Part shown: positions 1-64,000 of the stretch, piece after piece | Layout of the letters: every line of letters begins with the position of its first letter | How positions within the stretch are numbered: the first letter of the stretch is position 1 | Assembly: GCA_964512835.1 (NCBI GenBank) | Contig: CAZELA010000001.1 | Coordinates: 233,372-297,371 of the forward strand | Length of the DNA: 64,000 nucleotides | Source of the DNA: an uncultured Candidatus Saccharibacteria bacterium | Lineage (GTDB): Bacteria > Patescibacteriota > Minisyncoccia > Phycocordibacterales > UBA2100 | Direction of reading: 5' to 3' | Made by a program: the position numbers and the translations under genes | The notes under the pieces: generated by a model | What the model was told of the DNA's origin: nothing | Databases searched by the model: none | What the model saw: only the letters and a program-made list of their open reading frames with translations

Positions 1-572
1 TCTCGATCATGCAGATGGCGGTGTTCTCGGTCGCATTCGTGTTTACGCAGTACAAGGAAAAAGGGGTGCTTAAGCGTCTGCTTGCAACGCCGATGCCGCC
101 GTTTGCGTTCGTGCTCTCGAATGCGATTACGCGACTGTTTGTATCGATCGCTCAGGCTGCGATATTCATTATTCTTGGTCTTATCCTGTTCAAGATCCAT
201 GTGGTGGGTTCATACTTCCTGCTTGCCCTTACGGTCGTGCTCGGTGCATTCATGTTCCTGGGGCTCGGATTCACGATTTCAGGGTTGGCTAAAACTACGG
301 ATACCGTGCCCGTTCTCGCCAACCTCACTGTCTTTCCGATGATGTTTTTGGGCGGCACATTCTTCGCTGTTGAGAACATGCCGGGTTGGCTTCAAGTGGT
401 GGCTAAACTGCTCCCGCTCACGTTCTTTTCGACCGCTGTACGAGAGATCATGACCAAGGGAACCGGTCTCAGCGGTATATGGATTGATCTTGTAGGTATG
501 CTCGTGTGGGCGGTCATCCTGTATATTCTCGCCACATTCACGTTCCGCATGCAGGAAAAAGACGCCTCGTAG
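1..572 (+). CDS. ABC-2 type transporter permease, C-terminal part (5' end outside window)
   Basis: Polytopic hydrophobic protein with ABC-2 permease-like TM pattern; ORF open at the window start. Confidence 0.55.
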   Translation, partial: SIMQMAVFSVAFVFTQYKEKGVLKRLLATPMPPFAFVLSNAITRLFVSIAQAAIFIILGLILFKIHVVGSYFLLALTVVLGAFMFLGLGFTISGLAKTTDTVPVLANLTVFPMMFLGGTFFAVENMPGWLQVVAKLLPLTFFSTAVREIMTKGTGLSGIWIDLVGMLVWAVILYILATFTFRMQEKDAS

Positions 573-590
573 GGGCGGTATACTGGCGCA

Positions 591-1055
591 ATGAAACAGG
601 CGACGCTCTGTTATTGCATCAAGGGAGACGAGATTTTACTCGGTCTGAAAAAGGTGCGCTTCGGAGCGGGAAAGTGGAACGGGTACGGGGGGAAGGTCGA
701 TCCGGGAGAAAGCAACGAAGAGGCGGCTGCGCGCGAACTGTTCGAGGAATCCGGTATTGCGACCGATGCAAACGCGCTCGAAAAAATCGCGGATATCCAA
801 TTCTATTTTGCGGGAAAGCCTGTGTTCCAGTGTCATGCGTACGTCGCACGCAGCTGGGAGAACGATGCGGCCGAAAGCGAAGAAATGCGTCCGCAGTGGT
901 TTCCGATTCGTTCGATGCCGTTCGATACGATGTGGGTGTCCGATTCGCTCTGGCTTGAACGCGCGCTCGCGGGAGAACATCTGCGTGGCGTGGTGCACTT
1001 TAATGACGACGGCTCTGCCGTGCTCGACGCCTCCTTTGAGGCGCTCGGAAATTGA
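591..1055 (+). CDS. NUDIX hydrolase
   Basis: Nudix box GKWNGYGGKVDPGESNEEAAARELFEESGI (GX5EX7REUXEEXGU). Confidence 0.75.
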   Translation: MKQATLCYCIKGDEILLGLKKVRFGAGKWNGYGGKVDPGESNEEAAARELFEESGIATDANALEKIADIQFYFAGKPVFQCHAYVARSWENDAAESEEMRPQWFPIRSMPFDTMWVSDSLWLERALAGEHLRGVVHFNDDGSAVLDASFEALGN

Positions 1056-1564
1056 CTATGAATGTATCGCTTATCGGAATGTCCGGTGCAGGAAAATCGT
1101 ATGTCGGTCGTCAGCTTGCCGATGCGCTCGATCTCACGTTCGTCGATGTGGATGCGGTCCTTGAGAAGCATGCACAGAAACCGCTTTCGGAAATAATTGA
1201 TGAGCTCGGTGAGGCGGCGTTCATCCGCGTTGAGGGGGCGGCAGTCGAGAAAGCATGCGACGGTGATAATCAACTCATTTCGACGGGTGGAAGTATCGTG
1301 TATTCGGAGTCCGCAATGGAATCGCTCAAGGAGCGTTCACGCGTCATATATCTTCGTGTATCTAAGGCGACGTTGTTGAAGCGGATTCAAAGCGATGCGG
1401 GTCGCGCGGACCGGATCATTGGTATCAAAGGAAAATCGCTCGAGGAGATCATTGACGAGCGAATGCCGCTCTACGAGCAATACGCACATGTGACGATCGA
1501 CGCGGAAACCGGCGGCGTGGAAAATATCGTTGCCCGTGCGGTCGAAGCCGCGTTGACACGATAG
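1052..1564 (+). CDS. aroK: shikimate kinase
   Basis: P-loop GMSGAGKS near N-terminus, shikimate-kinase-like length (170 aa), overlaps upstream stop by 4 nt. Confidence 0.8.
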   Translation: MTMNVSLIGMSGAGKSYVGRQLADALDLTFVDVDAVLEKHAQKPLSEIIDELGEAAFIRVEGAAVEKACDGDNQLISTGGSIVYSESAMESLKERSRVIYLRVSKATLLKRIQSDAGRADRIIGIKGKSLEEIIDERMPLYEQYAHVTIDAETGGVENIVARAVEAALTR

Positions 1565-1673
1565 CGGCGTCTGTTACTTTTAAATACATGCAGTCATATA
1601 CATCAATGATGATGGCGATGAACCAACCGCTCAGCGGCGCTCTTCGTACTGCATAATCACCTTTGCATACAAC

Positions 1674-1704
1674 AAAAAGCCCCGCCGAGCGCGGGGCTTT
1701 TTGT
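1674..1704 (+). terminator. Rho-independent terminator after aroK
   Basis: AAAAAGCCCCGCCGAGCGCGGGGCTTTTTGT GC hairpin plus T-run. Confidence 0.7.
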
Positions 1705-2093
1705 ATATGCATCAGCTCTTTGGAGGTTGCATGCGGCACCTTGTCGTCCAGGACGTCGCGCTCGTCACGCTTGCAGAGCGTACCTGGCGTGCGCGCGGAG
1801 GATATGTGTATCCGCTGCGCGTCTGTACCGTTTCGTGCTCCGATACCACCACGGTGCGACTGATCGATGTCACAGACACGGTACGAACGCTCGGCTCATG
1901 GAATATAACCGAATACGCGGATCTGCCGGACGTATTCCGCCAGATCAGCCGGGTCGACCGTTTCTTTTCGGGACTGGTCTTTCATGAGCGCATCGAACAG
2001 GGTCAATGCTTTTGGGAGAGTGTGGAACCCGACACGCTTCGCCCATCCCGCATGTTCTCGCGTTCGTGGCGCGAGCCGTACAGCATGATCTGA
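1701..2093 (+). CDS. hypothetical protein
   Basis: 130-aa ORF (TTG start in track; ATG at 1731) with GC3-rich codon usage; followed by terminator hairpin at 2095-2127. Confidence 0.35.
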   Translation: MYMHQLFGGCMRHLVVQDVALVTLAERTWRARGGYVYPLRVCTVSCSDTTTVRLIDVTDTVRTLGSWNITEYADLPDVFRQISRVDRFFSGLVFHERIEQGQCFWESVEPDTLRPSRMFSRSWREPYSMI

Positions 2094-2094
2094 C

Positions 2095-2127
2095 AACCCG
2101 AACGCACGCGTTCGGGTTGTTTTTCGT
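2095..2127 (+). terminator. Rho-independent terminator
   Basis: AACCCGAACGCACGCGTTCGGGTTGTTTTTCG. Confidence 0.65.
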
Positions 2128-2139
2128 GTGGTACATTGC

Positions 2140-2964
2140 ATGTCAATGAAACGGGATTTCCGGGAGCTTACGGAGGGAAATGCGGCCCAACATAGATATG
2201 TATGTGTCGGACTCGATCCGGATCTCGATAAAATGCCTGCTCACCTGAGATCCCTTTCCGCGCGTGACGCTATCGTGGCATTCAATCGTGCGATCATCGA
2301 TGCAACGGCGTCCGTTGCCGCGGCGTATAAACCGAACACAGCATTTTATGAGGCGTTCGGTGCGGACGGGTGGGATGCGCTTCGCGAAACAACATTGTAT
2401 GCTCAGGAGCGCGCAGCGCACGCAACGGTTATTGCGGACGCAAAACGGGCCGATATCGGGAATACCAATAACGGATATGTGGCGGCTATCTATGAATACC
2501 TGCAGGCCGATGCCGTAACGTTGCATCCGTATCTCGGAAAGGAAGCGCTGCAACCGTTTCTTGATCGCGACGACAAAGGCGCATTCATCCTCTGTCGGAC
2601 ATCGAACCCGGGTGCGGGTGAAATGCAGGACTTGAACGTGGACGGGTCACCGCTGTACCAAACTGTAGCGCGTATGGTCTCACATGAGTGGAATGATAAC
2701 GAGAACTGCGGCCTTGTTGCGGGTGCGACGTATCCGGCCGACATCGAACAGGTGCGACAGATCGCCCCGACACTTCCGCTCCTGATACCGGGAATCGGCG
2801 CTCAAGGCGGAGATCTCGAGGCGACCGTGCGCGCCGCTCGCGGTGGGGTAACACTCATTTCCGCGTCCCGCTCCATCATCTACGCGTCAGATGGTGAAGA
2901 CTTTGCGACAGCAGCTGCGCGTTCTGCACAGGAGCTTCATGGCTCCATTATAAAAGCGTCGTAA
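2140..2964 (+). CDS. pyrF: orotidine 5'-phosphate decarboxylase (type 2)
   Basis: YVCVGLDPDLD and DAKRADIGNT motifs typical of type-2 OMP decarboxylase; ATG at 2140 within track ORF 2128..2964. Confidence 0.85.
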   Translation: MSMKRDFRELTEGNAAQHRYVCVGLDPDLDKMPAHLRSLSARDAIVAFNRAIIDATASVAAAYKPNTAFYEAFGADGWDALRETTLYAQERAAHATVIADAKRADIGNTNNGYVAAIYEYLQADAVTLHPYLGKEALQPFLDRDDKGAFILCRTSNPGAGEMQDLNVDGSPLYQTVARMVSHEWNDNENCGLVAGATYPADIEQVRQIAPTLPLLIPGIGAQGGDLEATVRAARGGVTLISASRSIIYASDGEDFATAAARSAQELHGSIIKAS

Positions 2965-2986
2965 TATAGTTTGAACCACTCTTCAT

Positions 2987-3622
2987 ATGGACGAAGCACA
3001 TGTACTCGATGTTTTGCAGAAAGTAGGGGCATTCCGTGCGGGTCATTTTGTGTTTGTGTCGGGCCTTCATGCCGACACGTACGTGAATAAGAATGCGATG
3101 TATCCGTACACTCGCGAGATGTCGACGTTGTGTCGCGAGATTGCACAGCGGTTCAAAGGGCGAGGGGTTGAAGCGGTCGTCGGACCGGCGACCGGCGGCA
3201 TCATCTTGTCGCAATGGGTCGCGTATCATTTATCTGAGCTTGAAGGCCGCGAAGTGTATAGCGTGTACTCGGATAAGGATGGCGACGGGTTCGTGATCAA
3301 ACGAGGGTATAACGAATTGATAAAGGGTAAACAGGTGATTGTAGTCGAAGACCTTGTCACTACCGGAGGTTCGCTTCGGAAAGTTATCGAGGCGGCTCGC
3401 CAGGAAGGTGCGCATGTGCTTGCGGCTGTCGCTATTTGCAACCGTGGGAACGTTACGCGCGAGATGGCCGGAAACCCGCCCGAATTCATGTCTATGCTGA
3501 CTGTCGAGCTTGATCAGTGGCCGGAAGCGGAGTGTGACCTCTGCGCGCGGGGTATTCCGATCAATACCGATGTCGGTCATGGTAAGGACTTTTTACAAAA
3601 GCGAAGCACAATACTTTCATGA
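2987..3622 (+). CDS. pyrE: orotate phosphoribosyltransferase
   Basis: PRPP-binding motif VIVVEDLVTTGGS; follows pyrF. Confidence 0.85.
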   Translation: MDEAHVLDVLQKVGAFRAGHFVFVSGLHADTYVNKNAMYPYTREMSTLCREIAQRFKGRGVEAVVGPATGGIILSQWVAYHLSELEGREVYSVYSDKDGDGFVIKRGYNELIKGKQVIVVEDLVTTGGSLRKVIEAARQEGAHVLAAVAICNRGNVTREMAGNPPEFMSMLTVELDQWPEAECDLCARGIPINTDVGHGKDFLQKRSTILS

Positions 3623-3981
3623 AAAAGATCATTATTGCAGTTGTGGCGCTCATGCTTATCGGCGGAGCCGCGGTTTATATATACAAAGCACGGGAAGCCG
3701 CGGAATACGCTGCAATGCCCGCGCCGGCTGTCACGCAGTTGACCGCACCGGCCACCATGGCAGATGTTGCCATGCATGCGGGGGCCGAGAGTTGCTGGAG
3801 TGCCATAGACGGCAATGTATACGATCTGACAGGATGGGTTGCTGAGCATCCGGGTGGTGAGCGTGCAATCCTCTCCTTGTGCGGCAAGGATGGCACCGCT
3901 GCATTTCATGGTCAGCATCGAGACAATAAGGTCCAGGCCGATGTATTGGCCGAGTTCAAGATCGGCACGGTAGCGCAATAA
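3619..3981 (+). CDS. membrane-anchored cytochrome b5-like heme-binding domain protein
   Basis: N-terminal TM helix, then CWSAIDGNVYDLTGWVAEHPGG...AFHGQHRD (cyt b5 HPGG and second His); ATGA overlap with pyrE stop. Confidence 0.7.
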   Translation: MKKIIIAVVALMLIGGAAVYIYKAREAAEYAAMPAPAVTQLTAPATMADVAMHAGAESCWSAIDGNVYDLTGWVAEHPGGERAILSLCGKDGTAAFHGQHRDNKVQADVLAEFKIGTVAQ

Positions 3982-4067
3982 ACGCGCGATTGTGCTCATA
4001 CAACCTCCATAACGTGGAGTGATATACTGAGACAACTAGCAGTCTTAGGAATATAAAGCCTTTATCT

Positions 4068-4556
4068 ATGCGAAATCTTTTGTGGATCATTCTTGCGGTA
4101 ATCATCATCGGCGGCGGTTATTGGTGGTGGTCTATGTCTGCCCAGCCTACAGCGATGGTCAATGAGAACGCCGCATCTCCTGCACCGGTCACGGCCACAA
4201 CAACCCCGGAATCAGCCGTTACTACACCGGCTGCGACACCGTCAACGGTCACCGTTACCTACGACGGTAAAGCGTATTCGCCGGTTGATGTGACGATCAA
4301 GGCGGGTGATACGGTCGTGTTCAAAAACACCTCCGGCAAGAACATGTGGGTGGCGTCTGACGAGCATCCGACGCACACTGAGTTCGACGGTACATCGCGT
4401 GCAACGCACTGCGCAGCAGGATATGCCGGTGAAAAGCCGTTTGATCAGTGCAAGCCGGAAGCCGCAGACTACTCGTTTACGTTTGCTAAGGCGGGAACGA
4501 TTGAGTTCCACGACCACATCAACCCGAGCGCGCACGGTACGGTTACTATTCAGTAA
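4068..4556 (+). CDS. membrane-anchored cupredoxin-like domain protein
   Basis: N-terminal TM, low-complexity linker, then KAGDTVVFKNTSG...SDEHPTH...AKAGTIEFHDHINPSAHGTV resembling the cupredoxin-like/EfeO-type fold. Confidence 0.55.
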   Translation: MRNLLWIILAVIIIGGGYWWWSMSAQPTAMVNENAASPAPVTATTTPESAVTTPAATPSTVTVTYDGKAYSPVDVTIKAGDTVVFKNTSGKNMWVASDEHPTHTEFDGTSRATHCAAGYAGEKPFDQCKPEAADYSFTFAKAGTIEFHDHINPSAHGTVTIQ

Positions 4557-4562
4557 CGCTCT

Positions 4563-4919
4563 ATGAATCGTGATTCAGCGGAAATCATTCTGAGGATAGG
4601 GCTCGCGTTCGCGTTCCTGTATCCGCCGTTGAACGCAGTCGTGGACCCGAACGCCTGGATCGGCTACTTTCCTCCGTTCGTCCGGGGCATTGTGGACGAC
4701 ACGATCCTATTGCACGGCTTCGGCGTCATCGAGGTGATCATTGCGATATGGGTCCTCTGGGGACGGGCGATTTTCTGGCCGGCTCTCGCGGCGTTCCTGA
4801 TGCTTGTCGGTATTGTGGTGCTCGACCGCTCGGAATTCCAAGTTGTATTCCGTGATCTTTCGATCGCGGCGATCGCGCTGTATTTTGCGGTGAAATACCG
4901 ACCCGGCTCGATCCGATAG
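4563..4919 (+). CDS. DoxX-like small integral membrane protein
   Basis: 118 aa, 3-4 predicted TM helices, DoxX-like hydrophobic pattern. Confidence 0.45.
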   Translation: MNRDSAEIILRIGLAFAFLYPPLNAVVDPNAWIGYFPPFVRGIVDDTILLHGFGVIEVIIAIWVLWGRAIFWPALAAFLMLVGIVVLDRSEFQVVFRDLSIAAIALYFAVKYRPGSIR

Positions 4920-4930
4920 TACACTAGTCG

Positions 4931-4966
4931 CTCAAAGAAAAAGGGCTCCGCTCCGGAGCCCTTTTT
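4931..4966. terminator. bidirectional terminator between DoxX-like gene and trxB
   Basis: AAAGAAAAAGGGCTCCGCTCCGGAGCCCTTTTTCC. Confidence 0.7.
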
Positions 4967-4983
4967 CCGTATCAATGCGGCTT

Positions 4984-5967
4984 TTATACGGCGACCGCAG
5001 TGTCTTTGTGAACGAACATATAGATGTCCTCCAGGGCTTTTACGGCGTCTCCCGCAGCAATGTTGTTCTGGTGGTAGATACCGTCGGTGATGTCTCCTGC
5101 AGCCCATACACGGGGGTGTGACGTGCGCTGCAAACGGGGATCAACTTTGATCTGCTTAACCTCATTGAGTGCGATTGTGTCACCGAGCCATGCGGTGTTC
5201 GGAATAAGACCGATTTCCACGAATACTCCCGTTACCGGAAGCGTCGATTCCACACCGGACGCATCCTTCCACTTCATGCCGTTCACAAACTTGTCGCCGA
5301 GAATTTCCGTCGGTGCGGCGCTCGTCAGGAGTTTGAAATTCGGTTTTGACTTCGCGGCGGCCACGGTGATTTCGTCGGCCCGGAACGTTTCGGTCCTGTT
5401 GAGGAGCGTGACTGTTTTGCAGTAGGCCAGTAACTGCAGTGCGGTCTCGAACGCGGCGTTCCCGCCGCCGATGACCGCGACGTCCTGATCAGCGAACAGC
5501 GGTCCGTCGCAGGTTGCGCAGTAGGTGAGGCCCTTGTTATCAAATTCTGCGGCACCCGGAACGTCGAGCTTGCGGCGCTGCGCACCCGCGGCGACCAGCG
5601 CAGTCTTCGCCTTGTAGACCGTGCCGTTATCAACCGTGACCTCGACATGATCGCTGAATGTTTCAAACTTCGTTGCAAGCGCGGGGGAGACGACTTCGAG
5701 ATATTCGCCCTTGTATGCTTCGACGTGCTCTTTGAGCGCTTTTGCGAGATCGGCACCGGCGATCGCTTTCGTGCCGATCCAATTTTGAATTTCGCTGGAA
5801 ACATTGCTCTGGCCGCCCCATTCAGAAGTGATCTGAACAGTCTTCAGTTGTTTTCGAGCGGCGTAAATGGCGGCAGATGCACCTGCCGGGCCGCCGCCGA
5901 TGATGATGAGGTCGTACATAGCTATAGGATTAGTCTGAGCAGAATAGCACGGCCCGCACACGCTCAC
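4984..5967 (-). CDS. trxB: thioredoxin-disulfide reductase
   Basis: FAD motif IIGGGPAG, redox-active CATCDG, NAD(P)H motif GGGNAA. Confidence 0.85.
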   Translation of the reverse strand: MSVCGPCYSAQTNPIAMYDLIIIGGGPAGASAAIYAARKQLKTVQITSEWGGQSNVSSEIQNWIGTKAIAGADLAKALKEHVEAYKGEYLEVVSPALATKFETFSDHVEVTVDNGTVYKAKTALVAAGAQRRKLDVPGAAEFDNKGLTYCATCDGPLFADQDVAVIGGGNAAFETALQLLAYCKTVTLLNRTETFRADEITVAAAKSKPNFKLLTSAAPTEILGDKFVNGMKWKDASGVESTLPVTGVFVEIGLIPNTAWLGDTIALNEVKQIKVDPRLQRTSHPRVWAAGDITDGIYHQNNIAAGDAVKALEDIYMFVHKDTAVAV

Positions 5968-5982
5968 CGTGGATAATGTCGG

Positions 5983-7236
5983 CTATTTTCGTCGTAGGAA
6001 GGACGGGAGACCGCCCCAGCTGTCGTCTTCGTCGGTCGGTCCGGTTTCTACCGATGTGTCCTGAATGCGGACCTCGGGCTTCTTTTCTTCGCGAACCTGC
6101 GGCTTGTCCGTCGCGAGCGCGTCGATGATCTTTTTCGGTTCCGGACGCGGGATTGTCTGAATCGGCGGCACGTCCGTGTCTTTTGCTCGGGACGGTATAA
6201 CGCGCGTGGCGAATGTAGCGCCGCCAGCAGGACGGGCCGGCTGTTCCGGGAAGCCCGTTGCAATAACAGTGACGCGTACCTGGCCCTTCTTGAGCGACTC
6301 GTCGGTGATCGCGCCGAAGATGACCTTCGCCTCCGGGTCGATTGCCTCGGTGATGACGTTTGCGGCATCCTGAACTTCGAGCATGCCGAGGTCGTCGCCG
6401 CCCGCGATCGAGAAGAGAACTCCCTTTGCCCCGGTGATAGAGACTTCGAGGAGCGGGGAGTTGATCGCGGCTCGAGCTGCGTTTTCTGCTCGCTTTTCGC
6501 CGATCGCTGTACCGATACCCATGAGTGCGGAACCGGCATTCGCCATGATCGCGCGTACGTCGGCGAAGTCGACGTTGATGATGCCTGTCTGTGTGATGAG
6601 GTCGGAGATGCCTTCGACTGCCTGCTTCAGTATATCGTCGCACATTGCGAACGCGTTCTTGATGCCGGTTTCTCGAGAGACAATCGCAAGGAGTTTGTCG
6701 TTCGGAATGATGATGGTGGCATCGACTGCTTTGCGGAGCTCAGCGAGCCCTGCTTCTGCGAGTCGGATGCGCTGCTGGCCCTCGAATGCAAACGGTCGTG
6801 TAACAACACCGATCGTCAGAGCACCGAGTTCACGTGCGATTTTTGCGACAACGGGCGCCGCGCCGGTGCCGGTGCCGCCACCCATTCCGCAGGTTACGAA
6901 TACCATGTCGGAACCCTTAATCGCATCCTGAATTTCTTCACGCGTTTCTTCCGCCGCCTGTTTACCCATGTCCGGATTCATGCCGGTACCGAGTCCGCGG
7001 GTGAGTGTTTTACCGATGTGAATCTTGTGCTTTGCCTTTGATTTGTGGAGGTCCTGTGCGTCGGTGTTTACCGCAATGAAATCAACGCCCTGGACGCCTG
7101 TTGCGACCATGTGGTTGACCGTATTTCCACCCGATCCGCCGACACCGATAACTCGTATTCGCGCGAAAGATTCAACTTCGGGCTTCACTTGCTTTGACAT
7201 AGTGGGCACATCATAGCATTTCTGCGTAGAGGGCAA
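5983..7236 (-). CDS. ftsZ: cell division GTPase FtsZ
   Basis: Tubulin signature [18 protein letters not shown], long charged C-terminal tail. Confidence 0.95.
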
Positions 7237-7305
7237 CGTTGACGCCCATATGCATTCATGTCTGAATTACATCGAAAAAACACAGTATTTGTGCCGCTAA
7301 ATCGA

Positions 7306-8475
7306 CTAGGGGAGCAGTGAGCGGAAACTTGCTTTCAAAGAGTTCCATCCGCCGCTGAGTACATCTCCGAGTGTCGTTCCTTTGTCGGATGCGTCTTCCG
7401 CGAACGCCCATCGGCACAGTCCGTATGCGACAGCCCAGGTGGCATCGGTCGATGCGGTGCGTGCAACATTCGCGATCTGTCCGACCTGTGACGGGAGTTT
7501 CAATACAGCCTTCGCAATCTCCGTCGCAGAAGCCGAACCGGAACCCCCGCCGGTGATGACGATACCTGCGGGGAGCAACTTCTGCCGACCGATCGTTTTC
7601 AGGTGGCCGTTGATGAGTGTGAACATGTCCTTCAAGCGAGCGGTGACAATCGTGTCTGACTTCTTTTGGGGAATGTCGCCGCCGGTCACTCCGCCGCGTT
7701 TGAGTTGTTCGGCTTCAGAGAGGGGGAGTTGGAACTGAAGCGCGATCATGTTCGTGATGTCGCCGGAACCGACGGGAAATACTTTGAGAGAAATCGGCGT
7801 ATCGTTATCAAATACGATGATCGACAGCGTTTCGGATCCGATATTTGCGAGACATACGCCCGCCATTTTTTGTGCTTTCGTGAGGGAGACGAGCGACGCC
7901 GCAAGCGGTGATGCCATCACGCTTTCAACTTCGACGCCGGCTGCCTCTACCGCTTCGATAAGGTCGTCGTGGTGCTGCGCGAGCAACGTAATCAGCAGGG
8001 TATCGACAGACAGTTTGGTTCCCTGTAATCCGGCCGGCTTGCCGAATACCTTGTTTCCGTCGACGCGGTATTCAAGCGGAATCGTGTGGACGACGACGCG
8101 GTTCACGAGCTTCGGTGTGGCGCGCTTTTCGCTGTCTTGCATGGCGCGTTCGATGTCACGCTCGGTTACGACTCCTCCCGACTGGGTGAGGGTCACGTCG
8201 CCCGTTGAGCGGATGTCATCAAGTCCGACGCCGCCGAGCGCCAAGCGCGCGCTCTTTACGGTGACTTTTGCGGCGGTTTGCGCGCGCATGAGCGCCTCGC
8301 GAATAGAACGCGTGGCCTCGCCGCGATCGACGATATAGCCATGGCGCATACCCTTTGAAACTGCGGTGCCGGTACCGATTATTTGCATCGGCGCCTCGGG
8401 ATTTTCCGCAGGCGCCGCGATAACTACCTTTACATTGAAAGTTCCGATGTCGATACCGGTGTAAAACGTCCGCAT
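7306..8475 (-). CDS. ftsA: cell division protein FtsA
   Basis: Actin-fold ATPase GIDIGTFNVKVVIA...; immediately upstream of ftsZ on the same strand. Confidence 0.85.
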   Translation of the reverse strand: MRTFYTGIDIGTFNVKVVIAAPAENPEAPMQIIGTGTAVSKGMRHGYIVDRGEATRSIREALMRAQTAAKVTVKSARLALGGVGLDDIRSTGDVTLTQSGGVVTERDIERAMQDSEKRATPKLVNRVVVHTIPLEYRVDGNKVFGKPAGLQGTKLSVDTLLITLLAQHHDDLIEAVEAAGVEVESVMASPLAASLVSLTKAQKMAGVCLANIGSETLSIIVFDNDTPISLKVFPVGSGDITNMIALQFQLPLSEAEQLKRGGVTGGDIPQKKSDTIVTARLKDMFTLINGHLKTIGRQKLLPAGIVITGGGSGSASATEIAKAVLKLPSQVGQIANVARTASTDATWAVAYGLCRWAFAEDASDKGTTLGDVLSGGWNSLKASFRSLLP

Positions 8476-8541
8476 TGCACGCGCATTATAGCGCGATACG
8501 GCTTCATTTACAGCCTACAAAAGGGGGATTTCTGCTGAATA

Positions 8542-8931
8542 CTACGCGAGTTTGAATCGGCGAAGTATTTTTTGCTCCGCAGCCTCCATGTGATCTGAGT
8601 GATCGAGTCCTTTCAGGTGAAAAAGACCATGCACGTAGAGGAGTGCCAGACGTTTAGTGAGCGGGATGCCGCCACGTTTCGCCTCGCGCGCGGCGCAGCG
8701 CACGTTCAGGAATATTTCGCCTTCAGTCTTTGAGTACGGGAACGAAAGCACATTCGGCCGGTACGACTTTTTGCGGTGCTCCATATTCATACGGCGTGAC
8801 AGTGTGTCGCCGCAGATGACGAGCGAGAGTTCGTAGTGTTTGCCGAGCACGGCTTCAGCTATCGCTTCAAACGAAATCCGCGGCACGGGGCCGCGGATCG
8901 TCGTTTTGATGTCTATTGAGGGCGAACCCAT
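8542..8931 (-). CDS. ybeY: rRNA maturation endoribonuclease YbeY
   Basis: HGLFHLKGLDHSDH metal-binding motif; start taken at MGSPSID to avoid overlap with rpsU. Confidence 0.8.
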   Translation of the reverse strand: MGSPSIDIKTTIRGPVPRISFEAIAEAVLGKHYELSLVICGDTLSRRMNMEHRKKSYRPNVLSFPYSKTEGEIFLNVRCAAREAKRGGIPLTKRLALLYVHGLFHLKGLDHSDHMEAAEQKILRRFKLA

Positions 8932-8944
8932 CGTCTGAGACGCA

Positions 8945-9289
8945 CTAGCGTGCGATTGGAGTCGATTCACCGAATCGTGCCGGTCCGGTATTTTCTGCAG
9001 CTTTGTTTGCCTGGGCCTGGGACTGATTCGCATCGCGATTGTAGCCGCGTCGTGCCGGAGCCTCTGCTACCTTACCTTCCTTGATGAGCTGCTTGAATTC
9101 CGCACGGCGCTTCAAGAGCTTGAGTGCGCGCTTTTTCTGCACCGACTTGGATGCATTTCGTTCGTAGTAACGGGTCTTGCGGGAATTCTTGATGAGGCCC
9201 GTACCCTGAACACGGCGGCTGAATTTACGAATGACCGCAAGAGCGGATTCGTTGCCGACCTTAGTGACTTCTGCGTTGATTGACATGTC
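8945..9289 (-). CDS. rpsU: 30S ribosomal protein S21 with C-terminal extension
   Basis: ALAVIRKFSRRVQGTGLIKNSRKTRYYERNASK matches the S21 core; start at MSINAEV. Confidence 0.65.
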   Translation of the reverse strand, partial: DMSINAEVTKVGNESALAVIRKFSRRVQGTGLIKNSRKTRYYERNASKSVQKKRALKLLKRRAEFKQLIKEGKVAEAPARRGYNRDANQSQAQANKAAENTGPARFGESTPIAR

Positions 9290-9331
9290 GCGAGATAATA
9301 CCTGCAAGTGGGTTGAAAGTCAACGCGGGGC

Positions 9332-10543
9332 TTAGATGCTGGGCGAAAGCGCCTTCCAGGCCCCCATGCGTCGACGGCGCAGGTAGTTCGGAAGCTCGTC
9401 CACGGGGACTGCATCCTGGGAATTTGTGGCAACTTCTCGGACCAAGATGGTGTTCTCCATTGCCTCCTTGTAGCCCATGATCAGGATGTACGGTACCGCC
9501 AGCTCCTTGGCTTTAATCATCTGTTCGCCGATCTTGTCGTAGAGCAGGGACTGATGGACCGGTATCTCTGCGCGGCGCAGACTCTCGAGGACCATGAGCG
9601 CCCGGCGTCGCGCCTCGGGACCGAGGTGCGCGAAGTAAATAGACGGGAGTGCACGGTTTTCGCGCTTGAATTTCGTCTTGCCCCGCACTTCGCAGGTGAT
9701 GGAGATCATTGCGGCCGGAATGTGCTTTGCAGCGAAGCGGGTCGCGAGCGGATCATAGCGGCCGCCGAGCGCGAATCCTACACGGCCCCCTGTCTCTTCG
9801 TCGGTCGACGAGATCTCGTAGAGCGAATGTGCCCAGCAGTCACGGGAGCCCAGAACGTGCGGGGAGAGTTCGTAGGGGAGGCCGAACACTTCCAGATATT
9901 CGAGCAAGTCCCAGAATCGGCGGCGCTCATCTTCGGTAAGGTATTCCATCGACTGGGGAGCGCGCGGCGTGGCAGGGTGACCTTTCTCGATCAGCTGCAC
10001 GAGCGTACCGAGCGGATCAGTGGCAGCACGCGGTCGAAGCGTCGGAGAAATGGAGTCGATATGCTTGCGCAGGTAGGATCCGATGTCGCGAACGAAACGG
10101 TTCGACGATTCGTGAGAACCGATGTTGTTGATCGAGAGGTAGCGGTTCTTTACGCCGCTTTCCTCGGCGATGGTGTTCGCTACGACAAGCAGGATTGCTT
10201 CGGCTATCGCCGACTGTGAACCGAGCACGTGCAATTCAAACGAAACCGTCTGGCCGTCACCCTGCCCCTGGGCAGTGCGCCACGCAAGCAGCGTGCCTTG
10301 CTGCGCACGTGCGACCGAAACGGCGCGACGTGCAACGGAAGCAAGTGCGCGCTCATCGCGACGTGCGAAGCTGATATCGGACTCACTCTTTGCCTGCTGC
10401 ACCTTGCGAGCGGCTTCGTCGCGTTCCTTTGTCTGACCTTTCATTTCGTCCAATGGAACGAATCCGTAATATTCTGCGATTTTAATCGCATTCTGCAGGA
10501 ACTCCGCAGTATTCCCGTGGGCTGTGTCTTTCAGTCTGATCAT
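9332..10543 (-). CDS. hisS: histidyl-tRNA synthetase-like class II aaRS (HisS/HisZ family); motif 2 appears degenerate
   Basis: HisRS-specific GGRYD, FELHVLGSQSAIAEAILL and NIGS region, C-terminal anticodon-binding domain; the FRxERPQxGRxRQFxQ arginines are not recognisable. Confidence 0.6.
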   Translation of the reverse strand: MIRLKDTAHGNTAEFLQNAIKIAEYYGFVPLDEMKGQTKERDEAARKVQQAKSESDISFARRDERALASVARRAVSVARAQQGTLLAWRTAQGQGDGQTVSFELHVLGSQSAIAEAILLVVANTIAEESGVKNRYLSINNIGSHESSNRFVRDIGSYLRKHIDSISPTLRPRAATDPLGTLVQLIEKGHPATPRAPQSMEYLTEDERRRFWDLLEYLEVFGLPYELSPHVLGSRDCWAHSLYEISSTDEETGGRVGFALGGRYDPLATRFAAKHIPAAMISITCEVRGKTKFKRENRALPSIYFAHLGPEARRRALMVLESLRRAEIPVHQSLLYDKIGEQMIKAKELAVPYILIMGYKEAMENTILVREVATNSQDAVPVDELPNYLRRRRMGAWKALSPSI

Positions 10544-10551
10544 AGTGCGCT

Positions 10552-11202
10552 CTATGAATTAACGTTTGTAATGGAGGAGTCGTCGAAATGAACCGTTCCG
10601 GGAAGAATGCCTATTTTGTCGAACGGGAAGAGTCGCAGGACTGCACGGCCGACGATATCTTCGCGGGGGAGTACACCCCATGAACGTGAGTCTGCGGATA
10701 CGCGCCGGTTGTCGCCCAGAACATAAAACTGATCAGGGCCGAGAGTGATCTTCGTATCCGTAGGGCCGCCGAAGTTGTTCGGGTCGATGTAGCTTTCATC
10801 GAGCTTAAAGCCGTTGGGGTGCGCGGCGTTCGAGATGATTACGTCGTTGCCTTCAAGTGATACGGTCTCGCCGGGGAGGCCGATGACGCGCTTAATGAGT
10901 GCGCGGGATGTGTCTTGCGGGAGATCGAGCACGATCACGTCGCCGCGCTGCGGTTCTTCGAAACCGTACGTAACGCGATCGATGATGAGATAGTGGTAAT
11001 CATAGAAGGTCGGCACCATCGAAGCCCCGGAAACCACATATGGAGCGGCGATGAAGAATCGTATGAAGAATGCGAGGCCGAGCGCCGCGATCGTATAGAT
11101 AATGAGTGATCGAGTCGACGATGCGTCCCCGTCAACGGGAGTGTGCGGTGCACCTGTTTGCGTCGGTGTACCTGCATCAGTTGTGTGGAGTGTATCGTTC
11201 AT
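10552..11202 (-). CDS. lepB: signal peptidase I
   Basis: S26 motifs GASMVPTF and GDNRRVSADSRSWG; N-terminal TM. Confidence 0.8.
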   Translation of the reverse strand: MNDTLHTTDAGTPTQTGAPHTPVDGDASSTRSLIIYTIAALGLAFFIRFFIAAPYVVSGASMVPTFYDYHYLIIDRVTYGFEEPQRGDVIVLDLPQDTSRALIKRVIGLPGETVSLEGNDVIISNAAHPNGFKLDESYIDPNNFGGPTDTKITLGPDQFYVLGDNRRVSADSRSWGVLPREDIVGRAVLRLFPFDKIGILPGTVHFDDSSITNVNS

Positions 11203-11320
11203 AGCGATACCAACCCCTGGTTGAGCGACTTTCCATTAGAACCACATCCAACGGATTTCATGTGCGAGCATCATACTCTGTGAGTGCCGTTGACACAAAG
11301 TCTTTGGCATCGCGCACCGC

Positions 11321-11432
11321 ATATTTTTTTTATTTTTATAAAAAATTTTCAAAAAAAATCAGAAAAAATATTTTTGAACAAAAATTATCGCAGACTTTTT
11401 TGTAAAATCACAATTTTTTCTGTGGATTGCGC
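11321..11432. promoter_or_regulatory. near-pure A/T tract in the divergent lepB / pth intergenic region
   Basis: About 110 bp of almost 100% AT in a 55-58% GC context; contains TGTGGATT (one mismatch from a DnaA-box reverse complement). Confidence 0.4.
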
Positions 11433-11473
11433 ACGGTGACTGTTCGCGTGAGCGGATGCTATGATGCGCCGCA

Positions 11474-12064
11474 ATGACTTGGGTCGTTACAGGACTCGGG
11501 AACCCCGGTCCCGAATACGAGAATACCCGCCACAACGCCGGGAGGATGGCCGTTGTGCATTTTGCAAAGCACGCGGGTGCGCCCGCGTGGAAAGAGGATA
11601 AGCGGTCGCAGTCACTGACCGCCGGAGCCGCGATTAAAACGGCGATGGTTGCCCTTCAACTCCCGAATACCTTTATGAATAAGTCCGGAGCGGCTGTTTC
11701 TAAGCTCGTAAAGGGCGTAAAGGCGGCTGAGAAGCTCATCGTTGTGTATGACGATCTTGATTTGCCGATCGGTACCATCAAGTTGTCGTTTGACCGAGGT
11801 TCCGGAGGGCATAAGGGTGTTGAATCGATCATGACGACACTGAAAACAAAGAAATTTACCCGGATTCGTATCGGTATCTCGCCGCACACGGCGGCAGGAA
11901 AGATACAGAAACCCGATAGCGACTCAGTGGCGGATAATTTCATTCTCAAGACGTTCAAGCCGTCCGAAATGGACGAACTCAAGAAGGTGTTCAAGCGTGT
12001 GGCCGAAGCAATCGAGGCGATCGTGGCGGACGGACCCGCCATCGCGATGAATCACTTCAATTAG
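11474..12064 (+). CDS. pth: peptidyl-tRNA hydrolase
   Basis: GLGNPGPEYENTRHNAG N-terminal signature. Confidence 0.9.
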   Translation: MTWVVTGLGNPGPEYENTRHNAGRMAVVHFAKHAGAPAWKEDKRSQSLTAGAAIKTAMVALQLPNTFMNKSGAAVSKLVKGVKAAEKLIVVYDDLDLPIGTIKLSFDRGSGGHKGVESIMTTLKTKKFTRIRIGISPHTAAGKIQKPDSDSVADNFILKTFKPSEMDELKKVFKRVAEAIEAIVADGPAIAMNHFN

Positions 12065-12138
12065 TGAGAGGTGTGTTGACCCCCGAGAAGTGGTGTGGTT
12101 ATCTGCACCCGGTATCACAGTAGAAAGGAGTGCCCGCA

Positions 12139-12429
12139 ATGGAGTTCCCATTGTTTCCATCCATCGAAAAGGTTCGTGACGGGCAGTGTCTTGTCACGAC
12201 GGAACCGGTTTTCGTCAGTGAGATCCGCAGCTATCCGGCAGGAACTCGGGTGATCGTCCGTGCAGCGACGCGCGACATCGACGCGAAGGGGTACGTATCA
12301 GGCTCATGGCTCTGGGTGGAGTTGCCCGACGGTACTGAGCTCGGCTATCCGCGGACCTCGCTGCGCAGGACGTTCCTGATCTACTGCTTCATCTGTGCGT
12401 GTAATAAAAGAAAGGGACCGGGGGCGTAA
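12139..12429 (+). CDS. hypothetical protein
   Basis: RBS GAAAGGAG 6 nt upstream of ATG; 96 aa; terminator hairpin at about 12405-12450. Confidence 0.35.
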   Translation: MEFPLFPSIEKVRDGQCLVTTEPVFVSEIRSYPAGTRVIVRAATRDIDAKGYVSGSWLWVELPDGTELGYPRTSLRRTFLIYCFICACNKRKGPGA

Positions 12430-12543
12430 ATGCATCCGGTCTTTCTTCTTTGGTGTTCGTGAGGCAAAGCCGGATTGCTATTGAATATCAGATACGCTTC
12501 TGTACTATCGCGAGGGAATACAACGGATACGGAGGATATCGGC

Positions 12544-12969
12544 ATGAAGGTAGTACACCTTGTAGTGCTGCTCCTTATGGGAGGCGCGGTCTCGGCCTAC
12601 GGGCACGACCATCCGAAATCGTTTGCGGGAGGGAACGGCGATTGGTTCAACACGCTTCCGCGTCCCGATAACGACAAGAATCCGGATCGGGACGCAAAAT
12701 CGAAACTATGTTGTACGAACGAAGACGTTGCCACGGTGCAGACGCGGATGGAGTTGCCGCCGGGAGGAAAGTACGAGGAGGCCGTGTGGTATGTCTGGAT
12801 CAATGTCTACCGGGCGAACGGTAAGCTCGAAAAAGACTGGGTCCGGGTGCCGGAGGATAAAATAGTGCACGAGCGTCCGCCGAACGGTGACGAGATCTCG
12901 GCGTACATCTATCTGATGGTCAGTGGGACTGCTATTACATGCTTCGTTCCACCACCACCGCCGACGTGA
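12544..12969 (+). CDS. hypothetical secreted protein
   Basis: Signal peptide MKVVHLVVLLLMGGAVSAYG; 141 aa; terminator GACCCGG...CCGGGTC at about 12985-13012. Confidence 0.45.
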   Translation: MKVVHLVVLLLMGGAVSAYGHDHPKSFAGGNGDWFNTLPRPDNDKNPDRDAKSKLCCTNEDVATVQTRMELPPGGKYEEAVWYVWINVYRANGKLEKDWVRVPEDKIVHERPPNGDEISAYIYLMVSGTAITCFVPPPPPT

Positions 12970-13081
12970 TGCATGCCTGTTGCGAAAAGACCCGGACAAT
13001 ACCGGGTCTTTATCATGTGACGCATTTTTATTTTACCCGTTCCTCTGGTAGGGTCAGGTCGGTCATTGAAGGAGGGTATGC

Positions 13082-13534
13082 ATGACTGCGACACCTGCGA
13101 TCCTGTTCGGCGGAGACTACTTCTGGTGGTGCTCCAATTTCGCCGCATTCCGGATGATCTGGGGTGGTCTGGTGTGGGATACGTCGGAACACATCTATCA
13201 GGCGGAGAAGTTTACCGACCCTGCGCTCCGGGCGTGGGTTCGCGAGGCGGAGTCGCCGCACGAGGCGAAACGTCGTGCGAATGAGCGCAAGGATGCGTGG
13301 CGCCCGGACTGGTACGCGGTCCGCGACTCCATCATGGAGAAAGTCGTTGCCGAAAAGGCGCGACAGCACCCGTGGGTCGCCAGGAAGCTTGAGGCAACCG
13401 GTGACCGCGAGATCGTCGAGAACGCGCCCTGGGATGAATACTGGGGTAACGGTAAAACCGGTACCGGGTTGAACAAGCTCGGCAAGACGTGGATGAAAGT
13501 TCGCGCGGATCGGCGCATTGCCGCGCATGTCTGA
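13082..13534 (+). CDS. NADAR (YbiA-like, DUF1768) domain protein
   Basis: FWWCSNFAAF...WDTSEHIYQAEKF...HEAKRRAN matches the NADAR/YbiA N-glycosidase family pattern; RBS AAGGAGGG. Confidence 0.65.
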   Translation: MTATPAILFGGDYFWWCSNFAAFRMIWGGLVWDTSEHIYQAEKFTDPALRAWVREAESPHEAKRRANERKDAWRPDWYAVRDSIMEKVVAEKARQHPWVARKLEATGDREIVENAPWDEYWGNGKTGTGLNKLGKTWMKVRADRRIAAHV

Positions 13535-13547
13535 TCGTTGGATCACG

Positions 13548-13582
13548 AAAAAAGCCCGACACACGGTGTGTCGGGCTTTTCC
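13548..13582. terminator. bidirectional terminator (NADAR / rpsA convergent)
   Basis: AAAAAAGCCCGACACACGGTGTGTCGGGCTTTTCC. Confidence 0.7.
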
Positions 13583-13595
13583 TTTTGTCGTTCGC

Positions 13596-14705
13596 TTACG
13601 CGATCGGCTTGAGAGTCATGCGGCGCTCCTTCGGTTCGAAGAAGGTGATCGTGAACTGATACACCTTGCCGAGTTCAAGCTTCGAGCGAAGTTCGTCTTC
13701 GCTGCCGAATTCGGAAATGTGTACGAGTCCTGCGACGCCTTCCTCGATGGAGGCGAGTGCACCGTGCTTGTTGTATTTGATGACAACCGCTTCCACCTGC
13801 TGATCTTTCTTGTACTTTGCTGCAGCAGCCTTCCACGGGTCTTCGACGAGGGCCTTGATCGAGAGCGACACCTTGTCGTCCTTGATCTCGATGACCTTCA
13901 CTTTCACCGGTTCACCGACCTTGTAACGGGTCTTCGGGTTTTCAACGAGTGCCCAATCCATTTCGGAGATGTGAACGAGTCCTTCGAGCGAGTCTTCGAG
14001 TTTAACGAAGACGCCGAACTCGGTCGCGCCGGTGACGACGCCGTCGAGCACGTCGCCCACGTTGTACTTGCCGACGAGCGATGCGCGCTCAGAGGTGCCT
14101 GCACCCTTTTCCGAGAAGATGAGCTTTTGCTCCTTCGGATTTGCGGTGATGACCATAACTTCGAGCTTCGTGCCGATCATCTTCTTGAGCTCGACAAAGA
14201 TCTTGTCCTTATCGCCGTCCGGAACGCGCGGGTAGTGCGCCGGAGAGAGCTGGGAGGCAGGGAGGAAGCCCTGAATCCCGTTCCAGTTGATGATAAGGCC
14301 GCCCTTGTTGGCATCCGTGATCGGAAGCTCGAATACAGTCTTCTTTTGTGATGCCTGTTCGGCTTCGTTCCAGATGAGTGCCTGTCGTGCCTCGCGGAGC
14401 GACAGCTCGATGTAGCCGTCGGCGTTTTCGCTGCCGACTACCTTTGCGGTTACCAAGTCGCCGATATTGACGTTCTTGAGGGTTTCGCGTGCCGAGAGGT
14501 ATTCGCGGCCGTAAATAATACCCGTACCGAACGGGTGGAGATCGACGTACACGCGTGCACGTCCGATCGCGACGACCGGTCCTTCGACCACGTCGTCAAT
14601 TACCGGCACCTTCGGTGCGGTAAGGAGAAGCTCGGCCATCGGGCCTTTTTTCTCCTGCACTACTTCGACATCGGTATCCTCGATGTCTTTGATGTTTTCT
14701 GCCAT
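13596..14705 (-). CDS. rpsA: 30S ribosomal protein S1 (short, 4 S1 domains)
   Basis: Repeated S1 OB-fold motifs (GxV.G.V...FGAFV-like) across 369 aa. Confidence 0.85.
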   Translation of the reverse strand: MAENIKDIEDTDVEVVQEKKGPMAELLLTAPKVPVIDDVVEGPVVAIGRARVYVDLHPFGTGIIYGREYLSARETLKNVNIGDLVTAKVVGSENADGYIELSLREARQALIWNEAEQASQKKTVFELPITDANKGGLIINWNGIQGFLPASQLSPAHYPRVPDGDKDKIFVELKKMIGTKLEVMVITANPKEQKLIFSEKGAGTSERASLVGKYNVGDVLDGVVTGATEFGVFVKLEDSLEGLVHISEMDWALVENPKTRYKVGEPVKVKVIEIKDDKVSLSIKALVEDPWKAAAAKYKKDQQVEAVVIKYNKHGALASIEEGVAGLVHISEFGSEDELRSKLELGKVYQFTITFFEPKERRMTLKPIA

Positions 14706-14874
14706 TGTGTTGAGCGTTTGGGGTCTTGCTCCTTACGCTACCGAGGTCTATCGGAAGCAAGATGTAACCCGCACACTGAAACTAATAAATGGTCCGTGCA
14801 CTATATATAGAGCGCGACGCTTATGCAAGACGCCGCTCGAGGCGACGGGCGCAGATATGGTACTATGCCGTTTC

Positions 14875-15339
14875 ATGATGAAGCGAGTCGCAGAACTTCA
14901 GGAAAAAGTAGGCTCCCGGGCCGGCGGTTTTTTGCATGAATTCTGGGCGTTCGCCGCAAAAGGAAACGTATTCGACCTCGCGGTCGCCGTTATCCTCGGT
15001 AACTCGTTCGGTGCGGTTGTTAACTCATTCGTCGCGGATGTCGCAATGCCGACGCTCTCGATCGCGACCGGCGGACTTGAGGACTTGAGCGGACTCAAGT
15101 ACCAGCTCAGCAATAACGTGGTGATCAGTTACGGGCACCTGATGCAGGTGTTTCTGAATTTCATCATCATCGCACTCTCCATTTTCCTTATGTTTAAAGT
15201 AATTTCGAGCCTGCGAAAGCGACTCGCAAAGAAAGAGGAGGCGAATCCCGAGGTGAAACCGGAACCCACCGACGACCAGAAGTTGTTGATCGAAATACGC
15301 GATCTTCTGAAAGCGAATCTTCATTCGCACAAAGACTAA
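14875..15339 (+). CDS. mscL: large-conductance mechanosensitive channel
   Basis: EFWAFAAKGNVFDLAVAVILGNSFGAVVNSFVADVAMP matches the MscL N-terminus; ATG at 14875 inside the longer track ORF. Confidence 0.85.
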   Translation: MMKRVAELQEKVGSRAGGFLHEFWAFAAKGNVFDLAVAVILGNSFGAVVNSFVADVAMPTLSIATGGLEDLSGLKYQLSNNVVISYGHLMQVFLNFIIIALSIFLMFKVISSLRKRLAKKEEANPEVKPEPTDDQKLLIEIRDLLKANLHSHKD

Positions 15340-15341
15340 GA

Positions 15342-15372
15342 AAAAAGCCCGGGAACCCGGGCTTTTCAATGT
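15342..15372. terminator. bidirectional terminator
   Basis: AAAAAAGCCCGGGAACCCGGGCTTTTCAATG. Confidence 0.7.
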
Positions 15373-15385
15373 GCGATCGCGACGC

Positions 15386-15637
15386 TCAGGTGCGACGGAT
15401 GATGTTGTTTGTCCCTTGCGTGTGCTCGCGGTGCGTTTTGAAGCACGCATGGAGCGCATTACCGGTCGACGCTTCAACGTCGAAGCTGCGTGCCCGGTTC
15501 TCGTCCGCCTTGTCGTAGTACCAGCACGTGAACGTGCGGACAATCGGTGCCGACGGGTCTTCCGCGTATTGCGACAGTGCCAGCGCACCGGACATCGTTA
15601 CAAGCAGGGCGCATGCGGCGGCGATAAGTGCTTTCAT
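15386..15637 (-). CDS. small secreted cysteine-containing hypothetical protein
   Basis: Internal ATG of the track ORF gives an 83-aa protein with signal peptide MKALIAAACALLVTMSGALA; the longer N-terminus overlaps the downstream divergent gene. Confidence 0.4.
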   Translation of the reverse strand: MKALIAAACALLVTMSGALALSQYAEDPSAPIVRTFTCWYYDKADENRARSFDVEASTGNALHACFKTHREHTQGTNNIIRRT

Positions 15638-15761
15638 TTCGTCCCTCGTGGAGGCGTTAGAGTTGACCGCGAATATAATCCTACTGTTATTGAACATTGT
15701 CAAATCGCCACAGAACACGAGTGAATTCGGTTTTTGATTTGACCGCGGTATACTGCGCCGC

Positions 15762-16382
15762 ATGATTTTGACATTCCACGATGGCTCATGCATTCGCGCG
15801 AGCGCGGGCGACACGACAGTAGTGTTCGGTCCCGTATCCAAGCAGTCCAAGAACTTTAAGCCGACTAATTTCGGTGCCGACGTTGCGTTTATATCGCTCA
15901 ATCATGCGGATATGAACGGGGCAGAAGAAGCCGGCCGAGGCGAAAAGCAGCCGTTCGTCGTATTCGGTCCGGGTGAGTACGAGGTGAAGGAGATCACCGC
16001 GTCCGGCTATCCTGCGGGATCGATGTACGACAAAGAGGGCAAGATCAATACCGTGTATTCGATTCACTTCGACGGGCTGTCGGTCCTGTACCTTGGTGCG
16101 CTCGGTGATATGGATTTGCCGCACGAGGTGTTGGAAATGGATTCGCCGGACATACTCATTGTACCGATCGGAGGCGAAGGGACGCTCAATCCTGCTGAGG
16201 CCGAAAAGCTAGCGGTCAAACTCGAGGCAAAAATCGTGATTCCGATTCTCTACGACGACAAGACCCTTAAAACCTTCCTGAAGGAAGCCGGTGCCGAAGG
16301 CACGAAACCGGTGGACAAGCTCACGCTCAAGCCGCGCGACCTTGCAGGAAAACAGGGCGAGGTCGTCGTTTTGGGTGCATAA
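15762..16382 (+). CDS. metallo-beta-lactamase-fold metal-dependent hydrolase (UPF0173-like)
   Basis: MILTFHDGSCIRA...ADVAFISLNHADMNG resembles the MBL superfamily III N-terminus. Confidence 0.5.
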   Translation: MILTFHDGSCIRASAGDTTVVFGPVSKQSKNFKPTNFGADVAFISLNHADMNGAEEAGRGEKQPFVVFGPGEYEVKEITASGYPAGSMYDKEGKINTVYSIHFDGLSVLYLGALGDMDLPHEVLEMDSPDILIVPIGGEGTLNPAEAEKLAVKLEAKIVIPILYDDKTLKTFLKEAGAEGTKPVDKLTLKPRDLAGKQGEVVVLGA

Positions 16383-16389
16383 TAGCGAT

Positions 16390-16725
16390 ATGGTGGTTCA
16401 ACGAACCCTCAATAAGATCGAAGAACTGAAAGAACGTCCTCATCATGAACGTCGCGCGGTAGCGATGTACTGGGCGGTGGGTGTTGTCGGTTTCCTCGTG
16501 CTGTTTTGGGGATTCTTTACACTGCGAACGCTCGGTAGGACTGCGATGCGCTTGAATGCGCCGCGGGCAAGCGCGGTTGCGGTAGAGACTGCGCCACAGG
16601 GAAATCCGTCGGCAGCGTCTGCGGCTTCGGCAGCGGCGGCACTCGAGGCTAGTAGCGGTGCACAGCCGCAGGGCTACACTGCGAGTTCAACGAACGGCAC
16701 AGTAGACATCATCAAGATTCGGTAG
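16390..16725 (+). CDS. hypothetical membrane-anchored protein
   Basis: ATG at 16390; one TM (AVGVVGFLVLFWGFFTL); Ala/Ser-rich tail. Confidence 0.4.
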   Translation: MVVQRTLNKIEELKERPHHERRAVAMYWAVGVVGFLVLFWGFFTLRTLGRTAMRLNAPRASAVAVETAPQGNPSAASAASAAAALEASSGAQPQGYTASSTNGTVDIIKIR

Positions 16726-16809
16726 GGCAAATAAATGGCTTAGATACGGGGTTTTTTCAGCAATTCATTACTGGCAGTTATACTTCATTTTTGATAGAAT
16801 TCAGGGTAT

Positions 16810-19320
16810 ATGGCGCGCGCAAAAAAGAACGACACCCCGTCAGATGACGACAAGGGTGCAGGATCAGACATAGCTACCGGTAATGTAATCGCACGATCAA
16901 TCACGCAGGAAATGCGAGAATCGTATCTCGATTACGCGATGACGGTTATTACCGCGCGCGCACTCCCTGATGTGCGAGACGGTTTCAAGCCTGTGCACCG
17001 ACGCATCATGTATGCGATGCAGGAAGCAGGTCTTACTGCGAATGCAAAGACCCGAAAGTCGGCAACGGTCGTCGGAGATGTGCTCGGTAAATATCACCCG
17101 CACGGCGACGCATCGGTGTACGACGCGATGGTGAAAATGGCGCAGGACTTTTCGATGCGCTATCCGCTCGTAATCGGTCAGGGAAACTTCGGATCTATCG
17201 ACGGCGACGGTGCGGCAGCGTACCGCTACACGGAGGCGAAGATGTCTCGCATGGGAGGCGAAATGCTTCGCGATATCGACAAAGAAACTGTCGATTTTCG
17301 CCCAAACTACGACAATACAAAACAGGAACCGACGGTTCTCCCGACCACGATTCCGAACCTCCTCTTGAACGGCACGCTCGGTATTGCCGTCGGTATGGCA
17401 TCGAACATTGCACCGCACAATTTGCGCGAAGTGGGCGAGGCTGCAGTGCATCTCATCGAGAACCCGGAAGCTACGACGGAAGACTTGCTGCAATTCGTAC
17501 AGGGGCCGGACTTCCCGACAGGTTGCATCGCATTTAATAAAAAAGACATTGCGGCCGCATATACGACGGGTCGCGGACCGGTCGTCGTGCGTGGCAATGC
17601 CGAGATCGTTGAAGGTAAAAAGGGTGACTACCAAATCATCATTACCTCGATTCCGTACCGTGTGGTGAAGGCAGACCTCATCACCAAGGTCGCTGATCTT
17701 GTGCAGGAGAAAAAGCTCGAAGGAATCCGAGACATTCGTGATGAATCAACAAAGGATATCCGTATCGTCATTGAGCTCAAGAACAACGCAAACGCGCAGA
17801 CCGTTCTCAATTATCTGTACAAGCACACACAGCTCGAGGATACGTTCCACTACAACATGGTGGCACTCGTCGACGGCGTTCCGCAGACGCTTTCGCTCAA
17901 AGCAATGCTTGAGTACTACGTTGCGCACCGCAAAGAGGTCGTGACACGCCGCACCAAGTACGATCTGAAGATCGCCGAGGCGCGCGAGCACATCCTGCTC
18001 GGTCTGAAGAAAGCACTCGACCACCTCGACGAGATTATCGCGCTCATCCGTAAGTCAAAGACCGTCGATGATGCTCGCTCGGGCCTCATGACGAAGTTCA
18101 AGTTCTCCGAAATCCAGGCACAGGCGATCCTTGACCTCCGACTCCAGAAGCTTGCAGCTCTCGAGCGCCAGAAGATCGAAGACGAATTGAAGGAAGTTCA
18201 GGCGCTTATCGAAGAGCTTCGTGCGCTCCTTAAGAGCGAAAAGAAACTCATGGATCTCATCAAGAAGGAGATTCGCGAGGTTGTCGAGAAATACGGTGAC
18301 GACCGCAGAACAAAGATCGTAAAGGGTGGTGCGACCATTCTCTCGGCAGAAGATCTTGTTGCCGACGACGAGTCGGTGCTGGTGCTCACATCAGGCGGCT
18401 ACATCAAGCGCACTAATCCCAGCGAATATCGACGCCAGAAGCGCGGTGGCGTGGGTGTCGTGGACCTTGATACCAAGGAAGAGGACTTTGTGACGCAGTT
18501 TTTGACCGCGTCGGCACATTCCGACCTCCTGTTCTTCTCGGATCGCGGAAAGGCATACCAGCTCAAAATGTACGAACTGCCGGAGGGTAAGCGTGCTACG
18601 AAGGGCAAATCTATCATGAACTTCCTTTCGCTCGAGCAGGGTGAACAGATCACCTCGATTCTCTCGATGCCGAAAGAAAAGAAGGCCGCTGACGACCTCT
18701 CGCTGCTCATGGCAACGAAAAACGGCACCGTGAAGCGCGTAGCCGCATCCAACTTTAAAGAAGTTCGACGCTCCGGCCTGATCGCCATCGGTTTGGATAA
18801 GGGCGACTCACTCATATCCGCTGAATTCGTGCGAAAGGGCGACGACGCGCTGCTCGTGACCGCAAAGGGTCAGTCGATCCGGTTTGCTGCGGATGACGTG
18901 CGTGAAATGGGCCGACAGGCGGCGGGTGTGCGCGGTATGAAGCTCGGTTCAGCGGACTCCATTGTAGGTGCCGGTGTTATTCCGAAAGGCTCAAAAGATG
19001 CGGAGCTGCTTGTAGTCTCATCGACCGGATACGGCAAAAAGACAAAGCTTTCCGAATACAAGACACAGGGGCGAGGAGGTTCCGGTATTAAAACGATGTC
19101 GATTACCGCGAAGACAAAACAATTGGTCGGCGGATACGTCCTGTTGAAAGACGGTGAACTCGTTGCTATGTCGAAGAAGTCGCAGACCATCCGTACGGGA
19201 CTCGACGAGATTCCGACCCTGTCGCGTGCAACGCAGGGAGTTCGCGTAATGAAAATGCGCGATGGAGACGAAGTCGCATCGTTCGTAGTCTTCGAGGCAG
19301 AGGAAGAGGGTAAGGAATAG
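16810..19320 (+). CDS. gyrA: DNA gyrase subunit A
   Basis: [28 protein letters not shown] active-site region, 836 aa, C-terminal beta-pinwheel repeats. Confidence 0.95.
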
Positions 19321-19359
19321 TCCCCATATTCAGAATGTAATTCGAGATACCGCCACGTC

Positions 19360-19941
19360 GTGGCGGTATACTTGTGTGTAATGACGAATCCGCTTCAGAC
19401 GGCGAATTTTGCGCATCCGCCCCGCAATATCGGTGCGCTTGGAGTGGAACCCGGCATGATCGTCGCCGATTTCGGTTCGGGATCAGGCGCGTACGTGCAT
19501 CTGATTGCAGAGCGACTTGCGCACGCGGGTCGCGTCTATGCGATCGACGTACAACAGGATTTGTTGCGACGAATCAAGAACGAATCGCATAAGCGCGGAT
19601 ATGCGAATGTGGAAACCGTGTGGGGAGATCTTGAGCGCTCACACGGATCAAAGATTGCGGCAAATCATACCGATCGTGTCCTCATATCGAATCTCCTGTT
19701 TCAGCTCGAAGACAAAGACATTCCGCTTCGCGAGGCGTTCAGAATACTGAAGCCGAACGGTCTTTTGGCCGTGATCGACTGGAGCGAATCGTTCGGAGGG
19801 CTTGGTCCCCAAAAGAAAGATGTCGTTAAGAAAGAATCGGCCGTTAAGCACATCACAGCTGCCGGGTTCGTGATGGTGCATGAATTCGAAGCCGGCGCGC
19901 ATCACTACGGATTACTCGCAAAGAAACCCGCACACGTATGA
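19360..19941 (+). CDS. class I SAM-dependent methyltransferase
   Basis: Motif I VADFGSGSGAY; later motifs LKPNGLLAVID. Confidence 0.65.
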   Translation: MAVYLCVMTNPLQTANFAHPPRNIGALGVEPGMIVADFGSGSGAYVHLIAERLAHAGRVYAIDVQQDLLRRIKNESHKRGYANVETVWGDLERSHGSKIAANHTDRVLISNLLFQLEDKDIPLREAFRILKPNGLLAVIDWSESFGGLGPQKKDVVKKESAVKHITAAGFVMVHEFEAGAHHYGLLAKKPAHV

Positions 19942-21293
19942 AGGCCAGCGGCATGTCGATGTTCCAGGTCATTTTGCTCTGCATATTCGGTGCAGGAGCG
20001 ATTGCCGGCGTGCTTATTTTTGCGCTTGCGGTCGGCAAAGGGAACTCGAGTTCGATCGGCAATGTGGTGATCTGGGGAACGTTTGACGGCAACACATTTA
20101 CCGACTCGCTCAGACAAATTCAGGATCAGGATTCGAGCATGCTCGGTGTTACGTATGTTCAGAAGGATCCCGATTCATACATGCAGGAGCTCACTGATGC
20201 GCTCGCGAGCGGTAAGGGGCCGGATCTGTTTATTATGCGAGATGATCAGGCACTCTCTCAGGAAAGTCGTGTAATCAAGATTCCGTATACGGCAAAGGTG
20301 GGACAGCAATCGCTCACGATGAACGATTATCAGACTATTTTCGCGGATTCGATATCGCCCTTCCTGACTCCCGAGGGCAGCATGGGCATTCCGCTTTTCA
20401 TTGACCCGCTCGTTCTCTATTGGAACAAAGACATGCTGAACACGGCCGGGTATGCGCGTGCGCCGTTGTATTGGGACGAGGTGCAGGACATGGCACAAAA
20501 GATCACTAAGCGTACAGAGACCGGCACGATCATAAAGGCGACCATTCCGTTCGGTCTGTACCGCAACGTGAACAACGCAAAGGAGATTCTGTCGATGCTT
20601 GTTATGCAGGCGGGCGGCCAGATCACCGGACGGGATCAGGACAACGTACTCCAGGCTGAACTTGCGCCTCAGGAGCGCGACGTTGCTCAGTCATCGCTTG
20701 CCGCACTGAGGTTTTATACTGAATTTGCCGATCCTGCGAAGCCCGGTTATTCATGGAATGCATCCTTGCCTGAGGCGCGAAAAGCGTTTATTGCGGGGGA
20801 CCTTGCGCTCTATATCGGGCATGCGAGCGAAAAAGACACGATCAGGGCTGCGAATCCGAACCTCAATATGGCGATCGCCGCGATCCCGCAGCGACGCTCC
20901 GCGACGACCGCGAGCAACGCCGGATTTACGTATGCATTCTCCATACCGAGGACGAGTAAGAATCAGACCGGCGCATTCACGGTTGCTACCACGCTCGCGA
21001 ACGGTCAAAACGCGCTCGCGCTTTCGCAAACGTTTAATTTGCCCTCTGCACGCCGCGACGTGCTCTCAAAACCTTTCACGACCGATCTCAATGATTTTAA
21101 TAAGCAGGCGATCCTGGTGCGTTCGTGGACCGACCCGAATCCGGCTCGCACGAGCGAGATCTTTCGCGCTATGATTGAAGACACGGTCTCCGGATCGATG
21201 CTTCTCGGCGAGTCTGTGCAGCGTGCAGACCGCGAGATTGCGGCTATCCTGGACGCATACAACCAGCAGCGTAATCAGCAACAAATACAATGA
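19938..21293 (+). CDS. membrane-anchored extracellular solute-binding protein (ABC SBP family 1-like, orphan)
   Basis: N-terminal TM anchor; sugar-SBP-like LVLYWNKDMLNTAGY...PLYWDEV; no permease or ATPase adjacent. Confidence 0.55.
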   Translation: MKASGMSMFQVILLCIFGAGAIAGVLIFALAVGKGNSSSIGNVVIWGTFDGNTFTDSLRQIQDQDSSMLGVTYVQKDPDSYMQELTDALASGKGPDLFIMRDDQALSQESRVIKIPYTAKVGQQSLTMNDYQTIFADSISPFLTPEGSMGIPLFIDPLVLYWNKDMLNTAGYARAPLYWDEVQDMAQKITKRTETGTIIKATIPFGLYRNVNNAKEILSMLVMQAGGQITGRDQDNVLQAELAPQERDVAQSSLAALRFYTEFADPAKPGYSWNASLPEARKAFIAGDLALYIGHASEKDTIRAANPNLNMAIAAIPQRRSATTASNAGFTYAFSIPRTSKNQTGAFTVATTLANGQNALALSQTFNLPSARRDVLSKPFTTDLNDFNKQAILVRSWTDPNPARTSEIFRAMIEDTVSGSMLLGESVQRADREIAAILDAYNQQRNQQQIQ

Positions 21294-21661
21294 AGACACG
21301 TACGGTGATAACTGCACATGTGCTCGTGGGAGCGATGGTCGCACTTTTGGGGGCGGATGTCGCGTTTGCGCAAACACAATCAGGGCTTCGTAACCCGCTC
21401 GAAGGGGGAGGCATCAGTACTATTCCGCAATTCATCTCGAGCGCCTTGAAAGTGATGGTTATGGTGGCGCTCCCGATTATTACCCTGTTCATGGTGTATT
21501 CGGGCTTTTTGTTCGTACTTGCACAAGGAAACCAGGAGCAGCTTGCGAAAGCAAAAACAAACTTCGTATACGTAGTCATCGGCGCAATCCTTATCCTGGG
21601 TGCGTGGGTCTTTGCGTCACTGCTTGGCGGAACCATATCCGAACTCACGAGCGGCACATGA
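21290..21661 (+). CDS. TrbC/VirB2-like (T4SS-pilin-like) small membrane protein, paralog A
   Basis: Signal peptide plus two hydrophobic helices; ATGA overlap with upstream gene. Confidence 0.5.
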   Translation: MKTRTVITAHVLVGAMVALLGADVAFAQTQSGLRNPLEGGGISTIPQFISSALKVMVMVALPIITLFMVYSGFLFVLAQGNQEQLAKAKTNFVYVVIGAILILGAWVFASLLGGTISELTSGT

Positions 21662-22062
21662 GGACGATACTGCGCATCGCACCGTTTCTGGCCCTCGCGT
21701 TGCCGTTCAGCGCTTCTGCGGAAGTTGCACATACGCTGCGCGACCTTGTCGGTCAGATTGTGAACCTATTAAACACGGCGACCGGCGTCCTGGTCGCTGC
21801 GGCGCTTGTCGCGTTTCTGTACGGCGCTGCCTACAACATGATGAAGGCGGGCGAACGTGGAAGCGGAGCCCTCAGGCAGTTTTTGGTCTGGGGTGTGATC
21901 ATTCTGTTCGTGATGGTATCCATCTGGGGCATCCTCAATGTACTTCAGCAGACGCTCTTCGGAACGGGTGCCGGCGGATCAAGCAGCGGCGGCTCCGGCA
22001 TCAACGGAAGCGGAGGATCGGGTGTGCGGAATGACCCCGGATCGAATATTATTTTCGAATAG
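21658..22062 (+). CDS. TrbC/VirB2-like small membrane protein, paralog B
   Basis: Signal peptide ...SASAEVAH; helices with FVMVSIWGILNVL shared with paralog D; Gly/Ser-rich tail; ATGA overlap with A. Confidence 0.5.
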   Translation: MRTILRIAPFLALALPFSASAEVAHTLRDLVGQIVNLLNTATGVLVAAALVAFLYGAAYNMMKAGERGSGALRQFLVWGVIILFVMVSIWGILNVLQQTLFGTGAGGSSSGGSGINGSGGSGVRNDPGSNIIFE

Positions 22063-22063
22063 T

Positions 22064-22390
22064 ATGGACCTGTCTACGGTCGTTGCACTGTTTAATATTG
22101 TCGTCGGGGGGATGCTGGTGATATCGATCCTCATGATGTTCGGCGGCCTGGGGCTCTGGTACGTGCGCCTCGGTACGTGGCCGACATATCGCGACGAAGC
22201 GATTGACTACATGCGGTGGGGAGTATCAGTGCTGTTCGTTCTTGTCGTGCTGCTTGGCATTGCGCAATACGTTCAGACTCACATGGCTCTCTCTATGCTT
22301 GCGCTCGGGGCAGTGGTCGCGGCCATTGTTGTGTACTTTGTCGGTACACAGCTTATGGCCGGAGGCGGAGACGAGGAAGAACACCACTAG
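22064..22390 (+). CDS. small polytopic membrane protein, paralog C (no signal peptide, acidic tail)
   Basis: Starts 2 nt after B's stop; 3 TM; C-terminus GGGDEEEHH. Confidence 0.45.
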   Translation: MDLSTVVALFNIVVGGMLVISILMMFGGLGLWYVRLGTWPTYRDEAIDYMRWGVSVLFVLVVLLGIAQYVQTHMALSMLALGAVVAAIVVYFVGTQLMAGGGDEEEHH

Positions 22391-22501
22391 TGGTTTGTGC
22401 AGACGCTTCCCGCTATCCACATTCATAAAAATGTGGCCTTGTACTCGTGCGTACACGGGATACGATTGAGGAACTAGTACTAACGTTATTTCTTTATTTT
22501 T

Positions 22502-22873
22502 ATGCGCAGAACGCTTATTCAGATCGGTTCGACAGCAGCGACCCTCGCTTTCGTAGGCCTTCCGTCACTCGTTGCCGCACAGCAGACGGCTGCACAGGGA
22601 CTCTTGGGTACGCTCGCGCTTGCGAACCGCATTCTCAACGGTTTGGTTGGTCTCCTCATTCTCGTCGCTATCCTCGCGTTCTTCTGGGGTTTGATCAAAT
22701 ACCTCTTCTCGGGAGGCGGTGAAGATAAGTCAGAAGGTCTCAAGCTCATGTTCTACGGTGTCATCGCGATCTTCGTGATGGTATCAATCTGGGGCATCAT
22801 CCGACTCCTTCAGAACACATTCGGTGTTACGCAGAACACGTCGATCACTCCTGACGGTATCCGCTCCTTCTAA
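22502..22873 (+). CDS. TrbC/VirB2-like small membrane protein, paralog D
   Basis: Signal peptide ...LVAAQQ; two helices; FVMVSIWGIIRLLQNTFG. Confidence 0.5.
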   Translation: MRRTLIQIGSTAATLAFVGLPSLVAAQQTAAQGLLGTLALANRILNGLVGLLILVAILAFFWGLIKYLFSGGGEDKSEGLKLMFYGVIAIFVMVSIWGIIRLLQNTFGVTQNTSITPDGIRSF

Positions 22874-22896
22874 GCTCGCTCTGATATTGCGGGCAT

Positions 22897-23202
22897 ATGG
22901 AAGCGGCAGCAACGATAGTCCAACGGCTCAACGACCTGATCATCAGGCCATTGATCCTGTTGGTATTTGCCGGCGGGTTCTTCCTGTTCATGTGGGGGTT
23001 GGTTGTGTTTTTGTGGAATTCGCGCGAAGGGGAAGTTGCGACCGAGGGTAAGCAGCACATGCTCTGGGGTATCGTGGGCATGTTCGTGATGATCTCGGTG
23101 GGCGGAATTCTTTCCATCATCCTCAACACCTTTGGAATCAATCAGACGAGTGCGACCGATACGAGTAATGCGCAGGGGTTCAGCAATGTGCAGTTTAGGT
23201 AA
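22897..23202 (+). CDS. small membrane protein, paralog E
   Basis: Two TM; MFVMISVGGILSIILNTFG homologous to B and D. Confidence 0.45.
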   Translation: MEAAATIVQRLNDLIIRPLILLVFAGGFFLFMWGLVVFLWNSREGEVATEGKQHMLWGIVGMFVMISVGGILSIILNTFGINQTSATDTSNAQGFSNVQFR

Positions 23203-23362
23203 GAAACGGGGACTCGATCACGAATAAAATCCACGCCGTCGCGATCAAGGGGGACTCGGCCAAGCGCTCGCTTCGTCGCCGTCGCGACGAAGCTCCGTTC
23301 GGCCCTGCTCGCGCATCCCCGTCTACTGACGGGGCCCCAGCGCTCGCTTTCTCGTCCCCGCC

Positions 23363-23410
23363 TTTGCTCTACCAAATACAAAAGATCGAGGCATGCCTCG
23401 ATCTTTTGTA
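23363..23410. terminator. long perfect palindrome / bidirectional terminator
   Basis: CAAATACAAAAGATCGAGGCATGCCTCGATCTTTTGTATTTG (19-bp stem). Confidence 0.7.
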
Positions 23411-23416
23411 TTTGTG

Positions 23417-23498
23417 TGGGCAAGGGGGGACTCGAACCCCCAATCCTTACGGAACCAGTTCCTAAGACTGGCGCGTATACCAATTCCGCCACTTGCCC
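23417..23498 (-). tRNA. tRNA-Leu (anticodon TAG), type II, CCA not encoded
   Basis: Manual fold: acceptor GGGCAAG/CTTGCCC, anticodon loop CTTAGGA, long variable arm, T-arm GGTTCGAGTCC. Confidence 0.8.
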
Positions 23499-23573
23499 AT
23501 CTGCACGATATTACACCTTTTCGGCTCGACCGAGCTATCGGTAACTCGCGCCGTAACGCACTATTTTCCTTTG

Positions 23574-23594
23574 CCAATTCCGCCACTTGCCCAT
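23574..23594 (-). repeat. exact 21-bp copy of the tRNA-Leu(TAG) 5' end in its upstream leader
   Basis: CCAATTCCGCCACTTGCCCAT also at 23480-23500; preceded on the tRNA strand by a TATAGT -10-like box. Confidence 0.7.
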
Positions 23595-23628
23595 TCGCGG
23601 CACACTATAGCACCAATTGTATCGAATG

Positions 23629-23657
23629 TTGACAATGGTATTTCAACATGCTATTAT
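23629..23657 (+). promoter_or_regulatory. consensus sigma70-type promoter for the DEAD-box helicase gene
   Basis: TTGACA, 17 bp, TATTAT; about 125-nt leader before the ATG at 23789. Confidence 0.6.
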
Positions 23658-23788
23658 CCACACACCAACGTACTCGTATTCTTTTGTCTTGAGCTACCTC
23701 TCGAGACCGCCCCGTAGTCGAATTGTGGGGTCGAGGAAAGCTCGAGGCGCTGGAATTAACGACTAGTGCCGTATATTCGGCTTACTAT

Positions 23789-24997
23789 ATGTACAAACAG
23801 TACTCACGTTCGGGCGGCGGTTCTCGCTCCCGATTCGGCGGACGCTCCGGCGGCCGCGCAAATTATCCGAAAAGTCGCGCACCGCGACAGATGGGTCAAT
23901 ACATTGATCCGGCTCGCTTTGTAAACAAGGCGACAGTCACCGAGGTGCAGGACGTATTCGTGCCGCAGCATAACTTCGCGGACTTTGACGTAGCAGACAG
24001 CCTGAAAAACAACATCATCAAGAAAGGCTACGTAACTCCGACTCCTATTCAGGACCATGCGATCCCGCATGTGCTCCATGGTGAAGATGTGCTCGGTATT
24101 GCTGATACCGGTACCGGCAAGACCGCAGCGTTCCTCATTCCGCTCATCAACAAAGTATTGAATGACCGATCGCAAAAGGTATTGATTATGGTGCCGACCC
24201 GTGAACTCGCGACTCAGATCGAGGACGAGTACTGGGGATTCGCAGACCACATGCGCATCGGCGCGGTGACCGTTGTAGGCGGTGCGAACATCAATAAGCA
24301 GATCCAGACGCTCCGACGACGACCGAACTTTGTAATCGGTACACCGGGACGACTGAAAGATCTCATGAGCCAGGGCGAGCTCGACCTCTCGGACTTCAAC
24401 ACTGTTGTTCTCGACGAGGCAGACCGCATGCTCGACATGGGTTTCATCCAGGACATGCGATTCATTCTTTCGCACATGCCGACGGAGCGGCACACGCTGT
24501 TTTTTACAGCGACGCTCTCGCGCGACATCGAACGAATGGTGCACGACTTCCTCAATAATCCGGTCCAGATCAAGATCAAGACGCGCGATACTGCTGCGTC
24601 AGTGGATCAGGACATCGTGAATGTGCGCGGTCGTGAAAAGATCGACGTGCTGCAGGAATTGCTCGCTCAGCCGGAATTCGAAAAGGTAATAGTCTTCGGA
24701 CGTACCAAACACGGCGTCGAAAAGCTTGCAAAAATGCTCGCAAAGAACGGATTCAAAGCTGAGTCCATTCACGGCAACAAAACGCAGAATAAGCGTGACC
24801 GCGCGCTCACATCGTTCAAAAAGGGACAGGTAAATATCCTCGTTGCGACAGACGTCGCTGCCCGAGGTATCGACGTCTCGGACGTATCGCACGTGATCAA
24901 CTACGATCAGCCGACGACCTACGATGACTATGTACACCGCATCGGCCGAACAGGCCGCGCAGGCAAGGCGGGAAAGGCGCTGACATTTGTCGGCTAA
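23789..24997 (+). CDS. DEAD-box ATP-dependent RNA helicase with N-terminal RGG-rich segment
   Basis: Motifs ADTGTGKT, PTRELA, DEAD (VLDEADRML), SAT, HRIGRTGRAG; N-terminus SRSGGGSRSRFGGRSGGR. Confidence 0.85.
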   Translation: MYKQYSRSGGGSRSRFGGRSGGRANYPKSRAPRQMGQYIDPARFVNKATVTEVQDVFVPQHNFADFDVADSLKNNIIKKGYVTPTPIQDHAIPHVLHGEDVLGIADTGTGKTAAFLIPLINKVLNDRSQKVLIMVPTRELATQIEDEYWGFADHMRIGAVTVVGGANINKQIQTLRRRPNFVIGTPGRLKDLMSQGELDLSDFNTVVLDEADRMLDMGFIQDMRFILSHMPTERHTLFFTATLSRDIERMVHDFLNNPVQIKIKTRDTAASVDQDIVNVRGREKIDVLQELLAQPEFEKVIVFGRTKHGVEKLAKMLAKNGFKAESIHGNKTQNKRDRALTSFKKGQVNILVATDVAARGIDVSDVSHVINYDQPTTYDDYVHRIGRTGRAGKAGKALTFVG

Positions 24998-25006
24998 ACA
25001 GCACGA

Positions 25007-25045
25007 CGTTGGAAAAACGACCCCTCAAGAGGGGTCGTTTTGCAT
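25007..25045. terminator. bidirectional terminator
   Basis: AAAAACGACCCCTCAAGAGGGGTCGTTTTGC. Confidence 0.7.
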
Positions 25046-25117
25046 TGGTATACCTTATGTATCGCTGGTAATCGAAAAAGATACCGAAGCGATCAGGAGG
25101 GTCGTGCAGCGTGACGC

Positions 25118-26392
25118 CTAGGCCGCGCTGTCGGGCGTCTGCGGCATTCCTTTGATGAGTGTAGCCACCTCGTGCCACAGCGATGTCGGGTCCGACATCT
25201 GTTTCTCGGCAAGTGCCCAGTCGAACTGCCCGCGAACATACTTGCGGCTGTCCTGGATGCCTTCTTCGTGCGGTAGGTTCGACATACCGATCTCGTCGCC
25301 GTAGTACATGATGGGCGAGCCGGGGAGTGAGTAGAGGAGTTTGAATGCGCGTCGCATACCCTCGCGGTCTCCGCGAAACACCTGACCGACCCGCGCCGAT
25401 GTAAACGGTGTCTTTTTGAAGTGGAACAATCCATCCGGATCGAGGAAGGCGACGAGTGCCGATCGGATGCCCGGTTCAAGTGTGGCGAGCGAAATCTCGT
25501 CGTGATTGCGTAGGAATATTGCCCAGGAACAATTATCGGGAATATCCGATGTGGCATCTACCATCTCTTGCACGGCGAGCGTCTCGCTCTTTTGGAGTGC
25601 GAGCCACATTTGCTCCATAAGATTGAAGTGGTAGGCCATATGACACTCGTCACCGTCGCCGAAATACTTCTTTGTATCCTCTACACTCAAGTGTGCCTCG
25701 GACAGGAGAATCACGTCCGGGTATTCTTTTTCAAGGGCGGCTCGTAGTCGCTTGAGCACCGCATGCGTCTCGGGCAATCCGCGACAATTGGTGCCGTCGC
25801 GCTTTACCAGGAATGGGGCAGCATCGAGCCGGAATCCGCTCACGCCCATATCTGCCCAGAATTTCATTACTCCAAACATTTCATTGAACACCTCGTCGTT
25901 GTCCCAATTGAGATCCGGTTGCTCGGGATAAAACGTGGCGAAATAGTAGTCGCCCGTTGTCTCGTTTGGCATCCATACGGTATCGCCAAACATGTTTTGA
26001 GCGAGCGGGAACTCGGTTCCCGTTTCCGACCAGAGATAGTAATCGCGTTTGGGATTGGAGCGTGAGGAGCTCGCTTCGATAAACCACGGGTGTTTGTTGC
26101 TCGTGTGATTAAGAACGAGATCGAGGATGATACGTATGCCGCGACCGCGCGCTTCGCGCACGAGCCGTTCCATGTCGTGGATGGTACCGAGGTCTTCGCG
26201 CACATTGCGGTAGTCCGAGATGTCGTATCCGTCATCAATCATCGGCGACGGGTAGTGGGGCAGGATGTGGAGACAGTTGATACCGAGTGCCTCAAAATAC
26301 GGCAGCTGCGCCGTAAGGCCGTTCAAATCTTTGTTGAACTTGTCGACATACAGCTCGTATATTTTTGCTGATTTCCACCAGTATTCGGCCAT
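25118..26392 (-). CDS. GH13 alpha-amylase-family glycoside hydrolase (catalytic domain only)
   Basis: GH13 regions DLVLNHTS, GFRLDAA, EAH...; start taken at MAEYWWK. Confidence 0.7.
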   Translation of the reverse strand: MAEYWWKSAKIYELYVDKFNKDLNGLTAQLPYFEALGINCLHILPHYPSPMIDDGYDISDYRNVREDLGTIHDMERLVREARGRGIRIILDLVLNHTSNKHPWFIEASSSRSNPKRDYYLWSETGTEFPLAQNMFGDTVWMPNETTGDYYFATFYPEQPDLNWDNDEVFNEMFGVMKFWADMGVSGFRLDAAPFLVKRDGTNCRGLPETHAVLKRLRAALEKEYPDVILLSEAHLSVEDTKKYFGDGDECHMAYHFNLMEQMWLALQKSETLAVQEMVDATSDIPDNCSWAIFLRNHDEISLATLEPGIRSALVAFLDPDGLFHFKKTPFTSARVGQVFRGDREGMRRAFKLLYSLPGSPIMYYGDEIGMSNLPHEEGIQDSRKYVRGQFDWALAEKQMSDPTSLWHEVATLIKGMPQTPDSAA

Positions 26393-26435
26393 CGGTCGAT
26401 TATAGGGCACTTCACCGTGGGCGGCGCTTGTCAGT

Positions 26436-27002
26436 GTGGTCTCGCAATGGTACACCTGCCAGCAGTTCAGGGAGGATGAATCGATGAAAATGCTGAGACG
26501 CTGGTTCTCTACATTCGTTGATAGTGCAGTTGTGATCGACGTGGACTACTCCAAGCCCCTCTATATACCAATAGGGGCGAGCGGTTTGAGCCGGCATCGG
26601 CCAGTTGGAACTGGCCGTATGTCGCTGCTGCCGCATAGTTTTGAATTGCGTGAGATGCCGCTGGGCATGACGTACGACGGATATTTCGACGCGCATGGCG
26701 ATGACATGATGTGCGATGCGGCCGTTCTCGACGGCATCGTGGCGTACGTCACGAAGGATGGTTTGGATGGGCGCTCGGTCGAACGGCGAATGTTCAAGTT
26801 GTTCGGCGACTTCCGCGGGCAAGTTTTTTTCCTGGGGACGTCGTTTACGTCGCCGGATAATGGGGTACATGTACCGTATTTGAATGTGCGGACAAACATG
26901 CCGGCCCTCAGGTACGCGTGCCCGTCGCATCATCCGATGAATCACGATTTCGACGTGCGCGTGTGTCACCTTGCACCGGTGCAACCAATCGTCGGCCCGT
27001 AG
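26436..27002 (+). CDS. hypothetical protein (strand assignment uncertain)
   Basis: 188-aa ORF with GC3-rich codons, convergent with cspA onto a shared terminator; a 199-aa antisense ORF also exists. Confidence 0.3.
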   Translation: MVSQWYTCQQFREDESMKMLRRWFSTFVDSAVVIDVDYSKPLYIPIGASGLSRHRPVGTGRMSLLPHSFELREMPLGMTYDGYFDAHGDDMMCDAAVLDGIVAYVTKDGLDGRSVERRMFKLFGDFRGQVFFLGTSFTSPDNGVHVPYLNVRTNMPALRYACPSHHPMNHDFDVRVCHLAPVQPIVGP

Positions 27003-27021
27003 GTCCGTCACTGTTCAATAC

Positions 27022-27055
27022 AAAAGGCCCCGTCTTACGACGGGGCCTTTCATGT
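27022..27055. terminator. bidirectional terminator
   Basis: AAAAGGCCCCGTCTTACGACGGGGCCTTTCATG. Confidence 0.7.
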
Positions 27056-27062
27056 AGATCGC

Positions 27063-27263
27063 TTAGATCTTGCTCACTTTGAGAGCGTTCGGGCCCTTCG
27101 GGCTTTCACCTACTTCAAAGCTTACTTTGTCTCCCTCGCGGAGGTCGTTGAACTGAACGTTCTGAAGTTCGTTCATGTGGAAAAAGAGATCCTTTTCCTG
27201 TCCGTTGACGGAGATAAATCCGAATCCCTTGTCGGTGAGTCGGGCGATGGTTCCTTCTTGCAT
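27063..27263 (-). CDS. cspA: cold-shock protein (CspA family)
   Basis: 66 aa; RNP1-like KGFGFI and FFHMNEL. Confidence 0.9.
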   Translation of the reverse strand: MQEGTIARLTDKGFGFISVNGQEKDLFFHMNELQNVQFNDLREGDKVSFEVGESPKGPNALKVSKI

Positions 27264-27580
27264 GGCAATGAGAATATCTTGAATAGATTCCCGTGAGGGA
27301 AATCAATACAGGACTGGAGTTTAGGTCGATCCCTGCTTCTCTGGATCAGCTCTGGTTGATACGTAAAAGATACCATGTGAAAAATGATGTGTCAATGAAT
27401 CGTGATTTGTTTGAGGCTGATTCCGAGATGTGGTGCCGGCAAGTATCGAGATGCGACATCGACTACGCTCCATGAGTGGTCAGGGATATTTTCCTCGCCG
27501 CCGCTCGGAAAATTCCACGATTCTGCCTTGCCTGTCGCAAAAGCTTTTGCAACATGGCTCCGGCTCGCACAAAGCGAAAA
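27264..27580 (-). promoter_or_regulatory. probable long cspA 5' leader and promoter region (no convincing ORF)
   Basis: About 300 nt without coding signal between the upstream terminator and the cspA ATG; csp genes classically have long structured leaders. Confidence 0.35.
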
Positions 27581-27584
27581 AACC

Positions 27585-27612
27585 TGGCGCAGGCCAGGTT
27601 TGTTTCGTCTTT
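27585..27612 (-). terminator. terminator of the low-GC hypothetical gene
   Basis: AACCTGGCGCAGGCCAGGTT hairpin with T-run on the minus strand. Confidence 0.6.
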
Positions 27613-27643
27613 GTGCGCCCAATGGGACGTTATCGGAACGGAA

Positions 27644-28168
27644 CTATTGGCAGGAGTCACGCAGATCGCCAGTTAGCCATGTTGCCGATTTTTTTGCCTC
27701 ATCAATATTTCTCAGCTGTAAATTATTTGGAACACCTGCTTGATGGCGCTTTTCTTCGAACTGAGTTTCAGTAAATGCCTGCATCGTTTGACCCGAGTGC
27801 GGGTCAATAACCCACCAGTAGGTTATCGATTCATCGGGGATGCAATTTGAACAATCCTCCATGCGTGGGTGCGGTTTCTCCAGCGGGTGTGTCTTCGCAA
27901 GAACATAGTCGTCATCCCACGCAATTTCAAATATGGATTCGGGAATGAACCCCCCAGCATCACCAATATCCGTGCAATTTACATATACAGCATATGCACT
28001 GCTCCTGTTCAGTTTGCAATGTGAATTTAACTGATATTCATAGTCTGCTAAACCGGGTCCAAAACCACATTTAAGAATAGTGCTGTAAAAAGAGAAACAA
28101 ATAAAAATCCACACGATGCTGGCGCCAATCCAAAAATACTTCGGATTCCGAACGATGGCTTTCAACAT
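27644..28168 (-). CDS. hypothetical membrane-anchored protein, low GC
   Basis: 174 aa, N-terminal TM, Cys-containing; about 45% GC versus 55-58% in flanks. Confidence 0.45.
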   Translation of the reverse strand: MLKAIVRNPKYFWIGASIVWIFICFSFYSTILKCGFGPGLADYEYQLNSHCKLNRSSAYAVYVNCTDIGDAGGFIPESIFEIAWDDDYVLAKTHPLEKPHPRMEDCSNCIPDESITYWWVIDPHSGQTMQAFTETQFEEKRHQAGVPNNLQLRNIDEAKKSATWLTGDLRDSCQ

Positions 28169-28196
28169 AGGAAAACTATGTCACGAAACTGAAAAC

Positions 28197-28390
28197 TTGT
28201 CTGTGCGCCCACTAGGATCCTCCCAAGCGCTCGTATTTTGCCGTCGCAAAATACTCCGCTCGGGCCTGGTTTTGCTATCCCATCTGCTGATGGGCCCCAC
28301 GCAAAACCTTTCGAATCCTGACGCTCGCTTCGCTAGCTGTGGGCGCACTTGTAAACAGAAAACGGCCCTAAGGCCGTTTTCTGATTCAAG
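28197..28390 (-). repeat. tRNA-Lys trailer element
   Basis: Terminator AAAACGGCCCTAAGGCCGTTTTC (28359-28382), inverted acceptor copy (28338-28349), hairpin GTATTTTGC-GACG-GCAAAATAC (28233-28254), direct copy GTGCGCCCAC.AGGAT (28203-28217). Confidence 0.6.
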
Positions 28391-28463
28391 TGCGCCCACC
28401 AGGATTCGAACCTGGGACCGTTCGCTTAAGAGGCGACTGCTCTACCAGCTGAGCTATGAGCGC
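28391..28463 (-). tRNA. tRNA-Lys (anticodon CTT), CCA not encoded
   Basis: Manual fold: acceptor GCGCTCA/TGGGCGC, anticodon loop CTCTTAA, T-arm CCAGGTTCGAATCCTGG. Confidence 0.8.
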
Positions 28464-28560
28464 AACGCAGGCACTATACCGTATTTATCGGAAATTTGAA
28501 GGGTGTACCGACGGAGAATTCCGTACAATGCTCGGTATGATCGGTCCTCGGTCCATACGC

Positions 28561-29478
28561 ATGAAGGTTTTGGTTGGGCTGACCGCGCTGGCTCTTTCGG
28601 GTGTTGTGATCGGCTCCCAATACGCATTTGATCGCGCTGCCGAACAGCGAGAGCTTGCCCGATTCCGAAAACTCACGACGACTGCAGCACAAAAGGAGAT
28701 CAGGATAATGACCGAGACAGAGGGGCCCATTGCGGCATGGAAATTCACGAAGCGCGTGTACTTCGACGACCATTCGATCGTTTACGGCAATGCTGACGGA
28801 CATGCTATAGCGCACACGGTAGGTGAGGGGATGTACGATCGGTATGGTCTCGCACAAGCATTGCGTGAATGTGATCACTCGTTCAGCGAAGGGTGTATGC
28901 ACGGCGTCGTGGCACGGATGATCGAGCAGGCGGGATCCGGCTCACCGGCTACGATGGGTTCAATCTGCGCTGCGCAAATTGATCCGAATAGTTGCGCTCA
29001 CGGCTCGGGCCACGGGATCGATGAGGCCGCTGCGAGGGACCTGGGTGTGTCGCTCGATTGGTGTCGTCGGTTTCCCGATGCGATCGCCCCTGACTGTGTC
29101 GAAGGGGTCCTGATGGATAATTCGTGGGATTGGGATCGTGTCAGCATGGAGCGTGATCCGTGGTCGATCTGTGCTCCGCTTGCAAAAGAATTCGACGTAG
29201 CCTGTGCGTCTGCTATCGGAAACTATTTCTCGGAGATGCGGAATGGTTCAGAGGAGCACCTTCGGTACGAGCCGAGCTACATATCTAATGTGTGTGACAT
29301 GGCTCCAACAAAGGATATGAAGGACCGGTGTTTTTTGCGCCTCTCTCAAAGTATCGTACGTAGGGCAAAGGCCGACCCTGCGCAGATGTTTTCGTTGTGC
29401 AGTGAGCTTTCGGCGAACAGGCGCAATACGTGCATCGTGTCGGCGAACGAATTTGTTGATGGTCAGAAGGTGTTTTGA
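28561..29478 (+). CDS. hypothetical secreted cysteine-rich protein
   Basis: Signal/TM MKVLVGLTALALSGVVIG; at least 16 Cys in the mature region; start chosen downstream of the tRNA-Lys overlap. Confidence 0.45.
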   Translation: MKVLVGLTALALSGVVIGSQYAFDRAAEQRELARFRKLTTTAAQKEIRIMTETEGPIAAWKFTKRVYFDDHSIVYGNADGHAIAHTVGEGMYDRYGLAQALRECDHSFSEGCMHGVVARMIEQAGSGSPATMGSICAAQIDPNSCAHGSGHGIDEAAARDLGVSLDWCRRFPDAIAPDCVEGVLMDNSWDWDRVSMERDPWSICAPLAKEFDVACASAIGNYFSEMRNGSEEHLRYEPSYISNVCDMAPTKDMKDRCFLRLSQSIVRRAKADPAQMFSLCSELSANRRNTCIVSANEFVDGQKVF

Positions 29479-29521
29479 GTGTATCCGCGTATCAGGTCTG
29501 TCTACATCCGACTGTCCAAAA

Positions 29522-29550
29522 GAAATTCGCGCGACCCGATTTCGGGTCGC
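29522..29550. terminator. bidirectional terminator
   Basis: CGCGCGACCCGATTTCGGGTCGCGCG. Confidence 0.6.
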
Positions 29551-29579
29551 GCGACGGGCAAGAAGCCACTGTCACGGCA

Positions 29580-29894
29580 TCAGTCGAGCACGCTGCGCAG
29601 GTCACGGATGCGGAGGTCGTACATCTCCATCAGGCACTTGTTGCTCATGCACTGGTCGCGCATCGAGAGCCACTCGCGCTGATTGTCCAACAGCTCCCGG
29701 GCGCCGCGCCGCGCCATATTGTTGCGCAGGCGGTAGTAGTACGCCGACATCGTCGCATCCCGATCGAGCAGCGTCGAATCCGAGCAGATGCGGCGTTCCA
29801 CAGGCCGCTGATCGACCCTGCAGTCGATATTGGCGTGGGCGGCGGTCGTACCGAGCACGAGCATGGCGATGCTGGCCAGCAATACCTTTTGCAT
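29580..29894 (-). CDS. secreted DUF1311 (LprI-like) domain protein
   Basis: Signal peptide MQKVLLASIAMLVLGTTAAHA; CRVD...C....MSAYYYRL...LLDNQREWL..RDQC pattern. Confidence 0.5.
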   Translation of the reverse strand: MQKVLLASIAMLVLGTTAAHANIDCRVDQRPVERRICSDSTLLDRDATMSAYYYRLRNNMARRGARELLDNQREWLSMRDQCMSNKCLMEMYDLRIRDLRSVLD

Positions 29895-30011
29895 AAAGAA
29901 CTCCCTCAATGTTCGCTGTCCCTGTGACAGCGGCGCAGATGCTAACACGCACTTTCGCAAAAAGAAACCGCGCGGCCCGAAAGGGTCGCGCGGCAATGAA
30001 CGGAATGTGTC

Positions 30012-30980
30012 TCAGGCAATGATCAGGTCGGAAAGCGACTTGTCGTGGTGGAGTCGTTGGATCGCGGTGGAAAGCAGCGGTGCGACCGATAGCACAGTCA
30101 GTTTGGTGTTGCCGATCATGCGCGAGCCCGGTTCCAGATTACAGACCGAGTCTGTGGTGATGATTTCCTTGAACGGACCGTTCGCAATCTTTTCCATCGC
30201 GTTGCCGGAGAAAAGCCCGTGGGTTGCAAAGGCGTACAGATCTTTGGCGCCCAAGGACTTCGCTAATTTGCCGTTACTGTCCATGGTGCCGAACGTGTCC
30301 ATGATGTCGTCGACAAAGATGATGTCATAGCCGTCGATATCGCCGACAGCGATCGTCTCATCTTCGGCGATCTCGTTGGCGCCGGATCGCAGCTTCAGAA
30401 AAACGGCGAGCCTGCGTCGTGCAAGATGCTGTGCATATTTTCGCATCCGTGAAACGCCGCCGGCGTCCGGCGACGCCACGCTAAAGTCTTTGCCGGCGAG
30501 CAGCTCCCTGATGTACGGCACGGCGGTCCACGATCCGTAGAGGTGGTCGGTCGTCATGTTCGGCTTGAAGTGCACCACCGTCGGTTCGGAGTGAACATCG
30601 AGCAGGAGTGCGTGATCTGCACCGCAGATCTTGATCTCCTGAATCATATGCCAGGCGCTCACCGGCGTGCGTGATGCCGACTTTCGATCTTGACGGTTAT
30701 AGCCGAGATAGGGAATGACGAGCGTGATCCTTCCTGCCGACGAGTCCCGTGCTGCATCTGCAAGCAGCGTGAGTTCGTCTTTGTTCGAGCTTGGCGGACA
30801 GGTCGGGTTGATGATGAACACGTCCTTGCCGCGCACGTTCTCGAGCAGCTGCACATCGAGCTCGCCGTCCTTGAACGGTTTGAGCTTTCGATTTGAGAGC
30901 GGGATGCTCAGGTTGTTACAGATGGTCGTGGCGAGTCGTTCCGCGGTCGTTCCTGAAAATACACAGATGTCATGAAGCAT
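30012..30980 (-). CDS. prs: ribose-phosphate pyrophosphokinase
   Basis: PRPP-synthetase architecture and PRPP-binding loop DIDGYDIIFVDDIMDTFGT. Confidence 0.85.
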   Translation of the reverse strand: MLHDICVFSGTTAERLATTICNNLSIPLSNRKLKPFKDGELDVQLLENVRGKDVFIINPTCPPSSNKDELTLLADAARDSSAGRITLVIPYLGYNRQDRKSASRTPVSAWHMIQEIKICGADHALLLDVHSEPTVVHFKPNMTTDHLYGSWTAVPYIRELLAGKDFSVASPDAGGVSRMRKYAQHLARRRLAVFLKLRSGANEIAEDETIAVGDIDGYDIIFVDDIMDTFGTMDSNGKLAKSLGAKDLYAFATHGLFSGNAMEKIANGPFKEIITTDSVCNLEPGSRMIGNTKLTVLSVAPLLSTAIQRLHHDKSLSDLIIA

Positions 30981-31140
30981 TCGATAGTCCTCCCGTTTAC
31001 GTTGCCTGTATTGCCGCTAAAAGGCGGCCTGCCATGAGACTACCAACGACCCCTACGCAGTCAACGATACGGGAGCGATTTGTACTATTACGAATACAGA
31101 TCGGTCTCAGGTCAAACAAATAAGAAGCTATACTTTAGCA

Positions 31141-32004
31141 ATGCTCCCGACTACAGGGCTCGTATTCGCGCTTCTGACCGCCGTCTCTGCCTCGGTCTAT
31201 GCGCTTACTGCTCGTTATGTAATACGGGGTGATTCCAACCCGCTCGCGTTTTCAATCTTGTTTACCGTGTGCTCCGCGATCATCTCCTGCGGTCTCTTTT
31301 TTGTGGTGCCGCCGGACTTTTCTTCAGCATCCTGGTCGTATGTGCCGCTTTTAATCTGTGCGGGTATTTTGTACGGCTTGTACGACGCTACACAGTTCTC
31401 GGCTCGCAAACACCTTGAGGCATCAAGTTTTTCTACAATTCTTCAGACTGCGCCTGTAATTGCGTTTATCCTCTCCGTCCTTATTTTGAAGGAGGGGATT
31501 ACCGCCTTGAAACTTGCCGCGGTCGCTCTCATCATCACGGGCAATATCGTTGCGATATACAAATCCCACGGTCGCATAACGCGAACAGGTCTCGCGTTCG
31601 GCCTTACTGTCGCGGCGGTCTCGGGTGTAGCGTACGTCGTCGATAAAGTAACGTTCCCGTACATCCCGTTTCTGCTGTACTCCATCACGGTATATGCTAT
31701 TCCCGCTATAATCGTGTCTTCAATCTATGCGGCAAAAGGTGGCACGGTTGCCTCGGTGCGCGCAGAGTGGCGACAGTTCTCATGGAGGATTCCCGTGATT
31801 TCGCTGCTCGGAGTTACGACATATTACTTTTTGTATCGTGCTTTTCAGGTTGCGGACGCTTCGGTGGTCGTGCCGATTACATCATCATCAACGATACTCA
31901 CGGTCCTTGGTGGCATTTTTCTGCTCGGCGAAAAGGGAAACATGCTGAGGAAAATCATTGGCGCAGTGTTTGTTTTGCTTGGCGTATTGCTGCTCCGGCT
32001 CTAA
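31141..32004 (+). CDS. EamA/DMT family transporter
   Basis: 10 predicted TM helices in two 5-TM halves. Confidence 0.65.
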   Translation: MLPTTGLVFALLTAVSASVYALTARYVIRGDSNPLAFSILFTVCSAIISCGLFFVVPPDFSSASWSYVPLLICAGILYGLYDATQFSARKHLEASSFSTILQTAPVIAFILSVLILKEGITALKLAAVALIITGNIVAIYKSHGRITRTGLAFGLTVAAVSGVAYVVDKVTFPYIPFLLYSITVYAIPAIIVSSIYAAKGGTVASVRAEWRQFSWRIPVISLLGVTTYYFLYRAFQVADASVVVPITSSSTILTVLGGIFLLGEKGNMLRKIIGAVFVLLGVLLLRL

Positions 32005-32009
32005 GTGAC

Positions 32010-32190
32010 GCCACGAGGGGTGTGCACCCGCCCATAACGCCCTTTGTTTAACTGGGCAGACCGTCGCGTGCGACGAGCTGGAATTACGAACACTACAATT
32101 GAGGCCACAGCGGGAGTTGCACCCGCCCATAACGGTTTTGCAGACCGTCGCGTTGCTACTTCGCCATATGGCCAGCGAAAGCTAACGCCG
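32010..32190 (+). repeat. two diverged tandem copies of an about 90-bp unit upstream of tRNA-Leu(TAA)
   Basis: GCACCCGCCCATAACG at 32027 and 32121; GCAGACCGTCGCGT at 32064 and 32143. Confidence 0.6.
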
Positions 32191-32229
32191 TGTACTGTAA
32201 CATAAATCAGCGCTACTATGGTGCGCATT

Positions 32230-32314
32230 GCCGGGGTGATGGAATGGTAGACATAGGGGACTTAAAATCCCCAGGCCGTAAAAGGCCGTGTGGGTTCGAG
32301 TCCCACTCCCGGCA
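32230..32314 (+). tRNA. tRNA-Leu (anticodon TAA), type II, CCA not encoded
   Basis: Manual fold: acceptor GCCGGGG/TCCCGGC, anticodon loop CTTAAAA, long variable arm, T-arm GGTTCGAGTCC. Confidence 0.8.
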
Positions 32315-32345
32315 CAAATGATATAGTCCGAAGAGGAGGTGACAC

Positions 32346-32654
32346 ATGTCAAAGAAGGAAAAAGGTTCCCAAAAGATCGGGAAGCACTACGTTCAAAGCC
32401 GTGGAAAAGCCCGCTCAATGAAGCGTGTACTCCGAGGATCGGGGTATGCGTTCGATTCATTTAACGGCAGGTCAGTCGGCGTGGTGGGCGATGGCAGGGT
32501 CTACGGACCCGTCGCGATCATGAAAGCGAGGGGCCGGATCTCGATTAAGCGAGCCGGTGAACTCTCGACGCAGATCATCAACGAGACGCCCGGCATTACT
32601 CGGGTGATGATCGACATCACACCGAAGCGAAAAAAGAAAAAGCGCCGTTCGTAG
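32346..32654 (+). CDS. hypothetical small basic protein
   Basis: Strong RBS AGAGGAGGTG; 102 aa; Lys-rich C-terminus; stop lies inside the terminator at 32640-32668. Confidence 0.45.
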   Translation: MSKKEKGSQKIGKHYVQSRGKARSMKRVLRGSGYAFDSFNGRSVGVVGDGRVYGPVAIMKARGRISIKRAGELSTQIINETPGITRVMIDITPKRKKKKRRS

Positions 32655-32661
32655 GCGCTTT

Positions 32662-32997
32662 TTACATTTCCGTCGGCTTTCTCGTCAGGTCGTCGATCCG
32701 TTGGCGGTTCTTTTCGCCGTAGTCGATCTCAAAATCCACGTTCGGCAAAAACTTCATTGCGGCATGCTTCTTGATATAGTCGCGGAAATCCGTGCGGCTG
32801 CGACGGGCAAAATGCAGCACCTGCTCTTCGTAGGTTTCGGGTAGGACAGAGAAGAAGATGGTGACGTTCTTAAGGTCCGGCGAGACATCGGCGCGCGTCA
32901 CGGTAATGAGCGCAAGGCGATTCGACTCGCGCGCAAAATAGTCCGCCGCCAAGTGGGCGAGTGTTTCGGAGACCTGTATTTGTCGTTTGCTTCCCAT
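32662..32997 (-). CDS. rbfA: ribosome-binding factor A
   Basis: RbfA KH-like core LAHLAADYFARESN...ITVTRADVSPDLKNVTIFFSV; downstream of infB. Confidence 0.8.
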   Translation of the reverse strand: MGSKRQIQVSETLAHLAADYFARESNRLALITVTRADVSPDLKNVTIFFSVLPETYEEQVLHFARRSRTDFRDYIKKHAAMKFLPNVDFEIDYGEKNRQRIDDLTRKPTEM

Positions 32998-33005
32998 AGC
33001 GATAT

Positions 33006-34496
33006 TTATATCGTCGTGCGTCGGAAGCATTCGAGGATGTCGCCTTCAGCGATCTCGAACTGCGCCTCGATCTGCGTACCGAATTCGTTGCCTTTTTCTA
33101 CACGATCCACGTTGGTCTTTGCCATCTGCATGTTGATGAGCTTTCCTTCGCCCATAACGGTCACATTGCGTCGGATGATGCGGATCGATCCCTTCTTTTC
33201 CAAAAATCCCTCGTAGACAGTACCGCCCACCACGTGTTCGATCTTGCGTGACGAAAATACGCGTAGTACGCGCGCCTTGCCGACGATCTCTTCCACGGTT
33301 CGTTTGGGGCGTGACGCCTGCAACAGCTCTTCAAGATCTTCGGTGAGCTTGTAGATAATCGAATGCATGTCGACGCGCACATCCTGCTGGCGTCCGAGCG
33401 TCTCTGCGATCGGATCAATTCCCACGTTGAATCCGATGATGATCGCCTTGGTGCTGCCGGCGAGTGCGGTCTTCATATCTCCCTCGGACACATTGCCGAT
33501 ACCGCTCTGCACGATCGTAATGCGAGAATGCTCATCGCCCAATCGCGCAATCTCGGAGAGAATTGCTTCGAGCGAGCCGGATGCGTCGGCACGGACTATT
33601 ACCGGCATGTAGTAGCGATCGGCGTTTTCCTCGCGCACAGCTGCGACAGGCTTTGCCTGACCGTTTGCCGCGCGCGCAGCCTCTGCGTCCTTTTTGTTTT
33701 TGTACGTTTTGAACTGTTCGCCCACGGCAGGGAGTTCGTCAAATCCGACGAGCGCAACGGGCGTCGAAAAGGTGGCCGATTTGATCTGCTTTCCCAGATG
33801 ATTCTCCATGATGCGTACGGGCGCGATGGCGCCACCGGCCACGACAGCTGAACCGCTCTCGAGTGTGCCTTCGGTGATGATGAGTGTGGCGGCAATACCG
33901 CGCTTCTGATCGCGATGAGCTTCGATTACGAATCCCGTAGCGGGGACCGACGGATCAGCACTGTAGTTGCCGATCTCTGCGACGAGGAGTACGAGGTCGA
34001 GCAGTTCGTCCACGCCGGTACCCACTTTTGCAGAGATCGCGGCCCACGGCACATCGCCGCCGAGCTTCTCCAGGTATACGCCCTTTTCGAGGAGGGAGCC
34101 CTGTGTGCGCGACATGTCGGCATTGGGTTTGTCGATCTTGTTGATCGCAACGATGAAGGGAATACCCGACTCGCGGATCTGTGCGAGCGCTTCGAGTGTC
34201 TGCGCCTTCACGCCGTCGTCGGCTGCGACGACGAGGATTGCAATATCCGCTACGTTTGCGCCGCGTGCGCGGATGGCGGAAAAAGCAGCATGCCCGGGAG
34301 TGTCGATGAAGGTAATGCGTTTTGATTTGTGTTCAACTTCGTACGCAGCTACATGCTGCGTAATACCACCGGCTTCGCCGGCGACGACGTTGGATTTGCG
34401 AATGAAATCAAGCAGTGTCGACTTACCGTGATCGACGTGACCCATGACCACCACGACGGGCGGACGCTCTTGCGGATTTGATGAAGCTTTTGACAT
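33006..34496 (-). CDS. infB: translation initiation factor IF-2 (short form)
   Basis: G-domain VVVVMGHVDHGKSTLLD, DTPGH, NKID; start at MSKASS. Confidence 0.9.
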   Translation of the reverse strand: MSKASSNPQERPPVVVVMGHVDHGKSTLLDFIRKSNVVAGEAGGITQHVAAYEVEHKSKRITFIDTPGHAAFSAIRARGANVADIAILVVAADDGVKAQTLEALAQIRESGIPFIVAINKIDKPNADMSRTQGSLLEKGVYLEKLGGDVPWAAISAKVGTGVDELLDLVLLVAEIGNYSADPSVPATGFVIEAHRDQKRGIAATLIITEGTLESGSAVVAGGAIAPVRIMENHLGKQIKSATFSTPVALVGFDELPAVGEQFKTYKNKKDAEAARAANGQAKPVAAVREENADRYYMPVIVRADASGSLEAILSEIARLGDEHSRITIVQSGIGNVSEGDMKTALAGSTKAIIIGFNVGIDPIAETLGRQQDVRVDMHSIIYKLTEDLEELLQASRPKRTVEEIVGKARVLRVFSSRKIEHVVGGTVYEGFLEKKGSIRIIRRNVTVMGEGKLINMQMAKTNVDRVEKGNEFGTQIEAQFEIAEGDILECFRRTTI

Positions 34497-34591
34497 AGGT
34501 GGTGTATCGGAGCGTTTGCATACGCGATGCGCAGGATTATATGACAAATATGCCTGATTGTAAAAGAACGAGCCTTCCGTACAATGGCTCA

Positions 34592-35779
34592 ATGCTTGGC
34601 CTGTTCGGCACTTCAAAAAAACGCGTCTATCTCGATTACGCGAGCGCTCCGCCCGTACTCCCTGAGGCGGAGGCTGCCATGCATGCTGCGGCGCGATTTA
34701 CGGGCAATCCCGGGGCGATCCATAGCGAAGGTGTGGCCGCAAAGCATGCACTCGACGAGGCTCGTGAAAGGATCGCGGCGCTCTTCGGCGTGAAAGCGCG
34801 CGAGGTCATATTTACCGGGGGACTGACCGAGGCGAATAATATTTCGATTCTTGGTGCAGCGCGGGCACATGAGCGTAAGCATCGATCACTCTCGGGCACG
34901 CACTGGATCGTGAGCTCGATCGAACACACATCAGTACTCGATTGCTTTGCCGAAATCGAACGACTCGGTGGCGTCGTTACGCATATTGATCCCGACGAGC
35001 GCGGGATTATTGCGGCAGAAAAGATTGCCGCTGCGCTTACAGAGCACACCGTTCTCGTGTCGGTCGGCTGGGCAAACAATGAAATCGGTACTATTCAGCC
35101 GCTCGCCGATATTTCACATGTGATACGAGCATACGAAAAGGAGCATGGTGTCACGATCCTCCTGCATGCCGATGCCGGACAGGCGCCGCTGTATCTCGCT
35201 ACCGGTTTAAATAGTCTTGGTGTTGATTTGTGTGCCATCGGCGGCAATAAGCTCTACGGTCCGCACGGTGTGGGTGTACTGTTCGTCAGTAATCGAGCTG
35301 ATTTGATGCGTACAGTGCATGGCGGTCCGCAGGAGCGCGGGCTCCGGCCCGGCACCGAAAATGTCGCGCTCGCGTGCGGATGCGCCGCGGCATTCGAAGT
35401 GATCGCGCAGAACCGGGAAGCGGAGGCCCGCCGCATCAGGGAGGTTCGAGATGCTCTGTGGCTCGCTATTCAAAAGGAGATCCCGAGTGCGGTCGTGAAC
35501 GGTAATCTGCAGCGTTCGCTGCCGCACATGCTCAATATTTCCATACCGGGGGTCAGTAGCGAGTATGTGACACTTTCGCTTGATCATGCCGGCTTTGCTG
35601 TTTCCACCAAAAGCGCCTGTCGCGAGGGCGAGGAACGTCGCTCACACGTTGTCGAGGCACTACGGGGTGCATCGTGGCAGGCGGAAAACACGTTTCGGTT
35701 CTCTCTTGGTATGGATTCTACGGGCACTGATATTCCCCGGCTCGTCGACGCGCTGAGGGGGATTGTTCACCGCGCGTAA
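34592..35779 (+). CDS. cysteine desulfurase (class V aminotransferase)
   Basis: SSIEHTSVLD, GGNKLYGPHGVGVLFV (PLP-Lys region), SACREG active-site Cys loop. Confidence 0.8.
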   Translation: MLGLFGTSKKRVYLDYASAPPVLPEAEAAMHAAARFTGNPGAIHSEGVAAKHALDEARERIAALFGVKAREVIFTGGLTEANNISILGAARAHERKHRSLSGTHWIVSSIEHTSVLDCFAEIERLGGVVTHIDPDERGIIAAEKIAAALTEHTVLVSVGWANNEIGTIQPLADISHVIRAYEKEHGVTILLHADAGQAPLYLATGLNSLGVDLCAIGGNKLYGPHGVGVLFVSNRADLMRTVHGGPQERGLRPGTENVALACGCAAAFEVIAQNREAEARRIREVRDALWLAIQKEIPSAVVNGNLQRSLPHMLNISIPGVSSEYVTLSLDHAGFAVSTKSACREGEERRSHVVEALRGASWQAENTFRFSLGMDSTGTDIPRLVDALRGIVHRA

Positions 35780-35828
35780 ACACGCAAAACCCTCTGTAAT
35801 TCGTAGCGGCGCGTGATAGGATGCGCGC

Positions 35829-36653
35829 ATGGACATGGAGCATCTCAGTAAATCTCAGATCGTACTCCTCACGCTCCTTGTTAGTTTCGTCACGTCGATT
35901 GCGACCGGCATCGTGACCGTATCGCTTGTCGATCAGGCACCACCAATCATCACGCAAACCGTCGGTCGAGTCGTAGAAAAGACCGTCGAAACGGTCATGC
36001 CGGCGCCCGCCGGTCAGCCGGCCGCCGCTGCAACCACAGTTGTTACAAAGGAGAAGACTGTTGTCGTATCTGAATCAGAACAGATCGCAAAGGCTGTGAG
36101 CAACGTCAGCCCGTCTATCGTGCATATATACACGTCGTCCGAAGAGCCGCTGTTCCTCGGGTTGGGTGTGATCATGGATTCCAGCGGCACGATGCTTATC
36201 GATAATGCCGCGATCGATGATCGGGCAGAGGCGATCGTATCGCTCCCCGACGGAACGCGCGTCCGCGCGTTTGTAGTCGAGCGAGATGCGAAGCGAGGGA
36301 TCGCATACCTGCGAACAAGCACAACGACTGAAGCAGAGGCAAAGAAGCCGATCGTCTGGAAACCGGTATCTATTGCGACGGATAAACCCGTCCTCGGGGC
36401 CACAGTGGTCGCGCTTTCCGGTAAAACAGTCGCCCGCATCGCGAGCGGCCTTGTTGCAGCACTTTTGCAAGGAGACAACGGCTCGATTATCGATACCAAT
36501 ATCGCCGAGAATTCGATCATGGCCGGCTCACCGCTCGTGGACACGAATGGAAACCTGGTCGGTGTAAGTACCGGCGTCTCGCGGTCATCTTCGGAGCAGG
36601 GCTTTATAGCTGCCGCAGAGCTCCTACCTTCACAGAAAACACCCGCTAAGTAG
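35829..36653 (+). CDS. membrane-anchored trypsin-like (HtrA-like) domain protein, catalytic motif degenerate
   Basis: N-terminal TM; AGSPLVDTNGNLVGV in place of the GNSGGPL Ser motif. Confidence 0.45.
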   Translation: MDMEHLSKSQIVLLTLLVSFVTSIATGIVTVSLVDQAPPIITQTVGRVVEKTVETVMPAPAGQPAAAATTVVTKEKTVVVSESEQIAKAVSNVSPSIVHIYTSSEEPLFLGLGVIMDSSGTMLIDNAAIDDRAEAIVSLPDGTRVRAFVVERDAKRGIAYLRTSTTTEAEAKKPIVWKPVSIATDKPVLGATVVALSGKTVARIASGLVAALLQGDNGSIIDTNIAENSIMAGSPLVDTNGNLVGVSTGVSRSSSEQGFIAAAELLPSQKTPAK

Positions 36654-36797
36654 CGCACGCTGCGACCGCAACCTGAGGCCGTGCACTCATCTCGGCAATC
36701 CGAGTTGTGCGCACAGATTTTTGCGTGTAAGAATTAATAGACGGTGTGTGGGTGCGATTTGAGCCGCATACCCGTTTGCGATATACTCTCTATAGAT

Positions 36798-39488
36798 ATG
36801 ACTCCATTCAATAACTACACAACGAAGGCAAAAGAGGCGATCCATCGGGCGCATCAGCTCGCAGTGGAGCGTGGCCATAATCAGGTCTCTACGCTGCATC
36901 TGTTTGCGGCACTTCTCACACAGGAAGAAACGATGGTGGTGCCGATGCTCGAACAGGTCGAGATCGATGTAACACACCTGACCGACTCCGTACTGGAACT
37001 TATCGAGGGTACCGCCGGCTCTACCGCCGTCTCACCGTCGTTCCAGCTGTATCTCACACCGGAACTCGTCCGCGTGTTCGAAGCGGCTCCGCGCATCGCG
37101 GCGTCGTTCAATGATCAGTTCGTCTCTCCCGAACACTTGTTGCTCGGTATTGCGGAACACCCGGGACCGGCATCGGAAACGCTGTCGCGTTTCCGTGTCG
37201 ACCGCACTGCGCTTGCGCGTGTGTTGACCGATATAAAAGAGGGCAAGATCCGCGGTGATGTCGACGACAGCAAAAAGACCCGTGCGCTGTCTCGCTTTGC
37301 GCGGTCACTCACTGATAAAGCGCGCGAGAACAAGATCGATCCTGTTGTGGGTCGCGACACCGAGATCACTCGGGTCATACAGATCCTTTCCCGCCGCACA
37401 AAGAACAACCCCATCCTCATCGGAGAAGCAGGGGTAGGTAAGACTGCAGTAGCGGAAGGACTTGCCTCGCGCATGGCGTCAGGCGACGTTCCGGAGTCGC
37501 TTCGCGGTAAGGAGCTTGTGCAGCTCGACCTTGGGCTCCTCATTGCCGGCACAAAATATCGTGGCGAATTCGAAGAGCGCCTCAAGGCTGTCATGAAAGA
37601 AGTAGAGCGCTCAGAAGGAAAAATTATTTTGTTCATCGACGAAATGCACACGATCGTAGGAGCCGGTGCCGCCGAAGGCTCGATGGACGCATCCAACATG
37701 CTGAAGCCTGCGCTTGCACGCGGTGAACTGCGTGTCATCGGGGCGACCACGCTCAAGGAATATCAAAAGCATATAGAGCACGATCCGGCACTCACTCGTC
37801 GGTTCCAGCCCGTATACATCAACGAACCGTCGACCGATGATACCGTCGCTATTTTGCGCGGCCTCAAAGAACGCTACGAACTGTTCCACGGCGTGCATAT
37901 AACCGACGATGCAATCATTGCAGCCGTACAGTTGTCGTCGCGCTACATCACCGAACGATTCCTTCCGGACAAGGCAATCGACCTCATAGACGAAGCGGCA
38001 TCTGCGCTCCGTTTGTCGCTCGAGAACATGCCGCCGGCACTCGAAGAATCACATCGCAAGGTGACTCGACTCGAGATTGAAAAAGAGGCACTCAAGAAAG
38101 AGGCAGAGGAGGGCGTTGAAAAGGCAAAGAACCGCGTTAAGACGATTGAAAAAGAGATCGCCGACCTGCGCGATTCCACCCGCGAACTCGAGACCAAGTG
38201 GAAGAACGAAAAGGACACGCTTACCGAGATCAAGCGCGCAAAGGCAGAGCTTGAAAAGTCGCGACAGGATGCCGACGCTGCTGAAATTGCGGCGGACTTG
38301 ACCAAGACCGCTGAGCTCCGCTACGGCAAGATTCCTCATTTGGAAAAGGAGATCGAGACTGCGACAAAGCGCCTGAAGAAACTCCAGCAGACGCGTCGTG
38401 TGTTGCGCGAAGATATTACCGGCGAAGATATTGCGGGTGTTGTGTCGCGATGGACCGGTGTACCGATATCTCGCATGCTCGAAGAAGAAGCAGAGAAGTT
38501 GTCGCGCATCGAAGCTGAACTCAAGTCACGCATTGTCGGTCAGGACGAGGCTGTTCAGAAGGTTGCAGACGCTATTAAGCGCTCTCGCGCGGGCATTTCG
38601 GATCCGCATCGTCCCGTCGGATCGTTCCTGTTCCTTGGGCCGACGGGTGTCGGTAAGACCGAACTCACCAAGGCGCTCGCGGACTTTATGTTCAATAGCG
38701 ACAAGTCGCTCATCCGGGTAGACATGTCGGAATACATGGAGAAGCACTCAATCTCGAAAATGATCGGTTCTCCGCCGGGGTATGTGGGGCACGACGAGGG
38801 AGGGGGACTTACTGAAATGGTGCGACACCGACCGTATTCCGTGATCCTATTCGACGAGATCGAAAAGGCTCATCCGGAGGTGTTCAATATTCTGTTGCAG
38901 GTGCTCGACAACGGGCGATTGACCGACGCAAAGGGTCGCACGGTGAACTTCAAGAACACAATCATCATCATGACCTCTAACATCGGAGCGGAACACATCG
39001 ACAAGATGTCGTCGCTTGGATTCGGAAGCGGGTTGAATGTGACCGAGGGTGACAAGTATGAAAAGGTTAAGGAAAAGGTGACTGACTCGCTCAAGGAGTA
39101 TTTCCGACCGGAGTTCCTCAACCGATTGGATGACATCGTACTGTTCAACATTCTCTCGCCGGAAAGCATCCGAAGCATCGTGCAGATGCAGGTGGATATC
39201 GTGGCGAAGCGCCTCGAAGAAAAACACATTACGCTTACCGTCTCAGATGCGGCACTCGATTATCTGGGTCGCGAAGGGTATAGCTCGCAGTATGGTGCGC
39301 GCCCGCTCAAGCGATTGATCCAGGCAAAGATTCTTACCGCGATCGCGAACATGATGGTATCGCGCGGGGTCATGGAAGGAGGGCATGTAAAAGTGGACAT
39401 CAAAGACAACGAATTTTCGTTTGATGTGCGCAAAGGACCCGAACGCGCAACGCGAAGCGCGTCATCTCGCGCCGCCGCTCGCGCCTAA
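36798..39488 (+). CDS. clpB: ATP-dependent chaperone ClpB
   Basis: Two AAA+ modules ([18 protein letters not shown]), long coiled-coil middle domain, Clp N-domain. Confidence 0.95.
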
Positions 39489-39494
39489 TATCTA

Positions 39495-39535
39495 AAACAA
39501 TGCCCCGCCATTCGGCGGGGTTTTGTTAGTTGATG
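39495..39535. terminator. bidirectional terminator
   Basis: AAAACAATGCCCCGCCATTCGGCGGGGTTTTGTTAG. Confidence 0.7.
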
Positions 39536-39556
39536 AAAGATCAGCGGGCGAAATGC

Positions 39557-39997
39557 TCACGGACGATCGTGGCAATGCTCCCGGATGTAACGCTTCAGCG
39601 CAAGCTCGTGGAGCGGAAAGCACAGCGAGGGTGGCGTGAGACGACGGCAGATACGGGTGATCTGGCGGGCCGACGTCTCGTTCGTCGGTTTGAACGGACG
39701 GACCTCGATGACGCCGCACGGTGAAATGACGGCGAAGATCAGCAACCTCGTGTTATCCGGGGTGCTGTGCGCATCGAAGATCTGCATGTGCTGCGGATCG
39801 GTCGAAACCGAAATGTGTGCCTCGTCGTTGATCTCGCGCGCGAGCGCTTCTCGCCAGGGCTCACGCTCGACATAACCGCCGGGCAGGGCATCCTGGCCGA
39901 TGAACGGCTCGATGGATCGGGTGATTGTCACGACCTTTTGCGGCTCCGGAAAGACAAGGCCCACCACGACCGGGGCCGGATTAAAATACTCCGTCAT
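39557..39997 (-). CDS. NUDIX hydrolase
   Basis: Nudix box GGYVEREPWREALAREINDEAHI; RBS AGGAGA; only the last 146 codons of the Arg-rich 396-aa track ORF are credible. Confidence 0.65.
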   Translation of the reverse strand: MTEYFNPAPVVVGLVFPEPQKVVTITRSIEPFIGQDALPGGYVEREPWREALAREINDEAHISVSTDPQHMQIFDAHSTPDNTRLLIFAVISPCGVIEVRPFKPTNETSARQITRICRRLTPPSLCFPLHELALKRYIREHCHDRP

Positions 39998-40134
39998 GTT
40001 TTCTCTCCTTTGTTTCCGCCGTGATACTACATGCGAGGCAAAAAAGTTCAACACATGCACGGGTGAGTCGAAGAACAGAACCGGTCGGTACATGTAAAGG
40101 GCGCGCCGATTTGGCGCGCCCACGAAGTGTACGA

Positions 40135-40836
40135 TCAGGCTGCTGCTGCGGATTTCACCGCAAGCGGAATGCCTTCGTTGAAGAACTGTTCGAGTCGCCG
40201 ATTCAATCCGGCCGGCCCGCCGTCGAGTGACACGTTGTCGAACCGTGTGATCGCGATATTCACGGGCACGCGGCCGAGCAGTCCGCCGTTCTGCAGCGAT
40301 GTGTGCAGTCCGTGGTGCTTCACGAGCAGGACCGGCAATCCCGGATGCTCCTTGATCATCGTATAGATGCCGGAGTAGCGGGGATCGATGACTTCGGTCA
40401 CGCCGTCGCCGATCTGACCGGAGGCGAAGACAAGCAGCAGCTTCTTCTTGGCCAGAACCTTGCTCATCGTCTCGAGTCCGAATGCCTTTTCGGCTTCGCG
40501 CTGCTCCGGAGTCCACGACCGGGGGGAACCGAGTCGGATCACGCCGAAGAGCACCATTGCCCATCGGAAGTGCATGCGCATGTACTGCGAGTACTTCGCG
40601 GTCGCGCGGAGCCGTGCGTATGGCCACGCGAGGATCATGAGGAGCGGGCCGTCTTCCATCGAATGATGGTTTGCCACAACGATGGCGCCGCTCTCTTTGC
40701 ACGAAAGTGCGGCATCGCCGCCTTCGATCGTGACGGGGTAGCGCCACGCGACAAACGGTCGGATGATCTGATACATGATGTCACGCATCACAACGCCGAA
40801 TGTGCCGTCGAGCAGTCTCAGAAACCACTTTCGCAT
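40135..40836 (-). CDS. plsC: 1-acyl-sn-glycerol-3-phosphate acyltransferase (LPLAT family)
   Basis: HX4D motif VANHHSMEDG; N-terminal hydrophobic anchor. Confidence 0.7.
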   Translation of the reverse strand: MRKWFLRLLDGTFGVVMRDIMYQIIRPFVAWRYPVTIEGGDAALSCKESGAIVVANHHSMEDGPLLMILAWPYARLRATAKYSQYMRMHFRWAMVLFGVIRLGSPRSWTPEQREAEKAFGLETMSKVLAKKKLLLVFASGQIGDGVTEVIDPRYSGIYTMIKEHPGLPVLLVKHHGLHTSLQNGGLLGRVPVNIAITRFDNVSLDGGPAGLNRRLEQFFNEGIPLAVKSAAAA

Positions 40837-40953
40837 TGCAATCTCCCTTGGTTTTTGCTGCGCGGGATAATGCAACACTTTTGCGTATTTATCAAGTATT
40901 CCTGATGCCCGCTCTAGCAGATAGGCCCTGATTGGTGCATACTAGTGCCACAA

Positions 40954-41036
40954 GCGTCGATGGCGGAGTGGTCAATCGCACTTGGCTGTAAACCAAGCGA
41001 CTTCGGTCTGCGCAGGTTCGAATCCTGCTCGGCGCA
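40954..41036 (+). tRNA. tRNA-Tyr (anticodon GTA), type II, CCA not encoded
   Basis: Manual fold: acceptor GCGTCGA/TCGGCGC, anticodon loop CTGTAAA, long variable arm, T-arm GCAGGTTCGAATCCTGC. Confidence 0.8.
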
Positions 41037-41230
41037 CAAACGCAAAAAGAACCCAATTGGGTTCTTTTTGCGTTTGTGCAGCACGAGAGCAGAGTGCTGA
41101 GCACTCTGCGGCAGGATTCGAACGCCGGAGCGATGTGAGCCCAGTAGGGCGAACCGCGAGGCGGTGCCCAGACAAACTTTTGCGACGGCAAAAGTTTAGT
41201 CGAGGGAGAATCCTGCTCGGCGCACAAAGT
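41037..41230 (+). repeat. tRNA-Tyr trailer element
   Basis: Terminator (41045-41070), palindrome GCAGAGTGCTGAGCACTCTGC, inverted T-arm-like CAGGATTCGAAC, hairpin AAACTTTTGC-GACG-GCAAAAGTTT (41174-41197), direct copy GAATCCTGCTCGGCGCACAAA (41208-41228 versus 41020-41040). Confidence 0.65.
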
Positions 41231-41276
41231 GCAAAAAGCCCCTAACCGGGGCTTTTTGCGTGGTACGATTTACCGC

Positions 41277-41684
41277 ATGATATTGAGGCAGGTGAAGGTA
41301 CTTGCGACCATTTCTGTCTTCGTGATGATGCTGCTCCCGCTGTACGCGACGGCAGCCGGCATTCCCACGCAGATCGTTCCGTCACAATACAACTGTGATC
41401 AGGAGGGAGGATGCGATTCTATCTGTGCGATCGTGGTACTGGCCCAGAACGTGCTCAATTTTGGCATCTTTATGGCGGTGGTCATTTCCGCTTTTTTGTT
41501 CGCCTACGCAGGCTGGAACATGCTCACATCGGGAGGTAATGCCGAAGTGTATGCAAAGGGGAAACGGGTATTCAGTAATGTTCTGATCGGACTCATCATT
41601 ATCCTGGCGGGCTGGATTGTGATCGATACCCTGATGAAAACCTTTACCGGCACGGGCCTGACTGGAGCGGGGATCTGCGTGTAG
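41277..41684 (+). CDS. TrbC/VirB2-like small membrane protein, paralog F
   Basis: Signal peptide ...LYATAAG; two helices; resembles paralogs A-E at 21.3-23.2 kb. Confidence 0.5.
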   Translation: MILRQVKVLATISVFVMMLLPLYATAAGIPTQIVPSQYNCDQEGGCDSICAIVVLAQNVLNFGIFMAVVISAFLFAYAGWNMLTSGGNAEVYAKGKRVFSNVLIGLIIILAGWIVIDTLMKTFTGTGLTGAGICV

Positions 41685-41690
41685 TGGAAA

Positions 41691-42251
41691 TTGACACTAC
41701 AGCAGGGAATTGTATTGTTTCCCCGGTTCATCACGGAGGACTTGTTCGTGCAAACACTCACTCACTTGGCGATTGGTGCCGCTATAGGCGCTGTTGCATT
41801 CCCACATCAACCGATCCTGCAGCTCTCGTGTGTGGCAGCATCAGTCGGTCCGGATGTAGTCATGATGCCGCTATTTGCGCTCGACAAACTACGGGGACGG
41901 CAGCCGCTCGTGCGACAGGGGCCGATCGTACTCACACTCAAGGAGTTGAGTCATTCGATTTTCCTCTGCGGCGCGTGTGGCTTGATCGGAATGCTGCTCG
42001 TGCTGCCGGTTGTTACTGCGTTCGCGCTCGGCTGGTTGGTGCACATTGTGATCGATATTCTCACGCACGCTGACCCAAAGTTTCAGGCTATCGGGGATCC
42101 GCACTACATCTGGCCCGTGGGCAGTCTGCGGAGCTGGGGGGTCTGGGAATATCGGATCGAGACCGGTCAGCTCTGGCCACTGAAGCCGCTTGAGCTCCAG
42201 GTACTCATTGCCTCGTCGGCCATGGCCGTCGTGGGGTGGGTTGTCCGGTAA
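41691..42251 (+). CDS. YdjM/DUF457-like membrane-bound metal-dependent hydrolase
   Basis: LTHLAIGAAIGAV N-terminus and HIVIDILTH motif. Confidence 0.5.
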   Translation: MTLQQGIVLFPRFITEDLFVQTLTHLAIGAAIGAVAFPHQPILQLSCVAASVGPDVVMMPLFALDKLRGRQPLVRQGPIVLTLKELSHSIFLCGACGLIGMLLVLPVVTAFALGWLVHIVIDILTHADPKFQAIGDPHYIWPVGSLRSWGVWEYRIETGQLWPLKPLELQVLIASSAMAVVGWVVR

Positions 42252-42351
42252 TGACAGCTCTTTGGGACCCCGTCGCAGTGCGACGGGGTCCGTATCATTG
42301 GAAGAAACAGGGGTTGATTTTAGCCCGGCCTTTCTGTATAGTGCTCGAACT

Positions 42352-42507
42352 ATGTCGCAGGACCAGCTCATAATGTTGAAGCACGCAGCCACCGGAGAGG
42401 TGTATTGGACGCGCAAGAACCGAAAGCTCGTGACCCGAAAGGTAGAGCTCAAGAAGTACAGCGCAAAGCTCCGCAAGCACGTGATTTTCAAAGAGACCAA
42501 GAAATAA
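42352..42507 (+). CDS. rpmG: 50S ribosomal protein L33 (non-zinc form)
   Basis: 51 aa ending VELKKYSAKLRKHVIFKETKK. Confidence 0.7.
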   Translation: MSQDQLIMLKHAATGEVYWTRKNRKLVTRKVELKKYSAKLRKHVIFKETKK

Positions 42508-42579
42508 CAAAAAAAGAAAGAGTCCGGGAAACCGGACTCTTTCTTTATGTCCCGAGACACCATATACTTGGCGACGTCA

Positions 42580-42650
42580 GGGCGATTAGTTTAGTGGTAG
42601 AACAGCGGTCTCCAAAACCGCTAGTGGGGGTTCGATTCCCTCATCGCCCG
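42580..42650 (+). tRNA. tRNA-Trp (anticodon CCA)
   Basis: Manual fold: acceptor GGGCGAT/ATCGCCC, anticodon loop CTCCAAA, T-arm GGGGGTTCGATTCCC. Confidence 0.8.
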
Positions 42651-42652
42651 CA

Positions 42653-42820
42653 ATGATCAAAAAAGACGCGCAAGCGTCTTTTTTGCCAAACATTGCGAGG
42701 CGATGAGGGAATCGAAAGGCGGAGGCGGGGCACCCGCGTACCCGCGGGTCGCCGAGCCAGGGCAGTGACCACTTGCCCGAAGGGCTTAGTGAGTTACGCC
42801 GCTTCCCTCATCGCCCGCAA
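42653..42820 (+). repeat. tRNA-Trp trailer element
   Basis: Terminator AAAAAAGACGCGCAAGCGTCTTTTTT, inverted copy GGCGATGAGGGAATCGAA (42699-42716), direct copy TTCCCTCATCGCCCGCAA (42803-42820); the two copies can pair as a 13-bp stem. Confidence 0.6.
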
Positions 42821-42831
42821 CAAGTGGTACA

Positions 42832-43242
42832 GTGCACGGCATGAATAACGAACTCTTGTTTCCCGCACTTTCGACCATGATCGCGCTCATGGTGTATTAC
42901 TCGCAGGGCATCTTTGTATCGCTCGCCCGTCGCAAGCACGGTATTGCAGCCCCAAAAACAACCGGCAACGAGGCATTTGAAAACGTATTCCGTGTGCACT
43001 ACAACACGCTCGAGAATTTGCCGATTTTCCTAACATCACTCTGGTTCTTTGCGCTGCTTGTAAGTCCATATGTCGCAGGATGGCTTGGGCTCGCATGGTC
43101 TGTGGGACGAATCGGCTACATGTACGGCTACTACAAATCTGCGCAGACTCGTCACAGCTACGGTTCGGTGATCTCGTACCTTGCGCTGCTGCCGCTCATC
43201 GCGGGTTCGTTTTGGGGAATCATTTCGGGACTCATTCGCTAA
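42832..43242 (+). CDS. MAPEG family membrane protein
   Basis: Four TM helices with RVHYNTLENLPIFL (MAPEG R-x-H-x-N-x-x-E motif). Confidence 0.55.
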   Translation: MHGMNNELLFPALSTMIALMVYYSQGIFVSLARRKHGIAAPKTTGNEAFENVFRVHYNTLENLPIFLTSLWFFALLVSPYVAGWLGLAWSVGRIGYMYGYYKSAQTRHSYGSVISYLALLPLIAGSFWGIISGLIR

Positions 43243-43251
43243 CGAAATTGT

Positions 43252-43686
43252 ATGGAACTGCAAGTCGGCGTAAAAGTGCTCTTGAAGAATCGCGAGGGGA
43301 AGTTTCTGTTGCTCCGTCGAGCCTACGATCCGGAACACACGGTACAAAATAAGTGGGACGTGCCCGGCGGGCGCATCAATCCGGGTACGCCGCTCATGGA
43401 AAACCTTGCTCGCGAGGTGTCGGAGGAAACGGGTCTCGTGATGACTGCGACGCCTGTCATTGTTGCGGCACAGGACCTCTTGCCGAAACAGCTTGCACAT
43501 CGACATGTAGTGAGAATCACATACCTCGGAGCTGCGGACGGCGACGTACGTTTGAGCGAAGAGCATATTGAGTATCGCTGGTTCGACTTTTCGGAGATTA
43601 CAGCGCTTCCAAATCTCGACAGTTACTTTAAAAAGCTTATCGACGACGGTGTTATTTCCGAGGCAGTACTGCAGCACATGAGCTAA
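43252..43686 (+). CDS. NUDIX hydrolase
   Basis: Nudix box GGRINPGTPLMENLAREVSEETGL. Confidence 0.7.
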   Translation: MELQVGVKVLLKNREGKFLLLRRAYDPEHTVQNKWDVPGGRINPGTPLMENLAREVSEETGLVMTATPVIVAAQDLLPKQLAHRHVVRITYLGAADGDVRLSEEHIEYRWFDFSEITALPNLDSYFKKLIDDGVISEAVLQHMS

Positions 43687-43765
43687 CGCTGCTATTCAGT
43701 GGGCCCGAGTTGCTGTCGTGATCGTGCGGTACTATGGAGGCATTAGTCACATAGTTTTGTACGAC

Positions 43766-44083
43766 ATGTCGGGAAAAACAATCGGTATCGTACTTGTGCT
43801 ACTCGTGCTCGTAGGCGGAGGATACTACTTCGTCTCGATGAAGGGTGGCGCAAACATACCCGCACTATCAGGAATGAATGATTCACAAGATGCAGTGAGT
43901 GGCGGCACAGCTGCCGTTCCTGCCCAGAGTGGATCCGTCGAAGATTTTAGTGCTTCAATCGATAGCGAACTGCAGGCAACTGCGGCAGGAATGAAGGACA
44001 TGGACGCTCAGACAGACGCATCGGTTTCAGGTATTCAACTTACCGGCGATAGTTCACGATTGTATGACCCGAACAACCTCTAA
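43766..44083 (+). CDS. hypothetical membrane-anchored protein
   Basis: ATG at 43766; TM IGIVLVLLVLVGGGYYFV. Confidence 0.35.
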   Translation: MSGKTIGIVLVLLVLVGGGYYFVSMKGGANIPALSGMNDSQDAVSGGTAAVPAQSGSVEDFSASIDSELQATAAGMKDMDAQTDASVSGIQLTGDSSRLYDPNNL

Positions 44084-44876
44084 TGCGTGGCGCGCGGCAA
44101 CCGCGGCGGCACTGATTGCCGGTATGGTCATGCCCACATTTGCGCTTGCACAGACTCGTGGCGAGCGTCTCGATGCTGCGCGTGATGCAGCCAAGGAGCG
44201 TCGGGCAAGTACAACACCGAATGGGCAGGGAGGAAAAAATTTCTGTACCAACATTGATTCGGTACTCTCAAAGATGAATGAGGGTCGAGCCACGGTCGGT
44301 GAGAATCGCGACGAAAAGCGCGAGACTCGTGACGGGAAGATGAGCGATAAGCGCGGCGAGAAAACACAGACGCTCGATGACAAACGGTCCGAGCACGATC
44401 AGAGCCGCATGGACGGCTACGCAAAGATGGAGGCGCGCGCAACCACAACCGAGCAAAAGGCGGCGGTCGCTGCATTCAAAGCGACGGTAGAGGCAGCGGT
44501 TGCTAAACGAAAAGCTGCGGTTGATGCGGCCATTTCCACGTACCGCACGGCGGTCGATAAGCTTATTTCCGACCGTCGAGCGGCGGTGGACGCTGCTGCG
44601 GCGACGCACAAGAGCGCGATTGATGCTGCGCAGGCTAAGGCAAAGGCTGATTGTGCTTCCGGTGTTGATCCTGCAGGGGTGCGCACGACAATGCGTGATG
44701 CAATCAAGGCTGCAAACGATGCATTCAAGACTGCGGCAAAGCGCCCTGAAGACCTTAAGGGTCAGGTACAGGTATTGCGCGACACGCGCGATGCATCAGT
44801 AAAGGCTGCAATGGAAACGTTTAAGGCTGAATACGAGGCGGCAAAGAACACGCTCAAAGCGGCGCTTGGTCGCTAG
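44064..44876 (+). CDS. secreted Ala-rich repeat protein
   Basis: Signal peptide; repeated AAVDAA / KAA..A.. helical repeats. Confidence 0.45.
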   Translation: MTRTTSNAWRAATAAALIAGMVMPTFALAQTRGERLDAARDAAKERRASTTPNGQGGKNFCTNIDSVLSKMNEGRATVGENRDEKRETRDGKMSDKRGEKTQTLDDKRSEHDQSRMDGYAKMEARATTTEQKAAVAAFKATVEAAVAKRKAAVDAAISTYRTAVDKLISDRRAAVDAAAATHKSAIDAAQAKAKADCASGVDPAGVRTTMRDAIKAANDAFKTAAKRPEDLKGQVQVLRDTRDASVKAAMETFKAEYEAAKNTLKAALGR

Positions 44877-44905
44877 GAGACTCCGCTCAGCAAAAATCGC
44901 CGGCT

Positions 44906-45850
44906 CTACCGGCGATTTTTGTTTGGCACTGCAGTGTGCGAGATGTGCGCTTTCACGCAACGCTCAATTGCCGCGTAGGCAGTTGGGTCGAACCAGTGAA
45001 TGTCTTTGTTCCGGTTCCAGTAGCCCGTTTGTTTACGGGCGTATCGCCGGATCTCGCTCAACAGGGTGGTGATCAATTGTTCTTTTGTGATCTTGTTTTC
45101 GAGCAGGTCCGCGAGTGAGCGGTATTCGAGACCGAGCTCGCGCATTCGCTTGTACGAGACACCCTGCTTTTTGAGGCGCTTAGCTTCGGCTACCATACCC
45201 GCCTTGATACGTGCGAGCAGCCGGGTCCGTATTTTTTTCTCCAGTACGCTCGCGCTCGGAGAGATTCCGAGCCAGAGCGGCGCATACAACGCCTCGGGGT
45301 CTAACCTCGGAGATTCTGGGGGCTGTGCTGAAGCGGCGATTTCGAGCGCTCGAATGAGGCGCACGGGATTATTACGCTCGCTCGGTGTGTCCATGGCTTG
45401 TGCGCGCTTCGCATCCTTTTTCTTCAGCATGGCGAACAGCTGCGCCGCGGTTTTTCCCGTAAGTGACGCTCGCAATTTCGGATTTGGTGCGACGTTCGGC
45501 AGATCGACTCGGCCCATAAGTGCATCGATGTAGAAACCGGTGCCTCCGACTACGATGGGGAGCTTGCCGCGTTTGACGATATCGGCGATCGCTCTGTGTG
45601 CGGCCTTTGTGTAATCGCCGGCACTGAACACACGCTTCGGCGAGGCGACGTCGAGCAGATGATGCGGAATACCCGCCATCTCCTTTTTCGTTACCTTGCC
45701 GGTGCCGATATTGAGACCTTTGTATACTTGTCTCGAATCCGCGGAGACAATCTCGCCGTTGAGCTTTTTGGCCAGACGCACGGCAAGGCCGCTTTTGCCC
45801 GAAGCGGTGGGACCGACAATAACGACAACCCTGTGCGGCTGCATTTGCAT
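44906..45850 (-). CDS. miaA: tRNA dimethylallyltransferase
   Basis: P-loop VVIVGPTASGKSGLAV...SADSRQVYKGLNIGTGK; start at MQMQPH inside the longer track ORF. Confidence 0.85.
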   Translation of the reverse strand: MQMQPHRVVVIVGPTASGKSGLAVRLAKKLNGEIVSADSRQVYKGLNIGTGKVTKKEMAGIPHHLLDVASPKRVFSAGDYTKAAHRAIADIVKRGKLPIVVGGTGFYIDALMGRVDLPNVAPNPKLRASLTGKTAAQLFAMLKKKDAKRAQAMDTPSERNNPVRLIRALEIAASAQPPESPRLDPEALYAPLWLGISPSASVLEKKIRTRLLARIKAGMVAEAKRLKKQGVSYKRMRELGLEYRSLADLLENKITKEQLITTLLSEIRRYARKQTGYWNRNKDIHWFDPTAYAAIERCVKAHISHTAVPNKNRR

Positions 45851-45874
45851 GCGCGGAAGCGTACAATATTTCCT

Positions 45875-46228
45875 ATGGTTTACCACCCCGATCATCCCGA
45901 GCGGCGAACGGTTTTTTTTGATGATGAGTGCGAACTGTGCGAGGACGCCGCCGTGCGACTGCAGAAGGAAATCGGTGTATCCATCAGGGGAGCGTCGTCG
46001 GACACCGGACAGTTCATCGACAAAGAGACGCTCGTACGCGAACTGCATGCAATGGACGAGAACGGCGTGATGCATACGGGGATAGATGCCGTGATCGTGA
46101 TCCTGCGATGGCATCCGCAGGGGAAATACGTGGCGCCGATTGTGGCATTACCCGGTATAAAGCAGCTCGGGGCACTCGTATATCGAATAGTCTCTGCCAA
46201 CCGCCACCGTTGGTCGAGAAAGGGCTAA
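45875..46228 (+). CDS. DCC1-like thiol-disulfide oxidoreductase (DUF393) family protein
   Basis: VFFDDECELCEDA (D-x-C-x-x-C) near the N-terminus. Confidence 0.55.
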   Translation: MVYHPDHPERRTVFFDDECELCEDAAVRLQKEIGVSIRGASSDTGQFIDKETLVRELHAMDENGVMHTGIDAVIVILRWHPQGKYVAPIVALPGIKQLGALVYRIVSANRHRWSRKG

Positions 46229-46248
46229 TGCGGTAGTATTGTCCGCGG

Positions 46249-46330
46249 GCCGGAATGGCGGAATTGGTATACGCACACGACTCAAAATCGTGCGCCTCAC
46301 GGCTTGTGGGTTCGAGTCCCACTTCCGGCA
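46249..46330 (+). tRNA. tRNA-Leu (anticodon CAA), type II, CCA not encoded
   Basis: Manual fold: acceptor GCCGGAA/TTCCGGC, anticodon loop CTCAAAA, long variable arm, T-arm GGGTTCGAGTCCC. Confidence 0.8.
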
Positions 46331-46507
46331 CACAAAATCAAAAAGCAGGGCATGTCCCTGCTTTTTGATTTTGTGGCACGGAAGTGGGACTCGAAAGCGA
46401 GTCCTGGGCCCCCGCGAGCACGTGGGGATGGACGAGCAGGGCAGAGAAACTTTTTAACGCGACGGCGTTAAAAAGTGTTCTTGGCCGAGTCCCACTTCCG
46501 GCTTTTT
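46331..46507 (+). repeat. tRNA-Leu(CAA) trailer element
   Basis: Terminator palindrome (46335-46371), inverted copy GCACGGAAGTGGGACTCGAA (46376-46395), hairpin ACTTTTTAACGC-GACG-GCGTTAAAAAGT (46449-46476), direct copy GAGTCCCACTTCCGGC plus TTTTT (46487-46507). Confidence 0.65.
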
Positions 46508-46560
46508 ACAATATGCGCATGTGTGGCATAATCGCCCCGGCAACATTCGGGAGGGCACAC

Positions 46561-46923
46561 ATGGCACTACGGGTTCCTGAGCCGGGTGACGAGATCGACG
46601 GACGGGTCATCGACGAAGTCGGTGAGCCGAGGGCGATCAAGGATCGTCACAGTATTGTCGTTGTACGAATGAGCGACAGAAAGTACGAGATCGTGTCGAT
46701 CACGGAGTTCCGGGCCGGTGAACAGAAGATGCGGTACTGGGAAACCGATAATGAACTCATACGCAGGGCGCTCGATACCGCGCTCGACTTTCCGGTCGCC
46801 GCAAGCGGCTCGGTGGGCGAGCTTCGCGTATGGGGCAAGACGGTGTTCGGTAATTTTTCAGCCGTAATCTTCTACGACGCCAAGAAAACCAGCGGTGTAC
46901 AGGATTCGTTCACGTATACCTGA
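46561..46923 (+). CDS. hypothetical protein
   Basis: RBS GGGAGGG; 120 aa. Confidence 0.4.
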   Translation: MALRVPEPGDEIDGRVIDEVGEPRAIKDRHSIVVVRMSDRKYEIVSITEFRAGEQKMRYWETDNELIRRALDTALDFPVAASGSVGELRVWGKTVFGNFSAVIFYDAKKTSGVQDSFTYT

Positions 46924-46991
46924 ATATGCACAGACTGCACACGGGGCCGCTTCAATGCGGCCCTTTTATTTTGGGATATAATCCGCGTCAT

Positions 46992-48002
46992 ATGGCAGGC
47001 GGCATGATGGATTCAATATATTGGGTAGAGGTAGATCGCATCGTTCCGAACCCGTACCAGCCTCGTAAAAGCTTTGACGAGGTCGCGCTTGCGTCACTCG
47101 CCGAAAGTATCCGTCAGTACGGCGTTTTGCAGCCGCTTACCGTTACCAAGAAGGAAACCGAACGCCCCGGTGAAGGTATTGCTGTTCATTACGAGCTGAT
47201 CGCGGGTGAGCGCCGTTTGCGCGCGTCGAAACTCGCAGGGCTTACCACGGTGCCTGTCGTGATCCGAACGGCAGAAGACACGGATCAAATGAAGCTCGAG
47301 CTTGCGATCATCGAAAACCTGCAGCGCGAGGACATTAATGCGCTGGACCGCGCAAAGGCTTTTAAGCAGCTCGTCGATTTGTTCGGACTGCAGCACAAAG
47401 AGATTGGTGCGCGTGTCGGCAAAAGCCGCGAGTACGTATCGAATACGCTCCGTATTTTGGCGTTGCCGGAGAGTATGCAGACGGCACTCGAGCATGGCGA
47501 GATCAGCGAGGGTCACACGCGACCGCTGCTCATGCTTGCTGACCGACCCGAAGAGCAGGAGACTTTGTTCAAAGAAATCGTATTGCGACGATTGACTGTC
47601 CGCGACGCGGAAGCGCTTGCGCGACGCGTTGCGATCGAAAAGGTCCGGCACAAGGCATTAGTGTCGCCCGATCTCATGTCGCTCGAAAAGCAGCTGTCAG
47701 AGCGCCTTGGCACGCGTGTGCGTATCGAAAAGAAGGACACCGGCGGCAAACTTCATATTGATTTCTTTTCTCCGGAAGACCTGACGAATCTCTGTATCGC
47801 ACTCACTGCTCAAGTAAACGCCGCACAGGCCACAGCTGCGCCCGCGATCGCTGCAGCGGTCACCGAAGCTGTCGCGTCACCGGTACAGCCGACCGAAGCT
47901 CCCGTAGAGACGGAAACAATGCCTGAGCCGCAGCCCGAAAAGACCCCTGAAGTGACAAAAGAGGAGGAGGATCTGTACTCGATTAAGAATTTCAGTCTCT
48001 AG
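46992..48002 (+). CDS. parB: ParB/Spo0J partition protein (no parA nearby)
   Basis: ParB box LQPLTVTK...YELIAGERRLRASKLAGL; HTH; Pro/Glu-rich C-terminal tail. Confidence 0.85.
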   Translation: MAGGMMDSIYWVEVDRIVPNPYQPRKSFDEVALASLAESIRQYGVLQPLTVTKKETERPGEGIAVHYELIAGERRLRASKLAGLTTVPVVIRTAEDTDQMKLELAIIENLQREDINALDRAKAFKQLVDLFGLQHKEIGARVGKSREYVSNTLRILALPESMQTALEHGEISEGHTRPLLMLADRPEEQETLFKEIVLRRLTVRDAEALARRVAIEKVRHKALVSPDLMSLEKQLSERLGTRVRIEKKDTGGKLHIDFFSPEDLTNLCIALTAQVNAAQATAAPAIAAAVTEAVASPVQPTEAPVETETMPEPQPEKTPEVTKEEEDLYSIKNFSL

Positions 48003-49547
48003 TTAGACTGATTTTCGTTGCTCCTGCGCAAGCGCCGCACGGATGTGCTTTTTTGCCATGTTTGTTTTTGCGATGTCGTGCCACTTGCGCGACGGTTTGG
48101 CCGAGGCCTTGGTGATTACCTCTACCATGTCGCCGTTTCGAAGTGCGGTATCGAGCGCAACCATTTTTCCGTTCACACGAGCGCCTGACATGCGGTTGCC
48201 GAGGTCGGAGTGCACCGCATAGGCAAAGTCGATCGGCGTCGCTTCCATCGGAAGGTCGATAACGTCGCCCTTTGGTGTGAACACGAAAACGCGATGACTG
48301 AAAAAGTCGCTCTTGAGTGTATCGAGATATTCGCCGGATGCCTCGCCGCCGTGTTGTACGTGTGCGAGTTCCTGCACCCACTCGGGCATGAGCGGCTGCA
48401 GTTCATCCTCTTCCAGAGTCGGTGCTGGTTTGCGCGCGCCGAATCCCGGGAAGAATTGACGTATCCACTCGAGTCCGCCGCGCTTACTGTCGCCGGCCTG
48501 CACGTCTTTGTACGTGAGGTGTGATGCGATGCCGTAGAGCGCTTCGCGATGCTGTGCTTCGGTGCGGAGTTGCATCTCAAGTGCACCGCCGTCGCCGGTG
48601 TAGACCGTCGTGTGAATTGACTGGTAGCCGTTCGGTTTTGGGAACGCAATGTAGTCCTTGATCTTGCCCGGCACCGGTCGCCAATGACCGTGAATGATCC
48701 CGAGTGCCGAATAACAATCAGCGACAGTGGGGAAGATGATGCGCAGTGCCAAGATGTCGTAGATCTTAGTTATGTCCCAGTCTTTGCGTTCGAGTTTTCT
48801 GTAGAGGCTATACACGCCCTTAATGCGCGCTTCGGTGCGGAAATTACGGATGCCGGCATCGGCGAGCTCGCGTTTGAGATCATGCTCGGTCTTTTCGAGG
48901 CGCTTTTCGTTTTCGTTGCGGCGCTCCTTTAATAGCTCGCGGGTCTTTTCGTACTCCTTAGGATGTGCCCACGGGAACGCGGCGTCTTCGAGTTCCTGCT
49001 TTGCCACGGACATACCGAGTCGATCGGCGATCGGTGCATAGATCTCGAGTGTCTCGAGTGCGATACGGGTACGCTTCTCGATTTTCGGTACGTGCTCAAG
49101 CGTGCGGGCATTGTGGAGGCGATCCATCAATTTAATGATGAGAACGCGGATGTCTTTGGCGGTAGCCGCAAACAGTTTGCGAAGCGATTCGGTATGGCGT
49201 TCCATGCCGCGATAGCGCAGTGTGCCGAGCTTCGTGACGCCTTCGACAAGAACGAGCACGTCTTCGCCGAATTGCTCGGATATGGTCTGCGGCTTCACGC
49301 CTGCATCCTCGATGGTGTCGTGTAGTAGGCCCGCTGCAATTGCTGCGGCATCCATACCCACCTGCGCCAGATAAAATCCGACTTCTGCCGTGTGTACAAA
49401 GTACGGGTCGCCTGAGTATCTTTTTTGCGGGCGGTGTGCCTCTTCGGCAAAGTCGTAGGCCCGGGTTACGAGCGATACGTCCTCGGGCGACTTCGACGTC
49501 ATCTCTGAAAGGATGGCTTTCAGCGGCCTCGGAGTGACGGATGTCAT
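48003..49547 (-). CDS. rel: bifunctional (p)ppGpp synthetase/hydrolase, short RelA/SpoT family
   Basis: HD domain HDTIEDAG, synthetase domain, TGS domain; 514 aa, no ACT domain. Confidence 0.85.
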   Translation of the reverse strand: MTSVTPRPLKAILSEMTSKSPEDVSLVTRAYDFAEEAHRPQKRYSGDPYFVHTAEVGFYLAQVGMDAAAIAAGLLHDTIEDAGVKPQTISEQFGEDVLVLVEGVTKLGTLRYRGMERHTESLRKLFAATAKDIRVLIIKLMDRLHNARTLEHVPKIEKRTRIALETLEIYAPIADRLGMSVAKQELEDAAFPWAHPKEYEKTRELLKERRNENEKRLEKTEHDLKRELADAGIRNFRTEARIKGVYSLYRKLERKDWDITKIYDILALRIIFPTVADCYSALGIIHGHWRPVPGKIKDYIAFPKPNGYQSIHTTVYTGDGGALEMQLRTEAQHREALYGIASHLTYKDVQAGDSKRGGLEWIRQFFPGFGARKPAPTLEEDELQPLMPEWVQELAHVQHGGEASGEYLDTLKSDFFSHRVFVFTPKGDVIDLPMEATPIDFAYAVHSDLGNRMSGARVNGKMVALDTALRNGDMVEVITKASAKPSRKWHDIAKTNMAKKHIRAALAQEQRKSV

Positions 49548-49622
49548 CCATTGATACTACTCTGAGACCCGGTTCGGTCAAATCACATGAACTGAAAAGC
49601 GGCGCTCGGAGCGCAGCTTTCC

Positions 49623-49733
49623 TTACTTCTTTTTCTTCGCCGTCTTCTTGTCGGATGATGCCCCCTCCAGCTTATGCGGGTTGTGCATGGGACATGTTTT
49701 TTGACTACAGCGCTCCGGAATCGTTTTTGGTCA
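49623..49733 (-). pseudogene. displaced duplicate of the topA 3'-terminal coding segment
   Basis: Minus-strand translation between stops: PKTIPERCSQKTCPMHNPHKLEGASSDKKTAKKKK versus the topA C-terminus ...TKTIPERCSQKTCPMHNPHKLEGVAKKKK; 29-bp identical core CCCTCCAGCTTATGCGGGTTGTGCATGGG. Confidence 0.7.
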
Positions 49734-49829
49734 CACGTTCGTGTCGTCCCGTCGGACGCCACGACGTGCGACCCCGGCTCAGGATCGCACGCTGCTGCGT
49801 GCGATATCCTTCCGCCTCACAAAAACGAA

Positions 49830-49851
49830 ACACGAGGCGCAGGCCTCGTGT
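49830..49851 (-). terminator. topA terminator hairpin abutting the stop codon
   Basis: ACACGAGGCCTGCGCCTCGTGT then TTTCGTTTTTG on the minus strand. Confidence 0.6.
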
Positions 49852-52044
49852 TTACTTCTTCTTTTTGGCGACACCCTCCAGCTTATGCGGGTTGTGCATG
49901 GGGCATGTCTTTTGGCTGCATCGTTCCGGGATCGTCTTTGTGCCTTCCATCATGAGCGAGTCACATAGCTTGCAGCGAGCTCCCGTGGGTCGGGCTTTGA
50001 TTGCATTCTTACACTTAGGGTAGTTGGAGCACGCGTAGAATAAACCGAATCGTCCGCGTCGTTCCACCATCTCTCCGTCGCTGCAGATATTGCACTTCAC
50101 GCCGGTCTTTGCCTTCGCTTCCTGTTCCGGGTCTTGCTTCACGAATTTGCACTTAGGGAAGTTCGAGCAGGCGATGAACGGTCCGAATCGGCCTTCGCGC
50201 AGGATCAGTTTGCCGCCCTTCGTTTCGCCGCAATCGGGACAGACTTCGCCGATTTCCTTGGGTGGCGGGATCTCACTGCCGTCCTCGCGTCGCGCACCAA
50301 GACACTCGGGGAATTTCTTGCACGACATAAACCGGCCCGCTTTGGAGAGTTTGTATTCCATCGGACCCTTACAGATCGGACAGGGGAATTCCTCGGGGGC
50401 ATCACCCATGCCGGTGATCTTTGCGATCTTCTCCTTGCCTTTGACCGCTTTCTTGAACGGTGTGTAGAAATCTTTGAGAGTTTTCTCGTATTCTCGAGTG
50501 CCGTCAGAGATCTCATCGAGTTCGTTCTCCATCTCCGCGGTGAACGTGTCCGAAATATACTCACCGAAATTATTCTCAATGAACGTGGACACAACGTCGC
50601 CGGTTGCCGTCGGGATCATGGTGCGACCCTGCTTTTCCACATAGCCGCGCGTCTCGAGTGTGCGGATGATCGACGCATAGGTCGACGGTCGACCGATGCC
50701 GCGACTTTCGAGCTCCTTCACAAGACCTGCCTCTGAATAGCGTCCCGGCGGCTGCGTTTCCTTGCCTTCGGTGTGCGCTTCTACGAGATCGAGCGGATCG
50801 TGCGCTGCAACCTTCGGCAGCTCCACGTCTTCGCCGCGGGCATCCGGATCTGCTGCGAGCCAGCCGTCGAATGTAACGCGGGAGCCGTTGGCGGAAAAAT
50901 CGGGGATGGTTGCACCGCTGACGTTTGCGATGATCTTCGTTCGAAGGGTCTTCGCGTCGGCCATTTGACTCGAGAGTGCTCGGGCACGGATGAGTGTATA
51001 GAGCTTCTTCTGCTCTTCGTTGTTGCCGCATGTTGCTTTGTGCGGATTGGTCGGACGTACAGCTTCGTGTGCCTCCTGCGCATTCTTGCTTTTTGATTTG
51101 TATTCACGTGCCTCTACATACGCTGCGCCGAATTCGCTTGTAGCAACTGCAACGAGCGCCGCCTGCGCTTCCTTGGCGAGGTTCGGACTATCGGTTCGCA
51201 TATAGGTGATGTGACCGGCTTCGTAGAGTTTCTGCGCGATACCCATCGTGCGGGACGGAGAGAACCCGAGCCGGGTCGACGCGGCCTGTTGCAGTGTGGA
51301 TGTTGTGAACGGTGCACGCGGCGAGCGTTTTGCTTCGGACTCATCAACGGAAATGACTTTCCAATCTTTTGTGGTCGCCGCCTTGTAGATGCGCTCGGCC
51401 TCTGCCTCGGTCTTCGGCTCCTCGACGCAGGTAACCGTGAATTGCTCTTTTTTCTTTGTTTTGACATCGGCGCTCACCACCCAAAACTTCTCGGGGACGA
51501 ATGCACGGATCTCGCGCTCGCGCTCCATAATGATGCGGAGTGCCGGCGATTGCACGCGGCCGGCCGACAAGCCATACCGCACCTTTTTCCATATGAGGCC
51601 GGAGAGGTCGTAGCCGAAGAGGCGGTCGAGGACGCGACGGGCTTCCTGGGCGGATACGAGTTGCTCATCGATCTTGCGGGGGTGGGCAATCGCTTCCTGT
51701 ACGGCATTCTCCGTAATCTCGTGAAATACGATGCGTTTCGGCTTTTTGAGTCCGATCGTAACGGCCAAATGGTGCGCGATCGCTTCGCCCTCGCGGTCTG
51801 GGTCTGTTGCAAGAATAACCTCAGTCGAGCGACCGGCAATGTCCTTCAGTTCATCGATGATTTTCTGTTTTTCTTTCACGATCTGATAGCGCGGCACAAA
51901 ACCGCCCTCGATATCGACGGCGTCTTTATTGCTTTTCGGCAGATCGCGTATGTGGCCCACCGATGCACGGACCGTGTATCCGTGACCCAGATACTTTTCG
52001 ATCGTTTTTGCTTTGGCGGGGGATTCAACGATGACTAATTTCAT
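49852..52044 (-). CDS. topA: DNA topoisomerase I
   Basis: Toprim plus topo IA core, C-terminal C4 zinc ribbons, Lys-rich tail; 730 aa. Confidence 0.95.
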   Translation of the reverse strand: MKLVIVESPAKAKTIEKYLGHGYTVRASVGHIRDLPKSNKDAVDIEGGFVPRYQIVKEKQKIIDELKDIAGRSTEVILATDPDREGEAIAHHLAVTIGLKKPKRIVFHEITENAVQEAIAHPRKIDEQLVSAQEARRVLDRLFGYDLSGLIWKKVRYGLSAGRVQSPALRIIMEREREIRAFVPEKFWVVSADVKTKKKEQFTVTCVEEPKTEAEAERIYKAATTKDWKVISVDESEAKRSPRAPFTTSTLQQAASTRLGFSPSRTMGIAQKLYEAGHITYMRTDSPNLAKEAQAALVAVATSEFGAAYVEAREYKSKSKNAQEAHEAVRPTNPHKATCGNNEEQKKLYTLIRARALSSQMADAKTLRTKIIANVSGATIPDFSANGSRVTFDGWLAADPDARGEDVELPKVAAHDPLDLVEAHTEGKETQPPGRYSEAGLVKELESRGIGRPSTYASIIRTLETRGYVEKQGRTMIPTATGDVVSTFIENNFGEYISDTFTAEMENELDEISDGTREYEKTLKDFYTPFKKAVKGKEKIAKITGMGDAPEEFPCPICKGPMEYKLSKAGRFMSCKKFPECLGARREDGSEIPPPKEIGEVCPDCGETKGGKLILREGRFGPFIACSNFPKCKFVKQDPEQEAKAKTGVKCNICSDGEMVERRGRFGLFYACSNYPKCKNAIKARPTGARCKLCDSLMMEGTKTIPERCSQKTCPMHNPHKLEGVAKKKK

Positions 52045-52166
52045 ACGAAGCGGATTGATACCTTACTACACTAGCACATGTCAAATATCGGGCGTGAAAT
52101 TTTTTATCAAAAAACAAAAACGTCCGGCGCGAACGACGGACGTTTTGATCAAGAAAACGAAAGAAC

Positions 52167-52700
52167 TTACTTCAACTCACGGGCATGGATATTGCATCGC
52201 TTCTTCGTGCCGAGTCGCACCGTGAAGTGGAAACCGCACTGCTTGTTGTCCTTGCCGCGATGACCGCACTGCTTGTTCCAGTCGCTCGTCATCTTGCCCA
52301 CGAATCCCGGTGAAGGTTCCCCGGCAGGCTCAGCAATGAATCCCTGGTGCGTACCGCTACTCATCTGTAACTCCTTGTGTGTGGTTGGTTCGGAGGGTGG
52401 GGCAGGCGCCCGCTGCTTCTGCGTGGGTGCCACGGCGGGTGTATGCGGAGGCACCTTCGTCTCACGTCGCGAAACGGCTGTTTTCGGCACCCGAGCCGCA
52501 CGGACTGCTGTGCTGCTCCTCGTTGCGGCCGTCACGCCGGGCAGGTGCGTGTGTCGATAGCCGACTATCTGTCCCTTTGTGGCCGACAGCTCGACAGCGA
52601 TCTGTTGGTCCGACATGCCTGTATTCCACAGTGTGGCGATGCGCTCGAGACGTGTAGCGTGATCGAAATCAGTCCACGTTGGCTTCTTTCGTTTTGCCAT
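52167..52700 (-). CDS. GcrA-like domain protein
   Basis: PTWTDFDHATRLERIATLWNTGMSDQQIAVELSATKGQIVGYRHTH resembles the GcrA N-terminal domain; Cys/His-rich C-terminus; GC-rich. Confidence 0.5.
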   Translation of the reverse strand: MAKRKKPTWTDFDHATRLERIATLWNTGMSDQQIAVELSATKGQIVGYRHTHLPGVTAATRSSTAVRAARVPKTAVSRRETKVPPHTPAVAPTQKQRAPAPPSEPTTHKELQMSSGTHQGFIAEPAGEPSPGFVGKMTSDWNKQCGHRGKDNKQCGFHFTVRLGTKKRCNIHARELK

Positions 52701-52831
52701 AATGTCGCTCCGTTGTAGCGGTGTAATGCAACGCAACAGAAGCAACGCAACAATCTACTCACGCGATGCTAACAAATGGAAACGGTGCACGCCAGAAACA
52801 AACAGGCGCTCCATGGGAGCGCCTGCATTCT

Positions 52832-53731
52832 TCATTCAGCCGGAACAAGTGCGTGCAGTCGGTCAGCTTCTGCGATTACCTCACGAGCATGGGCAATCCG
52901 CACCTCGTCATCAGTCGGGGCAGGTAAGCGAGGAATGACGACCGAGTCGATCAGAGCCATGCGCTCTTGAAGAGAGAGCTTTCTGGATCGCGGCCGCTTT
53001 GGTGTAGGCGGCTTCCGCTGTATCGCAACGACCCGCGGGCGGCTGCTCCGTTTCTTGCGCACTCCGCGTGCAAGGTTTTCGGAGCACGTCCAGAACAGTC
53101 TCTCGGCGTCATCCGTGGCTGCATCGCGCATACGGTCAATCTTGCCGAGCACGGCGCATCGGCCGCCGTCGTTGCAGTGCGTAAAGATGCCGAGTTTCTC
53201 GGCGATCTCGTATGCCGTCAGACCTTGCGCGCAACACAGTGCCAGCTCTGCAACGTGACCGATCGTCCATCTCGCTCGATGGCGACCGATCGTTCGCTTT
53301 GAAACTCCGTCAGTTGATCGCACAAAGCGCCGGTCACGCCGATCCCAAAACGCGAGCTCAGCAGCGGAGCATGCGGTGCGCCGGTGAATCGTTGCGCGTT
53401 TGCGGATCTCTGTGTGCGGGTCGGCATATGCGGCAAGAAACGGCAACATGCGTACCATCTTCTGTGCGGTGACGCCCTCGCTCCACATGCGCGCAAGCGC
53501 AATGTCCGCTTCGTGTGACCATCCCGGCAGGGAACGGCTCCAAAATGCGCGCTCAGCATCGCTGTGTGCCGCTTTGCGCAATCGGTCGATGCGACCGAGC
53601 ACGGCACTCTTTCCCTTATCGCGATATCTGTGGAGAACATCAAACTGTGCGGCGACCTCGGTGGCGCTCAAGCCCTCGTGCCACGCCCGCACGAGCGCTA
53701 CGTCGCGTTCGTGTGTCCAGACACTGTGCAT
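52832..53731 (-). CDS. protein with three tandem GcrA-like N-terminal domains
   Basis: Three repeats of W-T/S-x-E/H...L...W.EG.SA/T..IA...SAVLG+IDR+R; GC-rich. Confidence 0.5.
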   Translation of the reverse strand: MHSVWTHERDVALVRAWHEGLSATEVAAQFDVLHRYRDKGKSAVLGRIDRLRKAAHSDAERAFWSRSLPGWSHEADIALARMWSEGVTAQKMVRMLPFLAAYADPHTEIRKRATIHRRTACSAAELAFWDRRDRRFVRSTDGVSKRTIGRHRARWTIGHVAELALCCAQGLTAYEIAEKLGIFTHCNDGGRCAVLGKIDRMRDAATDDAERLFWTCSENLARGVRKKRSSRPRVVAIQRKPPTPKRPRSRKLSLQERMALIDSVVIPRLPAPTDDEVRIAHAREVIAEADRLHALVPAE

Positions 53732-53806
53732 GGTGATGCCTCGTACTTGTGAACTGTTTGAACGATACACCCCGGCGAGGGGTATGCAATCCGCTTAGAA
53801 AAAAAG

Positions 53807-54670
53807 CTACCGTGCGCGCACGAGGCCGAGTTCTTCGGTTATCAATCCTTTGATCTCCATCGCAGACAGAAGCACATTGGCTTCTGAAATATCAATAGCG
53901 AGCGCTCCAAGGAGCTCATCGCGCGAGAGCGGCGAGACAATGATGGTAAGAACGCGGCGCTCGTCGTCAGATAAGTCATCGCGCATGCTCGCGAAATTCT
54001 CGCCGTCGCGTTTTGTGATACCCAGTGCCGCCAAAATGTCGTCTGGCGAAGTGATCGCGGTCGCGCCGAGTCTTAAAAATTGCAGGGTGCCCCGGCTCGT
54101 TTCGCTGAAGATCGATCCGGGAACGACCAAGAGTTCGCGATTGTATTCGACTGCGAGACGGGCCGTGATAAGCGTCCCGGACTTTTCCTTTGCTTCGATC
54201 AGGAGTGTGGCGTGTGACATGCCGGCCATGATTCGATTGCGTTGCGGAAACGTGTAGTCAGTTCCCGGCTGAGTCGGTTCAAATTCGTTCAGCAGAGCGC
54301 CGCCGCTTCGCAGGATATCGCGCGCGAGCTGTACGTTTGCGCGCGGTGAGATCGTGCCCCAGTCGAGTCCGGAGCCGGGCACGCCGATGCAGGTAAGTCC
54401 GCTGCGGAGCGCCGCCTTGTGTGCCTCGGCGTCCACACCGTACGCCAGGCCGGAGACGATCACGATGGGGTAACCGCGTAGACCCTCTATTAAATGAGTG
54501 ATAGCCGCCCGACCGTAGGGGGAAACTGCGCGAGAGCCGACGACGGCGAGGTATTTCATGTCGTTGCCGGGTAGCTCACCGCGAACGTACAGGCGTTTGG
54601 GGCGGTCGGGAATTTCCCTCAGCAGGGTCGGGAATTCGGCGGGCGTAAGCTGTTTGAGCGCCTGCTCCAT
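53807..54670 (-). CDS. dprA: DNA processing protein DprA (Smf)
   Basis: DprA Rossmann domain VVSGLAYGVDAEAHKAAL...TIGVPGSGLD; start at MEQALKQ (the track ORF N-terminus is an out-of-frame artefact over serS). Confidence 0.8.
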   Translation of the reverse strand: MEQALKQLTPAEFPTLLREIPDRPKRLYVRGELPGNDMKYLAVVGSRAVSPYGRAAITHLIEGLRGYPIVIVSGLAYGVDAEAHKAALRSGLTCIGVPGSGLDWGTISPRANVQLARDILRSGGALLNEFEPTQPGTDYTFPQRNRIMAGMSHATLLIEAKEKSGTLITARLAVEYNRELLVVPGSIFSETSRGTLQFLRLGATAITSPDDILAALGITKRDGENFASMRDDLSDDERRVLTIIVSPLSRDELLGALAIDISEANVLLSAMEIKGLITEELGLVRAR

Positions 54671-54707
54671 AGTGCTATCATACCGTAACGCCACGAAGCC
54701 CACGTTC

Positions 54708-55994
54708 ATGCTCGACATTAAATTCATACGTGAAAACAAAGATATCGTTATAGCCGGTGCGAAGAAGAAGCGCATCGAGGTTGATATCGAGCAGCTGCTG
54801 AAAGTCGACGATAAACGCCGCGAACTGCAGGCGTCGTTCGATGCCAATCGCGCACAGCAGAACGCTGCTTCAGACAAGATTGCACAGGCATCCCCGGAGG
54901 AGCGCCAGACCCTCATCGCACAAATGCAAAGCGTAAAAGAAGCGCTCAAAAAAGACGAAGAGGCGCTACAGGAGGTTATGAAAGAATGGCAGTCACTCAT
55001 GGTTCGTGTGCCGAACGTGCCGGATATGTCCGTCCCCGATGGGGAGAGCGACGCCGACAATGTTGAAGTCCGCCGATGGTCGCCTGTTTCAGGAGACGGC
55101 GGTGATCCGGAGGCACCCACCTTCGCGCAGAAGTCGCACGTCGAACTCATGCTCATGCATGATATGGCGGACTTCGAACGAGGGTCGAAGGTGGCCGGAT
55201 TCCGGGGTTATTTTTTGAAAAATGACGGCGCGCGACTCGAGTGGGCACTGCGCCGACTTGTCGAAGATCGCTTTATGCATCGCGAAGGGTTCACACCGAT
55301 GGTTGTGCCGTCGATGGTCAGGCGAGAGCCGTTCATGGGAACGGGCTATTTGCCGCAAAGCGAAGAAGACCTCTATAAGACGCAGGATGCCGACTATCTT
55401 GCCGGCACCGCAGAGGTTGCAACAATGGGGTATTACGCGGACGAAATGTTGGACAAGGCGCAACTGCCGATCAAATTCTTTTCATACTCACCGTGTTTCC
55501 GCCGTGAAGCGGGAAGTCATGGCAAGGACACTAAGGGTGTATTCCGCATACACGAGTTCATAAAATATGAACAGGTGGTTTTGTGCGAAGCGTCGCACGA
55601 AGAATCGGTGCGCATCCACGAAGAGATTACGGGCAATGCGGAGGCGATTCTCCGGGAGTTGAAGCTTCCGTATCATGTCGTCGTGAACTGCGGCGGTGAT
55701 CTTGGTCTCGGACAGGTCAAAAAGTACGACATTGAAGCATGGATGCCGAGCGAACAGACGTACCGTGAGACGCATTCGTCCTCATATTTTCATGACTTTC
55801 AGACCCGAAGGTTGAACATCCGCTACCGTGACGAGCAGGGAGTGTTGCGATACGTGCACTCGCTCAATAACACAGCGCTCGCGATGCCCCGCATCATCTG
55901 TCAGATCGTCGAGAACTACCAACGAGCGGACGGCTCTATCGAAGTCCCTGAAGTATTGCGCCCCTACATGGGCAAAGACGTGATCGGCGCATAA
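54708..55994 (+). CDS. serS: seryl-tRNA synthetase
   Basis: N-terminal coiled coil MLDIKFIRENKD...; class II motifs; start at the internal ATG 54708. Confidence 0.9.
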   Translation: MLDIKFIRENKDIVIAGAKKKRIEVDIEQLLKVDDKRRELQASFDANRAQQNAASDKIAQASPEERQTLIAQMQSVKEALKKDEEALQEVMKEWQSLMVRVPNVPDMSVPDGESDADNVEVRRWSPVSGDGGDPEAPTFAQKSHVELMLMHDMADFERGSKVAGFRGYFLKNDGARLEWALRRLVEDRFMHREGFTPMVVPSMVRREPFMGTGYLPQSEEDLYKTQDADYLAGTAEVATMGYYADEMLDKAQLPIKFFSYSPCFRREAGSHGKDTKGVFRIHEFIKYEQVVLCEASHEESVRIHEEITGNAEAILRELKLPYHVVVNCGGDLGLGQVKKYDIEAWMPSEQTYRETHSSSYFHDFQTRRLNIRYRDEQGVLRYVHSLNNTALAMPRIICQIVENYQRADGSIEVPEVLRPYMGKDVIGA

Positions 55995-56008
55995 CTCCGG
56001 GATCTTTT

Positions 56009-56932
56009 ATGATCCAGAAAATCGTAGACCTTCGGCCGTCGCTTACGCATTCATCGCGTTCGCCCGATCGGAAGCCCGCGGCACATACACAGGCTCCTAA
56101 ACAATCGAAAAAACCCATTCCGCTCAAAACGCGACGACGGAGGCTGCGTATCGCGATTATCGCAGGCGGAGTGCTTTTCTTTTTGCTTACGCTCTATTTT
56201 TTGCACTGGATCTCGTATCGGCCGATGATGCGTATCCGGGAGGTGTCCGTGCGTGGTGCGATGTTGCAGGATCCGCAAGAGATCGCGAACTACGCGCTCG
56301 ATGCGCTGTCCGATAGCTCGAATCATTACATTGCCCGCGACAACATCTTTGCGTATCCGAAGGAGGAAATACGGGCAGGCGTCATGCGAACCTTTCCCCG
56401 TCTGCAATCTGCGCGATTAGGTCGCAGTAGTCTGTTTGGGACGACGCTGATTGTGAATGTGGATGAGCGTGCCGCCTATGCAACATGGTGCGCGGAGTCG
56501 CAGATTTGCTACGTGTTCGACGAGGGCGGTCTGATTTTTGCAGCCACCGACCGATCAGGTAAGCCCGAACTTCCGTATGTGTTTTACGGGGGCATTGAAA
56601 CGGACCCCGTGATCGGGTCGGTGTTCCTGCCGGAACAGTTGCGCGGAGTGCTCGATCTGTTGCAACGCATGCGGGAGGCCCGGTTCATTCCGGTCTCGAT
56701 GCGGGTGCTCGACGGCCAGGATTATACGATCGCATTATCGAACGGTTTCACGATCAAAGCGTCGTTCGGACAAGAGATTGATACAATCGTCCATAATCTT
56801 GAGCTTGTTTCCGTCTCGCCGGCGCTGCGCGGAAAAGAGGCGAGTCTCGAGTATATCGATCTCCGATTCGGGAATCGCGTGTACTACAAGTTCCGCGGAG
56901 TCGATGAGCCCACAGAGGAAAACGGCGGGTAG
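56009..56932 (+). CDS. ftsQ: FtsQ/DivIB-like cell division protein (TM plus POTRA)
   Basis: Basic N-terminus, single TM, POTRA-like RIREVSVRGAMLQDPQEI. Confidence 0.5.
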   Translation: MIQKIVDLRPSLTHSSRSPDRKPAAHTQAPKQSKKPIPLKTRRRRLRIAIIAGGVLFFLLTLYFLHWISYRPMMRIREVSVRGAMLQDPQEIANYALDALSDSSNHYIARDNIFAYPKEEIRAGVMRTFPRLQSARLGRSSLFGTTLIVNVDERAAYATWCAESQICYVFDEGGLIFAATDRSGKPELPYVFYGGIETDPVIGSVFLPEQLRGVLDLLQRMREARFIPVSMRVLDGQDYTIALSNGFTIKASFGQEIDTIVHNLELVSVSPALRGKEASLEYIDLRFGNRVYYKFRGVDEPTEENGG

Positions 56933-56939
56933 TCGTGCT

Positions 56940-57911
56940 ATGGTGACCGCGATGAATTTTTGGAAAACGCTGCCGCGACCGTTTTTTATAATGGCGCCTA
57001 TGGAGGATGTGACCGACGCTGCGTTTCGTCGGATGTTCGCCTTGCACGGAAAGCCGCACGTTACGTACACGGAATTCACGTCGGCAGACGGACTCGTGCT
57101 TGCGCCCGAACCGGGCAGGTCAAAGCTCATGAAAAAGCTGCTGTACTCCGAGATCGAGCGGCCGATCGTGGCGCAGTTGTTCTCATCAACTCCCGAGCGT
57201 ATGGAAAAGGCTGCCGCTCTCGCGCAGGAGCTCGGATTTGATGGCGTGGACATTAACATGGGGTGTCCTGATCGTGCGGTAGAAAAACAGGGGAGCGGTG
57301 CCGCGCTCATCAAAGACCCCGAGCTCGCGGTTGAGCTCATGCGCGCGGTTCGCCGCGGTGCACCCGATCTCCCGCTTTCTGTCAAAACGCGTATCGGCTA
57401 CAACACCGACGAGCTTGAGCGCTGGATACCTCAAATTCTTGCAGAGAAGCCCTCGGCCCTTACCGTACACTTGCGGACTCGCAAGGAAATGTCGGATGTG
57501 CCCGCACACTGGGATCGTATGAAGGATGTGGTGCGACTGCGCAATGAGCTGTCGCCGGAAACGGTAGTATCCGGAAACGGTGATGTGAAAGATCTCTCTG
57601 ATGCGCGGGCGAAAGCCTCGGAGAGCGGATGCGACGGCGTTATGCTCGGACGCGCGATATTCGGTAATCCGTGGCTGTTCGCGGAACGTAGCGCTTCGCC
57701 GCAGGAACGCATTCTCGGTCTCATAGAGCATCTCAGTCTGTTTAATGAATTACTCGGGTCCACGACGCACTATGCCGTGATGAAGAAACACTTTAAGGCG
57801 TACATAAACGGCTGGGACAATGCAAAGGATTTGAGGGTGCAGCTTATGGAAACGAATGATGCGGACAGTGCGCTTGCGGTGCTTCGCGAGAGTGGACAAA
57901 CCGCGCTCTAG
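56940..57911 (+). CDS. tRNA-dihydrouridine synthase
   Basis: FIMAPMEDVTDAAFR and the TIM-barrel Dus pattern. Confidence 0.8.
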   Translation: MVTAMNFWKTLPRPFFIMAPMEDVTDAAFRRMFALHGKPHVTYTEFTSADGLVLAPEPGRSKLMKKLLYSEIERPIVAQLFSSTPERMEKAAALAQELGFDGVDINMGCPDRAVEKQGSGAALIKDPELAVELMRAVRRGAPDLPLSVKTRIGYNTDELERWIPQILAEKPSALTVHLRTRKEMSDVPAHWDRMKDVVRLRNELSPETVVSGNGDVKDLSDARAKASESGCDGVMLGRAIFGNPWLFAERSASPQERILGLIEHLSLFNELLGSTTHYAVMKKHFKAYINGWDNAKDLRVQLMETNDADSALAVLRESGQTAL

Positions 57912-57967
57912 CGGTACTCTGGAGGCGGTTGACGCATGAAGCGTTTACATATGAGGGGAGTGTGCGT

Positions 57968-58303
57968 ATGGCGCGGTCATCAGAAGCAGAATGTGCACGA
58001 CTGGGCTTGCTCAGTGAGATCGAAGTGTTCGTGCTGTCACGCTATTCCTACGGATTCGCGCTCGCTCGCATCGATCAGGAAATCGCGGCGCGAAGTGACG
58101 GTCCCGGCGTGTCCGCAGAACAGACGATGATCGCCCTGTGTGATGTCCTCGGCATCACCGACGTGCGAGTGCCTGAGCGGTTCCGAAAGGCAGGCAAGCT
58201 GTATATCGACGCCAAGGAGATCGAGCGGGAGCAAGGCCTGCAGATCACTACCCCGGGTGCATACGGATACTTCGGCACGTCCGACGCAGTACCCGCAACG
58301 TAA
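57968..58303 (+). CDS. hypothetical protein
   Basis: RBS GAGGGGAG before the ATG at 57968; 111 aa; the alternative frame is Arg-rich junk. Confidence 0.35.
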   Translation: MARSSEAECARLGLLSEIEVFVLSRYSYGFALARIDQEIAARSDGPGVSAEQTMIALCDVLGITDVRVPERFRKAGKLYIDAKEIEREQGLQITTPGAYGYFGTSDAVPAT

Positions 58304-58380
58304 ATGCAATTCAGGCACGCCGGCAGAGCGATCTGTCGGCTATTTCTTTTGCTCTGACCGCACTTTGCTATACTGCCGCC

Positions 58381-59418
58381 ATGAAGAAAGAGTCTCATCA
58401 GACCTTGTATCGTCAGTATCGGCCGTCAGGGTTCGGAGAGGTTCGTGGTCAGGACCAGGTAACGCTTGTTCTCGAAAAAGCGATCAAAAACAAAAAGATC
58501 GGTCACGCCTACCTGTTCTGCGGCACGCGCGGCACGGGCAAAACGTCGGTGGCCCGTATTCTCGCACGAGAACTGGGCGTCTCGGACAAAGATCTGTACG
58601 AAATGGACGCCGCGTCAAACCGTGGTATCGATGACATCCGTGAGCTTCGCGAGGGAGTCTATGCGCTCCCGTTTGAATCACCGTACAAGTTCTACATCAT
58701 CGACGAAGCACACATGCTTACAAAAGAAGCGTGGAATGCTTTTCTAAAAACTCTCGAAGAGCCGCCGGCTCACGCGATCTTTGTTCTTGCAACCACGGAG
58801 CGGGATCGTGTGCCTGACACGATTCAGTCGCGTTGCGAAATCTACACATTTAAACAACCGTCACGGGACATGCTTGCCGATACGGTCGCCGATGTGGCGC
58901 AGAAAGAAGGGTATACGCTTGAGCGTGCTGCAGCGGAGTTGGTTGCGCTCCTTGCCGAAGGATCGTTTCGCGATGCGCTCTCTATCCTGCAAAAGGTGTT
59001 GTCAGTCGCTCAAGGAAAGAAGATCCAGATAGGTGACGTGGAAGACGTTTCCGGTGCGCCACGTGGTGAACTGATCCGTACATTACTCTCGGCTATCGCA
59101 AAAAAAGACGCCCAAGCGGCACTCTCGGTCGTCCGCACCGCAGAAAAAGACAACATGGATGCGAGAACGCTCGCAAAACTATTGATACATCGCTTGCGCG
59201 TGATATTGCTCATGCGGTACGCACCGGATTTGTCCGAGAGTCTGGCCGATGAGCTGACCGAAGCAGACCGCGAGATTGCGGGGGCGCTCACGAAAGAGCC
59301 GGGGATTAATTCTGATACATTGCGTTCGGTCCTCGATGCGTACGGAAAGATGGCGTATGCGGCGGTGCCGTTTTTACCGCTCGAACTTGCAATCATAGAC
59401 CTGTGCGCCGCGAAATAA
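58381..59418 (+). CDS. dnaX: DNA polymerase III subunit gamma/tau, short form (domains I-III)
   Basis: YLFCGTRGTGKTS, IIDEAHMLT, sensor SRC; aligns with the DnaX N-terminus. Confidence 0.75.
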   Translation: MKKESHQTLYRQYRPSGFGEVRGQDQVTLVLEKAIKNKKIGHAYLFCGTRGTGKTSVARILARELGVSDKDLYEMDAASNRGIDDIRELREGVYALPFESPYKFYIIDEAHMLTKEAWNAFLKTLEEPPAHAIFVLATTERDRVPDTIQSRCEIYTFKQPSRDMLADTVADVAQKEGYTLERAAAELVALLAEGSFRDALSILQKVLSVAQGKKIQIGDVEDVSGAPRGELIRTLLSAIAKKDAQAALSVVRTAEKDNMDARTLAKLLIHRLRVILLMRYAPDLSESLADELTEADREIAGALTKEPGINSDTLRSVLDAYGKMAYAAVPFLPLELAIIDLCAAK

Positions 59419-59469
59419 AAAAATCGGCCCCGCGTGACGGAGCCGAATGAGTTTCAAAGAGCCCGACGT

Positions 59470-59913
59470 TCAGTCGCCCTTTTTCTTTTCGGGGAGGATG
59501 AAGTCGATGAAGCGCAGACCGGCGCGTTCGGCCATCTCGAATGCCGATCCGATATGCGACGCGGTGAATTTACCGACGCCGACCGCAGTGGCTTTCGAAT
59601 GAGCCCACGAAATGAATTTCATGACCTCCCACAACGCCTTCGTCTGATGGAGTTCCGTCCAGCCATGTTTAGCGGATGATCGGAGGGTTTCGATATTGGC
59701 CAGCAGATCGACATCGTCGCTATTTTCGGGTGCGATGCCCGCATGCTGTAGTCCTTCGCGCACGGATTCGACGTGATCGAGAAACGTGTTGCGCAGGGAT
59801 GCGCTGGTGGCAGATGTTGTCCAGGACGCGACGAAGCCGATGATCTTTGCACCGATCACGGTTTTGATGACGAGCGGAACAATTGCGGCAAGGGCAATAA
59901 CGGGAGCGGGCAT
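59470..59913 (-). CDS. hypothetical N-terminal 2-TM / helical-domain protein
   Basis: MPAPVIALAAIVPLVIKTVIGAKIIGFVASW then a 110-aa helical region; divergent from the downstream operon. Confidence 0.45.
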   Translation of the reverse strand: MPAPVIALAAIVPLVIKTVIGAKIIGFVASWTTSATSASLRNTFLDHVESVREGLQHAGIAPENSDDVDLLANIETLRSSAKHGWTELHQTKALWEVMKFISWAHSKATAVGVGKFTASHIGSAFEMAERAGLRFIDFILPEKKKGD

Positions 59914-60143
59914 GCGCTATCCTTCCTTCAGGTTTGGCTTTTTTCACTATATACCTATGAAATATGAAAGAAAGTGCGTCAATAAAAATGCGAAAATATG
60001 GCTCAATGGAGCCACGGTGCAGACTTGACGTGTAATGTGAATTCTGGCATACTTGCGCCCGGCTACCGATGATCTTTCTGATCATTGAAAACAGCAAAGA
60101 GTTTACGACTACCACCCTCCAGCAAAGGACGAAGGAGAAGGCA

Positions 60144-61532
60144 ATGACCGAAGCGCAGACCCTGACCAAAGGTGGCCTCAATGAGGCCGCTGCATCGATC
60201 GCGCAGATGGATTCTGCGATGAGCAGTTTCCAGCGCACGACGCTGAACGACCTCCTGACGCAGCAGGAAACCCTGCTGAATCAACAGAAGGAAGTCGCTC
60301 AGCTCGACGACGCCAAGGAGCGTGCTGCGAAGACCGAGATCCTCAACGCGAATCTGGATTCGCTCCAGACCAAGATCGCCGCATACCGCGACGACACCGC
60401 TGAGCTGATCGCCGGCCTCGAGGCGCATTTCGAGAAGATCGGGCAATCGCTCGCCGGCTTGCAGAAGCCGACCGAGACCGACCTGAGCGTCGTGAAGCGT
60501 GCCGAGGAATTCCTCAAGAAGGTGCAGGACGACGGCGTCATCGCGCGCAAGCTGCTGACCGACGCGGTCACCGAAGCCCAGGGCGCGTTCTTCAACAGCG
60601 CCGGCAAGACGGCCGAGGCGAATCAAAAGCTCGCCGCGTTCGATCTCCAGCAGGAGGCCGACGTGAAGGCCGCCGGAATTGCCGTCGAGGAAGCGAAGGC
60701 TGAAGTCGAGCGGGCGCGCCGCAAGCGCATCCGCGAGGCGGACTTCGATGCGCAGTTCGATCGGTTCATCGCGATGGCGCAGCAGATTCAGAAGAATCTG
60801 CTCGACAACGTGATGGGCAGCGAAGTGCGGATGAAGGAGACTCAGAACGCCTTCATTGTATCGCTCAAGCAGAAGGAGTCGGCCGCGCTGAAGATGGCCG
60901 AAATCGCCGGCAAGATCCGCGAAAAGGAGAACGAGGTGATGAACCTCGAATCCGAACGCGGACAGACCGCCGACGAAGCGGCTCGCGCGACGGTCGACGT
61001 CAAGCTCGGTGTCGCCAATCAGGAGCTCGCTGACCTCAACGGTCAGAAACAGGAACTCCAGGTTGCGCACAACGCCGAAGAATCGGCGGCCAAGAAGCAC
61101 GAGACGATCCTGGCCACGCTGCAAGTTCAGCGTGAGAACCAGCGCTCGCACGCCGTGAAGCTCTCGATCGATGTGAAGGCGCGCTTCCAGCAGGCGCAGA
61201 ATATCGTCACGGTCATCAAGAACACGGCGCAGGAAGATGCGGCCTCGCGGCTGCATCAGGCCGGCTCGTCGATGGATCGCATGTCTCTCGAGATCGCGGC
61301 CCGCGCGCTCATTGCGAGCGAACGGGAGCGCCTCAACATGCTGCTCAATCACGAGAAGGACATGAAGGGCTTCGAAGAAGTGCGGTCGACGCTCGCCGAA
61401 GGGCGCGCGGACATCGCGGTCAGGGACGCCGAGATCATGGCGCGGATGAGGCAGGACTACGGCATCGATCCCTTGGGGTCGAGCTGGCTGCATCTCGCTG
61501 AACAGCACGTCGAAGAAAAGAAGGCGGCGTAA
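60144..61532 (+). CDS. long all-alpha coiled-coil protein (TelA/KlaB-like or PspA/ESCRT-III-like by composition only)
   Basis: 462 aa, Q/A/E/K-rich heptad-like sequence, no TM; RBS GGAGAAGG; GC clearly higher than the rest of the window; followed by hairpin GGGGCGCC...GGCGCCCC. Confidence 0.55.
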   Translation: MTEAQTLTKGGLNEAAASIAQMDSAMSSFQRTTLNDLLTQQETLLNQQKEVAQLDDAKERAAKTEILNANLDSLQTKIAAYRDDTAELIAGLEAHFEKIGQSLAGLQKPTETDLSVVKRAEEFLKKVQDDGVIARKLLTDAVTEAQGAFFNSAGKTAEANQKLAAFDLQQEADVKAAGIAVEEAKAEVERARRKRIREADFDAQFDRFIAMAQQIQKNLLDNVMGSEVRMKETQNAFIVSLKQKESAALKMAEIAGKIREKENEVMNLESERGQTADEAARATVDVKLGVANQELADLNGQKQELQVAHNAEESAAKKHETILATLQVQRENQRSHAVKLSIDVKARFQQAQNIVTVIKNTAQEDAASRLHQAGSSMDRMSLEIAARALIASERERLNMLLNHEKDMKGFEEVRSTLAEGRADIAVRDAEIMARMRQDYGIDPLGSSWLHLAEQHVEEKKAA

Positions 61533-61640
61533 GCCGTTGAACTGAACTGTTAGGTGGGGCGCCCGATTCAATCGCGGCGCCCCATTTCTCTTATGCAGAC
61601 AGGAATGGCCGATCGAATGAACACTCATGGGGAGAGCAGA

Positions 61641-62735
61641 ATGCAGCGACCTATCACCGGCGCGGGCAACACCGTCACGCTCATGAATAATGGCGACGGA
61701 CGATATGCCCGCTACTTTACCGAGCTCGACCGGGCGCTGCGCATGATTAATGCGTGGGCGCGCGGATACGCGAGCGGCACCATCGACGGATCGTGGCACG
61801 CGAACTATCTACGGGGACTCGCGGCTTGTTTTACCATGCTGCGCTCCCGTTACAGTTTTGAGTCATCTGATTCGTTCATGGTCGATCTTTCGCATTCGGG
61901 GTTTCCGCACAGCTTCATGCTGACGCGGATCGCTACCGATCGTGCGGAGGCGCTTGCCGAGCACTTCAAGAGCGAACCGCTTTCCGTCGGTGAATACAAA
62001 GTCGTCTTTCTTGACGACCTCTTCGCCACCGGACAAGTCAATCCCGCGCTCCTTAACAGGATCGCGAGTGCACAATATGCGGAAGTCGTCGCGAAAATGG
62101 ACGGGGCATTCGACCCGCGCTTTATGTGCGGAGAGCCTGTTTCGGTCAATGTCGCGAAGCGACGATATCGTTTGCAGTGGGCAGCGTTTGATCCGGCGGT
62201 TAATCTGCCGGTTCTGTGCGGGATGGCATTCGAACACGTCGGTGCCGATCTTACGAGGTCGATGCAGGCGTTGAAGTTGCTCCTCAAGCACGAAACGAGT
62301 GCCGGTACATCGATCGTCTCCCTCGCGGAGCGGATCGATTCCGGCAACAGCGATGTGAGACCGCTCGTGTTCACGCGGGTCACCGTGGGACCGATTCACT
62401 TGCCGGGCTTCACCGACATGACGGATACGGTCCGCGAACTCTCCGGCAACAGCGAAGAGGAGATGATGATCGAGCTTATTGCCGATCATACGCATGCGGT
62501 CAGCATCAGAAAGACAAGCGTACTCGCCGTGAAGTTGGGCGTGTCACCGGCTGAACAGCTCGTGTACGCGACCAAAGTGAATGACCCGCTCTGCTTCCAA
62601 CGCGGAGCGGAACAGGTTGAACGACTTGTGATCCTGCCGCATCGCATGCTGCAGGACATGGCGCCCACGACGCGATCGCATGTAAGCACCGACTACACAC
62701 TCATCCCGTATACCCAAGAAGGAGAAATCCAGTGA
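61641..62735 (+). CDS. hypothetical protein (no recognisable domain)
   Basis: RBS GGGGAGAG before the ATG at 61641; 364 aa; stop overlaps the next gene start (GTGA). Confidence 0.5.
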   Translation: MQRPITGAGNTVTLMNNGDGRYARYFTELDRALRMINAWARGYASGTIDGSWHANYLRGLAACFTMLRSRYSFESSDSFMVDLSHSGFPHSFMLTRIATDRAEALAEHFKSEPLSVGEYKVVFLDDLFATGQVNPALLNRIASAQYAEVVAKMDGAFDPRFMCGEPVSVNVAKRRYRLQWAAFDPAVNLPVLCGMAFEHVGADLTRSMQALKLLLKHETSAGTSIVSLAERIDSGNSDVRPLVFTRVTVGPIHLPGFTDMTDTVRELSGNSEEEMMIELIADHTHAVSIRKTSVLAVKLGVSPAEQLVYATKVNDPLCFQRGAEQVERLVILPHRMLQDMAPTTRSHVSTDYTLIPYTQEGEIQ

Positions 62736-64000
62736 ACGGCGGATCCAAAACGGAGATCAAGGCTGCTCAAATAGCGGAGCATCTGCGCAATGCAGATGCG
62801 CTCGTGACGAAAGTCGATTGGGCAGCCAAGAAAGCGCCACCTGCACCGGGCAATCTGTACCGCGAACGCTTGCTTGCAAGCGCCGCTGCAACCCCGAGTG
62901 CCTCGCTTATCGAAGCGATCAAGAACATCCGCAAGGACGGCTCTTCGATTGTCGACAAGGCCGAGCATCGCGTGCTCCACGACGTGCGCCGCGGTATCCA
63001 GATCGGATACGCGGTCGCCGAGGAGTACCGCCGCACGGTCGGCATCGAGAACGTGGGGGATCTCTCAAAAATTTCCCCTGAGCAGAAAGGTGTCATCCAG
63101 GAGAAGATGCGCACGGCGGCAGCACTTTCGCTGTACACGCTCGCGCGTTACGTCTCGGAAGGTCTCGCGGACGTCGGTGACGACCAGGCGCACAAGGAGC
63201 ACGTCGTGCTTCCCGAATGCGCGCTGGACAATCCGATCGCCGCGGCCAAATGCGCGCTCTACTACCTGAGCCTGAACCTGGCACATCCGAGCGTGAGCAA
63301 CGACAAGGCGCTCAACGCGACGGTGTATCTGTTCTTCCGTCAGGTCCTCGACGAGATCGAAGCCCGCAAGGCATCGTTCACGTACCTCGAATCGTTCCAG
63401 TCCATCGCGTTCGGCATCGAAGGCGAGGACTTCACGGTCGAGGGTCTCGAGCGTCACGACAGTCGCGCGGTCAGCGTCGAGTTCAACCGTCAGGAAATGG
63501 ACGGCATCGTCGGCAACGCCGATGCCAAACATGCCTCGACACGACTCGCGCGCCGGCTCGCGTGCTACAACATGCGCGAACAGGCGAACGTGTTCCAGAG
63601 GCTCGGCGGACTCATGCCGGTGTGGATGGGATACGGCAAACCCGGTACGGGCAAGTCGATGATCATCGCCGCGATAGCGACGCTGCTCGACGACCTCTGC
63701 AAGGCCCGGGGTATCCCGTTCCTGTTCCATCCGCTGCCGGACAACCTGATCGATTCGTATCAGGGAAACACGGCGCGGAACATGGTCAACTACATGAAAG
63801 CGTTCCTCGATCCCGGCCGCATCACATTCGGTGCGATCGACGACAGTGAGAACGTGTTTCAGGACCGTTCACGGCAGGGAGTGAGCGAGGGCGAGCGCGC
63901 CGCGATCGGCGTGTTCCTCCGCTATACCGAAGGTGCATACGCGATCACTCGCGGCAACGCCACCATCGGTGCGTTCACGAACATGCCGGAAGTGTTCGAC
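62732..64000 (+). CDS. AAA+ ATPase with about 290-aa N-terminal domain (3' end outside window)
   Basis: RBS AAGGAGA then GTG; Walker A MGYGKPGTGKSMIIAAIATLL about 300 aa in; Walker-B-like ITFGAIDDSE; open to the window end so absent from the ORF track. Confidence 0.6.
   Translation, partial: MNGGSKTEIKAAQIAEHLRNADALVTKVDWAAKKAPPAPGNLYRERLLASAAATPSASLIEAIKNIRKDGSSIVDKAEHRVLHDVRRGIQIGYAVAEEYRRTVGIENVGDLSKISPEQKGVIQEKMRTAAALSLYTLARYVSEGLADVGDDQAHKEHVVLPECALDNPIAAAKCALYYLSLNLAHPSVSNDKALNATVYLFFRQVLDEIEARKASFTYLESFQSIAFGIEGEDFTVEGLERHDSRAVSVEFNRQEMDGIVGNADAKHASTRLARRLACYNMREQANVFQRLGGLMPVWMGYGKPGTGKSMIIAAIATLLDDLCKARGIPFLFHPLPDNLIDSYQGNTARNMVNYMKAFLDPGRITFGAIDDSENVFQDRSRQGVSEGERAAIGVFLRYTEGAYAITRGNATIGAFTNMPEVFD

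Follow-up and report, generated by a model that had tools for sequence, protein, structure and literature searches.

A tRNA-Leu(CAA) trailer as a possible member of an apparently undescribed family of small mobile cassettes in ultra-small (CPR) bacteria

Architecture of the tRNA-Leu(CAA) trailer

The tRNA-Leu(CAA) gene of the window (the whole 64-kb stretch of DNA analysed here) lacks an encoded CCA and is followed by an element of ~170 bp without an ORF, in which a spacer, an inverted copy of the tRNA 3′ end, a structured core and a direct copy of the same end succeed one another. An earlier note on this DNA had described four trailer parts behind the gene, and all of them lie where it had placed them. 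The features of this exemplar are as follows.

46249–46331, plus strand: tRNA-Leu(CAA), the host gene, without encoded CCA, ending at 46330/31 (ARAGORN; Rfam tRNA, 59.7 bits)
46313–46331, plus strand: D1, the duplicated tRNA part, from T-loop C56 to the discriminator, +1 (17/17 identical to 46486–46502 by repeat search)
46332–46375, plus strand: spacer S, a perfect palindrome and the centre of a palindrome with 40-nt arms (repeat search)
46376–46395, plus strand: t′, inverted copy GCACGGAAGTGGGACTCGAA of the tRNA 3′ end (complement of T54 to the discriminator, +2), forming the 5′ strand of helix P1 (repeat search)
46396–46485, plus strand: conserved core, a three-way junction (MFE fold; covariance-model match at 46384–46495, 102 bits; covariation)
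46486–46502, plus strand: D2, direct copy of the tRNA 3′ end, forming the 3′ strand of P1 (17/17 identical to 46313–46329) and followed by T5 at 46503–46507
46505–46532, plus strand: promoter-like site TTTACA-16-CATAAT with TG, directly 3′ of D2 (promoter scan)

The repeat search places 40-nt arms at 46311–46350 and 46356–46395 that are 93% complementary, so that a single long palindrome runs from the tRNA 3′ end through the spacer into the inverted copy, with longer arms than the 14-bp-stem terminator proposed earlier. Its inner GC stem (46345–46350/46356–46361, GCAGGG-CATGT-CCCTGC), followed by T5 at 46362–46366, is terminator-like by eye; a consensus terminator scan made no call for the hairpin at 46345–46366, because A/T tracts lengthen the stem.

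The inverted copy of the last 20 nt of the tRNA and the direct copy ahead of TTTTT are thus both present as first described, and t′ and D2 pair over 15 nt with 100% complementarity, as predicted. The helix encloses a core with the J1/2 strand GAAAG, P2 (46397–46404/46430–46437) with tandem G·A and an apical hairpin, and P4 (46440–46484), which contains the anticipated GACG-loop hairpin (46449–46476; 12-bp arms 46449–46460/46465–46476, 100% complementary). P1 mimics the acceptor/T-stem stack of the tRNA, and the mimic is complete in this copy. By simple arithmetic, 361 nt should contain an exact direct repeat of 17 nt ~4e-6 times by chance, and an inverted repeat of 15 nt ~6e-5 times. The element RNA folds with a z-score of −9.1 against dinucleotide shuffles. 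In the minimum-free-energy structure of the read-through RNA, the strands are swapped: the tRNA 3′ end pairs with t′, and D2 with the 5′ acceptor strand of the tRNA.

A family of copies sharing one junction

The covariance model has seven matches in the window, behind five of its seven tRNAs (Leu-CAA, Leu-TAG, Lys-CTT, Tyr-GTA and Trp-CCA), behind topA and in one degenerate copy. The recurrence at three other tRNAs and topA reported earlier was therefore right but understated, as four other tRNAs, topA and the degenerate copy (core 27472–27570) carry the element.

23241–23372, minus strand: element behind tRNA-Leu(TAG) (tRNA 23416–23498), with t′ and D2 partly decayed (95 bits)
27472–27628, minus strand: degenerate second element past the DUF3997 ORF (27644–28168), with a tRNA-Lys 3′-end remnant (27613–27628), a palindromic spacer, a short t′ and the core (covariance model, inspection)
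28203–28348, minus strand: element behind tRNA-Lys(CTT) (tRNA 28390–28463), with an extra hairpin between the acceptor and T-stem complements (88 bits)
41076–41225, plus strand: element behind tRNA-Tyr(GTA) (tRNA 40954–41037), with D2 at 41208–41225 and a second, homologous terminator directly past D2 (73 bits)
42695–42818, plus strand: element behind tRNA-Trp(CCA) (tRNA 42580–42651) (62 bits)
49621–49851, minus strand: element behind topA (ORF 49852–52044) (covariance model, inspection)
49855–49942, minus strand: D1 of the topA copy, the functional topA 3′ end, duplicated downstream (sequence comparison)

Copies share one order: the gene, D1 (the gene 3′ end plus some trailer), S, optional parts, t′, the core, D2 and the native flank. 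The spacer S is often a palindrome or terminator. The optional parts are a stretch complementary to part of the acceptor strand and a further hairpin, Px. Together, t′, which is an inverted copy of the beginning of D, and the start of D2 form P1, the closing helix of the junction; at tRNAs, this helix reproduces the T-stem of the host tRNA and in some copies the acceptor stem as well.

The alignment of trailers suggested by the earlier note revealed a shared three-way junction with strong covariation. All five tRNA-linked window copies adopt this fold (z −4.2 to −9.1), and compensatory changes occur in 19 of 22 pairs. In a model-fitted alignment of 42 distinct sequences, paired cells make up 91.8% (62.8% when shuffled, 36–48% when slid) and all 22 pairs vary on both sides. 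G·U pairs outnumber A·C pairs (39 vs 21), with recurrent G·U in P4. The junction strands are GAAAG, G/GG and none, and the junction sequences ...TCGAAAG and GTGACC|CGA are conserved across 45 + 117 copies. We found no independent t′/D2 compensation, the apparent cases being alignment shifts; t′ pairs about equally with D1 and D2, so the pairing offers no independent proof of selection on P1.

The origin of t′ is constrained by inspection. Its likeness to a reverse-complemented tRNA ends at T54, which excludes a degenerate inverted copy of the whole tRNA, and it does not derive from the tRNA's own 5′ strand, as the Lys t′ carries GCGCCCA (the 3′-strand complement) instead of GCGCTCA and the Leu t′ contains the T-loop complement ACTCGAA. 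A known RNA family is likewise rejected: an Rfam scan of the window at gathering thresholds returned only the seven tRNAs, and E-value scans of 46240–46560 and seven element-bearing loci returned only tRNA and sub-threshold noise. Rfam is also negative for a hammerhead, hairpin or other ribozyme and for a group I intron, and the junction strands misfit a hammerhead core by inspection.

In total, the model matched 45 times in the window plus 80 related loci (1.3 Mb of Kaiserbacteria/Paceibacterota genomes) and 117 times in 100 metagenome contigs. Of 116 metagenome matches analysed, 78 have a tRNA gene on their own strand no more than 130 nt upstream, and these tRNAs represent 34 anticodon types. 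Where a copy is well preserved, D2 mostly repeats the neighbouring tRNA from T-loop position 56 on; it starts exactly at C56 in 45 of 79 tRNA-linked copies. D1 and D2 are identical (18/18 nt) in 40 of 106 distinct copies. The sequence of the P1 arms changes from locus to locus and is in each case that of the adjacent gene; the duplication spans 17–20 nt at tRNAs and ~90–100 nt at topA. The share of tRNA genes with the element is 5/7 in the window and 13% in unselected related loci. Partial tRNA duplications without a core occur at the Cys trailer of the window and at L038.

A 14-mer scan of IMG/VR retrieved 120 loci; the 80 scanned with the model contain one true element (L091), a tandem pair in an uninformative context, and we discount a viral origin on this count. 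We found no description of the element in the literature, and the family is apparently undescribed and widespread in ultra-small (CPR) bacteria.

The topA copy comprises Px (49830–49851, loop CCTGC), t′ (49815–49830), the core (49720–49829) and D2 (49621–49730), a second copy of the last ~30 topA codons with its own stop. Both D1 and D2 encode the conserved peptide KTIPERCS.K.C..HNPHK, and across five genomes they differ by 42 synonymous vs 7 non-synonymous codon changes (8:0 in the window, 14:0 in L024), with third-position changes of all kinds. Judged from their sequences, D1 and D2 look like diverged functional alleles; alternatively, expression of D2 could account for the synonymous-only divergence. 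A nearest-neighbour comparison over 57 nt did not tell apart which of D1 and D2 is native. The differences are not adenine-specific and neighbouring ORFs include no reverse transcriptase, and we reject a diversity-generating retroelement. P1 of the topA copies stems from coding sequence and is not a tRNA mimic, and their junctions lack TTCGAA.

Insertion, mobility and alternative explanations

Comparison of related genomes, which the earlier note had proposed, revealed that the syntenic tRNA-Leu(CAA)–parB site is empty in L010, L012, L014 and L017 and occupied in the window, L002, L004, L006, L009, L011, L013 and L016. The promoter-like site past D2 is the native flank that adjoins the tRNA directly in empty sites (compared with L010, L013 and L016), and in L009, L013 and L016, where the site is occupied and parB is codirectional, the native parB promoter directly follows D2. 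Close relatives carry different core subtypes at the same site, and nearly the same core can occur at tRNAs of different types, each with its own P1 (for example Ser-GCT vs Ala-GGC, 92.9%). Tandem arrays occur in L051 (three copies), L018, L041 and L253, and genes lie between D1 and core plus D2 in L238, L257, L014 and L298. The empty syntenic sites, the two copies of the target end, the tandem arrays, the gene-carrying versions and the allele-like topA copies support the suggestion of a very small integrative element. Its portrayal as an att-like scar does not hold, as the interior is a conserved, covarying three-way junction present in large numbers.

On balance, we favour, by a modest preference, the interpretation that the trailer belongs to a large family of small (~130–200 bp), non-autonomous mobile insertion cassettes, specific to Patescibacteria (CPR), that replace the 3′ end of their target by means of a base-paired guide helix. 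The targets of the cassette are tRNA-gene 3′ ends and, occasionally, a protein gene (topA). The mobile part would be D–S–t′–core, and it would enter the target by exchange at the 5′ boundary of D (T55|C56 in tRNAs). The unit would bring a replacement 3′ end, leaving the gene intact, and the displaced original end would become D2 and then decay; at tRNA sites, differences in D2 disrupt pairing with the tRNA 5′ strand. We propose that t′ acts as an internal guide whose pairing with D sets the position of exchange, and that the folded junction (RNA, or single-stranded DNA on the tRNA-sense strand) is a conserved cis-acting module recognized by a putative trans-acting enzyme. Unless a terminator intervenes, the element belongs to the tRNA 3′ trailer and should thus be transcribed along with the tRNA, and tRNA-processing enzymes may trim its RNA. 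The make-up of P1, one strand an inverted copy of the target and the other a direct copy, suggests target choice through base pairing. Counting against the cassette interpretation, it leaves unaccounted for how a single family came by t′ and D segments that match 34 tRNA types.

No recombinase, reverse transcriptase or transposase was detected in or beside the mini elements (Pfam, 10 neighbouring ORFs), and no free or circular form was seen. The only recombinase in any module-bearing island is a serine recombinase in L298, from a large serine recombinase family strikingly tied to tRNA 3′ ends. We rejected it as the mobilizing enzyme: five further loci of this family have neither core nor D2, and the L298 island is probably nested and not part of the element, so that the link is a lead only.

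An unlikely but serious alternative is that the element encodes, within the tRNA 3′ trailer, a tRNA-like non-coding RNA that benefits the host and serves as a processing signal, decoy or tRNA companion, the repeats having arisen by local duplication. P1, the optional acceptor complement and Px would mimic the cognate acceptor/T-stem, and RNase P, RNase Z and the CCA-adding enzyme would excise and finish the RNA. Without exception, the element lies on the tRNA-sense strand, and many family members have no terminator hairpin behind the tRNA, as would suit co-transcription. D2 takes in the discriminator, as well as CCA at genes that encode it, and in 99 of 146 copies the Px arm exits precisely where the acceptor stem and T-stem meet. 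The tandem G·A motifs and G·U excess point to RNA, the strong covariation agrees with a functional transcript, and in L265 each of four tRNAs in one cluster has an element directly behind it. However, presence is patchy in close relatives and core subtypes turn over at one site, the acceptor complement is detectable in only ~20% of copies, P1 at topA is coding sequence, and local duplication is not expected to give the synonymous-only divergence of topA. The two readings are compatible, as a mobile element may use such an RNA.

A bolder form of the cassette interpretation, which we regard as doubtful, makes the three-way junction with its target-derived P1 the active part of a new kind of programmable mobile element. 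The t′ strand would guide a putative trans-acting recombinase or nuclease to the first 10–20 nt of the target segment, or a catalytic RNA would exchange the strand 3′ of the junction. If true, insertion could occur at any tRNA T-loop with a replacement gene end supplied, and the same logic at the RNA level is that of an optional, exon-mimicking intron.

We consider such an intron-like element quite improbable. The RNA stretch that begins with D1 and ends with the core would be removed, by self-catalysis or by an enzyme, and the upstream gene joined to D2, with t′ guiding on the exon start; the unspliced form would also be functional since D1 mimics the 3′ exon. The signature of purifying selection on topA D2, with intact frame and its own stop, fits this scheme, as do the strand-swapped fold, with D2 paired to the 5′ acceptor strand of the tRNA, and the guide-like pairing of t′ with the first 10–20 nt of D. 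However, decay or truncation of D2 in many tRNA copies and at topA of L019 means that D2 is not, in general, the functional exon; moreover, Rfam yields no ribozyme or intron match and we recognized no catalytic core.

The competing pairings envisaged by the earlier note, which considered an alternative-structure, processing or termination module, are real: D1:t′ and t′:D2 exclude each other, with a terminator-like hairpin between them. A cis-regulatory role for the tRNA or the downstream gene (attenuation or termination control) is nevertheless highly improbable, as the downstream genes are unrelated (parB, pilin-like ORFs, DUF3997, relA), the element is missing from the same site in close relatives, many copies lack the terminator, Rfam contains no T-box or riboswitch match, and the patchy presence and topA copies fit regulation poorly. 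For want of a T-box match and of related downstream genes, we reject a T-box or attenuator.

It is equally hard to credit that the element has no function and arose when replication switched templates at the terminator hairpin, the tRNA end being copied by fold-back before re-annealing at the near-palindromic T-loop TTCGAA, with ectopic gene conversion alone spreading the core: the continuous D1–spacer–t′ palindrome, the junctions in the T-loop, the second homologous terminator sometimes past D2, the similar cores at different tRNAs and the core-less partial duplications (window Cys trailer, L038) would follow, but a covarying 90-nt core conserved across many lineages, topA junctions without TTCGAA and synonymous-only divergence at topA are left unaccounted for.

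If the cassette interpretation is right, some CPR lineages, whose genomes are among the most streamlined known, have a previously unnoticed structured cassette at a sizeable fraction of their tRNA genes. A 150-bp, gene-less element would then be able to enter essential genes and leave them unharmed, because it carries a replacement end. The family would also add to the catalogue of structured nucleic acids a large, covariation-supported RNA (or single-stranded DNA) group missing from Rfam, and its D2 copies and tRNA-like helices can mislead tRNA and island finders.

Comparison with known systems

The T-loop is one classical sublocation for integration in tRNA genes, and the identity block of the cassette begins there. 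As in tRNA-gene islands, the target gene is split; the element restores the lost 3′ end and has the displaced piece on its far side, and there are empty sites in relatives and tandem copies. Unlike these islands, which tyrosine integrases insert into tRNA and tmRNA genes (catalogued in Islander, PMC4383910), the cassette measures 130–200 bp and contains no integrase or other gene, the exemplar having no ORF and Pfam finding no recombinase among neighbouring ORFs. A single family occupies at least 34 tRNA types plus topA, carries an inverted target copy and a conserved, covarying three-way junction, and has no recognizable two-armed duplex core site beside D2.

Integron attC sites and the CTX-phi attP(+) site used by XerCD share with the cassette a structure more conserved than its sequence, inverted site copies ~90 nt apart (t′ to D2, 92 nt in the exemplar) that fold into a target-mimicking duplex, and cassette-like arrays in which some cassettes have a co-oriented ORF. 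In contrast, the cassette has no R″/R′ boxes (RYYYAAC/GTTRRRY) and no dif site, and its stem is the target gene's own sequence and changes with the target. We reject an integron cassette, as ...TCGAAAG and GTGACC|CGA junctions stand in place of R boxes and the ORFs of the neighbourhoods examined include no IntI gene. We also reject a CTX-phi-type IMEX, as the targets are tRNA T-loops and topA and not dif; the folded-site likeness is geometric only.

MITEs, REP/BIME and Correia elements are likewise small, non-coding and multi-copy, with inverted flanks able to pair. The paired ends of the cassette, however, belong to the local target and are not kept between copies, the target duplication varies from 17 to 100 nt, and insertion is found only at gene 3′ ends. 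The lack of shared terminal inverted repeats and of a fixed-length target duplication excludes a MITE.

The plant mitochondrial t-elements (PMC1920247) and mascRNA also present a helix resembling the acceptor/T-stem stack that ends in a discriminator; like them, the cassette lies beside a tRNA in the transcript, where cleavage by RNase P and RNase Z could occur. Here, an extended helix and a 90-nt junction stand in place of the T-loop, only the T-stem part is present in most copies, the helix always copies the neighbouring tRNA, and the topA copies are not tRNA-like.

The likeness to the RNA-guided recombinases and nucleases of IS110 bridge RNA (PMC11208160) and TIGR-Tas (PMC12045711) is conceptual only: both target strands are matched within one structured RNA, and tandem G·A motifs and occurrence in CPR bacteria are also shared. 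We reject membership in either system, as size, fold and architecture differ and no recombinase or Tas gene is adjacent. Target choice by base pairing is the property behind the usefulness of CRISPR, OMEGA and bridge-RNA systems; in the cassette, unlike in bridge RNA and TIGR-Tas, the two target-matching segments pair with each other.

The tRNA-Leu(CAA) trailer and the element family

The trailer of tRNA-Leu(CAA) contains all four features that an earlier note had read from the sequence: a terminator-like palindrome, an inverted copy of the tRNA 3′ end (t′), a GACG-loop hairpin and a direct copy of the same end (D2). The hairpin (12 bp) sits between t′ and D2, which pair over 15 nt with zero mismatches. 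The palindrome is larger than the 14-bp stem originally described, its 40-nt arms being 93% complementary, so that the last 20 nt of the tRNA, the spacer and t′ make up a single unbroken palindrome. Its inner GC stem and run of five T residues are terminator-like, although a consensus scan called no terminator. By an arithmetic estimate, the chance expectation in 361 nt is about 4 × 10−6 for the direct repeat and 6 × 10−5 for the inverted repeat.

Features of the tRNA-Leu(CAA) locus
46249–46331, tRNA-Leu(CAA), CCA not encoded
46311–46350 and 46356–46395, arms of the palindrome
46376–46395, t′, inverted copy
46449–46476, GACG-loop hairpin
46486–46502, D2, direct copy, 17/17 identical to 46313–46329
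46505–46532, promoter-like site immediately 3′ of D2

The architecture was thought to recur at three other tRNAs and at topA. It does recur at topA, and the number of other tRNAs is four: listing all seven tRNA trailers of the window revealed the same order (tRNA, hairpin, inverted copy of its own 3′ end, similar interior, direct copy of its own 3′ end) at Leu-TAG, Lys-CTT, Tyr-GTA, Trp-CCA and Leu-CAA. A covariance model seeded with 18 copies detects seven copies in the window, including two beyond these tRNAs.

Additional copies detected by the model
49720–49829, minus strand, behind topA
27472–27570, minus strand, behind a DUF3997 ORF, with a remnant of the tRNA-Lys 3′ end ahead of the copy

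Judged by ParB relatives, the window comes from Candidatus Kaiserbacteria/Paceibacterota, a part of the CPR (ultra-small bacteria). Across the window and 80 related genome loci (1.3 Mb), the model detects 45 copies. Among related loci chosen through parB, a selection blind to the element, 23 of 175 tRNA genes bear one. A pattern scan of metagenome contigs returned at least 120 loci, the first 100 of which contain 117 copies by the model. Most of the 116 matches analysed (78, covering 34 anticodon types) lie no more than 130 nt past the 3′ end of a tRNA gene on the same strand, and 11 more are too near a contig end for judging. The match to the upstream tRNA starts exactly 10 nt before the model end, at T-loop C56, in 45 of 79 tRNA-adjacent copies, the junction being T55|C56. 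In 40 of the 106 distinct copies, D2 matches the gene 3′ end (D1) at all 18 nt compared; D2 includes CCA where the gene encodes it, and often some trailer too. Since the repeats match the neighbouring gene across copies, this is a general rule of the family rather than a quirk of the tRNA-Leu(CAA) locus.

Separately, about 28 nt behind tRNA-Cys (32101–32173) lies a decayed partial copy of the 3′ two-thirds of that gene (32000–32100, minus strand), without the core element; in the related locus L038, tRNA-Leu(CAA) has a comparable partial copy. In some relatives, Leu-TAG, Lys-CTT, Cys-GCA and Leu-TAA are packed into about 600 nt (L028:189–765; L035:37–635), whereas in the window (23416–32315) these four tRNAs are scattered over 9 kb, tRNA-Cys is inverted, and gene blocks (alpha-amylase, DUF3997, pilin-like ORFs) are inserted after element-bearing tRNAs. 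Small T4SS_pilin-like ORFs (21938–22390, 22502–22873 and 41229–41684, only the second above the Pfam cut-off) adjoin two element-bearing tRNA loci.

A conserved three-way junction

Folding revealed one three-way junction common to all five tRNA-linked window copies (z −4.2 to −9.1). In it, t′ pairs with D2 to give helix P1; P2 contains a tandem G·A internal loop and an apical hairpin, and P4 includes a hairpin with a GCGACGGC motif. In the seed alignment, 19 of 22 pairs showed compensatory changes by RNAalifold. In the 45-hit alignment (42 distinct rows), both sides vary at 22/22 pairs, and 91.8% of cells are paired compared with 62.8% after column shuffling and 36–48% with partners slid, a margin that is still large although fitting to the model somewhat inflates these figures. 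G·U pairs outnumber A·C pairs (39 versus 21), and the recurrent G·U in P4 (GGTCGC/GTGACC) assigns the structure to the tRNA-sense strand.

Metagenome copies often also contain a complement to part of the acceptor 3′ strand, and an optional hairpin, Px, lies exactly between this acceptor complement and the T-stem complement. Of 146 distinct copies, 99 have Px (loop CTGC in 26 of the 99). One variant has TGAGAA in place of the T-loop complement TTCGAA and would form tandem G·A pairs with CGAA of D2. Inspection of the sequences distinguishes three core subtypes; Rfam holds no match for the element.

Insertion, turnover and the topA copies

The tRNA-Leu(CAA)–parB neighbourhood is conserved among relatives and reveals an insertion polymorphism: the parB promoter directly follows the tRNA in L010, L012, L014 and L017, whereas the element stands behind the tRNA in the window, L002, L004, L006, L009, L011, L013 and L016, and D2 is followed by the same promoter in L009, L013 and L016. 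Core subtypes at one site differ among close relatives. At the Leu-CAA site, the window core is unlike that of L006 and L003, yet D1, spacer and t′ are nearly identical; at the Tyr site it is unlike that of L002. Conversely, cores that are 89–93% identical are found at tRNAs of different types, where their P1 helices are entirely unlike. Tandem arrays are found in L051 (three copies, period 189), L018, L041 and L253. Other versions carry cargo: an IGPS-like ORF flanked by two identical copies (L238), a 271-aa ORF (L257), an APH-like kinase between D1 and core plus D2 (L014) and, at the window Lys locus, the DUF3997 ORF flanked by two elements.

The tRNA-Leu(CAA)–element unit (46249–46502; L002:6070–6322; L004:9660–9912) is flipped relative to parB among very close relatives, with the window, L006 and L011 in one orientation and L002 and L004 in the other; because the immediate flanks differ, a simple inversion between repeats on either side does not account for this. 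A 120-aa ORF without Pfam match (46561–46923) separates the parB-type promoter from parB; L002 has a similar one, and in most relatives it is missing and parB directly follows the promoter. Where the window has an element behind tRNA-Trp, the closest relative has a masked run of N (L002:3723–3820). A contig classed as viral, which may be a phage or a misclassified CPR contig, contains a tandem element pair with tRNA-like D (L091:2880–3200; IMGVR_UViG_3300033463_005745) and no tRNA within the 3.3 kb examined.

At topA, the element occupies an identical position in five genomes (window, L010, L017, L018 and L024), with a decayed copy there in L019. Here D is the last ~30 codons, t′ is 10–12 nt long and complementary to the start of D (12/12 against D1 in L024), and the accompanying hairpin is Px. 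The two copies, D1 and D2, specify a single conserved peptide, with 42 synonymous and 7 non-synonymous changes over 19 shared codons in the five genomes (window 8:0, L024 14:0, L017 10:2, L018 9:3, L010 1:2), a replacement-allele signature; judged from these sequences, the two ends behave like diverged functional alleles. GTGACC gives an in-frame TGA, so there is no read-through from the core into D2. In the simplest account, the element would bring its own gene-end copy, expressed while integrated, and push the native end aside; the extent of D2 decay, from none (window, L024) to strong (L019), would then mirror insertion age. Alternatively, D2 may be expressed once the intervening segment is removed. 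Neutral decay of a local duplicate is ruled out by the synonymous-dominated divergence. At tRNA sites, the changes in D2 disrupt its pairing with the 5′ strand of the tRNA, which is what a displaced copy should show.

Candidate mechanism and known systems

We lean slightly towards a mode of action in which the mobile unit, D–spacer–t′–core, would enter by exchange at the 5′ boundary of D, with t′ serving as an internal guide by pairing with D and the junction as a cis-acting module, in the form of either RNA or folded single-stranded DNA. The arrangement D–spacer–t′–~90 nt–D resembles what CTXφ/attC-type folded-hairpin integration would leave. The element probably exists as RNA too, if only as a by-product, because many copies are located, without a terminator, in the trailer of a tRNA or among clustered tRNA genes, because P1 and Px share the geometry of a tRNA top half, and because the read-through transcript is predicted to be most stable in a strand-swapped fold, with D1 paired to t′ and the tRNA 5′ acceptor strand to D2. 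At tRNAs, t′ and D2 could have arisen through fold-back template switching at the spacer hairpin followed by re-annealing within the T-loop, which is near-palindromic, but this route fits neither the topA junctions nor the synonymous divergence.

No mobilising enzyme was found among the neighbouring ORFs and islands examined. In the bacteria examined, a large serine recombinase family (Resolvase, Recombinase and Zn_ribbon domains) shows a tight association with the 3′ ends of tRNA genes, its gene overlapping the tRNA end in seven loci; in all four of these that were checked, inverted repeats of 143–209 nt, 95–100% complementary, flank it.

Large serine recombinase loci
L322:8141–9892
L325:9750–11536
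L298:4068–5823
L070:8264–9949

The genes are convergent with the tRNA (Tyr, Lys-TTT or Glu) and overlap its 3′ end, the last 4–6 nt of which lie in the outer repeat arm; complementarity of the repeats is 100% except in L070, where it is 95%. These loci look like a self-inverting cassette docked on tRNA ends. Recombinase and element module occur together only in L298, apparently nested, and five other recombinase loci contain neither core nor D2. The L298 island (5.3 kb) lies between tRNA-Tyr and its displaced 3′ end; beside the recombinase it encodes a Schlafen/AlbA_2 and HATPase_c_4 protein (L298:2094–3557), possibly of defence or regulator type.

In summary, the observation at the tRNA-Leu(CAA) trailer was real, and the locus exemplifies a large family of structured elements, of whose existence and architecture we are highly confident and which is apparently mobile, with an unusual target-derived closing helix. 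As neither Rfam nor the literature searched, with incomplete coverage, yielded a family or paper describing it, we rate the element as outside known kinds, its mode of action being a proposal. A MITE was rejected, as the element ends are target-derived. The t-elements (PMC1920247) share tRNA top-half mimicry, which most element copies, and those at topA, lack. Like attC and CTX attP, the element is a structure-defined site, but without their defining boxes, targets and enzymes. Although it departs from the integrase and size criteria of a tRNA-gene integrative island (PMC4383910), its working is most like that of such an island.

Follow-up and report, generated by a model that had tools for sequence, protein, structure and literature searches.

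A probable miniature element that replaces gene ends, at topA and behind tRNA genes in Patescibacteria

The topA gene of the DNA studied here raises the question of why a type IA topoisomerase gene should be followed, on its own strand, by a second and diverged version of its own 3′ coding end, and which of the two ends is the original one. We considered this question in a stretch of 64,000 nt (hereafter the window) from an ultra-small bacterium resembling Kaiserbacteria and in 80 related genomes, each of them separately assembled. All the features of the topA trailer are on the minus strand (Table 1). The topA product ends in ...GTKTIPERCSQKTCPMHNPHKLEGVAKKKK and a stop. The displaced copy, read together with its upstream context (49730..49623), is GTG TGA followed by PKTIPERCSQKTCPMHNPHKLEGASSDKKTAKKKK and a stop. 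Both the second end and the in-frame TGA ahead of it, described in the initial annotation, are thus present; the identical stretch is the last 22 conserved topA codons (KTIPER...LEG) and not 16 as had been reported, and it is followed by a different tail and a stop. By repeat search, the two ends form a 67-nt direct repeat (49663-49729 versus 49874-49940) with 88% identity and a spacing of 211.

The other parts of the trailer that had been noted were also found, namely the topA terminator, with its 11-bp stem, and both hairpins, ATCGCACGC-AGCA-GCGTGCGAT at 49805-49784 and CGTCC-GACG-GGACG at 49758-49745. The insert size had to be corrected. The previous estimate of about 120 bp is the gap between the topA stop and the copy alone, and the unit is 211 bp long because the insert also includes the terminator, the stop and the new end of 29 codons; that is, the last 29 topA codons and the stop come from it. 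We delimited the unit by the repeat spacing, by the empty sites of two relatives (L002 and L004) and by the same layout in 12 further genomes. A homologue of the terminator hairpin, with compensatory changes, was found in the other topA-linked copies.

Table 1. Features of the topA locus and copies of the core in the window (CM, covariance model).
Feature	Position	Strand	Description and basis
topA	52044..49852	-	Type IA topoisomerase, 730 aa; ORF list and 80 orthologous loci, 62-93% identical
Proposed whole inserted unit	49730..49940	-	211 nt; begins near the T/K codons of topA and ends with the last core base (…GTGACC)
Putative element-borne surrogate topA 3′ end	49852..49938	-	KTIPERCSQKTCPMHNPHKLEGVAKKKK; stop at 49854-49852
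Intrinsic terminator assigned to the element	49828..49853	-	11-bp stem, CTGC loop, tail CGTTTTTGTG
Closing stem, 5′ strand	49820..49827	-	CGTTTTTG; complementary to the first bases of the displaced copy
Core at topA	49729-49820	-	CM, 90.9 bits
SL1	49776..49816	-	GGC-G-GA-AGG … CCT-GA-GCC with tandem G·A; encloses the 9-bp hairpin; consensus fold and covariation
SL2	49729..49773	-	GGTCGC … GTGACC, conserved G·U in the closing stem, tip CGTCC-GACG-GGACG; consensus fold and covariation
Displaced native topA 3′ end, now untranslated	49623..49729	-	(P)KTIPERCSQKTCPMHNPHKLEGASSDKKTAKKKK and stop
Native terminator-like hairpin and T-run	49593..49617	-	GCGCTC-C-GAGCGC, after the displaced end; read from the sequence; the terminator scan reports it on the plus strand only
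Promoter-like site	49554..49581	-	TTGACC-16-TAGTAT, assigned to the next gene; indicates the native flank on the downstream side
RelA/SpoT-like ORF	49547..48003	-	Next gene after topA
Core behind tRNA-Tyr (40954-41037)	41120..41207	+	CM, 70.8 bits
Core behind tRNA-Trp (42580-42651)	42714..42800	+	Antisense copy 42691-42714, direct copy 42800-42820; CM
Core behind tRNA-Leu(caa) (46249-46331)	46393..46486	+	CM
Core behind tRNA-Lys (28463-28390)	28221..28312	-	CM
Core behind tRNA-Leu(tag) (23498-23416)	23258..23345	-	Direct copy decayed; CM
Seventh core copy	27478..27568	-	CM, 58 bits

The same topA duplicate, starting at the same codon (GT/KTIPERC, the slash marking the junction here and below), is present in at least 13 of the 80 related Kaiserbacteria/Paceibacteria genomes, and the sequence between the copies aligns as one family across genomes. 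The duplicate is hence neither a product of chance nor of a collapsed or duplicated repeat in the assembly, as it recurs at one codon in at least 13 independent assemblies whose sequences have diverged. Other relatives have an empty site, in which topA has a single, long tail (L002 and L004, EGTAKASKKIKTK and EGTPGAAKKTSKKK, each with a stop). In L002 this single end has behind it the terminator and the promoter region of the next gene that also lie past the downstream copy of the window, with a GC-rich stretch directly past the stop and ahead of the shared promoter region; in L004 it is followed by a terminator and by different sequence. The tail of the downstream copy in the window resembles those of the two empty sites, and the short V(A/K)KKK tail is present in the filled relatives L001 and L003 and absent from L002 and L004.

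Since the empty sites match the downstream copy, the latter is the native end of topA: these alignments show that it is the ancestral one and the upstream, translated end came with the insert, the short EGVAKKKK end with its stop, the terminator and the hairpins having arrived together. The comparison of topA 3′ regions that had been proposed for deciding which C-terminus is older thus points to the downstream one, and the empty sites support the original idea of an insertion that restored the end of its target gene. From the anatomy of the locus we infer that the integration at topA was site-specific. Filled and empty genomes are interleaved in a clade with 90-93% identity, and decayed remnants of the element are recognizable in L009, L014, L026 and L073; in L026 the element-borne topA end was apparently retained while the rest was lost.

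In the window, all the differences between the two topA copies (8 of 8, in the 21 codons compared) are at synonymous third positions. Across genomes, the differences are distributed as 24, 19 and 124 over the first, second and third codon positions, and the copy pairs have 107 synonymous and 23 non-synonymous codons, the latter count leaving out the frameshifted L018. Because the differences are almost only synonymous third positions, both copies evolved as coding sequence. Some residues are common to both copies according to lineage (Q in the clade of the window, V in L066, RPD in L041 and L061), which fits co-evolution within a lineage, or duplication in situ, better than import from a distant donor. 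The 60-nt copies, for which a nearest-neighbour comparison was made with regard to foreign or local origin, are short and saturated segments. In one further relative (L076) a toxin-antitoxin module, an unrelated insert, lies between duplicates of the topA end; this duplication has a different start codon and no core, and the insert looks like a different type of event.

The conserved part of the unit is a core of about 90 nt, made of two hairpins (SL1 and SL2) and ending in GTGACC. In the seed alignment, 26 of 34 pairs were compensatory. When 33 copies were considered, compensatory changes were found in 32 of the 34 pairs, and 93.4% of the cells were paired, compared with 65% in shuffles and 31-48% in the slide controls. 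G·U pairs numbered 56 and A·C pairs 11, and one G·U is conserved in the closing stem of SL2. This asymmetry and covariation strongly support a structure that is conserved on one strand, in favour of the gene strand, while its sequence varies. The minimum-free-energy fold of the topA copy in the window is a Y junction (z = -6.9). Complementarity between the two flanks of the core was present in 39 of 110 copies, the control rate being 7.6%. Folded as RNA, the sense strand reaches -64.3 kcal/mol and the antisense strand -57.1 kcal/mol. Between gene and core there is a strong terminator, and no promoter-like site is found ahead of the core.

A covariance model (R1), built from the topA-linked cores and the tRNA-Tyr core of the window, was then run on the window and on the other sequences. 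It gave 7 copies in the window, at topA, at 5 of the 7 tRNA genes and at one more place, all on the strand of the upstream gene. As one model matches the Tyr, Trp, Leu(caa), Leu(tag) and Lys trailers, the earlier suggestion that the topA and tRNA trailers are the same thing is borne out, and on this similarity we regard all the copies as one family. The tRNA-Tyr core lies between an antisense copy of the T-loop (41110-41122) and a segment with a directly repeated tRNA 3′ end and a terminator (41208-41261). In the tRNA-Leu(caa) trailer a palindrome of about 40 bp runs through the terminator, and the direct copy is at 46487-46505. The seventh copy lies past a fragment resembling the 3′ part of tRNA-Lys (27627-27613) and a terminator palindrome, downstream of a DUF3997 ORF (Pfam).

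In the 80 relatives the model gave 33 copies, and in metagenome contigs 73, the majority at a distance of 20-300 nt past a tRNA gene; among the metagenome matches tabulated, 48 of 72 are at most 310 nt downstream of a tRNA on the same strand, with 13 amino-acid specificities. Nearly every tRNA species has been colonised by the family. Most cores near tRNAs are followed by a tRNA copy extending from the T-loop to the 3′ end and are often preceded by an antisense copy. For tRNAs with a core (n = 62) we found a direct 3′-end copy in 42 and an inverted copy in 29, while 134 of the 162 tRNAs without a core match had neither. Where the sense copies differ, the antisense one matches the upstream copy (tRNA-Lys and tRNA-Trp of the window). 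The junction in tRNAs is in the T-loop (GGTT/C-R-A-N-T-C-C) or at the CCA end; around the topA junction, GGCA/CAAAG, symmetric arms are not obvious. On the left side the half-sites vary between targets (GGTT, GGCA, GCAC), with only a weak resemblance to GTGAC, the end of the element. The inverted repeats at the flanks differ from target to target, and the duplications, which contain the gene end, range from 17 to more than 70 nt. The element is patchily distributed among close relatives and orthologous tRNAs, and the same tRNA has different core subfamilies in different species. Tandem arrays of whole units (L031, L087, L206) fit repeated insertion into a regenerated site.

We consider it probable that the topA trailer is an integrated, miniature, non-autonomous and site-specific element that replaces gene ends, belonging to a family of Kaiserbacteria/Paceibacteria (Patescibacteria). 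The 211-nt unit would have recombined with topA at the T/K codons of ...GT/KTIPERC. It would consist of the coding-competent last 29 codons with the stop, a terminator, a complement of the target start and the core, and the native end, with its terminator and the promoter of the next gene, would have been pushed 211 nt downstream. Since the unit brings its own codons, stop and terminator, topA would stay intact. At tRNA genes the same core would be carried in a unit in which the tRNA 3′ part is present twice, in sense and in antisense. The unit may move as a small circle or hairpin, in which the antisense segment would pair with the sense segment and stack on SL2; this pairing would build, in one strand, a mimic of the duplex target, with the crossover at its base. 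The result would be a folded single-stranded att site, as in CTX phage or in integron attC, at which a recombinase encoded elsewhere in the genome would exchange one strand, replication completing the process. The trans-acting enzyme and the folded single-stranded mechanism are what we infer from this architecture. In topA the antisense segment is about 8-9 nt long and overlaps the T-run of the terminator, and could be partly fortuitous. New target specificities would need a capture step, because a unit with the 3′ end of one tRNA would wreck another; the model leaves this step unexplained.

A bolder reading of the same architecture, which we hold as doubtful, is that these are gene-end replacement cassettes programmed by nucleic acid. 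In this case the site would be chosen not by a protein, but by the sense/antisense pairing of 9-23 nt in a circle or hairpin of about 200 nt, in the manner of the IS608 guide or of a bridge RNA; a host or trans-acting single-strand enzyme would insert it, and guide and surrogate end would be re-templated on new targets. By such re-templating one core would have reached topA, 5S rRNA and almost all of the tRNA genes of Patescibacteria.

The known systems with similar traits were compared with the element. A work by Williams from 2002 is said to have defined sublocation classes of the tRNA att sites used by tyrosine integrases. Elements of that type share with ours a crossover in the T-loop or at the 3′ end, a block of identity from the crossover to the gene end, a replacement 3′ end that keeps the gene functional, the original end left as a direct repeat, and arrays by repeated insertion; here too, at topA and at the tRNAs, the repeats run from the crossover to the gene 3′ end and the replacement end is functional. 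In contrast to them, our unit is 170-210 bp long and has no integrase, a covarying, strand-specific hairpin core abuts the crossover, an antisense copy of the target is carried, and more than 15 targets, a protein gene among them, are served by a single core family. CIMEs of Streptococcus are att-flanked elements without integrase that are mobilised in trans, and are kilobase-sized deletion derivatives of identifiable ICEs. They are likewise non-autonomous, with att-like repeats at a gene 3′ end and an enzyme presumed to come from elsewhere, whereas our unit is little more than an att site and has no known autonomous parent.

Folded single-stranded recombination sites are represented by the CTX-phage attP(+), used by XerCD, and by integron attC. 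Our core has in common with these a conserved structure on one strand with variable sequence, an inverted repeat that would mimic the duplex target in one strand, an asymmetric integrated form, an enzyme that would act in trans, and small cassettes with or without genes. By contrast, no dif-like site and no R''/R' boxes (RYYYAAC/GTTRRRY) were found at the stem ends in our alignments and no XerCD or IntI genes among the 40 window ORFs scanned; there is no IntI platform or array at a single attI, and the targets are gene ends that get replaced. With regard to cassettes with genes, the gene-end replacement layout can carry cargo: in L066 an a–T–…–a'–X–a'' arrangement surrounds 5.3 kb, and it was the only case obtained when distal tRNA-end repeats bounding large islands were searched.

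IS608 reads its target by base pairing with a guide inside the element, the guides being of 4 nt, and is conceptually close to the antisense target copy described here. PATEs of the IS200/IS605 type and REP/RAYT elements are, as ours, small, hairpin-rich, orientation-specific and without a transposase of their own; they differ in having neither target duplication nor gene ends, and 4-nt guides instead of 9-23 nt. We discarded this assignment on account of the long duplications, the varying left flanks and the absence of Y1_Tnp from the window. A classical MITE derived from a DDE element was also discarded, given inverted repeats that vary with the target and duplications, from 17 to more than 70 nt, that include the gene end.

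The enzyme and any autonomous form of the element were sought in several ways. The 40 window ORFs scanned correspond by Pfam to housekeeping genes only, with no tyrosine or serine recombinase, transposase, Y1_Tnp, IntI, Xer or reverse transcriptase among them. No protein family was enriched near the 73 metagenome copies (291 ORFs clustered, housekeeping clusters only), and neither an integrase nor any other recombinase domain was found in the L066 cargo; an integrase gene inside the element and beside its att site was found in none of these places, nor in the 211-nt unit. An autonomous relative was not found in 80 genome loci, 80 metagenome loci or the viral collection. In the latter, a 15-mer scan gave mostly chance matches and one real locus, L087, which has three tandem units and looks like host DNA, and a more specific gapped pattern gave three matches, all spurious. 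A circular or single-stranded free form of the unit was not seen. In the window only tRNAs reached the Rfam gathering threshold, and the permissive mode gave nothing over the elements better than E = 0.0099. The full-text literature search found no description of the element in Patescibacteria.

We weighed this reading against explanations in which no such enzyme takes part. A single RecA-dependent crossover of Campbell type, by small circles or transformed DNA spreading among naturally competent Patescibacteria, would need no dedicated recombinase, with 20-100 nt of homology as mediator and the core as cargo or stabiliser. The homology is in fact at or above the usual RecA minimum (about 20 nt in tRNAs, 67-100 nt in topA), the recombinase searches in the window ORFs and near the metagenome copies were negative, the direct repeats around the unit would permit its excision as a circle, and synonymous-only divergence of topA is what is expected of a donor allele beside a recipient one. 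The toxin-antitoxin module of L076, as an unrelated insert between topA-end duplicates, could be added to these points, but with its other start codon and lack of a core it looks like a separate type of event. We nevertheless hold this explanation to be unlikely, as it does not account for a strand-specifically covarying core whose end coincides exactly with the junction in all targets, nor for the antisense target copy, the fixed T-loop junction or the spread of the core to more than 15 targets. It is quite improbable that the trailers are instead a structured RNA device of benefit to the host, acting in processing, termination or regulation of the tRNA and topA transcripts with the gene-end copies as pairing partners. 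Occurrence on 5 of 7 window tRNA genes, always in gene orientation, the conserved G·U pairs with the tandem G·A motif, and the better folding of the sense RNA would agree with such a role. It is opposed by the strong terminator that separates gene from core and the lack of a promoter-like site ahead of the latter, by the patchy presence in close relatives and at orthologous tRNAs with decayed remnants, by the differing core subfamilies at the same tRNA across species, by the lack of an Rfam match, and by the selfish behaviour of copies that are nested, antisense in ORFs or near 5S rRNA fragments.

A retroelement-type process seems to us very improbable. The 3′ hairpin of a transcript would prime reverse transcription over the gene end, giving the antisense copy, the enzyme would switch to a core RNA, and the cDNA would be inserted by target-primed or homology-driven repair with a long duplication. 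This would account for each unit carrying the end of its own target, and the sense copy with its terminator does correspond to the 3′ end of a primary transcript; the palindrome has its centre at the terminator loop and covers exactly the trailer and the gene end, and the duplications are long and variable in length as in target-primed insertion. Yet no reverse transcriptase was found, either among the window ORFs scanned or in the surroundings of other copies; the template of the antisense copy is the gene with its trailer and not a CCA-tailed mature tRNA; no poly(A)-like or other hallmark of retro-insertion is present; and the topA copies either differed from the outset or have both remained under coding selection. 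We give almost no credit to the remaining group, namely a VR/TR pair of a diversity-generating retroelement, a retron ncRNA or the local assembly artefact already dealt with. The layout at the gene 3′ end is superficially that of VR … TR, and the inverted repeats around a structured region resemble a1/a2. The first was rejected, since the mismatches (G>A, C>T, A>G, A>C, C>T, C>T, G>A, C>T, T>G) are not confined to the adenines of either copy and are synonymous, with no reverse transcriptase among the window ORFs scanned; the second, in spite of fitting inverted flanks, was rejected for want of a reverse transcriptase downstream, where the next genes are a RelA/SpoT-like ORF or other housekeeping genes.

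The genomes of Patescibacteria are among the smallest in bacteria, and the element would be a case of mobile DNA overlooked in them: in the 64 kb studied here, five tRNA genes out of seven, as well as an essential topoisomerase gene, bear a small element of selfish appearance that would rewrite the end of its target. The element, taken as the replacing one favoured above, would show a route of gene-end turnover, with the apparently retained end of L026 and the cargo of L066 as examples, and would be the source of many of the ‘tRNA gene fragments’ by which the annotation of these lineages is confused. If the antisense copy programmes the site, it would be a very small integration module with a target set by base pairing, and more than 100 natural variants are at hand for comparison.

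Some copies of the core are inside ORFs in antisense or adjoin 5S rRNA fragments. Relatives of the core that we named ‘type B’ were observed in frame inside ORFs (L229), in RNA-gene fragments (L224) and in each other (L031, L267); for the copies in ORFs and 5S fragments no consistent rule for a common target or TSD motif was found. Rickettsia palindromic elements have no sequence relation with them, and we know of no such element that duplicates or replaces gene ends or prefers tRNA T-loops; the likeness lies in the insertion into ORFs, RNA-gene fragments and each other, and in the tiny, symbiont-like host genomes.

Downstream from topA, the terminator, both hairpins and the second copy of the gene end listed by the initial annotation were found again (see the table). 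In the repeat search of the window the two topA ends were paired as direct repeats of 67 nt (88% identity, spacing 211). The duplicate is real, its identical stretch being 22 codons long and not 16 as first read; likewise, the insert holds, with a length of 211 nt and not about 120 bp, since the new coding end is itself part of the inserted unit. Just upstream from topA there are two adjacent GcrA-like paralogues of 192 and 312 aa (52167-53770, minus strand), the larger of which (52832-53770) contains an internal repeat, D4 (53118-53155 and 53568-53605).

Coordinates, in the window, of the topA 3' region and of the cores (the ~90-nt structured part of the inserted unit) matched by the covariance model
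Feature	Position	Strand	Remarks
topA	52044..49852	minus	730 aa, C-terminus ...GTKTIPERCSQKTCPMHNPHKLEGVAKKKK*
Terminator after topA	49853-49828	minus	11-bp stem, tail CGTTTTTGTG
Hairpin ATCGCACGC-AGCA-GCGTGCGAT	49805-49784	minus	
Hairpin CGTCC-GACG-GGACG	49758-49745	minus	
Second topA-end reading	ends 49623	minus	PKTIPERCSQKTCPMHNPHKLEGASSDKKTAKKKK*, preceded by GTG TGA
Core behind topA	49729-49820	minus	covariance model
Core behind tRNA-Tyr	41120-41207	plus	covariance model
Core behind tRNA-Trp	42714-42800	plus	covariance model
Core behind tRNA-Leu(caa)	46393-46486	plus	covariance model
Core behind tRNA-Lys	28221-28312	minus	covariance model
Core behind tRNA-Leu(tag)	23258-23345	minus	covariance model
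Core behind tRNA-Lys-like fragment	27478-27568	minus	covariance model

For comparison, we considered the orthologous topA locus of 80 assemblies, one genome per species, any site with or without the unit being called filled or empty, respectively. By these loci the source organism is placed in the Patescibacteria, as a Candidatus Kaiserbacteria-like member. A second topA end starting at the same codon was present in 12 of the 80 loci (L001, L003, L018, L023, L025, L031, L036, L041, L049, L061, L066 and L074; in L066 as two tandem second copies). The sequences between the copies align as one family: the terminator, then GTTTTTGT(C/G), then the core of ~90 nt with GTGACC at its end. As the copy begins at the same codon in independently assembled relatives, the duplicate is neither chance nor the assembly artefact that the initial annotation had allowed for. 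The empty relatives L002 and L004 (~90-92% topA identity) have a single topA end with a long tail, EGTAKASKKIKTK and EGTPGAAKKTSKKK, respectively; in L002 a GC-rich stretch comes after it and then the next gene's promoter region (TTGACC…TAGTAT), which also lies 3' of the downstream copy in the window, and in L004 a terminator and then different sequence. Filled relatives, in turn, have in common a short upstream tail (EGVAKKKK*, EGVKKKK* or EGVKIKK*). Hence the downstream copy is the native topA end and the translated end is borne by the insert. Precisely, the alignment of gene ends, proposed at the outset as a check, identifies the downstream C-terminus as ancestral: the end of topA was replaced by the insert, with which the upstream C-terminus arrived, and the native end was displaced.

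Several stages of decay are seen: the displaced copy carries a frameshift in L018; L014 keeps SL1, the first hairpin of the core, having lost most of the second (SL2) and the displaced copy; in L009 and L073 barely more than the terminator and T-run of the element is left; L026 retains an element-type tail and a terminator fragment, the remainder being gone. Members of a sub-clade share the element (L018 and L023, with remnant L009; L025, with remnant L014), and in the clade to which the window belongs, 90-93% identical, genomes with filled sites are interspersed among those with empty ones. In a MAG labelled Sungiibacteriota (L076, 3626-4746) the duplicate of the topA end starts at an earlier codon (NSLMMEGTKTIPERC) and surrounds a 950-bp insert without the core; encoded there are a protein with a SocA/Panacea antitoxin domain and a small ORF upstream, on the opposite strand. 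This insert is of another kind, thus different types of insert share the topA 3' end as a hotspot.

Between the two topA ends, the differences at codon positions 1/2/3 were 24/19/124, with 107 synonymous vs 23 non-synonymous differing codons (12 genomes, frameshifted L018 left out); in the window all 8 differences, over 21 codons compared, were synonymous and at the third position. Judged from these sequences, both copies evolved as coding sequence. Duplication in place followed by neutral drift of an untranslated copy was rejected, because it would not result in such a pattern. It is possible that the two ends diverged in separate lineages and were later brought together, or that the insertion is reversible and both ends were used in turn. 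Lineage-specific residues occur in both copies (Q in the window clade, V in L066, RPD in L041 and L061), so any donor was a fairly close relative; the nearest-neighbour analysis rested on 60-nt segments, which do not separate a foreign from a local origin.

The structure of the core was obtained with RNAalifold from a seed alignment of 11 topA-linked cores and the tRNA-Tyr core of the window. The consensus consists of two hairpins, with compensatory changes at 26 of 34 pairs. Inside SL1 the motif GNC-G-GA-GCG … CGC-GA-GNC, with its tandem G·A, is conserved, and the loop is usually AGCA; SL2, in which GGTCGC … GTGACC forms the closing stem, has a long stem whose sequence varies, often tipped by CGACGG, i.e. 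the "GACG loop" noted initially. The covariance model gave 7 matches in the window, all on the strand of the respective upstream gene, 33 in the 80 loci of relatives and 73 in 80 metagenome loci, the latter having been retrieved by a core pattern. In the alignment of the 33 copies, which was fitted to the model, 93.4% of cells were paired (vs 65% in shuffles and 31-48% with slid partners), both sides changed at 32/34 pairs and one G·U of the SL2 closing stem was kept in 25/33 copies. Since G·U pairs exceed A·C (56 vs 11), the gene-sense strand is the one that bears the structure. For the topA copy of the window a Y-shaped junction is predicted, whose closing stem pairs the post-terminator T-run (49827-49820) with the start of the displaced copy (49729-49722); predicted folding energies are -41.4 kcal/mol as DNA (z = -6.9) and, as RNA, -64.3 (sense) vs -57.1 kcal/mol (antisense).

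Five of the 7 tRNA genes in the window have a core, and the same model matches topA and these 5 trailers, which bears out the link first drawn between them. In fact, the inserts at topA and at tRNA genes form a single structured and orientation-specific family, widespread in Paceibacteria. The tRNA unit runs from …GGTT|C-R-A-N-T-C-C… to the 3' end (a), through T, which holds trailer and terminator, a', which repeats a in antisense and ends in …GGANTYGAA, and the core ending …GTGAC, to a second sense copy, C-R-A-N-T-C-C… to the tRNA 3' end again (a''), sometimes with trailer and terminator. The a–T–a' part is a single long perfect hairpin centred at the terminator loop. At the encoded CCA end lies another class of junction (GCAC|CA… vs GTGAC|CACAA…); that of topA is GGCA|CAAAG vs GTGAC|CAAAA.

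We counted such copies in 224 tRNAs with enough downstream sequence. Direct and inverted 3'-end copies followed 42 and 29, respectively, of the 62 tRNAs with a core, and 19 and 22 of the 162 without a core match, 134 of which had neither. In 11 readable loci of direct-copy tRNAs lacking a match, inspection showed other, divergent cores, arranged alike, in 8 and the usual core, missed at the model threshold, in 3. Core flanks were complementary (≥8 bp) in 39/110 copies vs 7.6% of mismatched controls. Where a and a'' differ, as for tRNA-Lys and tRNA-Trp of the window, a' agrees with a; hence a' moves together with a, a'' being what is left of the native end as it decays. Among the targets at least 13 amino-acid specificities are represented. 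Whole units form tandem arrays in L031, L206 and the viral-collection locus L087, as would result from the entry of further units into the functional site once it is regenerated.

The initial reading, a gene-end-restoring insertion common to topA and the tRNA trailers, is supported by these data, and we consider a non-autonomous, site-specific, gene-end-replacing mini-element to be the somewhat more probable explanation. As a detail of it, a single-strand mechanism with a folded att site is a tentative suggestion. The element junction falls exactly at the SL2 base and the antisense segment would pair with the neighbouring sense segment on one strand, so a one-strand mimic of the target is possible: the folded strand would form the duplex, with crossover at the three-way junction. 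CTX-phage attP(+) and integron attC are sites at which only one strand is exchanged, by a tyrosine recombinase acting in trans, and the element may follow the same logic of a folded one-strand site. No recombinase, transposase or reverse transcriptase domains were found by Pfam among 40 window ORFs, no protein family was enriched near the 73 metagenome core copies, and a search of the viral collection gave no autonomous or phage-borne version.

The chief weak point is that spread to many tRNAs needs capture of each target's end, which neither the mini-element model nor simple homologous recombination explains. A copy-back step, retro or repair, could capture these ends, but no reverse transcriptase is present. 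That the element's own antisense copy programs the choice of target seems rather unlikely, and would, if true, be considerably more interesting. The mini-element family, which is of the integrase-less integrative or MITE-like type, is apparently undescribed: no Rfam family matches it, our literature search found no description in Patescibacteria, and a paper on group I introns in patescibacterial tRNA genes deals with introns of the anticodon loop.

Larger and variant forms were also observed. In L066 (15367-21000) tRNA-Leu(caa) and one mini-unit are followed, in the same layout, by 5.3 kb of cargo, namely two genes similar to class II aminoacyl-tRNA synthetases and one for a short-chain dehydrogenase, with no integrase; it is closed by a', an unrelated 72-nt spacer, and another tRNA 3'-end copy (a''). 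A core variant, type B (GTGAG, a variable hairpin, then CAAGGCCGGAG … GTGAC), lies in frame and antisense inside a membrane-protein ORF in L229 (~600-700), in a ParB-like tail in L031 (11380-11471), on both sides of a 5S rRNA gene, beside partial 5S duplicates, in L224 (10015-10356), and nested inside other copies in L031 and L267 (3480-3650). Such behaviour is that of a selfish element, as with Rickettsia palindromic elements.

Cores missed by the model, such as CGCGGGCCGCAGCCCCCGAAGAGGGGGCGAAGGTTTCGAG…, lie between antisense and sense tRNA 3'-end copies in L016 (14200-14375 and 15230-15400), L019, L021, L068, L214 and L222; as other cores fill the same position, the a'–X–a'' layout is more general than one core family.

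Behind tRNA-Lys in the window (27478-28463, minus strand), unit 1 and the displaced 3' end are followed by a DUF3997 ORF of 174 aa (28168-27644), a third tRNA-Lys-3'-like fragment (27627-27613), a terminator palindrome and the second core. Here insertions may have piled up one after another, carrying the ORF as cargo; the sequence of the parts does not fit a simple model. The first 21 nt of tRNA-Leu(tag) (minus strand) are perfectly repeated 94 nt upstream (23480-23500 and 23574-23594), each copy having its own -10-like box ahead, with a 73-nt spacer unlike the core; it looks like the 5'-end counterpart of the 3'-end replacement, i.e. an insert bringing a new promoter and 5' end. Just 3' of tRNA-Cys (32173-32101) lies a partial second copy (~32072-32006, minus strand), not called as a tRNA, in which the D/anticodon-stem and T-arm/acceptor are recognisable and the anticodon region is replaced or expanded (ctgcccagttaaacaaagggcg).

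Follow-up and report, generated by a model that had tools for sequence, protein, structure and literature searches.

At the end of the analysed stretch of 64,000 nt (the window) lies a conserved chromosomal cluster of six genes, g1 to g6, in two transcription units; the window contains its first half. The plus-strand operon described in an earlier note on this DNA, in which the genes for a coiled-coil protein and an orphan are followed by that of an AAA+ protein, translationally coupled and with an N-domain of roughly 300 aa, is real, and its genes lie almost where they had been placed, but the operon runs past the end of the window. The contig extension that the note had proposed came from two metagenome contigs, L004 and L001, which match the window with 0 mismatches in 3932 bases and add the full ATPase, g4, g5, g6 and g7. 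On these contigs g1-g4 are followed by a terminator and then by g5-g6, with strong terminator-like hairpins 3' of both g4 and g6. The first unit is the core: the g1 coiled coil, the g2 orphan alpha/beta protein, the g3 classical AAA ATPase and the g4 DUF6638 protein. The second is an exchangeable membrane module, represented at this locus by g5 and g6. Since hydropathy predicts two transmembrane (TM) segments in g5, three in g6 and none in g1-g4, the core is probably cytoplasmic, and the membrane connection suggested earlier is plausible because the integral membrane proteins g5 and g6 lie downstream.

Table 1. Features of the locus, with coordinates in the window; g4-g6 lie on the extended contigs.
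Feature	Position	Strand	Size	Description
Terminator-like hairpin	59424..59446	-	10-bp stem	Stem followed by T run; 3' of g0, between dnaX and g0
g0	59470..59913	-	147 aa	Small membrane protein, N-terminal hydrophobic hairpin and helical domain; divergent from g1
Candidate sigma-70-like promoter	60025..60053	+		TTGACG-17-CATACT with extended-10 TG; 5' of g1
Perfect palindrome	60069..60085	.		ATGATC-N5-GATCAT; directly 3' of promoter-like site
g1	60144..61532	+	462 aa	All-helical coiled coil; AAGGAG 5' of start; first core gene
G+C-rich hairpin	about 61552..61587	+		Between g1 and g2; U-rich stretch next
g2	61593..62735	+	364-380 aa	Orphan; alternative start 61641
g3	62732..64000	+	642 aa, first 423 in window	Classical AAA ATPase, unique N-domain of roughly 290 aa
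g4			420 aa	DUF6638
g5				Small membrane protein
g6				3 TM segments and domain of roughly 430 aa

The left boundary of the unit is the hairpin behind g0. The small minus-strand protein proposed there corresponds to an ORF whose residues 3-31, near the N-terminus, are hydrophobic (hydropathy), and it has no match in Pfam, PADLOC or NCBIfam. In two related CPR loci, L021 (E 7e-7) and L104 (E 1.6e-9), a homologue likewise adjoins the cluster in divergent orientation, though the flanks differ; of 84 loci searched, the remaining 83 yielded none. Judged by these comparisons g0 is a lineage-specific neighbour, restricted to Saccharibacteria-like CPR loci and outside the pan-phylum core, and it may be an add-on membrane partner specific to that lineage. 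The sigma-70-like site between g0 and g1 is a single consensus match, no commoner than in shuffled sequence. The inverted repeat reported beside it is present and perfect, but its spacer is 5 rather than 6 nt and it ends at 60085. It occurs once in the window, is not conserved in L021 or L104 (both compared), and by our own estimate a 6+6 palindrome with free spacer is not improbable within a region of 230 nt; we regard it as a candidate operator of unproven significance.

For g1, the ORF and its helical character were borne out, and a ribosome-binding site precedes the start. Gene callers placed the start further upstream, at the ATG at 60069 (487 aa); in relatives (458-473 aa) the alignment begins at residue 1 of the 462-aa protein. 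The AlphaFold model is almost entirely helical and contains a long hairpin (H201-274/H278-370), the confident part of which spans about residues 230-330, while the tertiary model as a whole is poor (pTM 0.31). A C-terminal motif, Y-G-I-D, is conserved in the family alignment, with Y439, G440 and D442 invariant. The gene lies 5' of g2-g3 in 81 of 84 loci, and relatives extend to Sinorhizobium (E 5e-24) and Vibrio (E 2.4e-27). The GC hairpin noted behind g1 was also found: its folding energy is -29.4 kcal/mol (z = -4.2), a stability that none of 200 shuffled sequences reaches. It may act as an attenuator or mRNA-stabilizing element, which would set g1 in excess over g2-g4.

The second gene begins either at 61593, the JGI call (380 aa), or at 61641, as noted earlier (364 aa); relatives have 360-363 aa, and residues 1-24 of the longer form are disordered. 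It combines an N-terminal helical bundle with a beta-rich domain, and its decent AlphaFold model matches no solved fold. Pfam, PADLOC, PHROG and PDB searches were likewise empty, in agreement with the description of g2 as a protein lacking recognized motifs. A partnership of g1 and g2 is suggested by their genes, which are always adjacent and which in one metagenome-assembled genome (L037) form a single ORF of 768 aa, though this fusion could be a sequencing error. An apparent fusion of g1 with DUF2333 (P0147) resembles an internal deletion and does not count as evidence of interaction.

The third gene is, as had been proposed, a truncated AAA+ gene coupled to g2: it starts with GTG, overlaps the g2 stop codon in GTGA and is preceded by AGGAG. 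Walker A (GKPGTGKS) occupies residues 302-309, followed by the pore loop S-Y-Q-G (342-345) and Walker B (D370-D371-x-E373); the window edge cuts the AAA domain at residue 423, a few residues past sensor-1 (T416/N417). Pfam AAA matches the truncated protein at E = 8e-6 and the full-length protein at 6e-9. Against the PDB, the AAA-domain profile matches VAT/Cdc48 D1 (4e-10), Rpt4 (1e-8), Vps4 (4e-7) and Msp1 (9e-7), as well as Afg2 and katanin. In the alignment with VAT, both Walker motifs, sensor-1 and the Tyr and Gly of the pore loop all line up; two arginines invariant in the family, R429 and R433, fall where that alignment ends or immediately beyond it. The N-domain has neither a PDB match nor an AAA-like match.

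Beyond the window, g4 is a clear member of DUF6638 (PF20343; E 6.5e-35), a family that its S. meliloti orthologue matches at 8e-76. The small multi-TM protein g5 ends in a conserved basic tail, KSARxRLKDKG, behind a variable and probably disordered linker. In g6 three N-terminal TM helices precede a highly conserved domain (57% mean column identity) with many invariant polar and aromatic residues. The g5 tail is predicted to be cytoplasmic and the g6 domain extracytoplasmic, by our manual reading of hydropathy and the positive-inside rule rather than by a dedicated predictor. In Yonathbacteria, Moraniibacteria, Bdellovibrionota, close CPR relatives and S. meliloti, g5-g6 are swapped for small TM proteins and DUF2333 (PF10095). 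Both DUF names denote uncharacterized families only: the literature searched held no mention of DUF6638 or PF20343, and one passing mention of DUF2333. Apart from the DUF6638 match of g4, none of g1, g2, g4 and g6 had a match in Pfam, PADLOC, PHROG or PDB sequences, and homology ties no non-ATPase component to a function. Nor did profile searches, Pfam, PADLOC and NCBIfam among them, assign any ORF to a named housekeeping complex, as the first reading of the locus had it.

The cluster is recurrent across many bacterial phyla and uncharacterized. Relatives occur in at least 554 of 599 pattern hits among species-representative genomes, and at least 554 species genomes keep the g1-g4 core colinear, among them Flavobacteriaceae, CPR, Deinococcota, Verrucomicrobiota, Bdellovibrionota, rhizobia (Sinorhizobium, Shinella, Rhizobium) and Vibrio. 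All six genes are colinear on one strand in 67 of 84 loci, and g1-g4 are present wherever the contig allows.

Our preferred reading, to which we give a probability of about 0.45, is that the cluster encodes a dedicated, membrane-associated remodelling machine of the AAA+ type that acts on the cell envelope, built from a core and an exchangeable membrane module. In such a machine g3, which retains Walker A, sensor-1, the arginine fingers and the aromatic residue of the pore loop, would be a hexameric substrate-threading motor; its private N-domain would recognize a dedicated client, and ATP would be used to assemble, disassemble or reset that client. Our guess at the likeliest client is a g1 coiled-coil assembly, probably bound to g2. 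The g5 tail, if cytoplasmic as the positive-inside rule predicts, would be a second candidate handle for g3, and work done in the cytoplasm might be coupled through g5 and g6 to the g6 domain, placed outside the cytoplasm by the same rule.

A related alternative, which we consider possible but rather unlikely, makes g3 an extraction, quality-control or assembly chaperone on the models of Msp1/ATAD1, FtsH and Cdc48. It would pull on the g5 cytoplasmic tail (or on g6 or DUF2333) so that an envelope protein is inserted, extracted or recycled, with g1, g2 and g4 as adaptors and not substrates. The conserved basic tail on its linker suits this idea, as do the presence of Msp1 and Cdc48 among the AAA domains closest to g3 and a core that stays constant while the membrane module is exchanged. 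However, the cluster has no protease partner or domain, the proposed substrates are no more than candidates, and in L024, L061 and Vibrio the stretch examined shows g1-g3 or g1-g4 alone, so the membrane module is either not obligatory or encoded elsewhere.

Base composition raises the question of whether the segment is simply foreign DNA that entered lately, whatever it encodes. The GC excess reported earlier is genuine but smaller than stated, 59% against a background of 55.2% rather than 63-65%: GC is 0.590 for 59470-64000 and 0.603 for 60144-64000, and the mean of the other 4.5-kb windows is 0.552 ± 0.011, the highest of them reaching 0.573. GC3 is 0.83 in g1, 0.69 in g2 and 0.75-0.78 in g3, against 0.624 ± 0.054 for the ORFs of the window, and it remains raised through g4-g6 (0.72-0.83 across g1 and g3-g6). 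The flanks also differ between the window and its closest genomic relative, L021, and the cross-phylum distribution implies transfers at some time. The step from GC-rich to horizontally acquired is nevertheless not supported. In 14 other loci the cluster has the GC of its host, with GC3 ranging from 0.20 to 0.91, and composition therefore does not show recent transfer; in 13 of these 14, across phyla, GC3 is slightly above that of the flanks, which suggests a codon-usage property intrinsic to the cluster. We found no tRNA gene or Rfam-family RNA on L001 or L004, and no integrase or transposase Pfam domain in the called genes of the extended contigs. Moreover, g0 and the cluster are arranged alike in CPR relatives with a g3 of only 58-63% identity, so any acquisition predates that divergence. 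A recently acquired island is accordingly unlikely.

We are more doubtful still that the cluster is an anti-phage or anti-mobile-element defence system, with the AAA+ protein and the coiled coil as sensors of infection and the membrane proteins as abortive-infection effectors. Its patchy distribution across phyla, the deviant GC3 of the window copy, the Vibrio copies on accessory replicons of roughly 0.9 Mb with near-identical proteins in different species, and the IS element and endonuclease gene inserted in the S. meliloti Ak57 copy could all be read in this way, and there are weak IetA/IteA matches over the g3 P-loop region. The phage-defence proposal nonetheless fares poorly. The IetA match is limited to about 50 residues around Walker A (E 4e-5), none of g0, g1, g2, g4, g5 and g6 is matched by a PADLOC model, and domain searches revealed no effector, whether nuclease, protease, TIR, Sir2 or another. 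The phage and viral collections searched contain no copy of the cluster, and no known defence genes adjoin it in the loci inspected. Its neighbourhood is conserved across Flavobacteriaceae genera, with an ABC-F gene upstream in 44 loci, the S. meliloti DUF6638 protein occurs on 513 contigs, and even small CPR genomes have kept the cluster.

Very improbable is a true ESCRT-III/Vps4 or PspA/Vipp1-type system, with g1 as a divergent ESCRT-III-superfamily polymer and g3 as its Vps4-like disassemblase: in its favour are the long hairpins of the all-helical g1, the single classical AAA cassette of g3 with Vps4 among its matches, and the membrane proteins encoded in the cluster. The proposed TelA/KlaB, PspA or ESCRT-III likeness of g1 is not supported, as 0 of 27 relatives match Snf7, PspA_IM30 or TelA at E ≤ 1, hhalign against E. 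coli PspA gives a probability of 0.3%, and the protein is about twice as long as ESCRT-III. Nor is the Vps4 likeness of g3, whose N-domain has no MIT, Vps4_C or PDB match and which VAT/Cdc48 and Rpt4 match better than Vps4 does.

Among known systems, IetAS and other ATPase defence systems in PADLOC resemble the cluster through the weak ATPase match; the cluster differs in having no IetS protease and other components without counterpart, in its conserved context and in its absence from phages. PspA/Vipp1 with PspF/PspBC shares a coiled coil, an AAA+ protein, small membrane proteins and a divergent promoter region. PspF, however, is an NtrC-type enhancer-binding AAA+ whereas g3 is a classical AAA, and the cluster lacks PspA similarity in g1 and any PspB or PspC domain. 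Vps4/CdvC with ESCRT-III/CdvB follows the same logic, a helical-hairpin polymer-type protein beside a single-cassette AAA with membrane partners, but g3 and g1 (about 460 aa) lack the corresponding domains and profile matches, and g2, g4, g5 and g6 are extra conserved components with no ESCRT counterpart. Vps4-like ATPases also appear to be absent from bacteria (2025 review, PMC7619361). Msp1/ATAD1 is likewise a single-cassette classical AAA and acts on membrane-protein tails, to which the probably cytoplasmic g5 tail offers a parallel; Msp1 is membrane-anchored, whereas g3 has no TM segment, and the partner genes are unrelated. By sequence, the AAA domain of g3 is best matched (E 4e-10 to 1e-8) by Cdc48/VAT/p97, Afg2 and proteasomal Rpt/PAN, of the classical AAA clade, with which it shares both Walker motifs, sensor-1 and the aromatic and glycine of pore loop 1; the invariant g3 arginines sit at the second region of homology. 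Identity to this group is only borderline, and g3 differs in its single cassette, in an N-domain with no detectable relative and in a Walker B of the form DD-x-E instead of DE-x-D, so that its competence for hydrolysis is assumed. The shared motifs imply, at the level of sequence, a hexameric threading motor, and one that has what Cdc48/VAT, Afg2 and Rpt/PAN lack, dedicated partners encoded in its own operon.

Extending the window past its right end recovered the part of the gene cluster that the window cuts off. JGI and Logan contigs found by exact-protein look-up match the window with 0 mismatches over 3932 overlapping bases, and they supply the full-length AAA+ ATPase g3 (642 aa) together with g4, g5 and g6, as the earlier note had hoped of a longer contig. 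The four genes which that note described inside the window, a small membrane protein (g0), a coiled-coil protein (g1), an orphan protein (g2) and g3, are all borne out by the ORF listing and translation, and so is its translational coupling of g2 to g3, where the GTG start of g3 at 62732 overlaps the g2 stop as GTGA. For g1, gene callers prefer an upstream ATG at 60069, which would give 487 aa. The cluster is flanked by dnaX on one side and by ykuD/IMPDH on the other; specifically, g6 (557 aa) starts 4 bases before the g5 stop and is followed by g7, an unrelated gene of 167 aa, and then by genes for a YkuD L,D-transpeptidase and for IMPDH. The neighbouring DnaX (window 58381-59418) has only 345 aa, with the clamp-loader ATPase domain, lid and domain III and without the tau-specific C-terminal extension; taken with the closest relatives of g1-g3, it points to a Saccharibacteria-like CPR/Patescibacteria genome.

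Genes and features of the cluster. Positions are those of the window except for g4 and g5, which lie beyond it on L004, a metagenome contig identical to the window and reaching further downstream.
Feature	Position	Strand	Length	Remarks
g0	59470-59913	minus	147 aa	ORF listing and translation
Palindrome	60069-60085			ATGATC-N5-GATCAT
g1	60144-61532	plus	462 aa	AAGGAG ribosome-binding site
g2	61593 or 61641 to 62735	plus	380 or 364 aa	two possible starts
g3	62732 to window end	plus	423 codons within window	GTG start
g4	L004 5766-7028		420 aa	Pfam DUF6638
g5	L004 7177-7827		216 aa	

Strong terminator-like hairpins 3' of g4 and 3' of g6 make the cluster look like two operons, g1-g4 and g5-g6. A further G+C-rich hairpin, noticed earlier, does lie between g1 and g2 (-29.4 kcal/mol, z = -4.2). 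The inverted repeat upstream of g1 is a perfect palindrome as first described, except that its spacer is N5 rather than N6 and its end 60085 rather than 60087; it lies just 3' of the sole sigma-70-like match (60025-60053), and a role as a conserved operator finds no support at related loci, where its sequence is not kept. Antisense to g1 runs an ORF of 578 aa (60063-61799, minus strand), which a longest-ORF heuristic even chooses. It is an artefact of the very GC3-rich g1 frame, because homologues exist for the plus-strand frame only.

The best characterized member of the cluster is g3. Its Walker A box, placed by the earlier note about 300 aa from the N-terminus, is GKPGTGKS at residues 302-309; 25 relatives share it without change, and VAT, a Cdc48-type classical AAA protein, has GPPGTGKT at the aligned position. 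Walker B (A-I-D370-D371-S-E373) aligns with VAT IDEID, with D at the position of the catalytic E and, two residues further on, an invariant E (D-D-x-E versus D-E-x-D). Pore-loop-1, S-Y343-Q344-G345, in which Q and G are invariant, aligns with VAT K-Y-Y-G; sensor-1 (T416/N417) also aligns with VAT, and both it and the SRH arginines R429 and R433 are invariant. The two arginines lie beyond the window end, were read from L004 and the sequence P0001, and fall at or just past the end of the VAT alignment, the stretch that carries the arginine fingers in classical AAA proteins. The protein matches PF00004 with E 6.3e-9 (36.8 bits, cut-off 21.2), and its AAA-domain profile finds VAT/Cdc48 D1 (4e-10), Rpt4 (1e-8), Vps4 (4e-7) and Msp1 (9e-7) in the PDB, along with Afg2, TRIP13 and katanin. 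From the motif set and the PDB matches, g3 is thus a bona fide classical AAA ATPase without a specific subfamily. The earlier suggestion of a Vps4-like ATPase does not hold up: VAT/Cdc48, Rpt4 and Afg2 outscore Vps4 (4e-10 to 2e-8 versus 4e-7), and no MIT or Vps4_C domain matches g3 at E <= 1 in Pfam. The N-domain of about 290 aa has no match in Pfam, and its profile none in the PDB at E <= 10; hhalign rejected the idea that it is a degenerate second AAA domain.

The partner proteins are harder to place. AlphaFold predicts g1 to be almost wholly helical, with a confident long hairpin and a poor global model (pLDDT 67, pTM 0.31), and gives a decent model of g2 (pLDDT 78, pTM 0.78), a helical bundle plus a beta-rich domain for which no solved fold relative was found. 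The underlying alignments are shallow for both proteins (11 and 13 sequences) because homologues were gathered with concatenated g1+g2 queries, whose coiled-coil words swamped the candidates, so that only 13 CPR g1 relatives were returned. The guesses that g1 is TelA/KlaB-like or PspA/ESCRT-III-like both find no support in profile searches: none of the 27 members of the g1 family, g1 and 26 relatives, matches TelA (PF05816), Snf7 (PF03357) or PspA_IM30 (PF04012) at E <= 1, and hhalign gives the g1 profile a probability of 0.3% against E. coli PspA. The g2 family is small and uniform, with 252 clusters at 50% identity among 1.84 billion proteins, and its listed members (176-415 aa) show no sign of an added domain. 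The g4 protein matches DUF6638 (PF20343) over 394 of 439 profile positions (E 6.5e-35, 121 bits, cut-off 27). No further Pfam domain was found in g4 or any in g6; profile searches of g1, g2, g4, g6 and the g3 N-domain against PDB sequences gave nothing significant; PHROGs yielded nothing beyond generic AAA matches, and NCBIfam no match. Paralogy among the cluster proteins was considered and rejected, none being detected.

By hydropathy g5 has two TM segments, g6 three and g1-g4 none. Our reading of the positive-inside rule predicts that the g5 tail is cytoplasmic and the domain of about 430 aa in g6 extracytoplasmic. The g5 C-terminus carries a conserved basic motif, KSARxRLKDKG[LM] in Flavobacteriaceae and SAADIIARHKDGRAI in the window organism (alignment A9), preceded by a variable acidic or proline-rich linker, and this arrangement looks like a short linear docking motif. 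The g6 protein is strongly conserved (57% mean column identity). The idea that g6 and DUF2333 might be divergent homologues was also rejected, since no relationship between them could be detected.

The cluster is widespread. Among CPR bacteria, Flavobacteriaceae and Verrucomicrobiota there are full-length g3 relatives with 38-73% identity. A profile-based scan in which each species was represented by one genome gave at least 554 loci encoding a g3 relative, and the cluster is colinear in at least 554 species from at least seven phyla. We fetched 84 loci, extracted their ORFs and searched these iteratively with the window's proteins: 67 carry g1-g2-g3-g4-g5-g6 colinear on a single strand, and the rest are cut by contig ends or have no g5-g6. 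The same search returned one g0 relative, in the closest genome, and no relatives of g7. In annotated records, tblastn found g3 relatives in Sinorhizobium, Shinella, Rhizobium and Vibrio (28-30% identity over 81-98% of g3), and beside these lie homologues of g1 (E 5e-24 and 2.4e-27), g2 (about 1e-50) and g4 (DUF6638 down to E 8e-76). Database annotations of the cluster proteins are solely 'hypothetical protein', 'AAA family ATPase' or 'DUF6638 family protein'. CPR genomes are generally small, and they retain the core g1-g4. Colinearity on this scale and retention in CPR genomes therefore suggest that the cluster does a real cellular job and is not junk.

While the core g1-g2-g3(-g4) is constant, the membrane module varies. 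The g5+g6 module is found in Flavobacteriaceae, Pelagicoccus, the closest Saccharibacteria MAG and the window organism; one or two small multi-TM proteins with DUF2333 take its place in Yonathbacteria, Moraniibacteria, a Pseudobdellovibrionaceae MAG and two CPR relatives with g3 53-58% identical; in S. meliloti a DUF2333 gene lies directly 3' of g4; and the Trueperaceae and Vibrio loci have no membrane module within the stretch examined. The genes g1, g2 and g4 co-occur obligatorily with g3, and the membrane module is exchangeable. Homologues of g0 lie divergent and upstream of g1 at two related CPR loci (E 7e-7 and 1.6e-9) with flanks, and even a membrane module, unlike those of the window; g0 is therefore a linked, lineage-specific addition, conserved in a CPR sublineage.

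Two loci join cluster genes. In the Pseudobdellovibrionaceae MAG (locus L037, 176-2482) g1 and g2 form a single ORF of 768 aa. A genuine fusion would imply that the two proteins interact physically; the alternative is that a stop codon was lost in assembly. On a JGI contig of 23.8 kb, the 732-aa protein P0147 combines g1 residues 3-376 with the part of DUF2333 that starts at profile position 69. We rejected this as a Rosetta-stone link between g1 and DUF2333, since what it unites are truncated halves of the two end genes, at the junction expected from in-frame loss of everything between them in a DUF2333-type cluster; P0147 is most simply read as an internal deletion or chimera.

Other genes intervene at some loci. 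In 30 flavobacterial loci a NUDIX hydrolase gene (NudK_N + NUDIX) sits between g3 and g4, e.g., L019 10041-10622. In Pseudomonas fluorescens a DUF2333 gene adjoins genes for a NUDIX hydrolase and an N-acetylmuramoyl-L-alanine amidase (PMC5256989). Together with the YkuD gene 3' of the cluster here, these contexts may hint at a link to the cell envelope or to nucleotide sugars. In S. meliloti Ak57 (CP090106.1; L101 11085-12830) an endonuclease-domain gene and an ISRm16 transposase gene lie between g3 and g4. This record is labelled 'plasmid pSymB' yet is 3.7 Mb and thus chromosome-sized, and the 'plasmid' matches from rhizobia are therefore probably chromosomal. The Vibrio core proteins are at least 90% identical, with one cluster per gene, many labelled 'MULTISPECIES', common to V. 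parahaemolyticus, V. vulnificus, V. cholerae, V. fluvialis and V. metschnikovii; the four-gene core lies on replicons of about 0.88-0.94 Mb that also carry mfd, a pattern that suggests a large replicon shared between Vibrio species.

The earlier note took the base composition of this region as a sign of horizontal acquisition. The last 4.5 kb is indeed rich in GC, at 0.590 compared with 0.552 +/- 0.011 (maximum 0.573) for all other 4.5-kb windows, which falls short of the 63-65% originally given. GC3 is 0.83 in g1, 0.69 in g2 and 0.78 in the in-window part of g3 (0.75 full length), against a mean of 0.624 +/- 0.054 for the window's ORFs; it stays elevated through g4-g6 (0.72-0.80) and drops to 0.63 at ykuD. 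However, in 14 loci from other phyla cluster GC follows the host (GC3 0.20 to 0.91). Cluster GC3 is slightly above that of the flanking genes in 13 of the 14, whatever the host GC (e.g., 0.91 versus 0.76 in Trueperaceae), with flank ORFs picked greedily, a choice that could inflate the excess in GC-rich genomes. The window's signal is the strongest of the set. On L004 and L001, another contig identical to the window, we found no tRNA gene or Rfam RNA, and no integrase or transposase Pfam domain among the called genes; phage and viral collections held no family member. Recent transfer explains the composition less well than a codon bias intrinsic to the cluster, to which an old acquisition may have been added, and the island claim is not supported. 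Of the two observations that the earlier note had paired as evidence against its own reading, native GC in relatives is largely what we see, and the loss of the 2-TM partner is not, g0 being kept. Elsewhere in the window a single ORF is clearly low in GC (27644-28168; GC 0.44 versus 0.55, GC3 0.44 versus 0.62). It adjoins a tRNA-Lys gene (28390-28463), the surrounding 2-kb window (GC 0.50) is the profile minimum, and the region may be a small foreign insertion.

Classical AAA ATPases with operon-encoded dedicated partners, such as Vps4, NSF, katanin, Msp1 and Cdc48 with its adaptors, usually drive specific remodelling. The cluster is built around a classical AAA ATPase whose threading apparatus is intact, and the reading we prefer, with a probability of about 45%, is a membrane-associated AAA+ remodelling machine. 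Hexamers of g3 would engage a dedicated client through the N-domain and remodel it with ATP, the client most likely being a coiled-coil assembly of g1 (and g2) or the g5 tail. Remodelling would take place at the inner membrane face and be coupled to the extracytoplasmic domain of g6 or DUF2333, and the hairpin after g1 may raise its stoichiometry over g2-g4.

In a variant of this scheme, which we consider unlikely, the ATPase acts in extraction or as an assembly chaperone and the membrane proteins are its substrates. An anti-phage defence system, also raised by the earlier note, has a still smaller chance of being correct. It would fit the match of g3 to IetA in PADLOC-DB v2 and the accessory-like replicons of the Vibrio copies, but the match is confined to about 50 residues around the P-loop, no PADLOC system was matched, g0, g1, g2, g4, g5, g6 and g7 have no match in that database at E <= 1, the genes around the cluster are conserved in Flavobacteriaceae, and in S. 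meliloti, with 513 contigs, it is widespread. True ESCRT-III/Vps4 homology is very improbable in view of the profile searches with g1 and g3.

The gene families are already in databases and the sequences themselves are not new. Membership tests failed for Vps4, ESCRT-III/PspA, TelA and every PADLOC system, and left 'classical AAA' and 'DUF6638' as the sole family assignments; of the six conserved proteins, five lack any homologue whose function is known, and g2 is the only one modelled confidently. According to a 2025 review, bacteria appear to lack Vps4-like regulators of coiled-coil membrane polymers (PMC7619361). A comparative-genomics paper on the PSP system describes other PspA-AAA+ contexts and not the present cluster. 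The literature searched makes no mention of DUF6638 or PF20343 and holds nothing relevant on PF10095 or Q92N41, and in the sources searched we did not find the six-gene, two-module cluster, its breadth or the lack of a fold relative for g2 described. On the preferred reading the cluster encodes an AAA+ remodelling machine with novel dedicated partners, and there is a fair chance that the machine as a whole is new in kind. The cluster itself is solidly real and broadly conserved, and with the same core present in Sinorhizobium meliloti and Vibrio, its genetics is feasible without culturing a CPR organism.

In the way it works, such a machine most resembles known pairings of a classical AAA ATPase with a client or adaptor of its own, namely ESCRT-III for Vps4, the adaptors of Cdc48, and tail-anchored proteins for Msp1. 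A bolder reading, possible but rather doubtful, is a hitherto unrecognised kind of envelope-spanning machine, kept from CPR bacteria to rhizobia and vibrios and composed of a classical AAA motor with a private N-domain, a g1 coiled-coil scaffold, the orphan-fold g2 and DUF6638, in which ATP-driven work would be passed through interchangeable g5/g6 or DUF2333 modules to an extracytoplasmic domain. Such a machine would be the counterpart of ESCRT-III/Vps4, or of FtsEX-type transmembrane coupling, in logic and not in ancestry.
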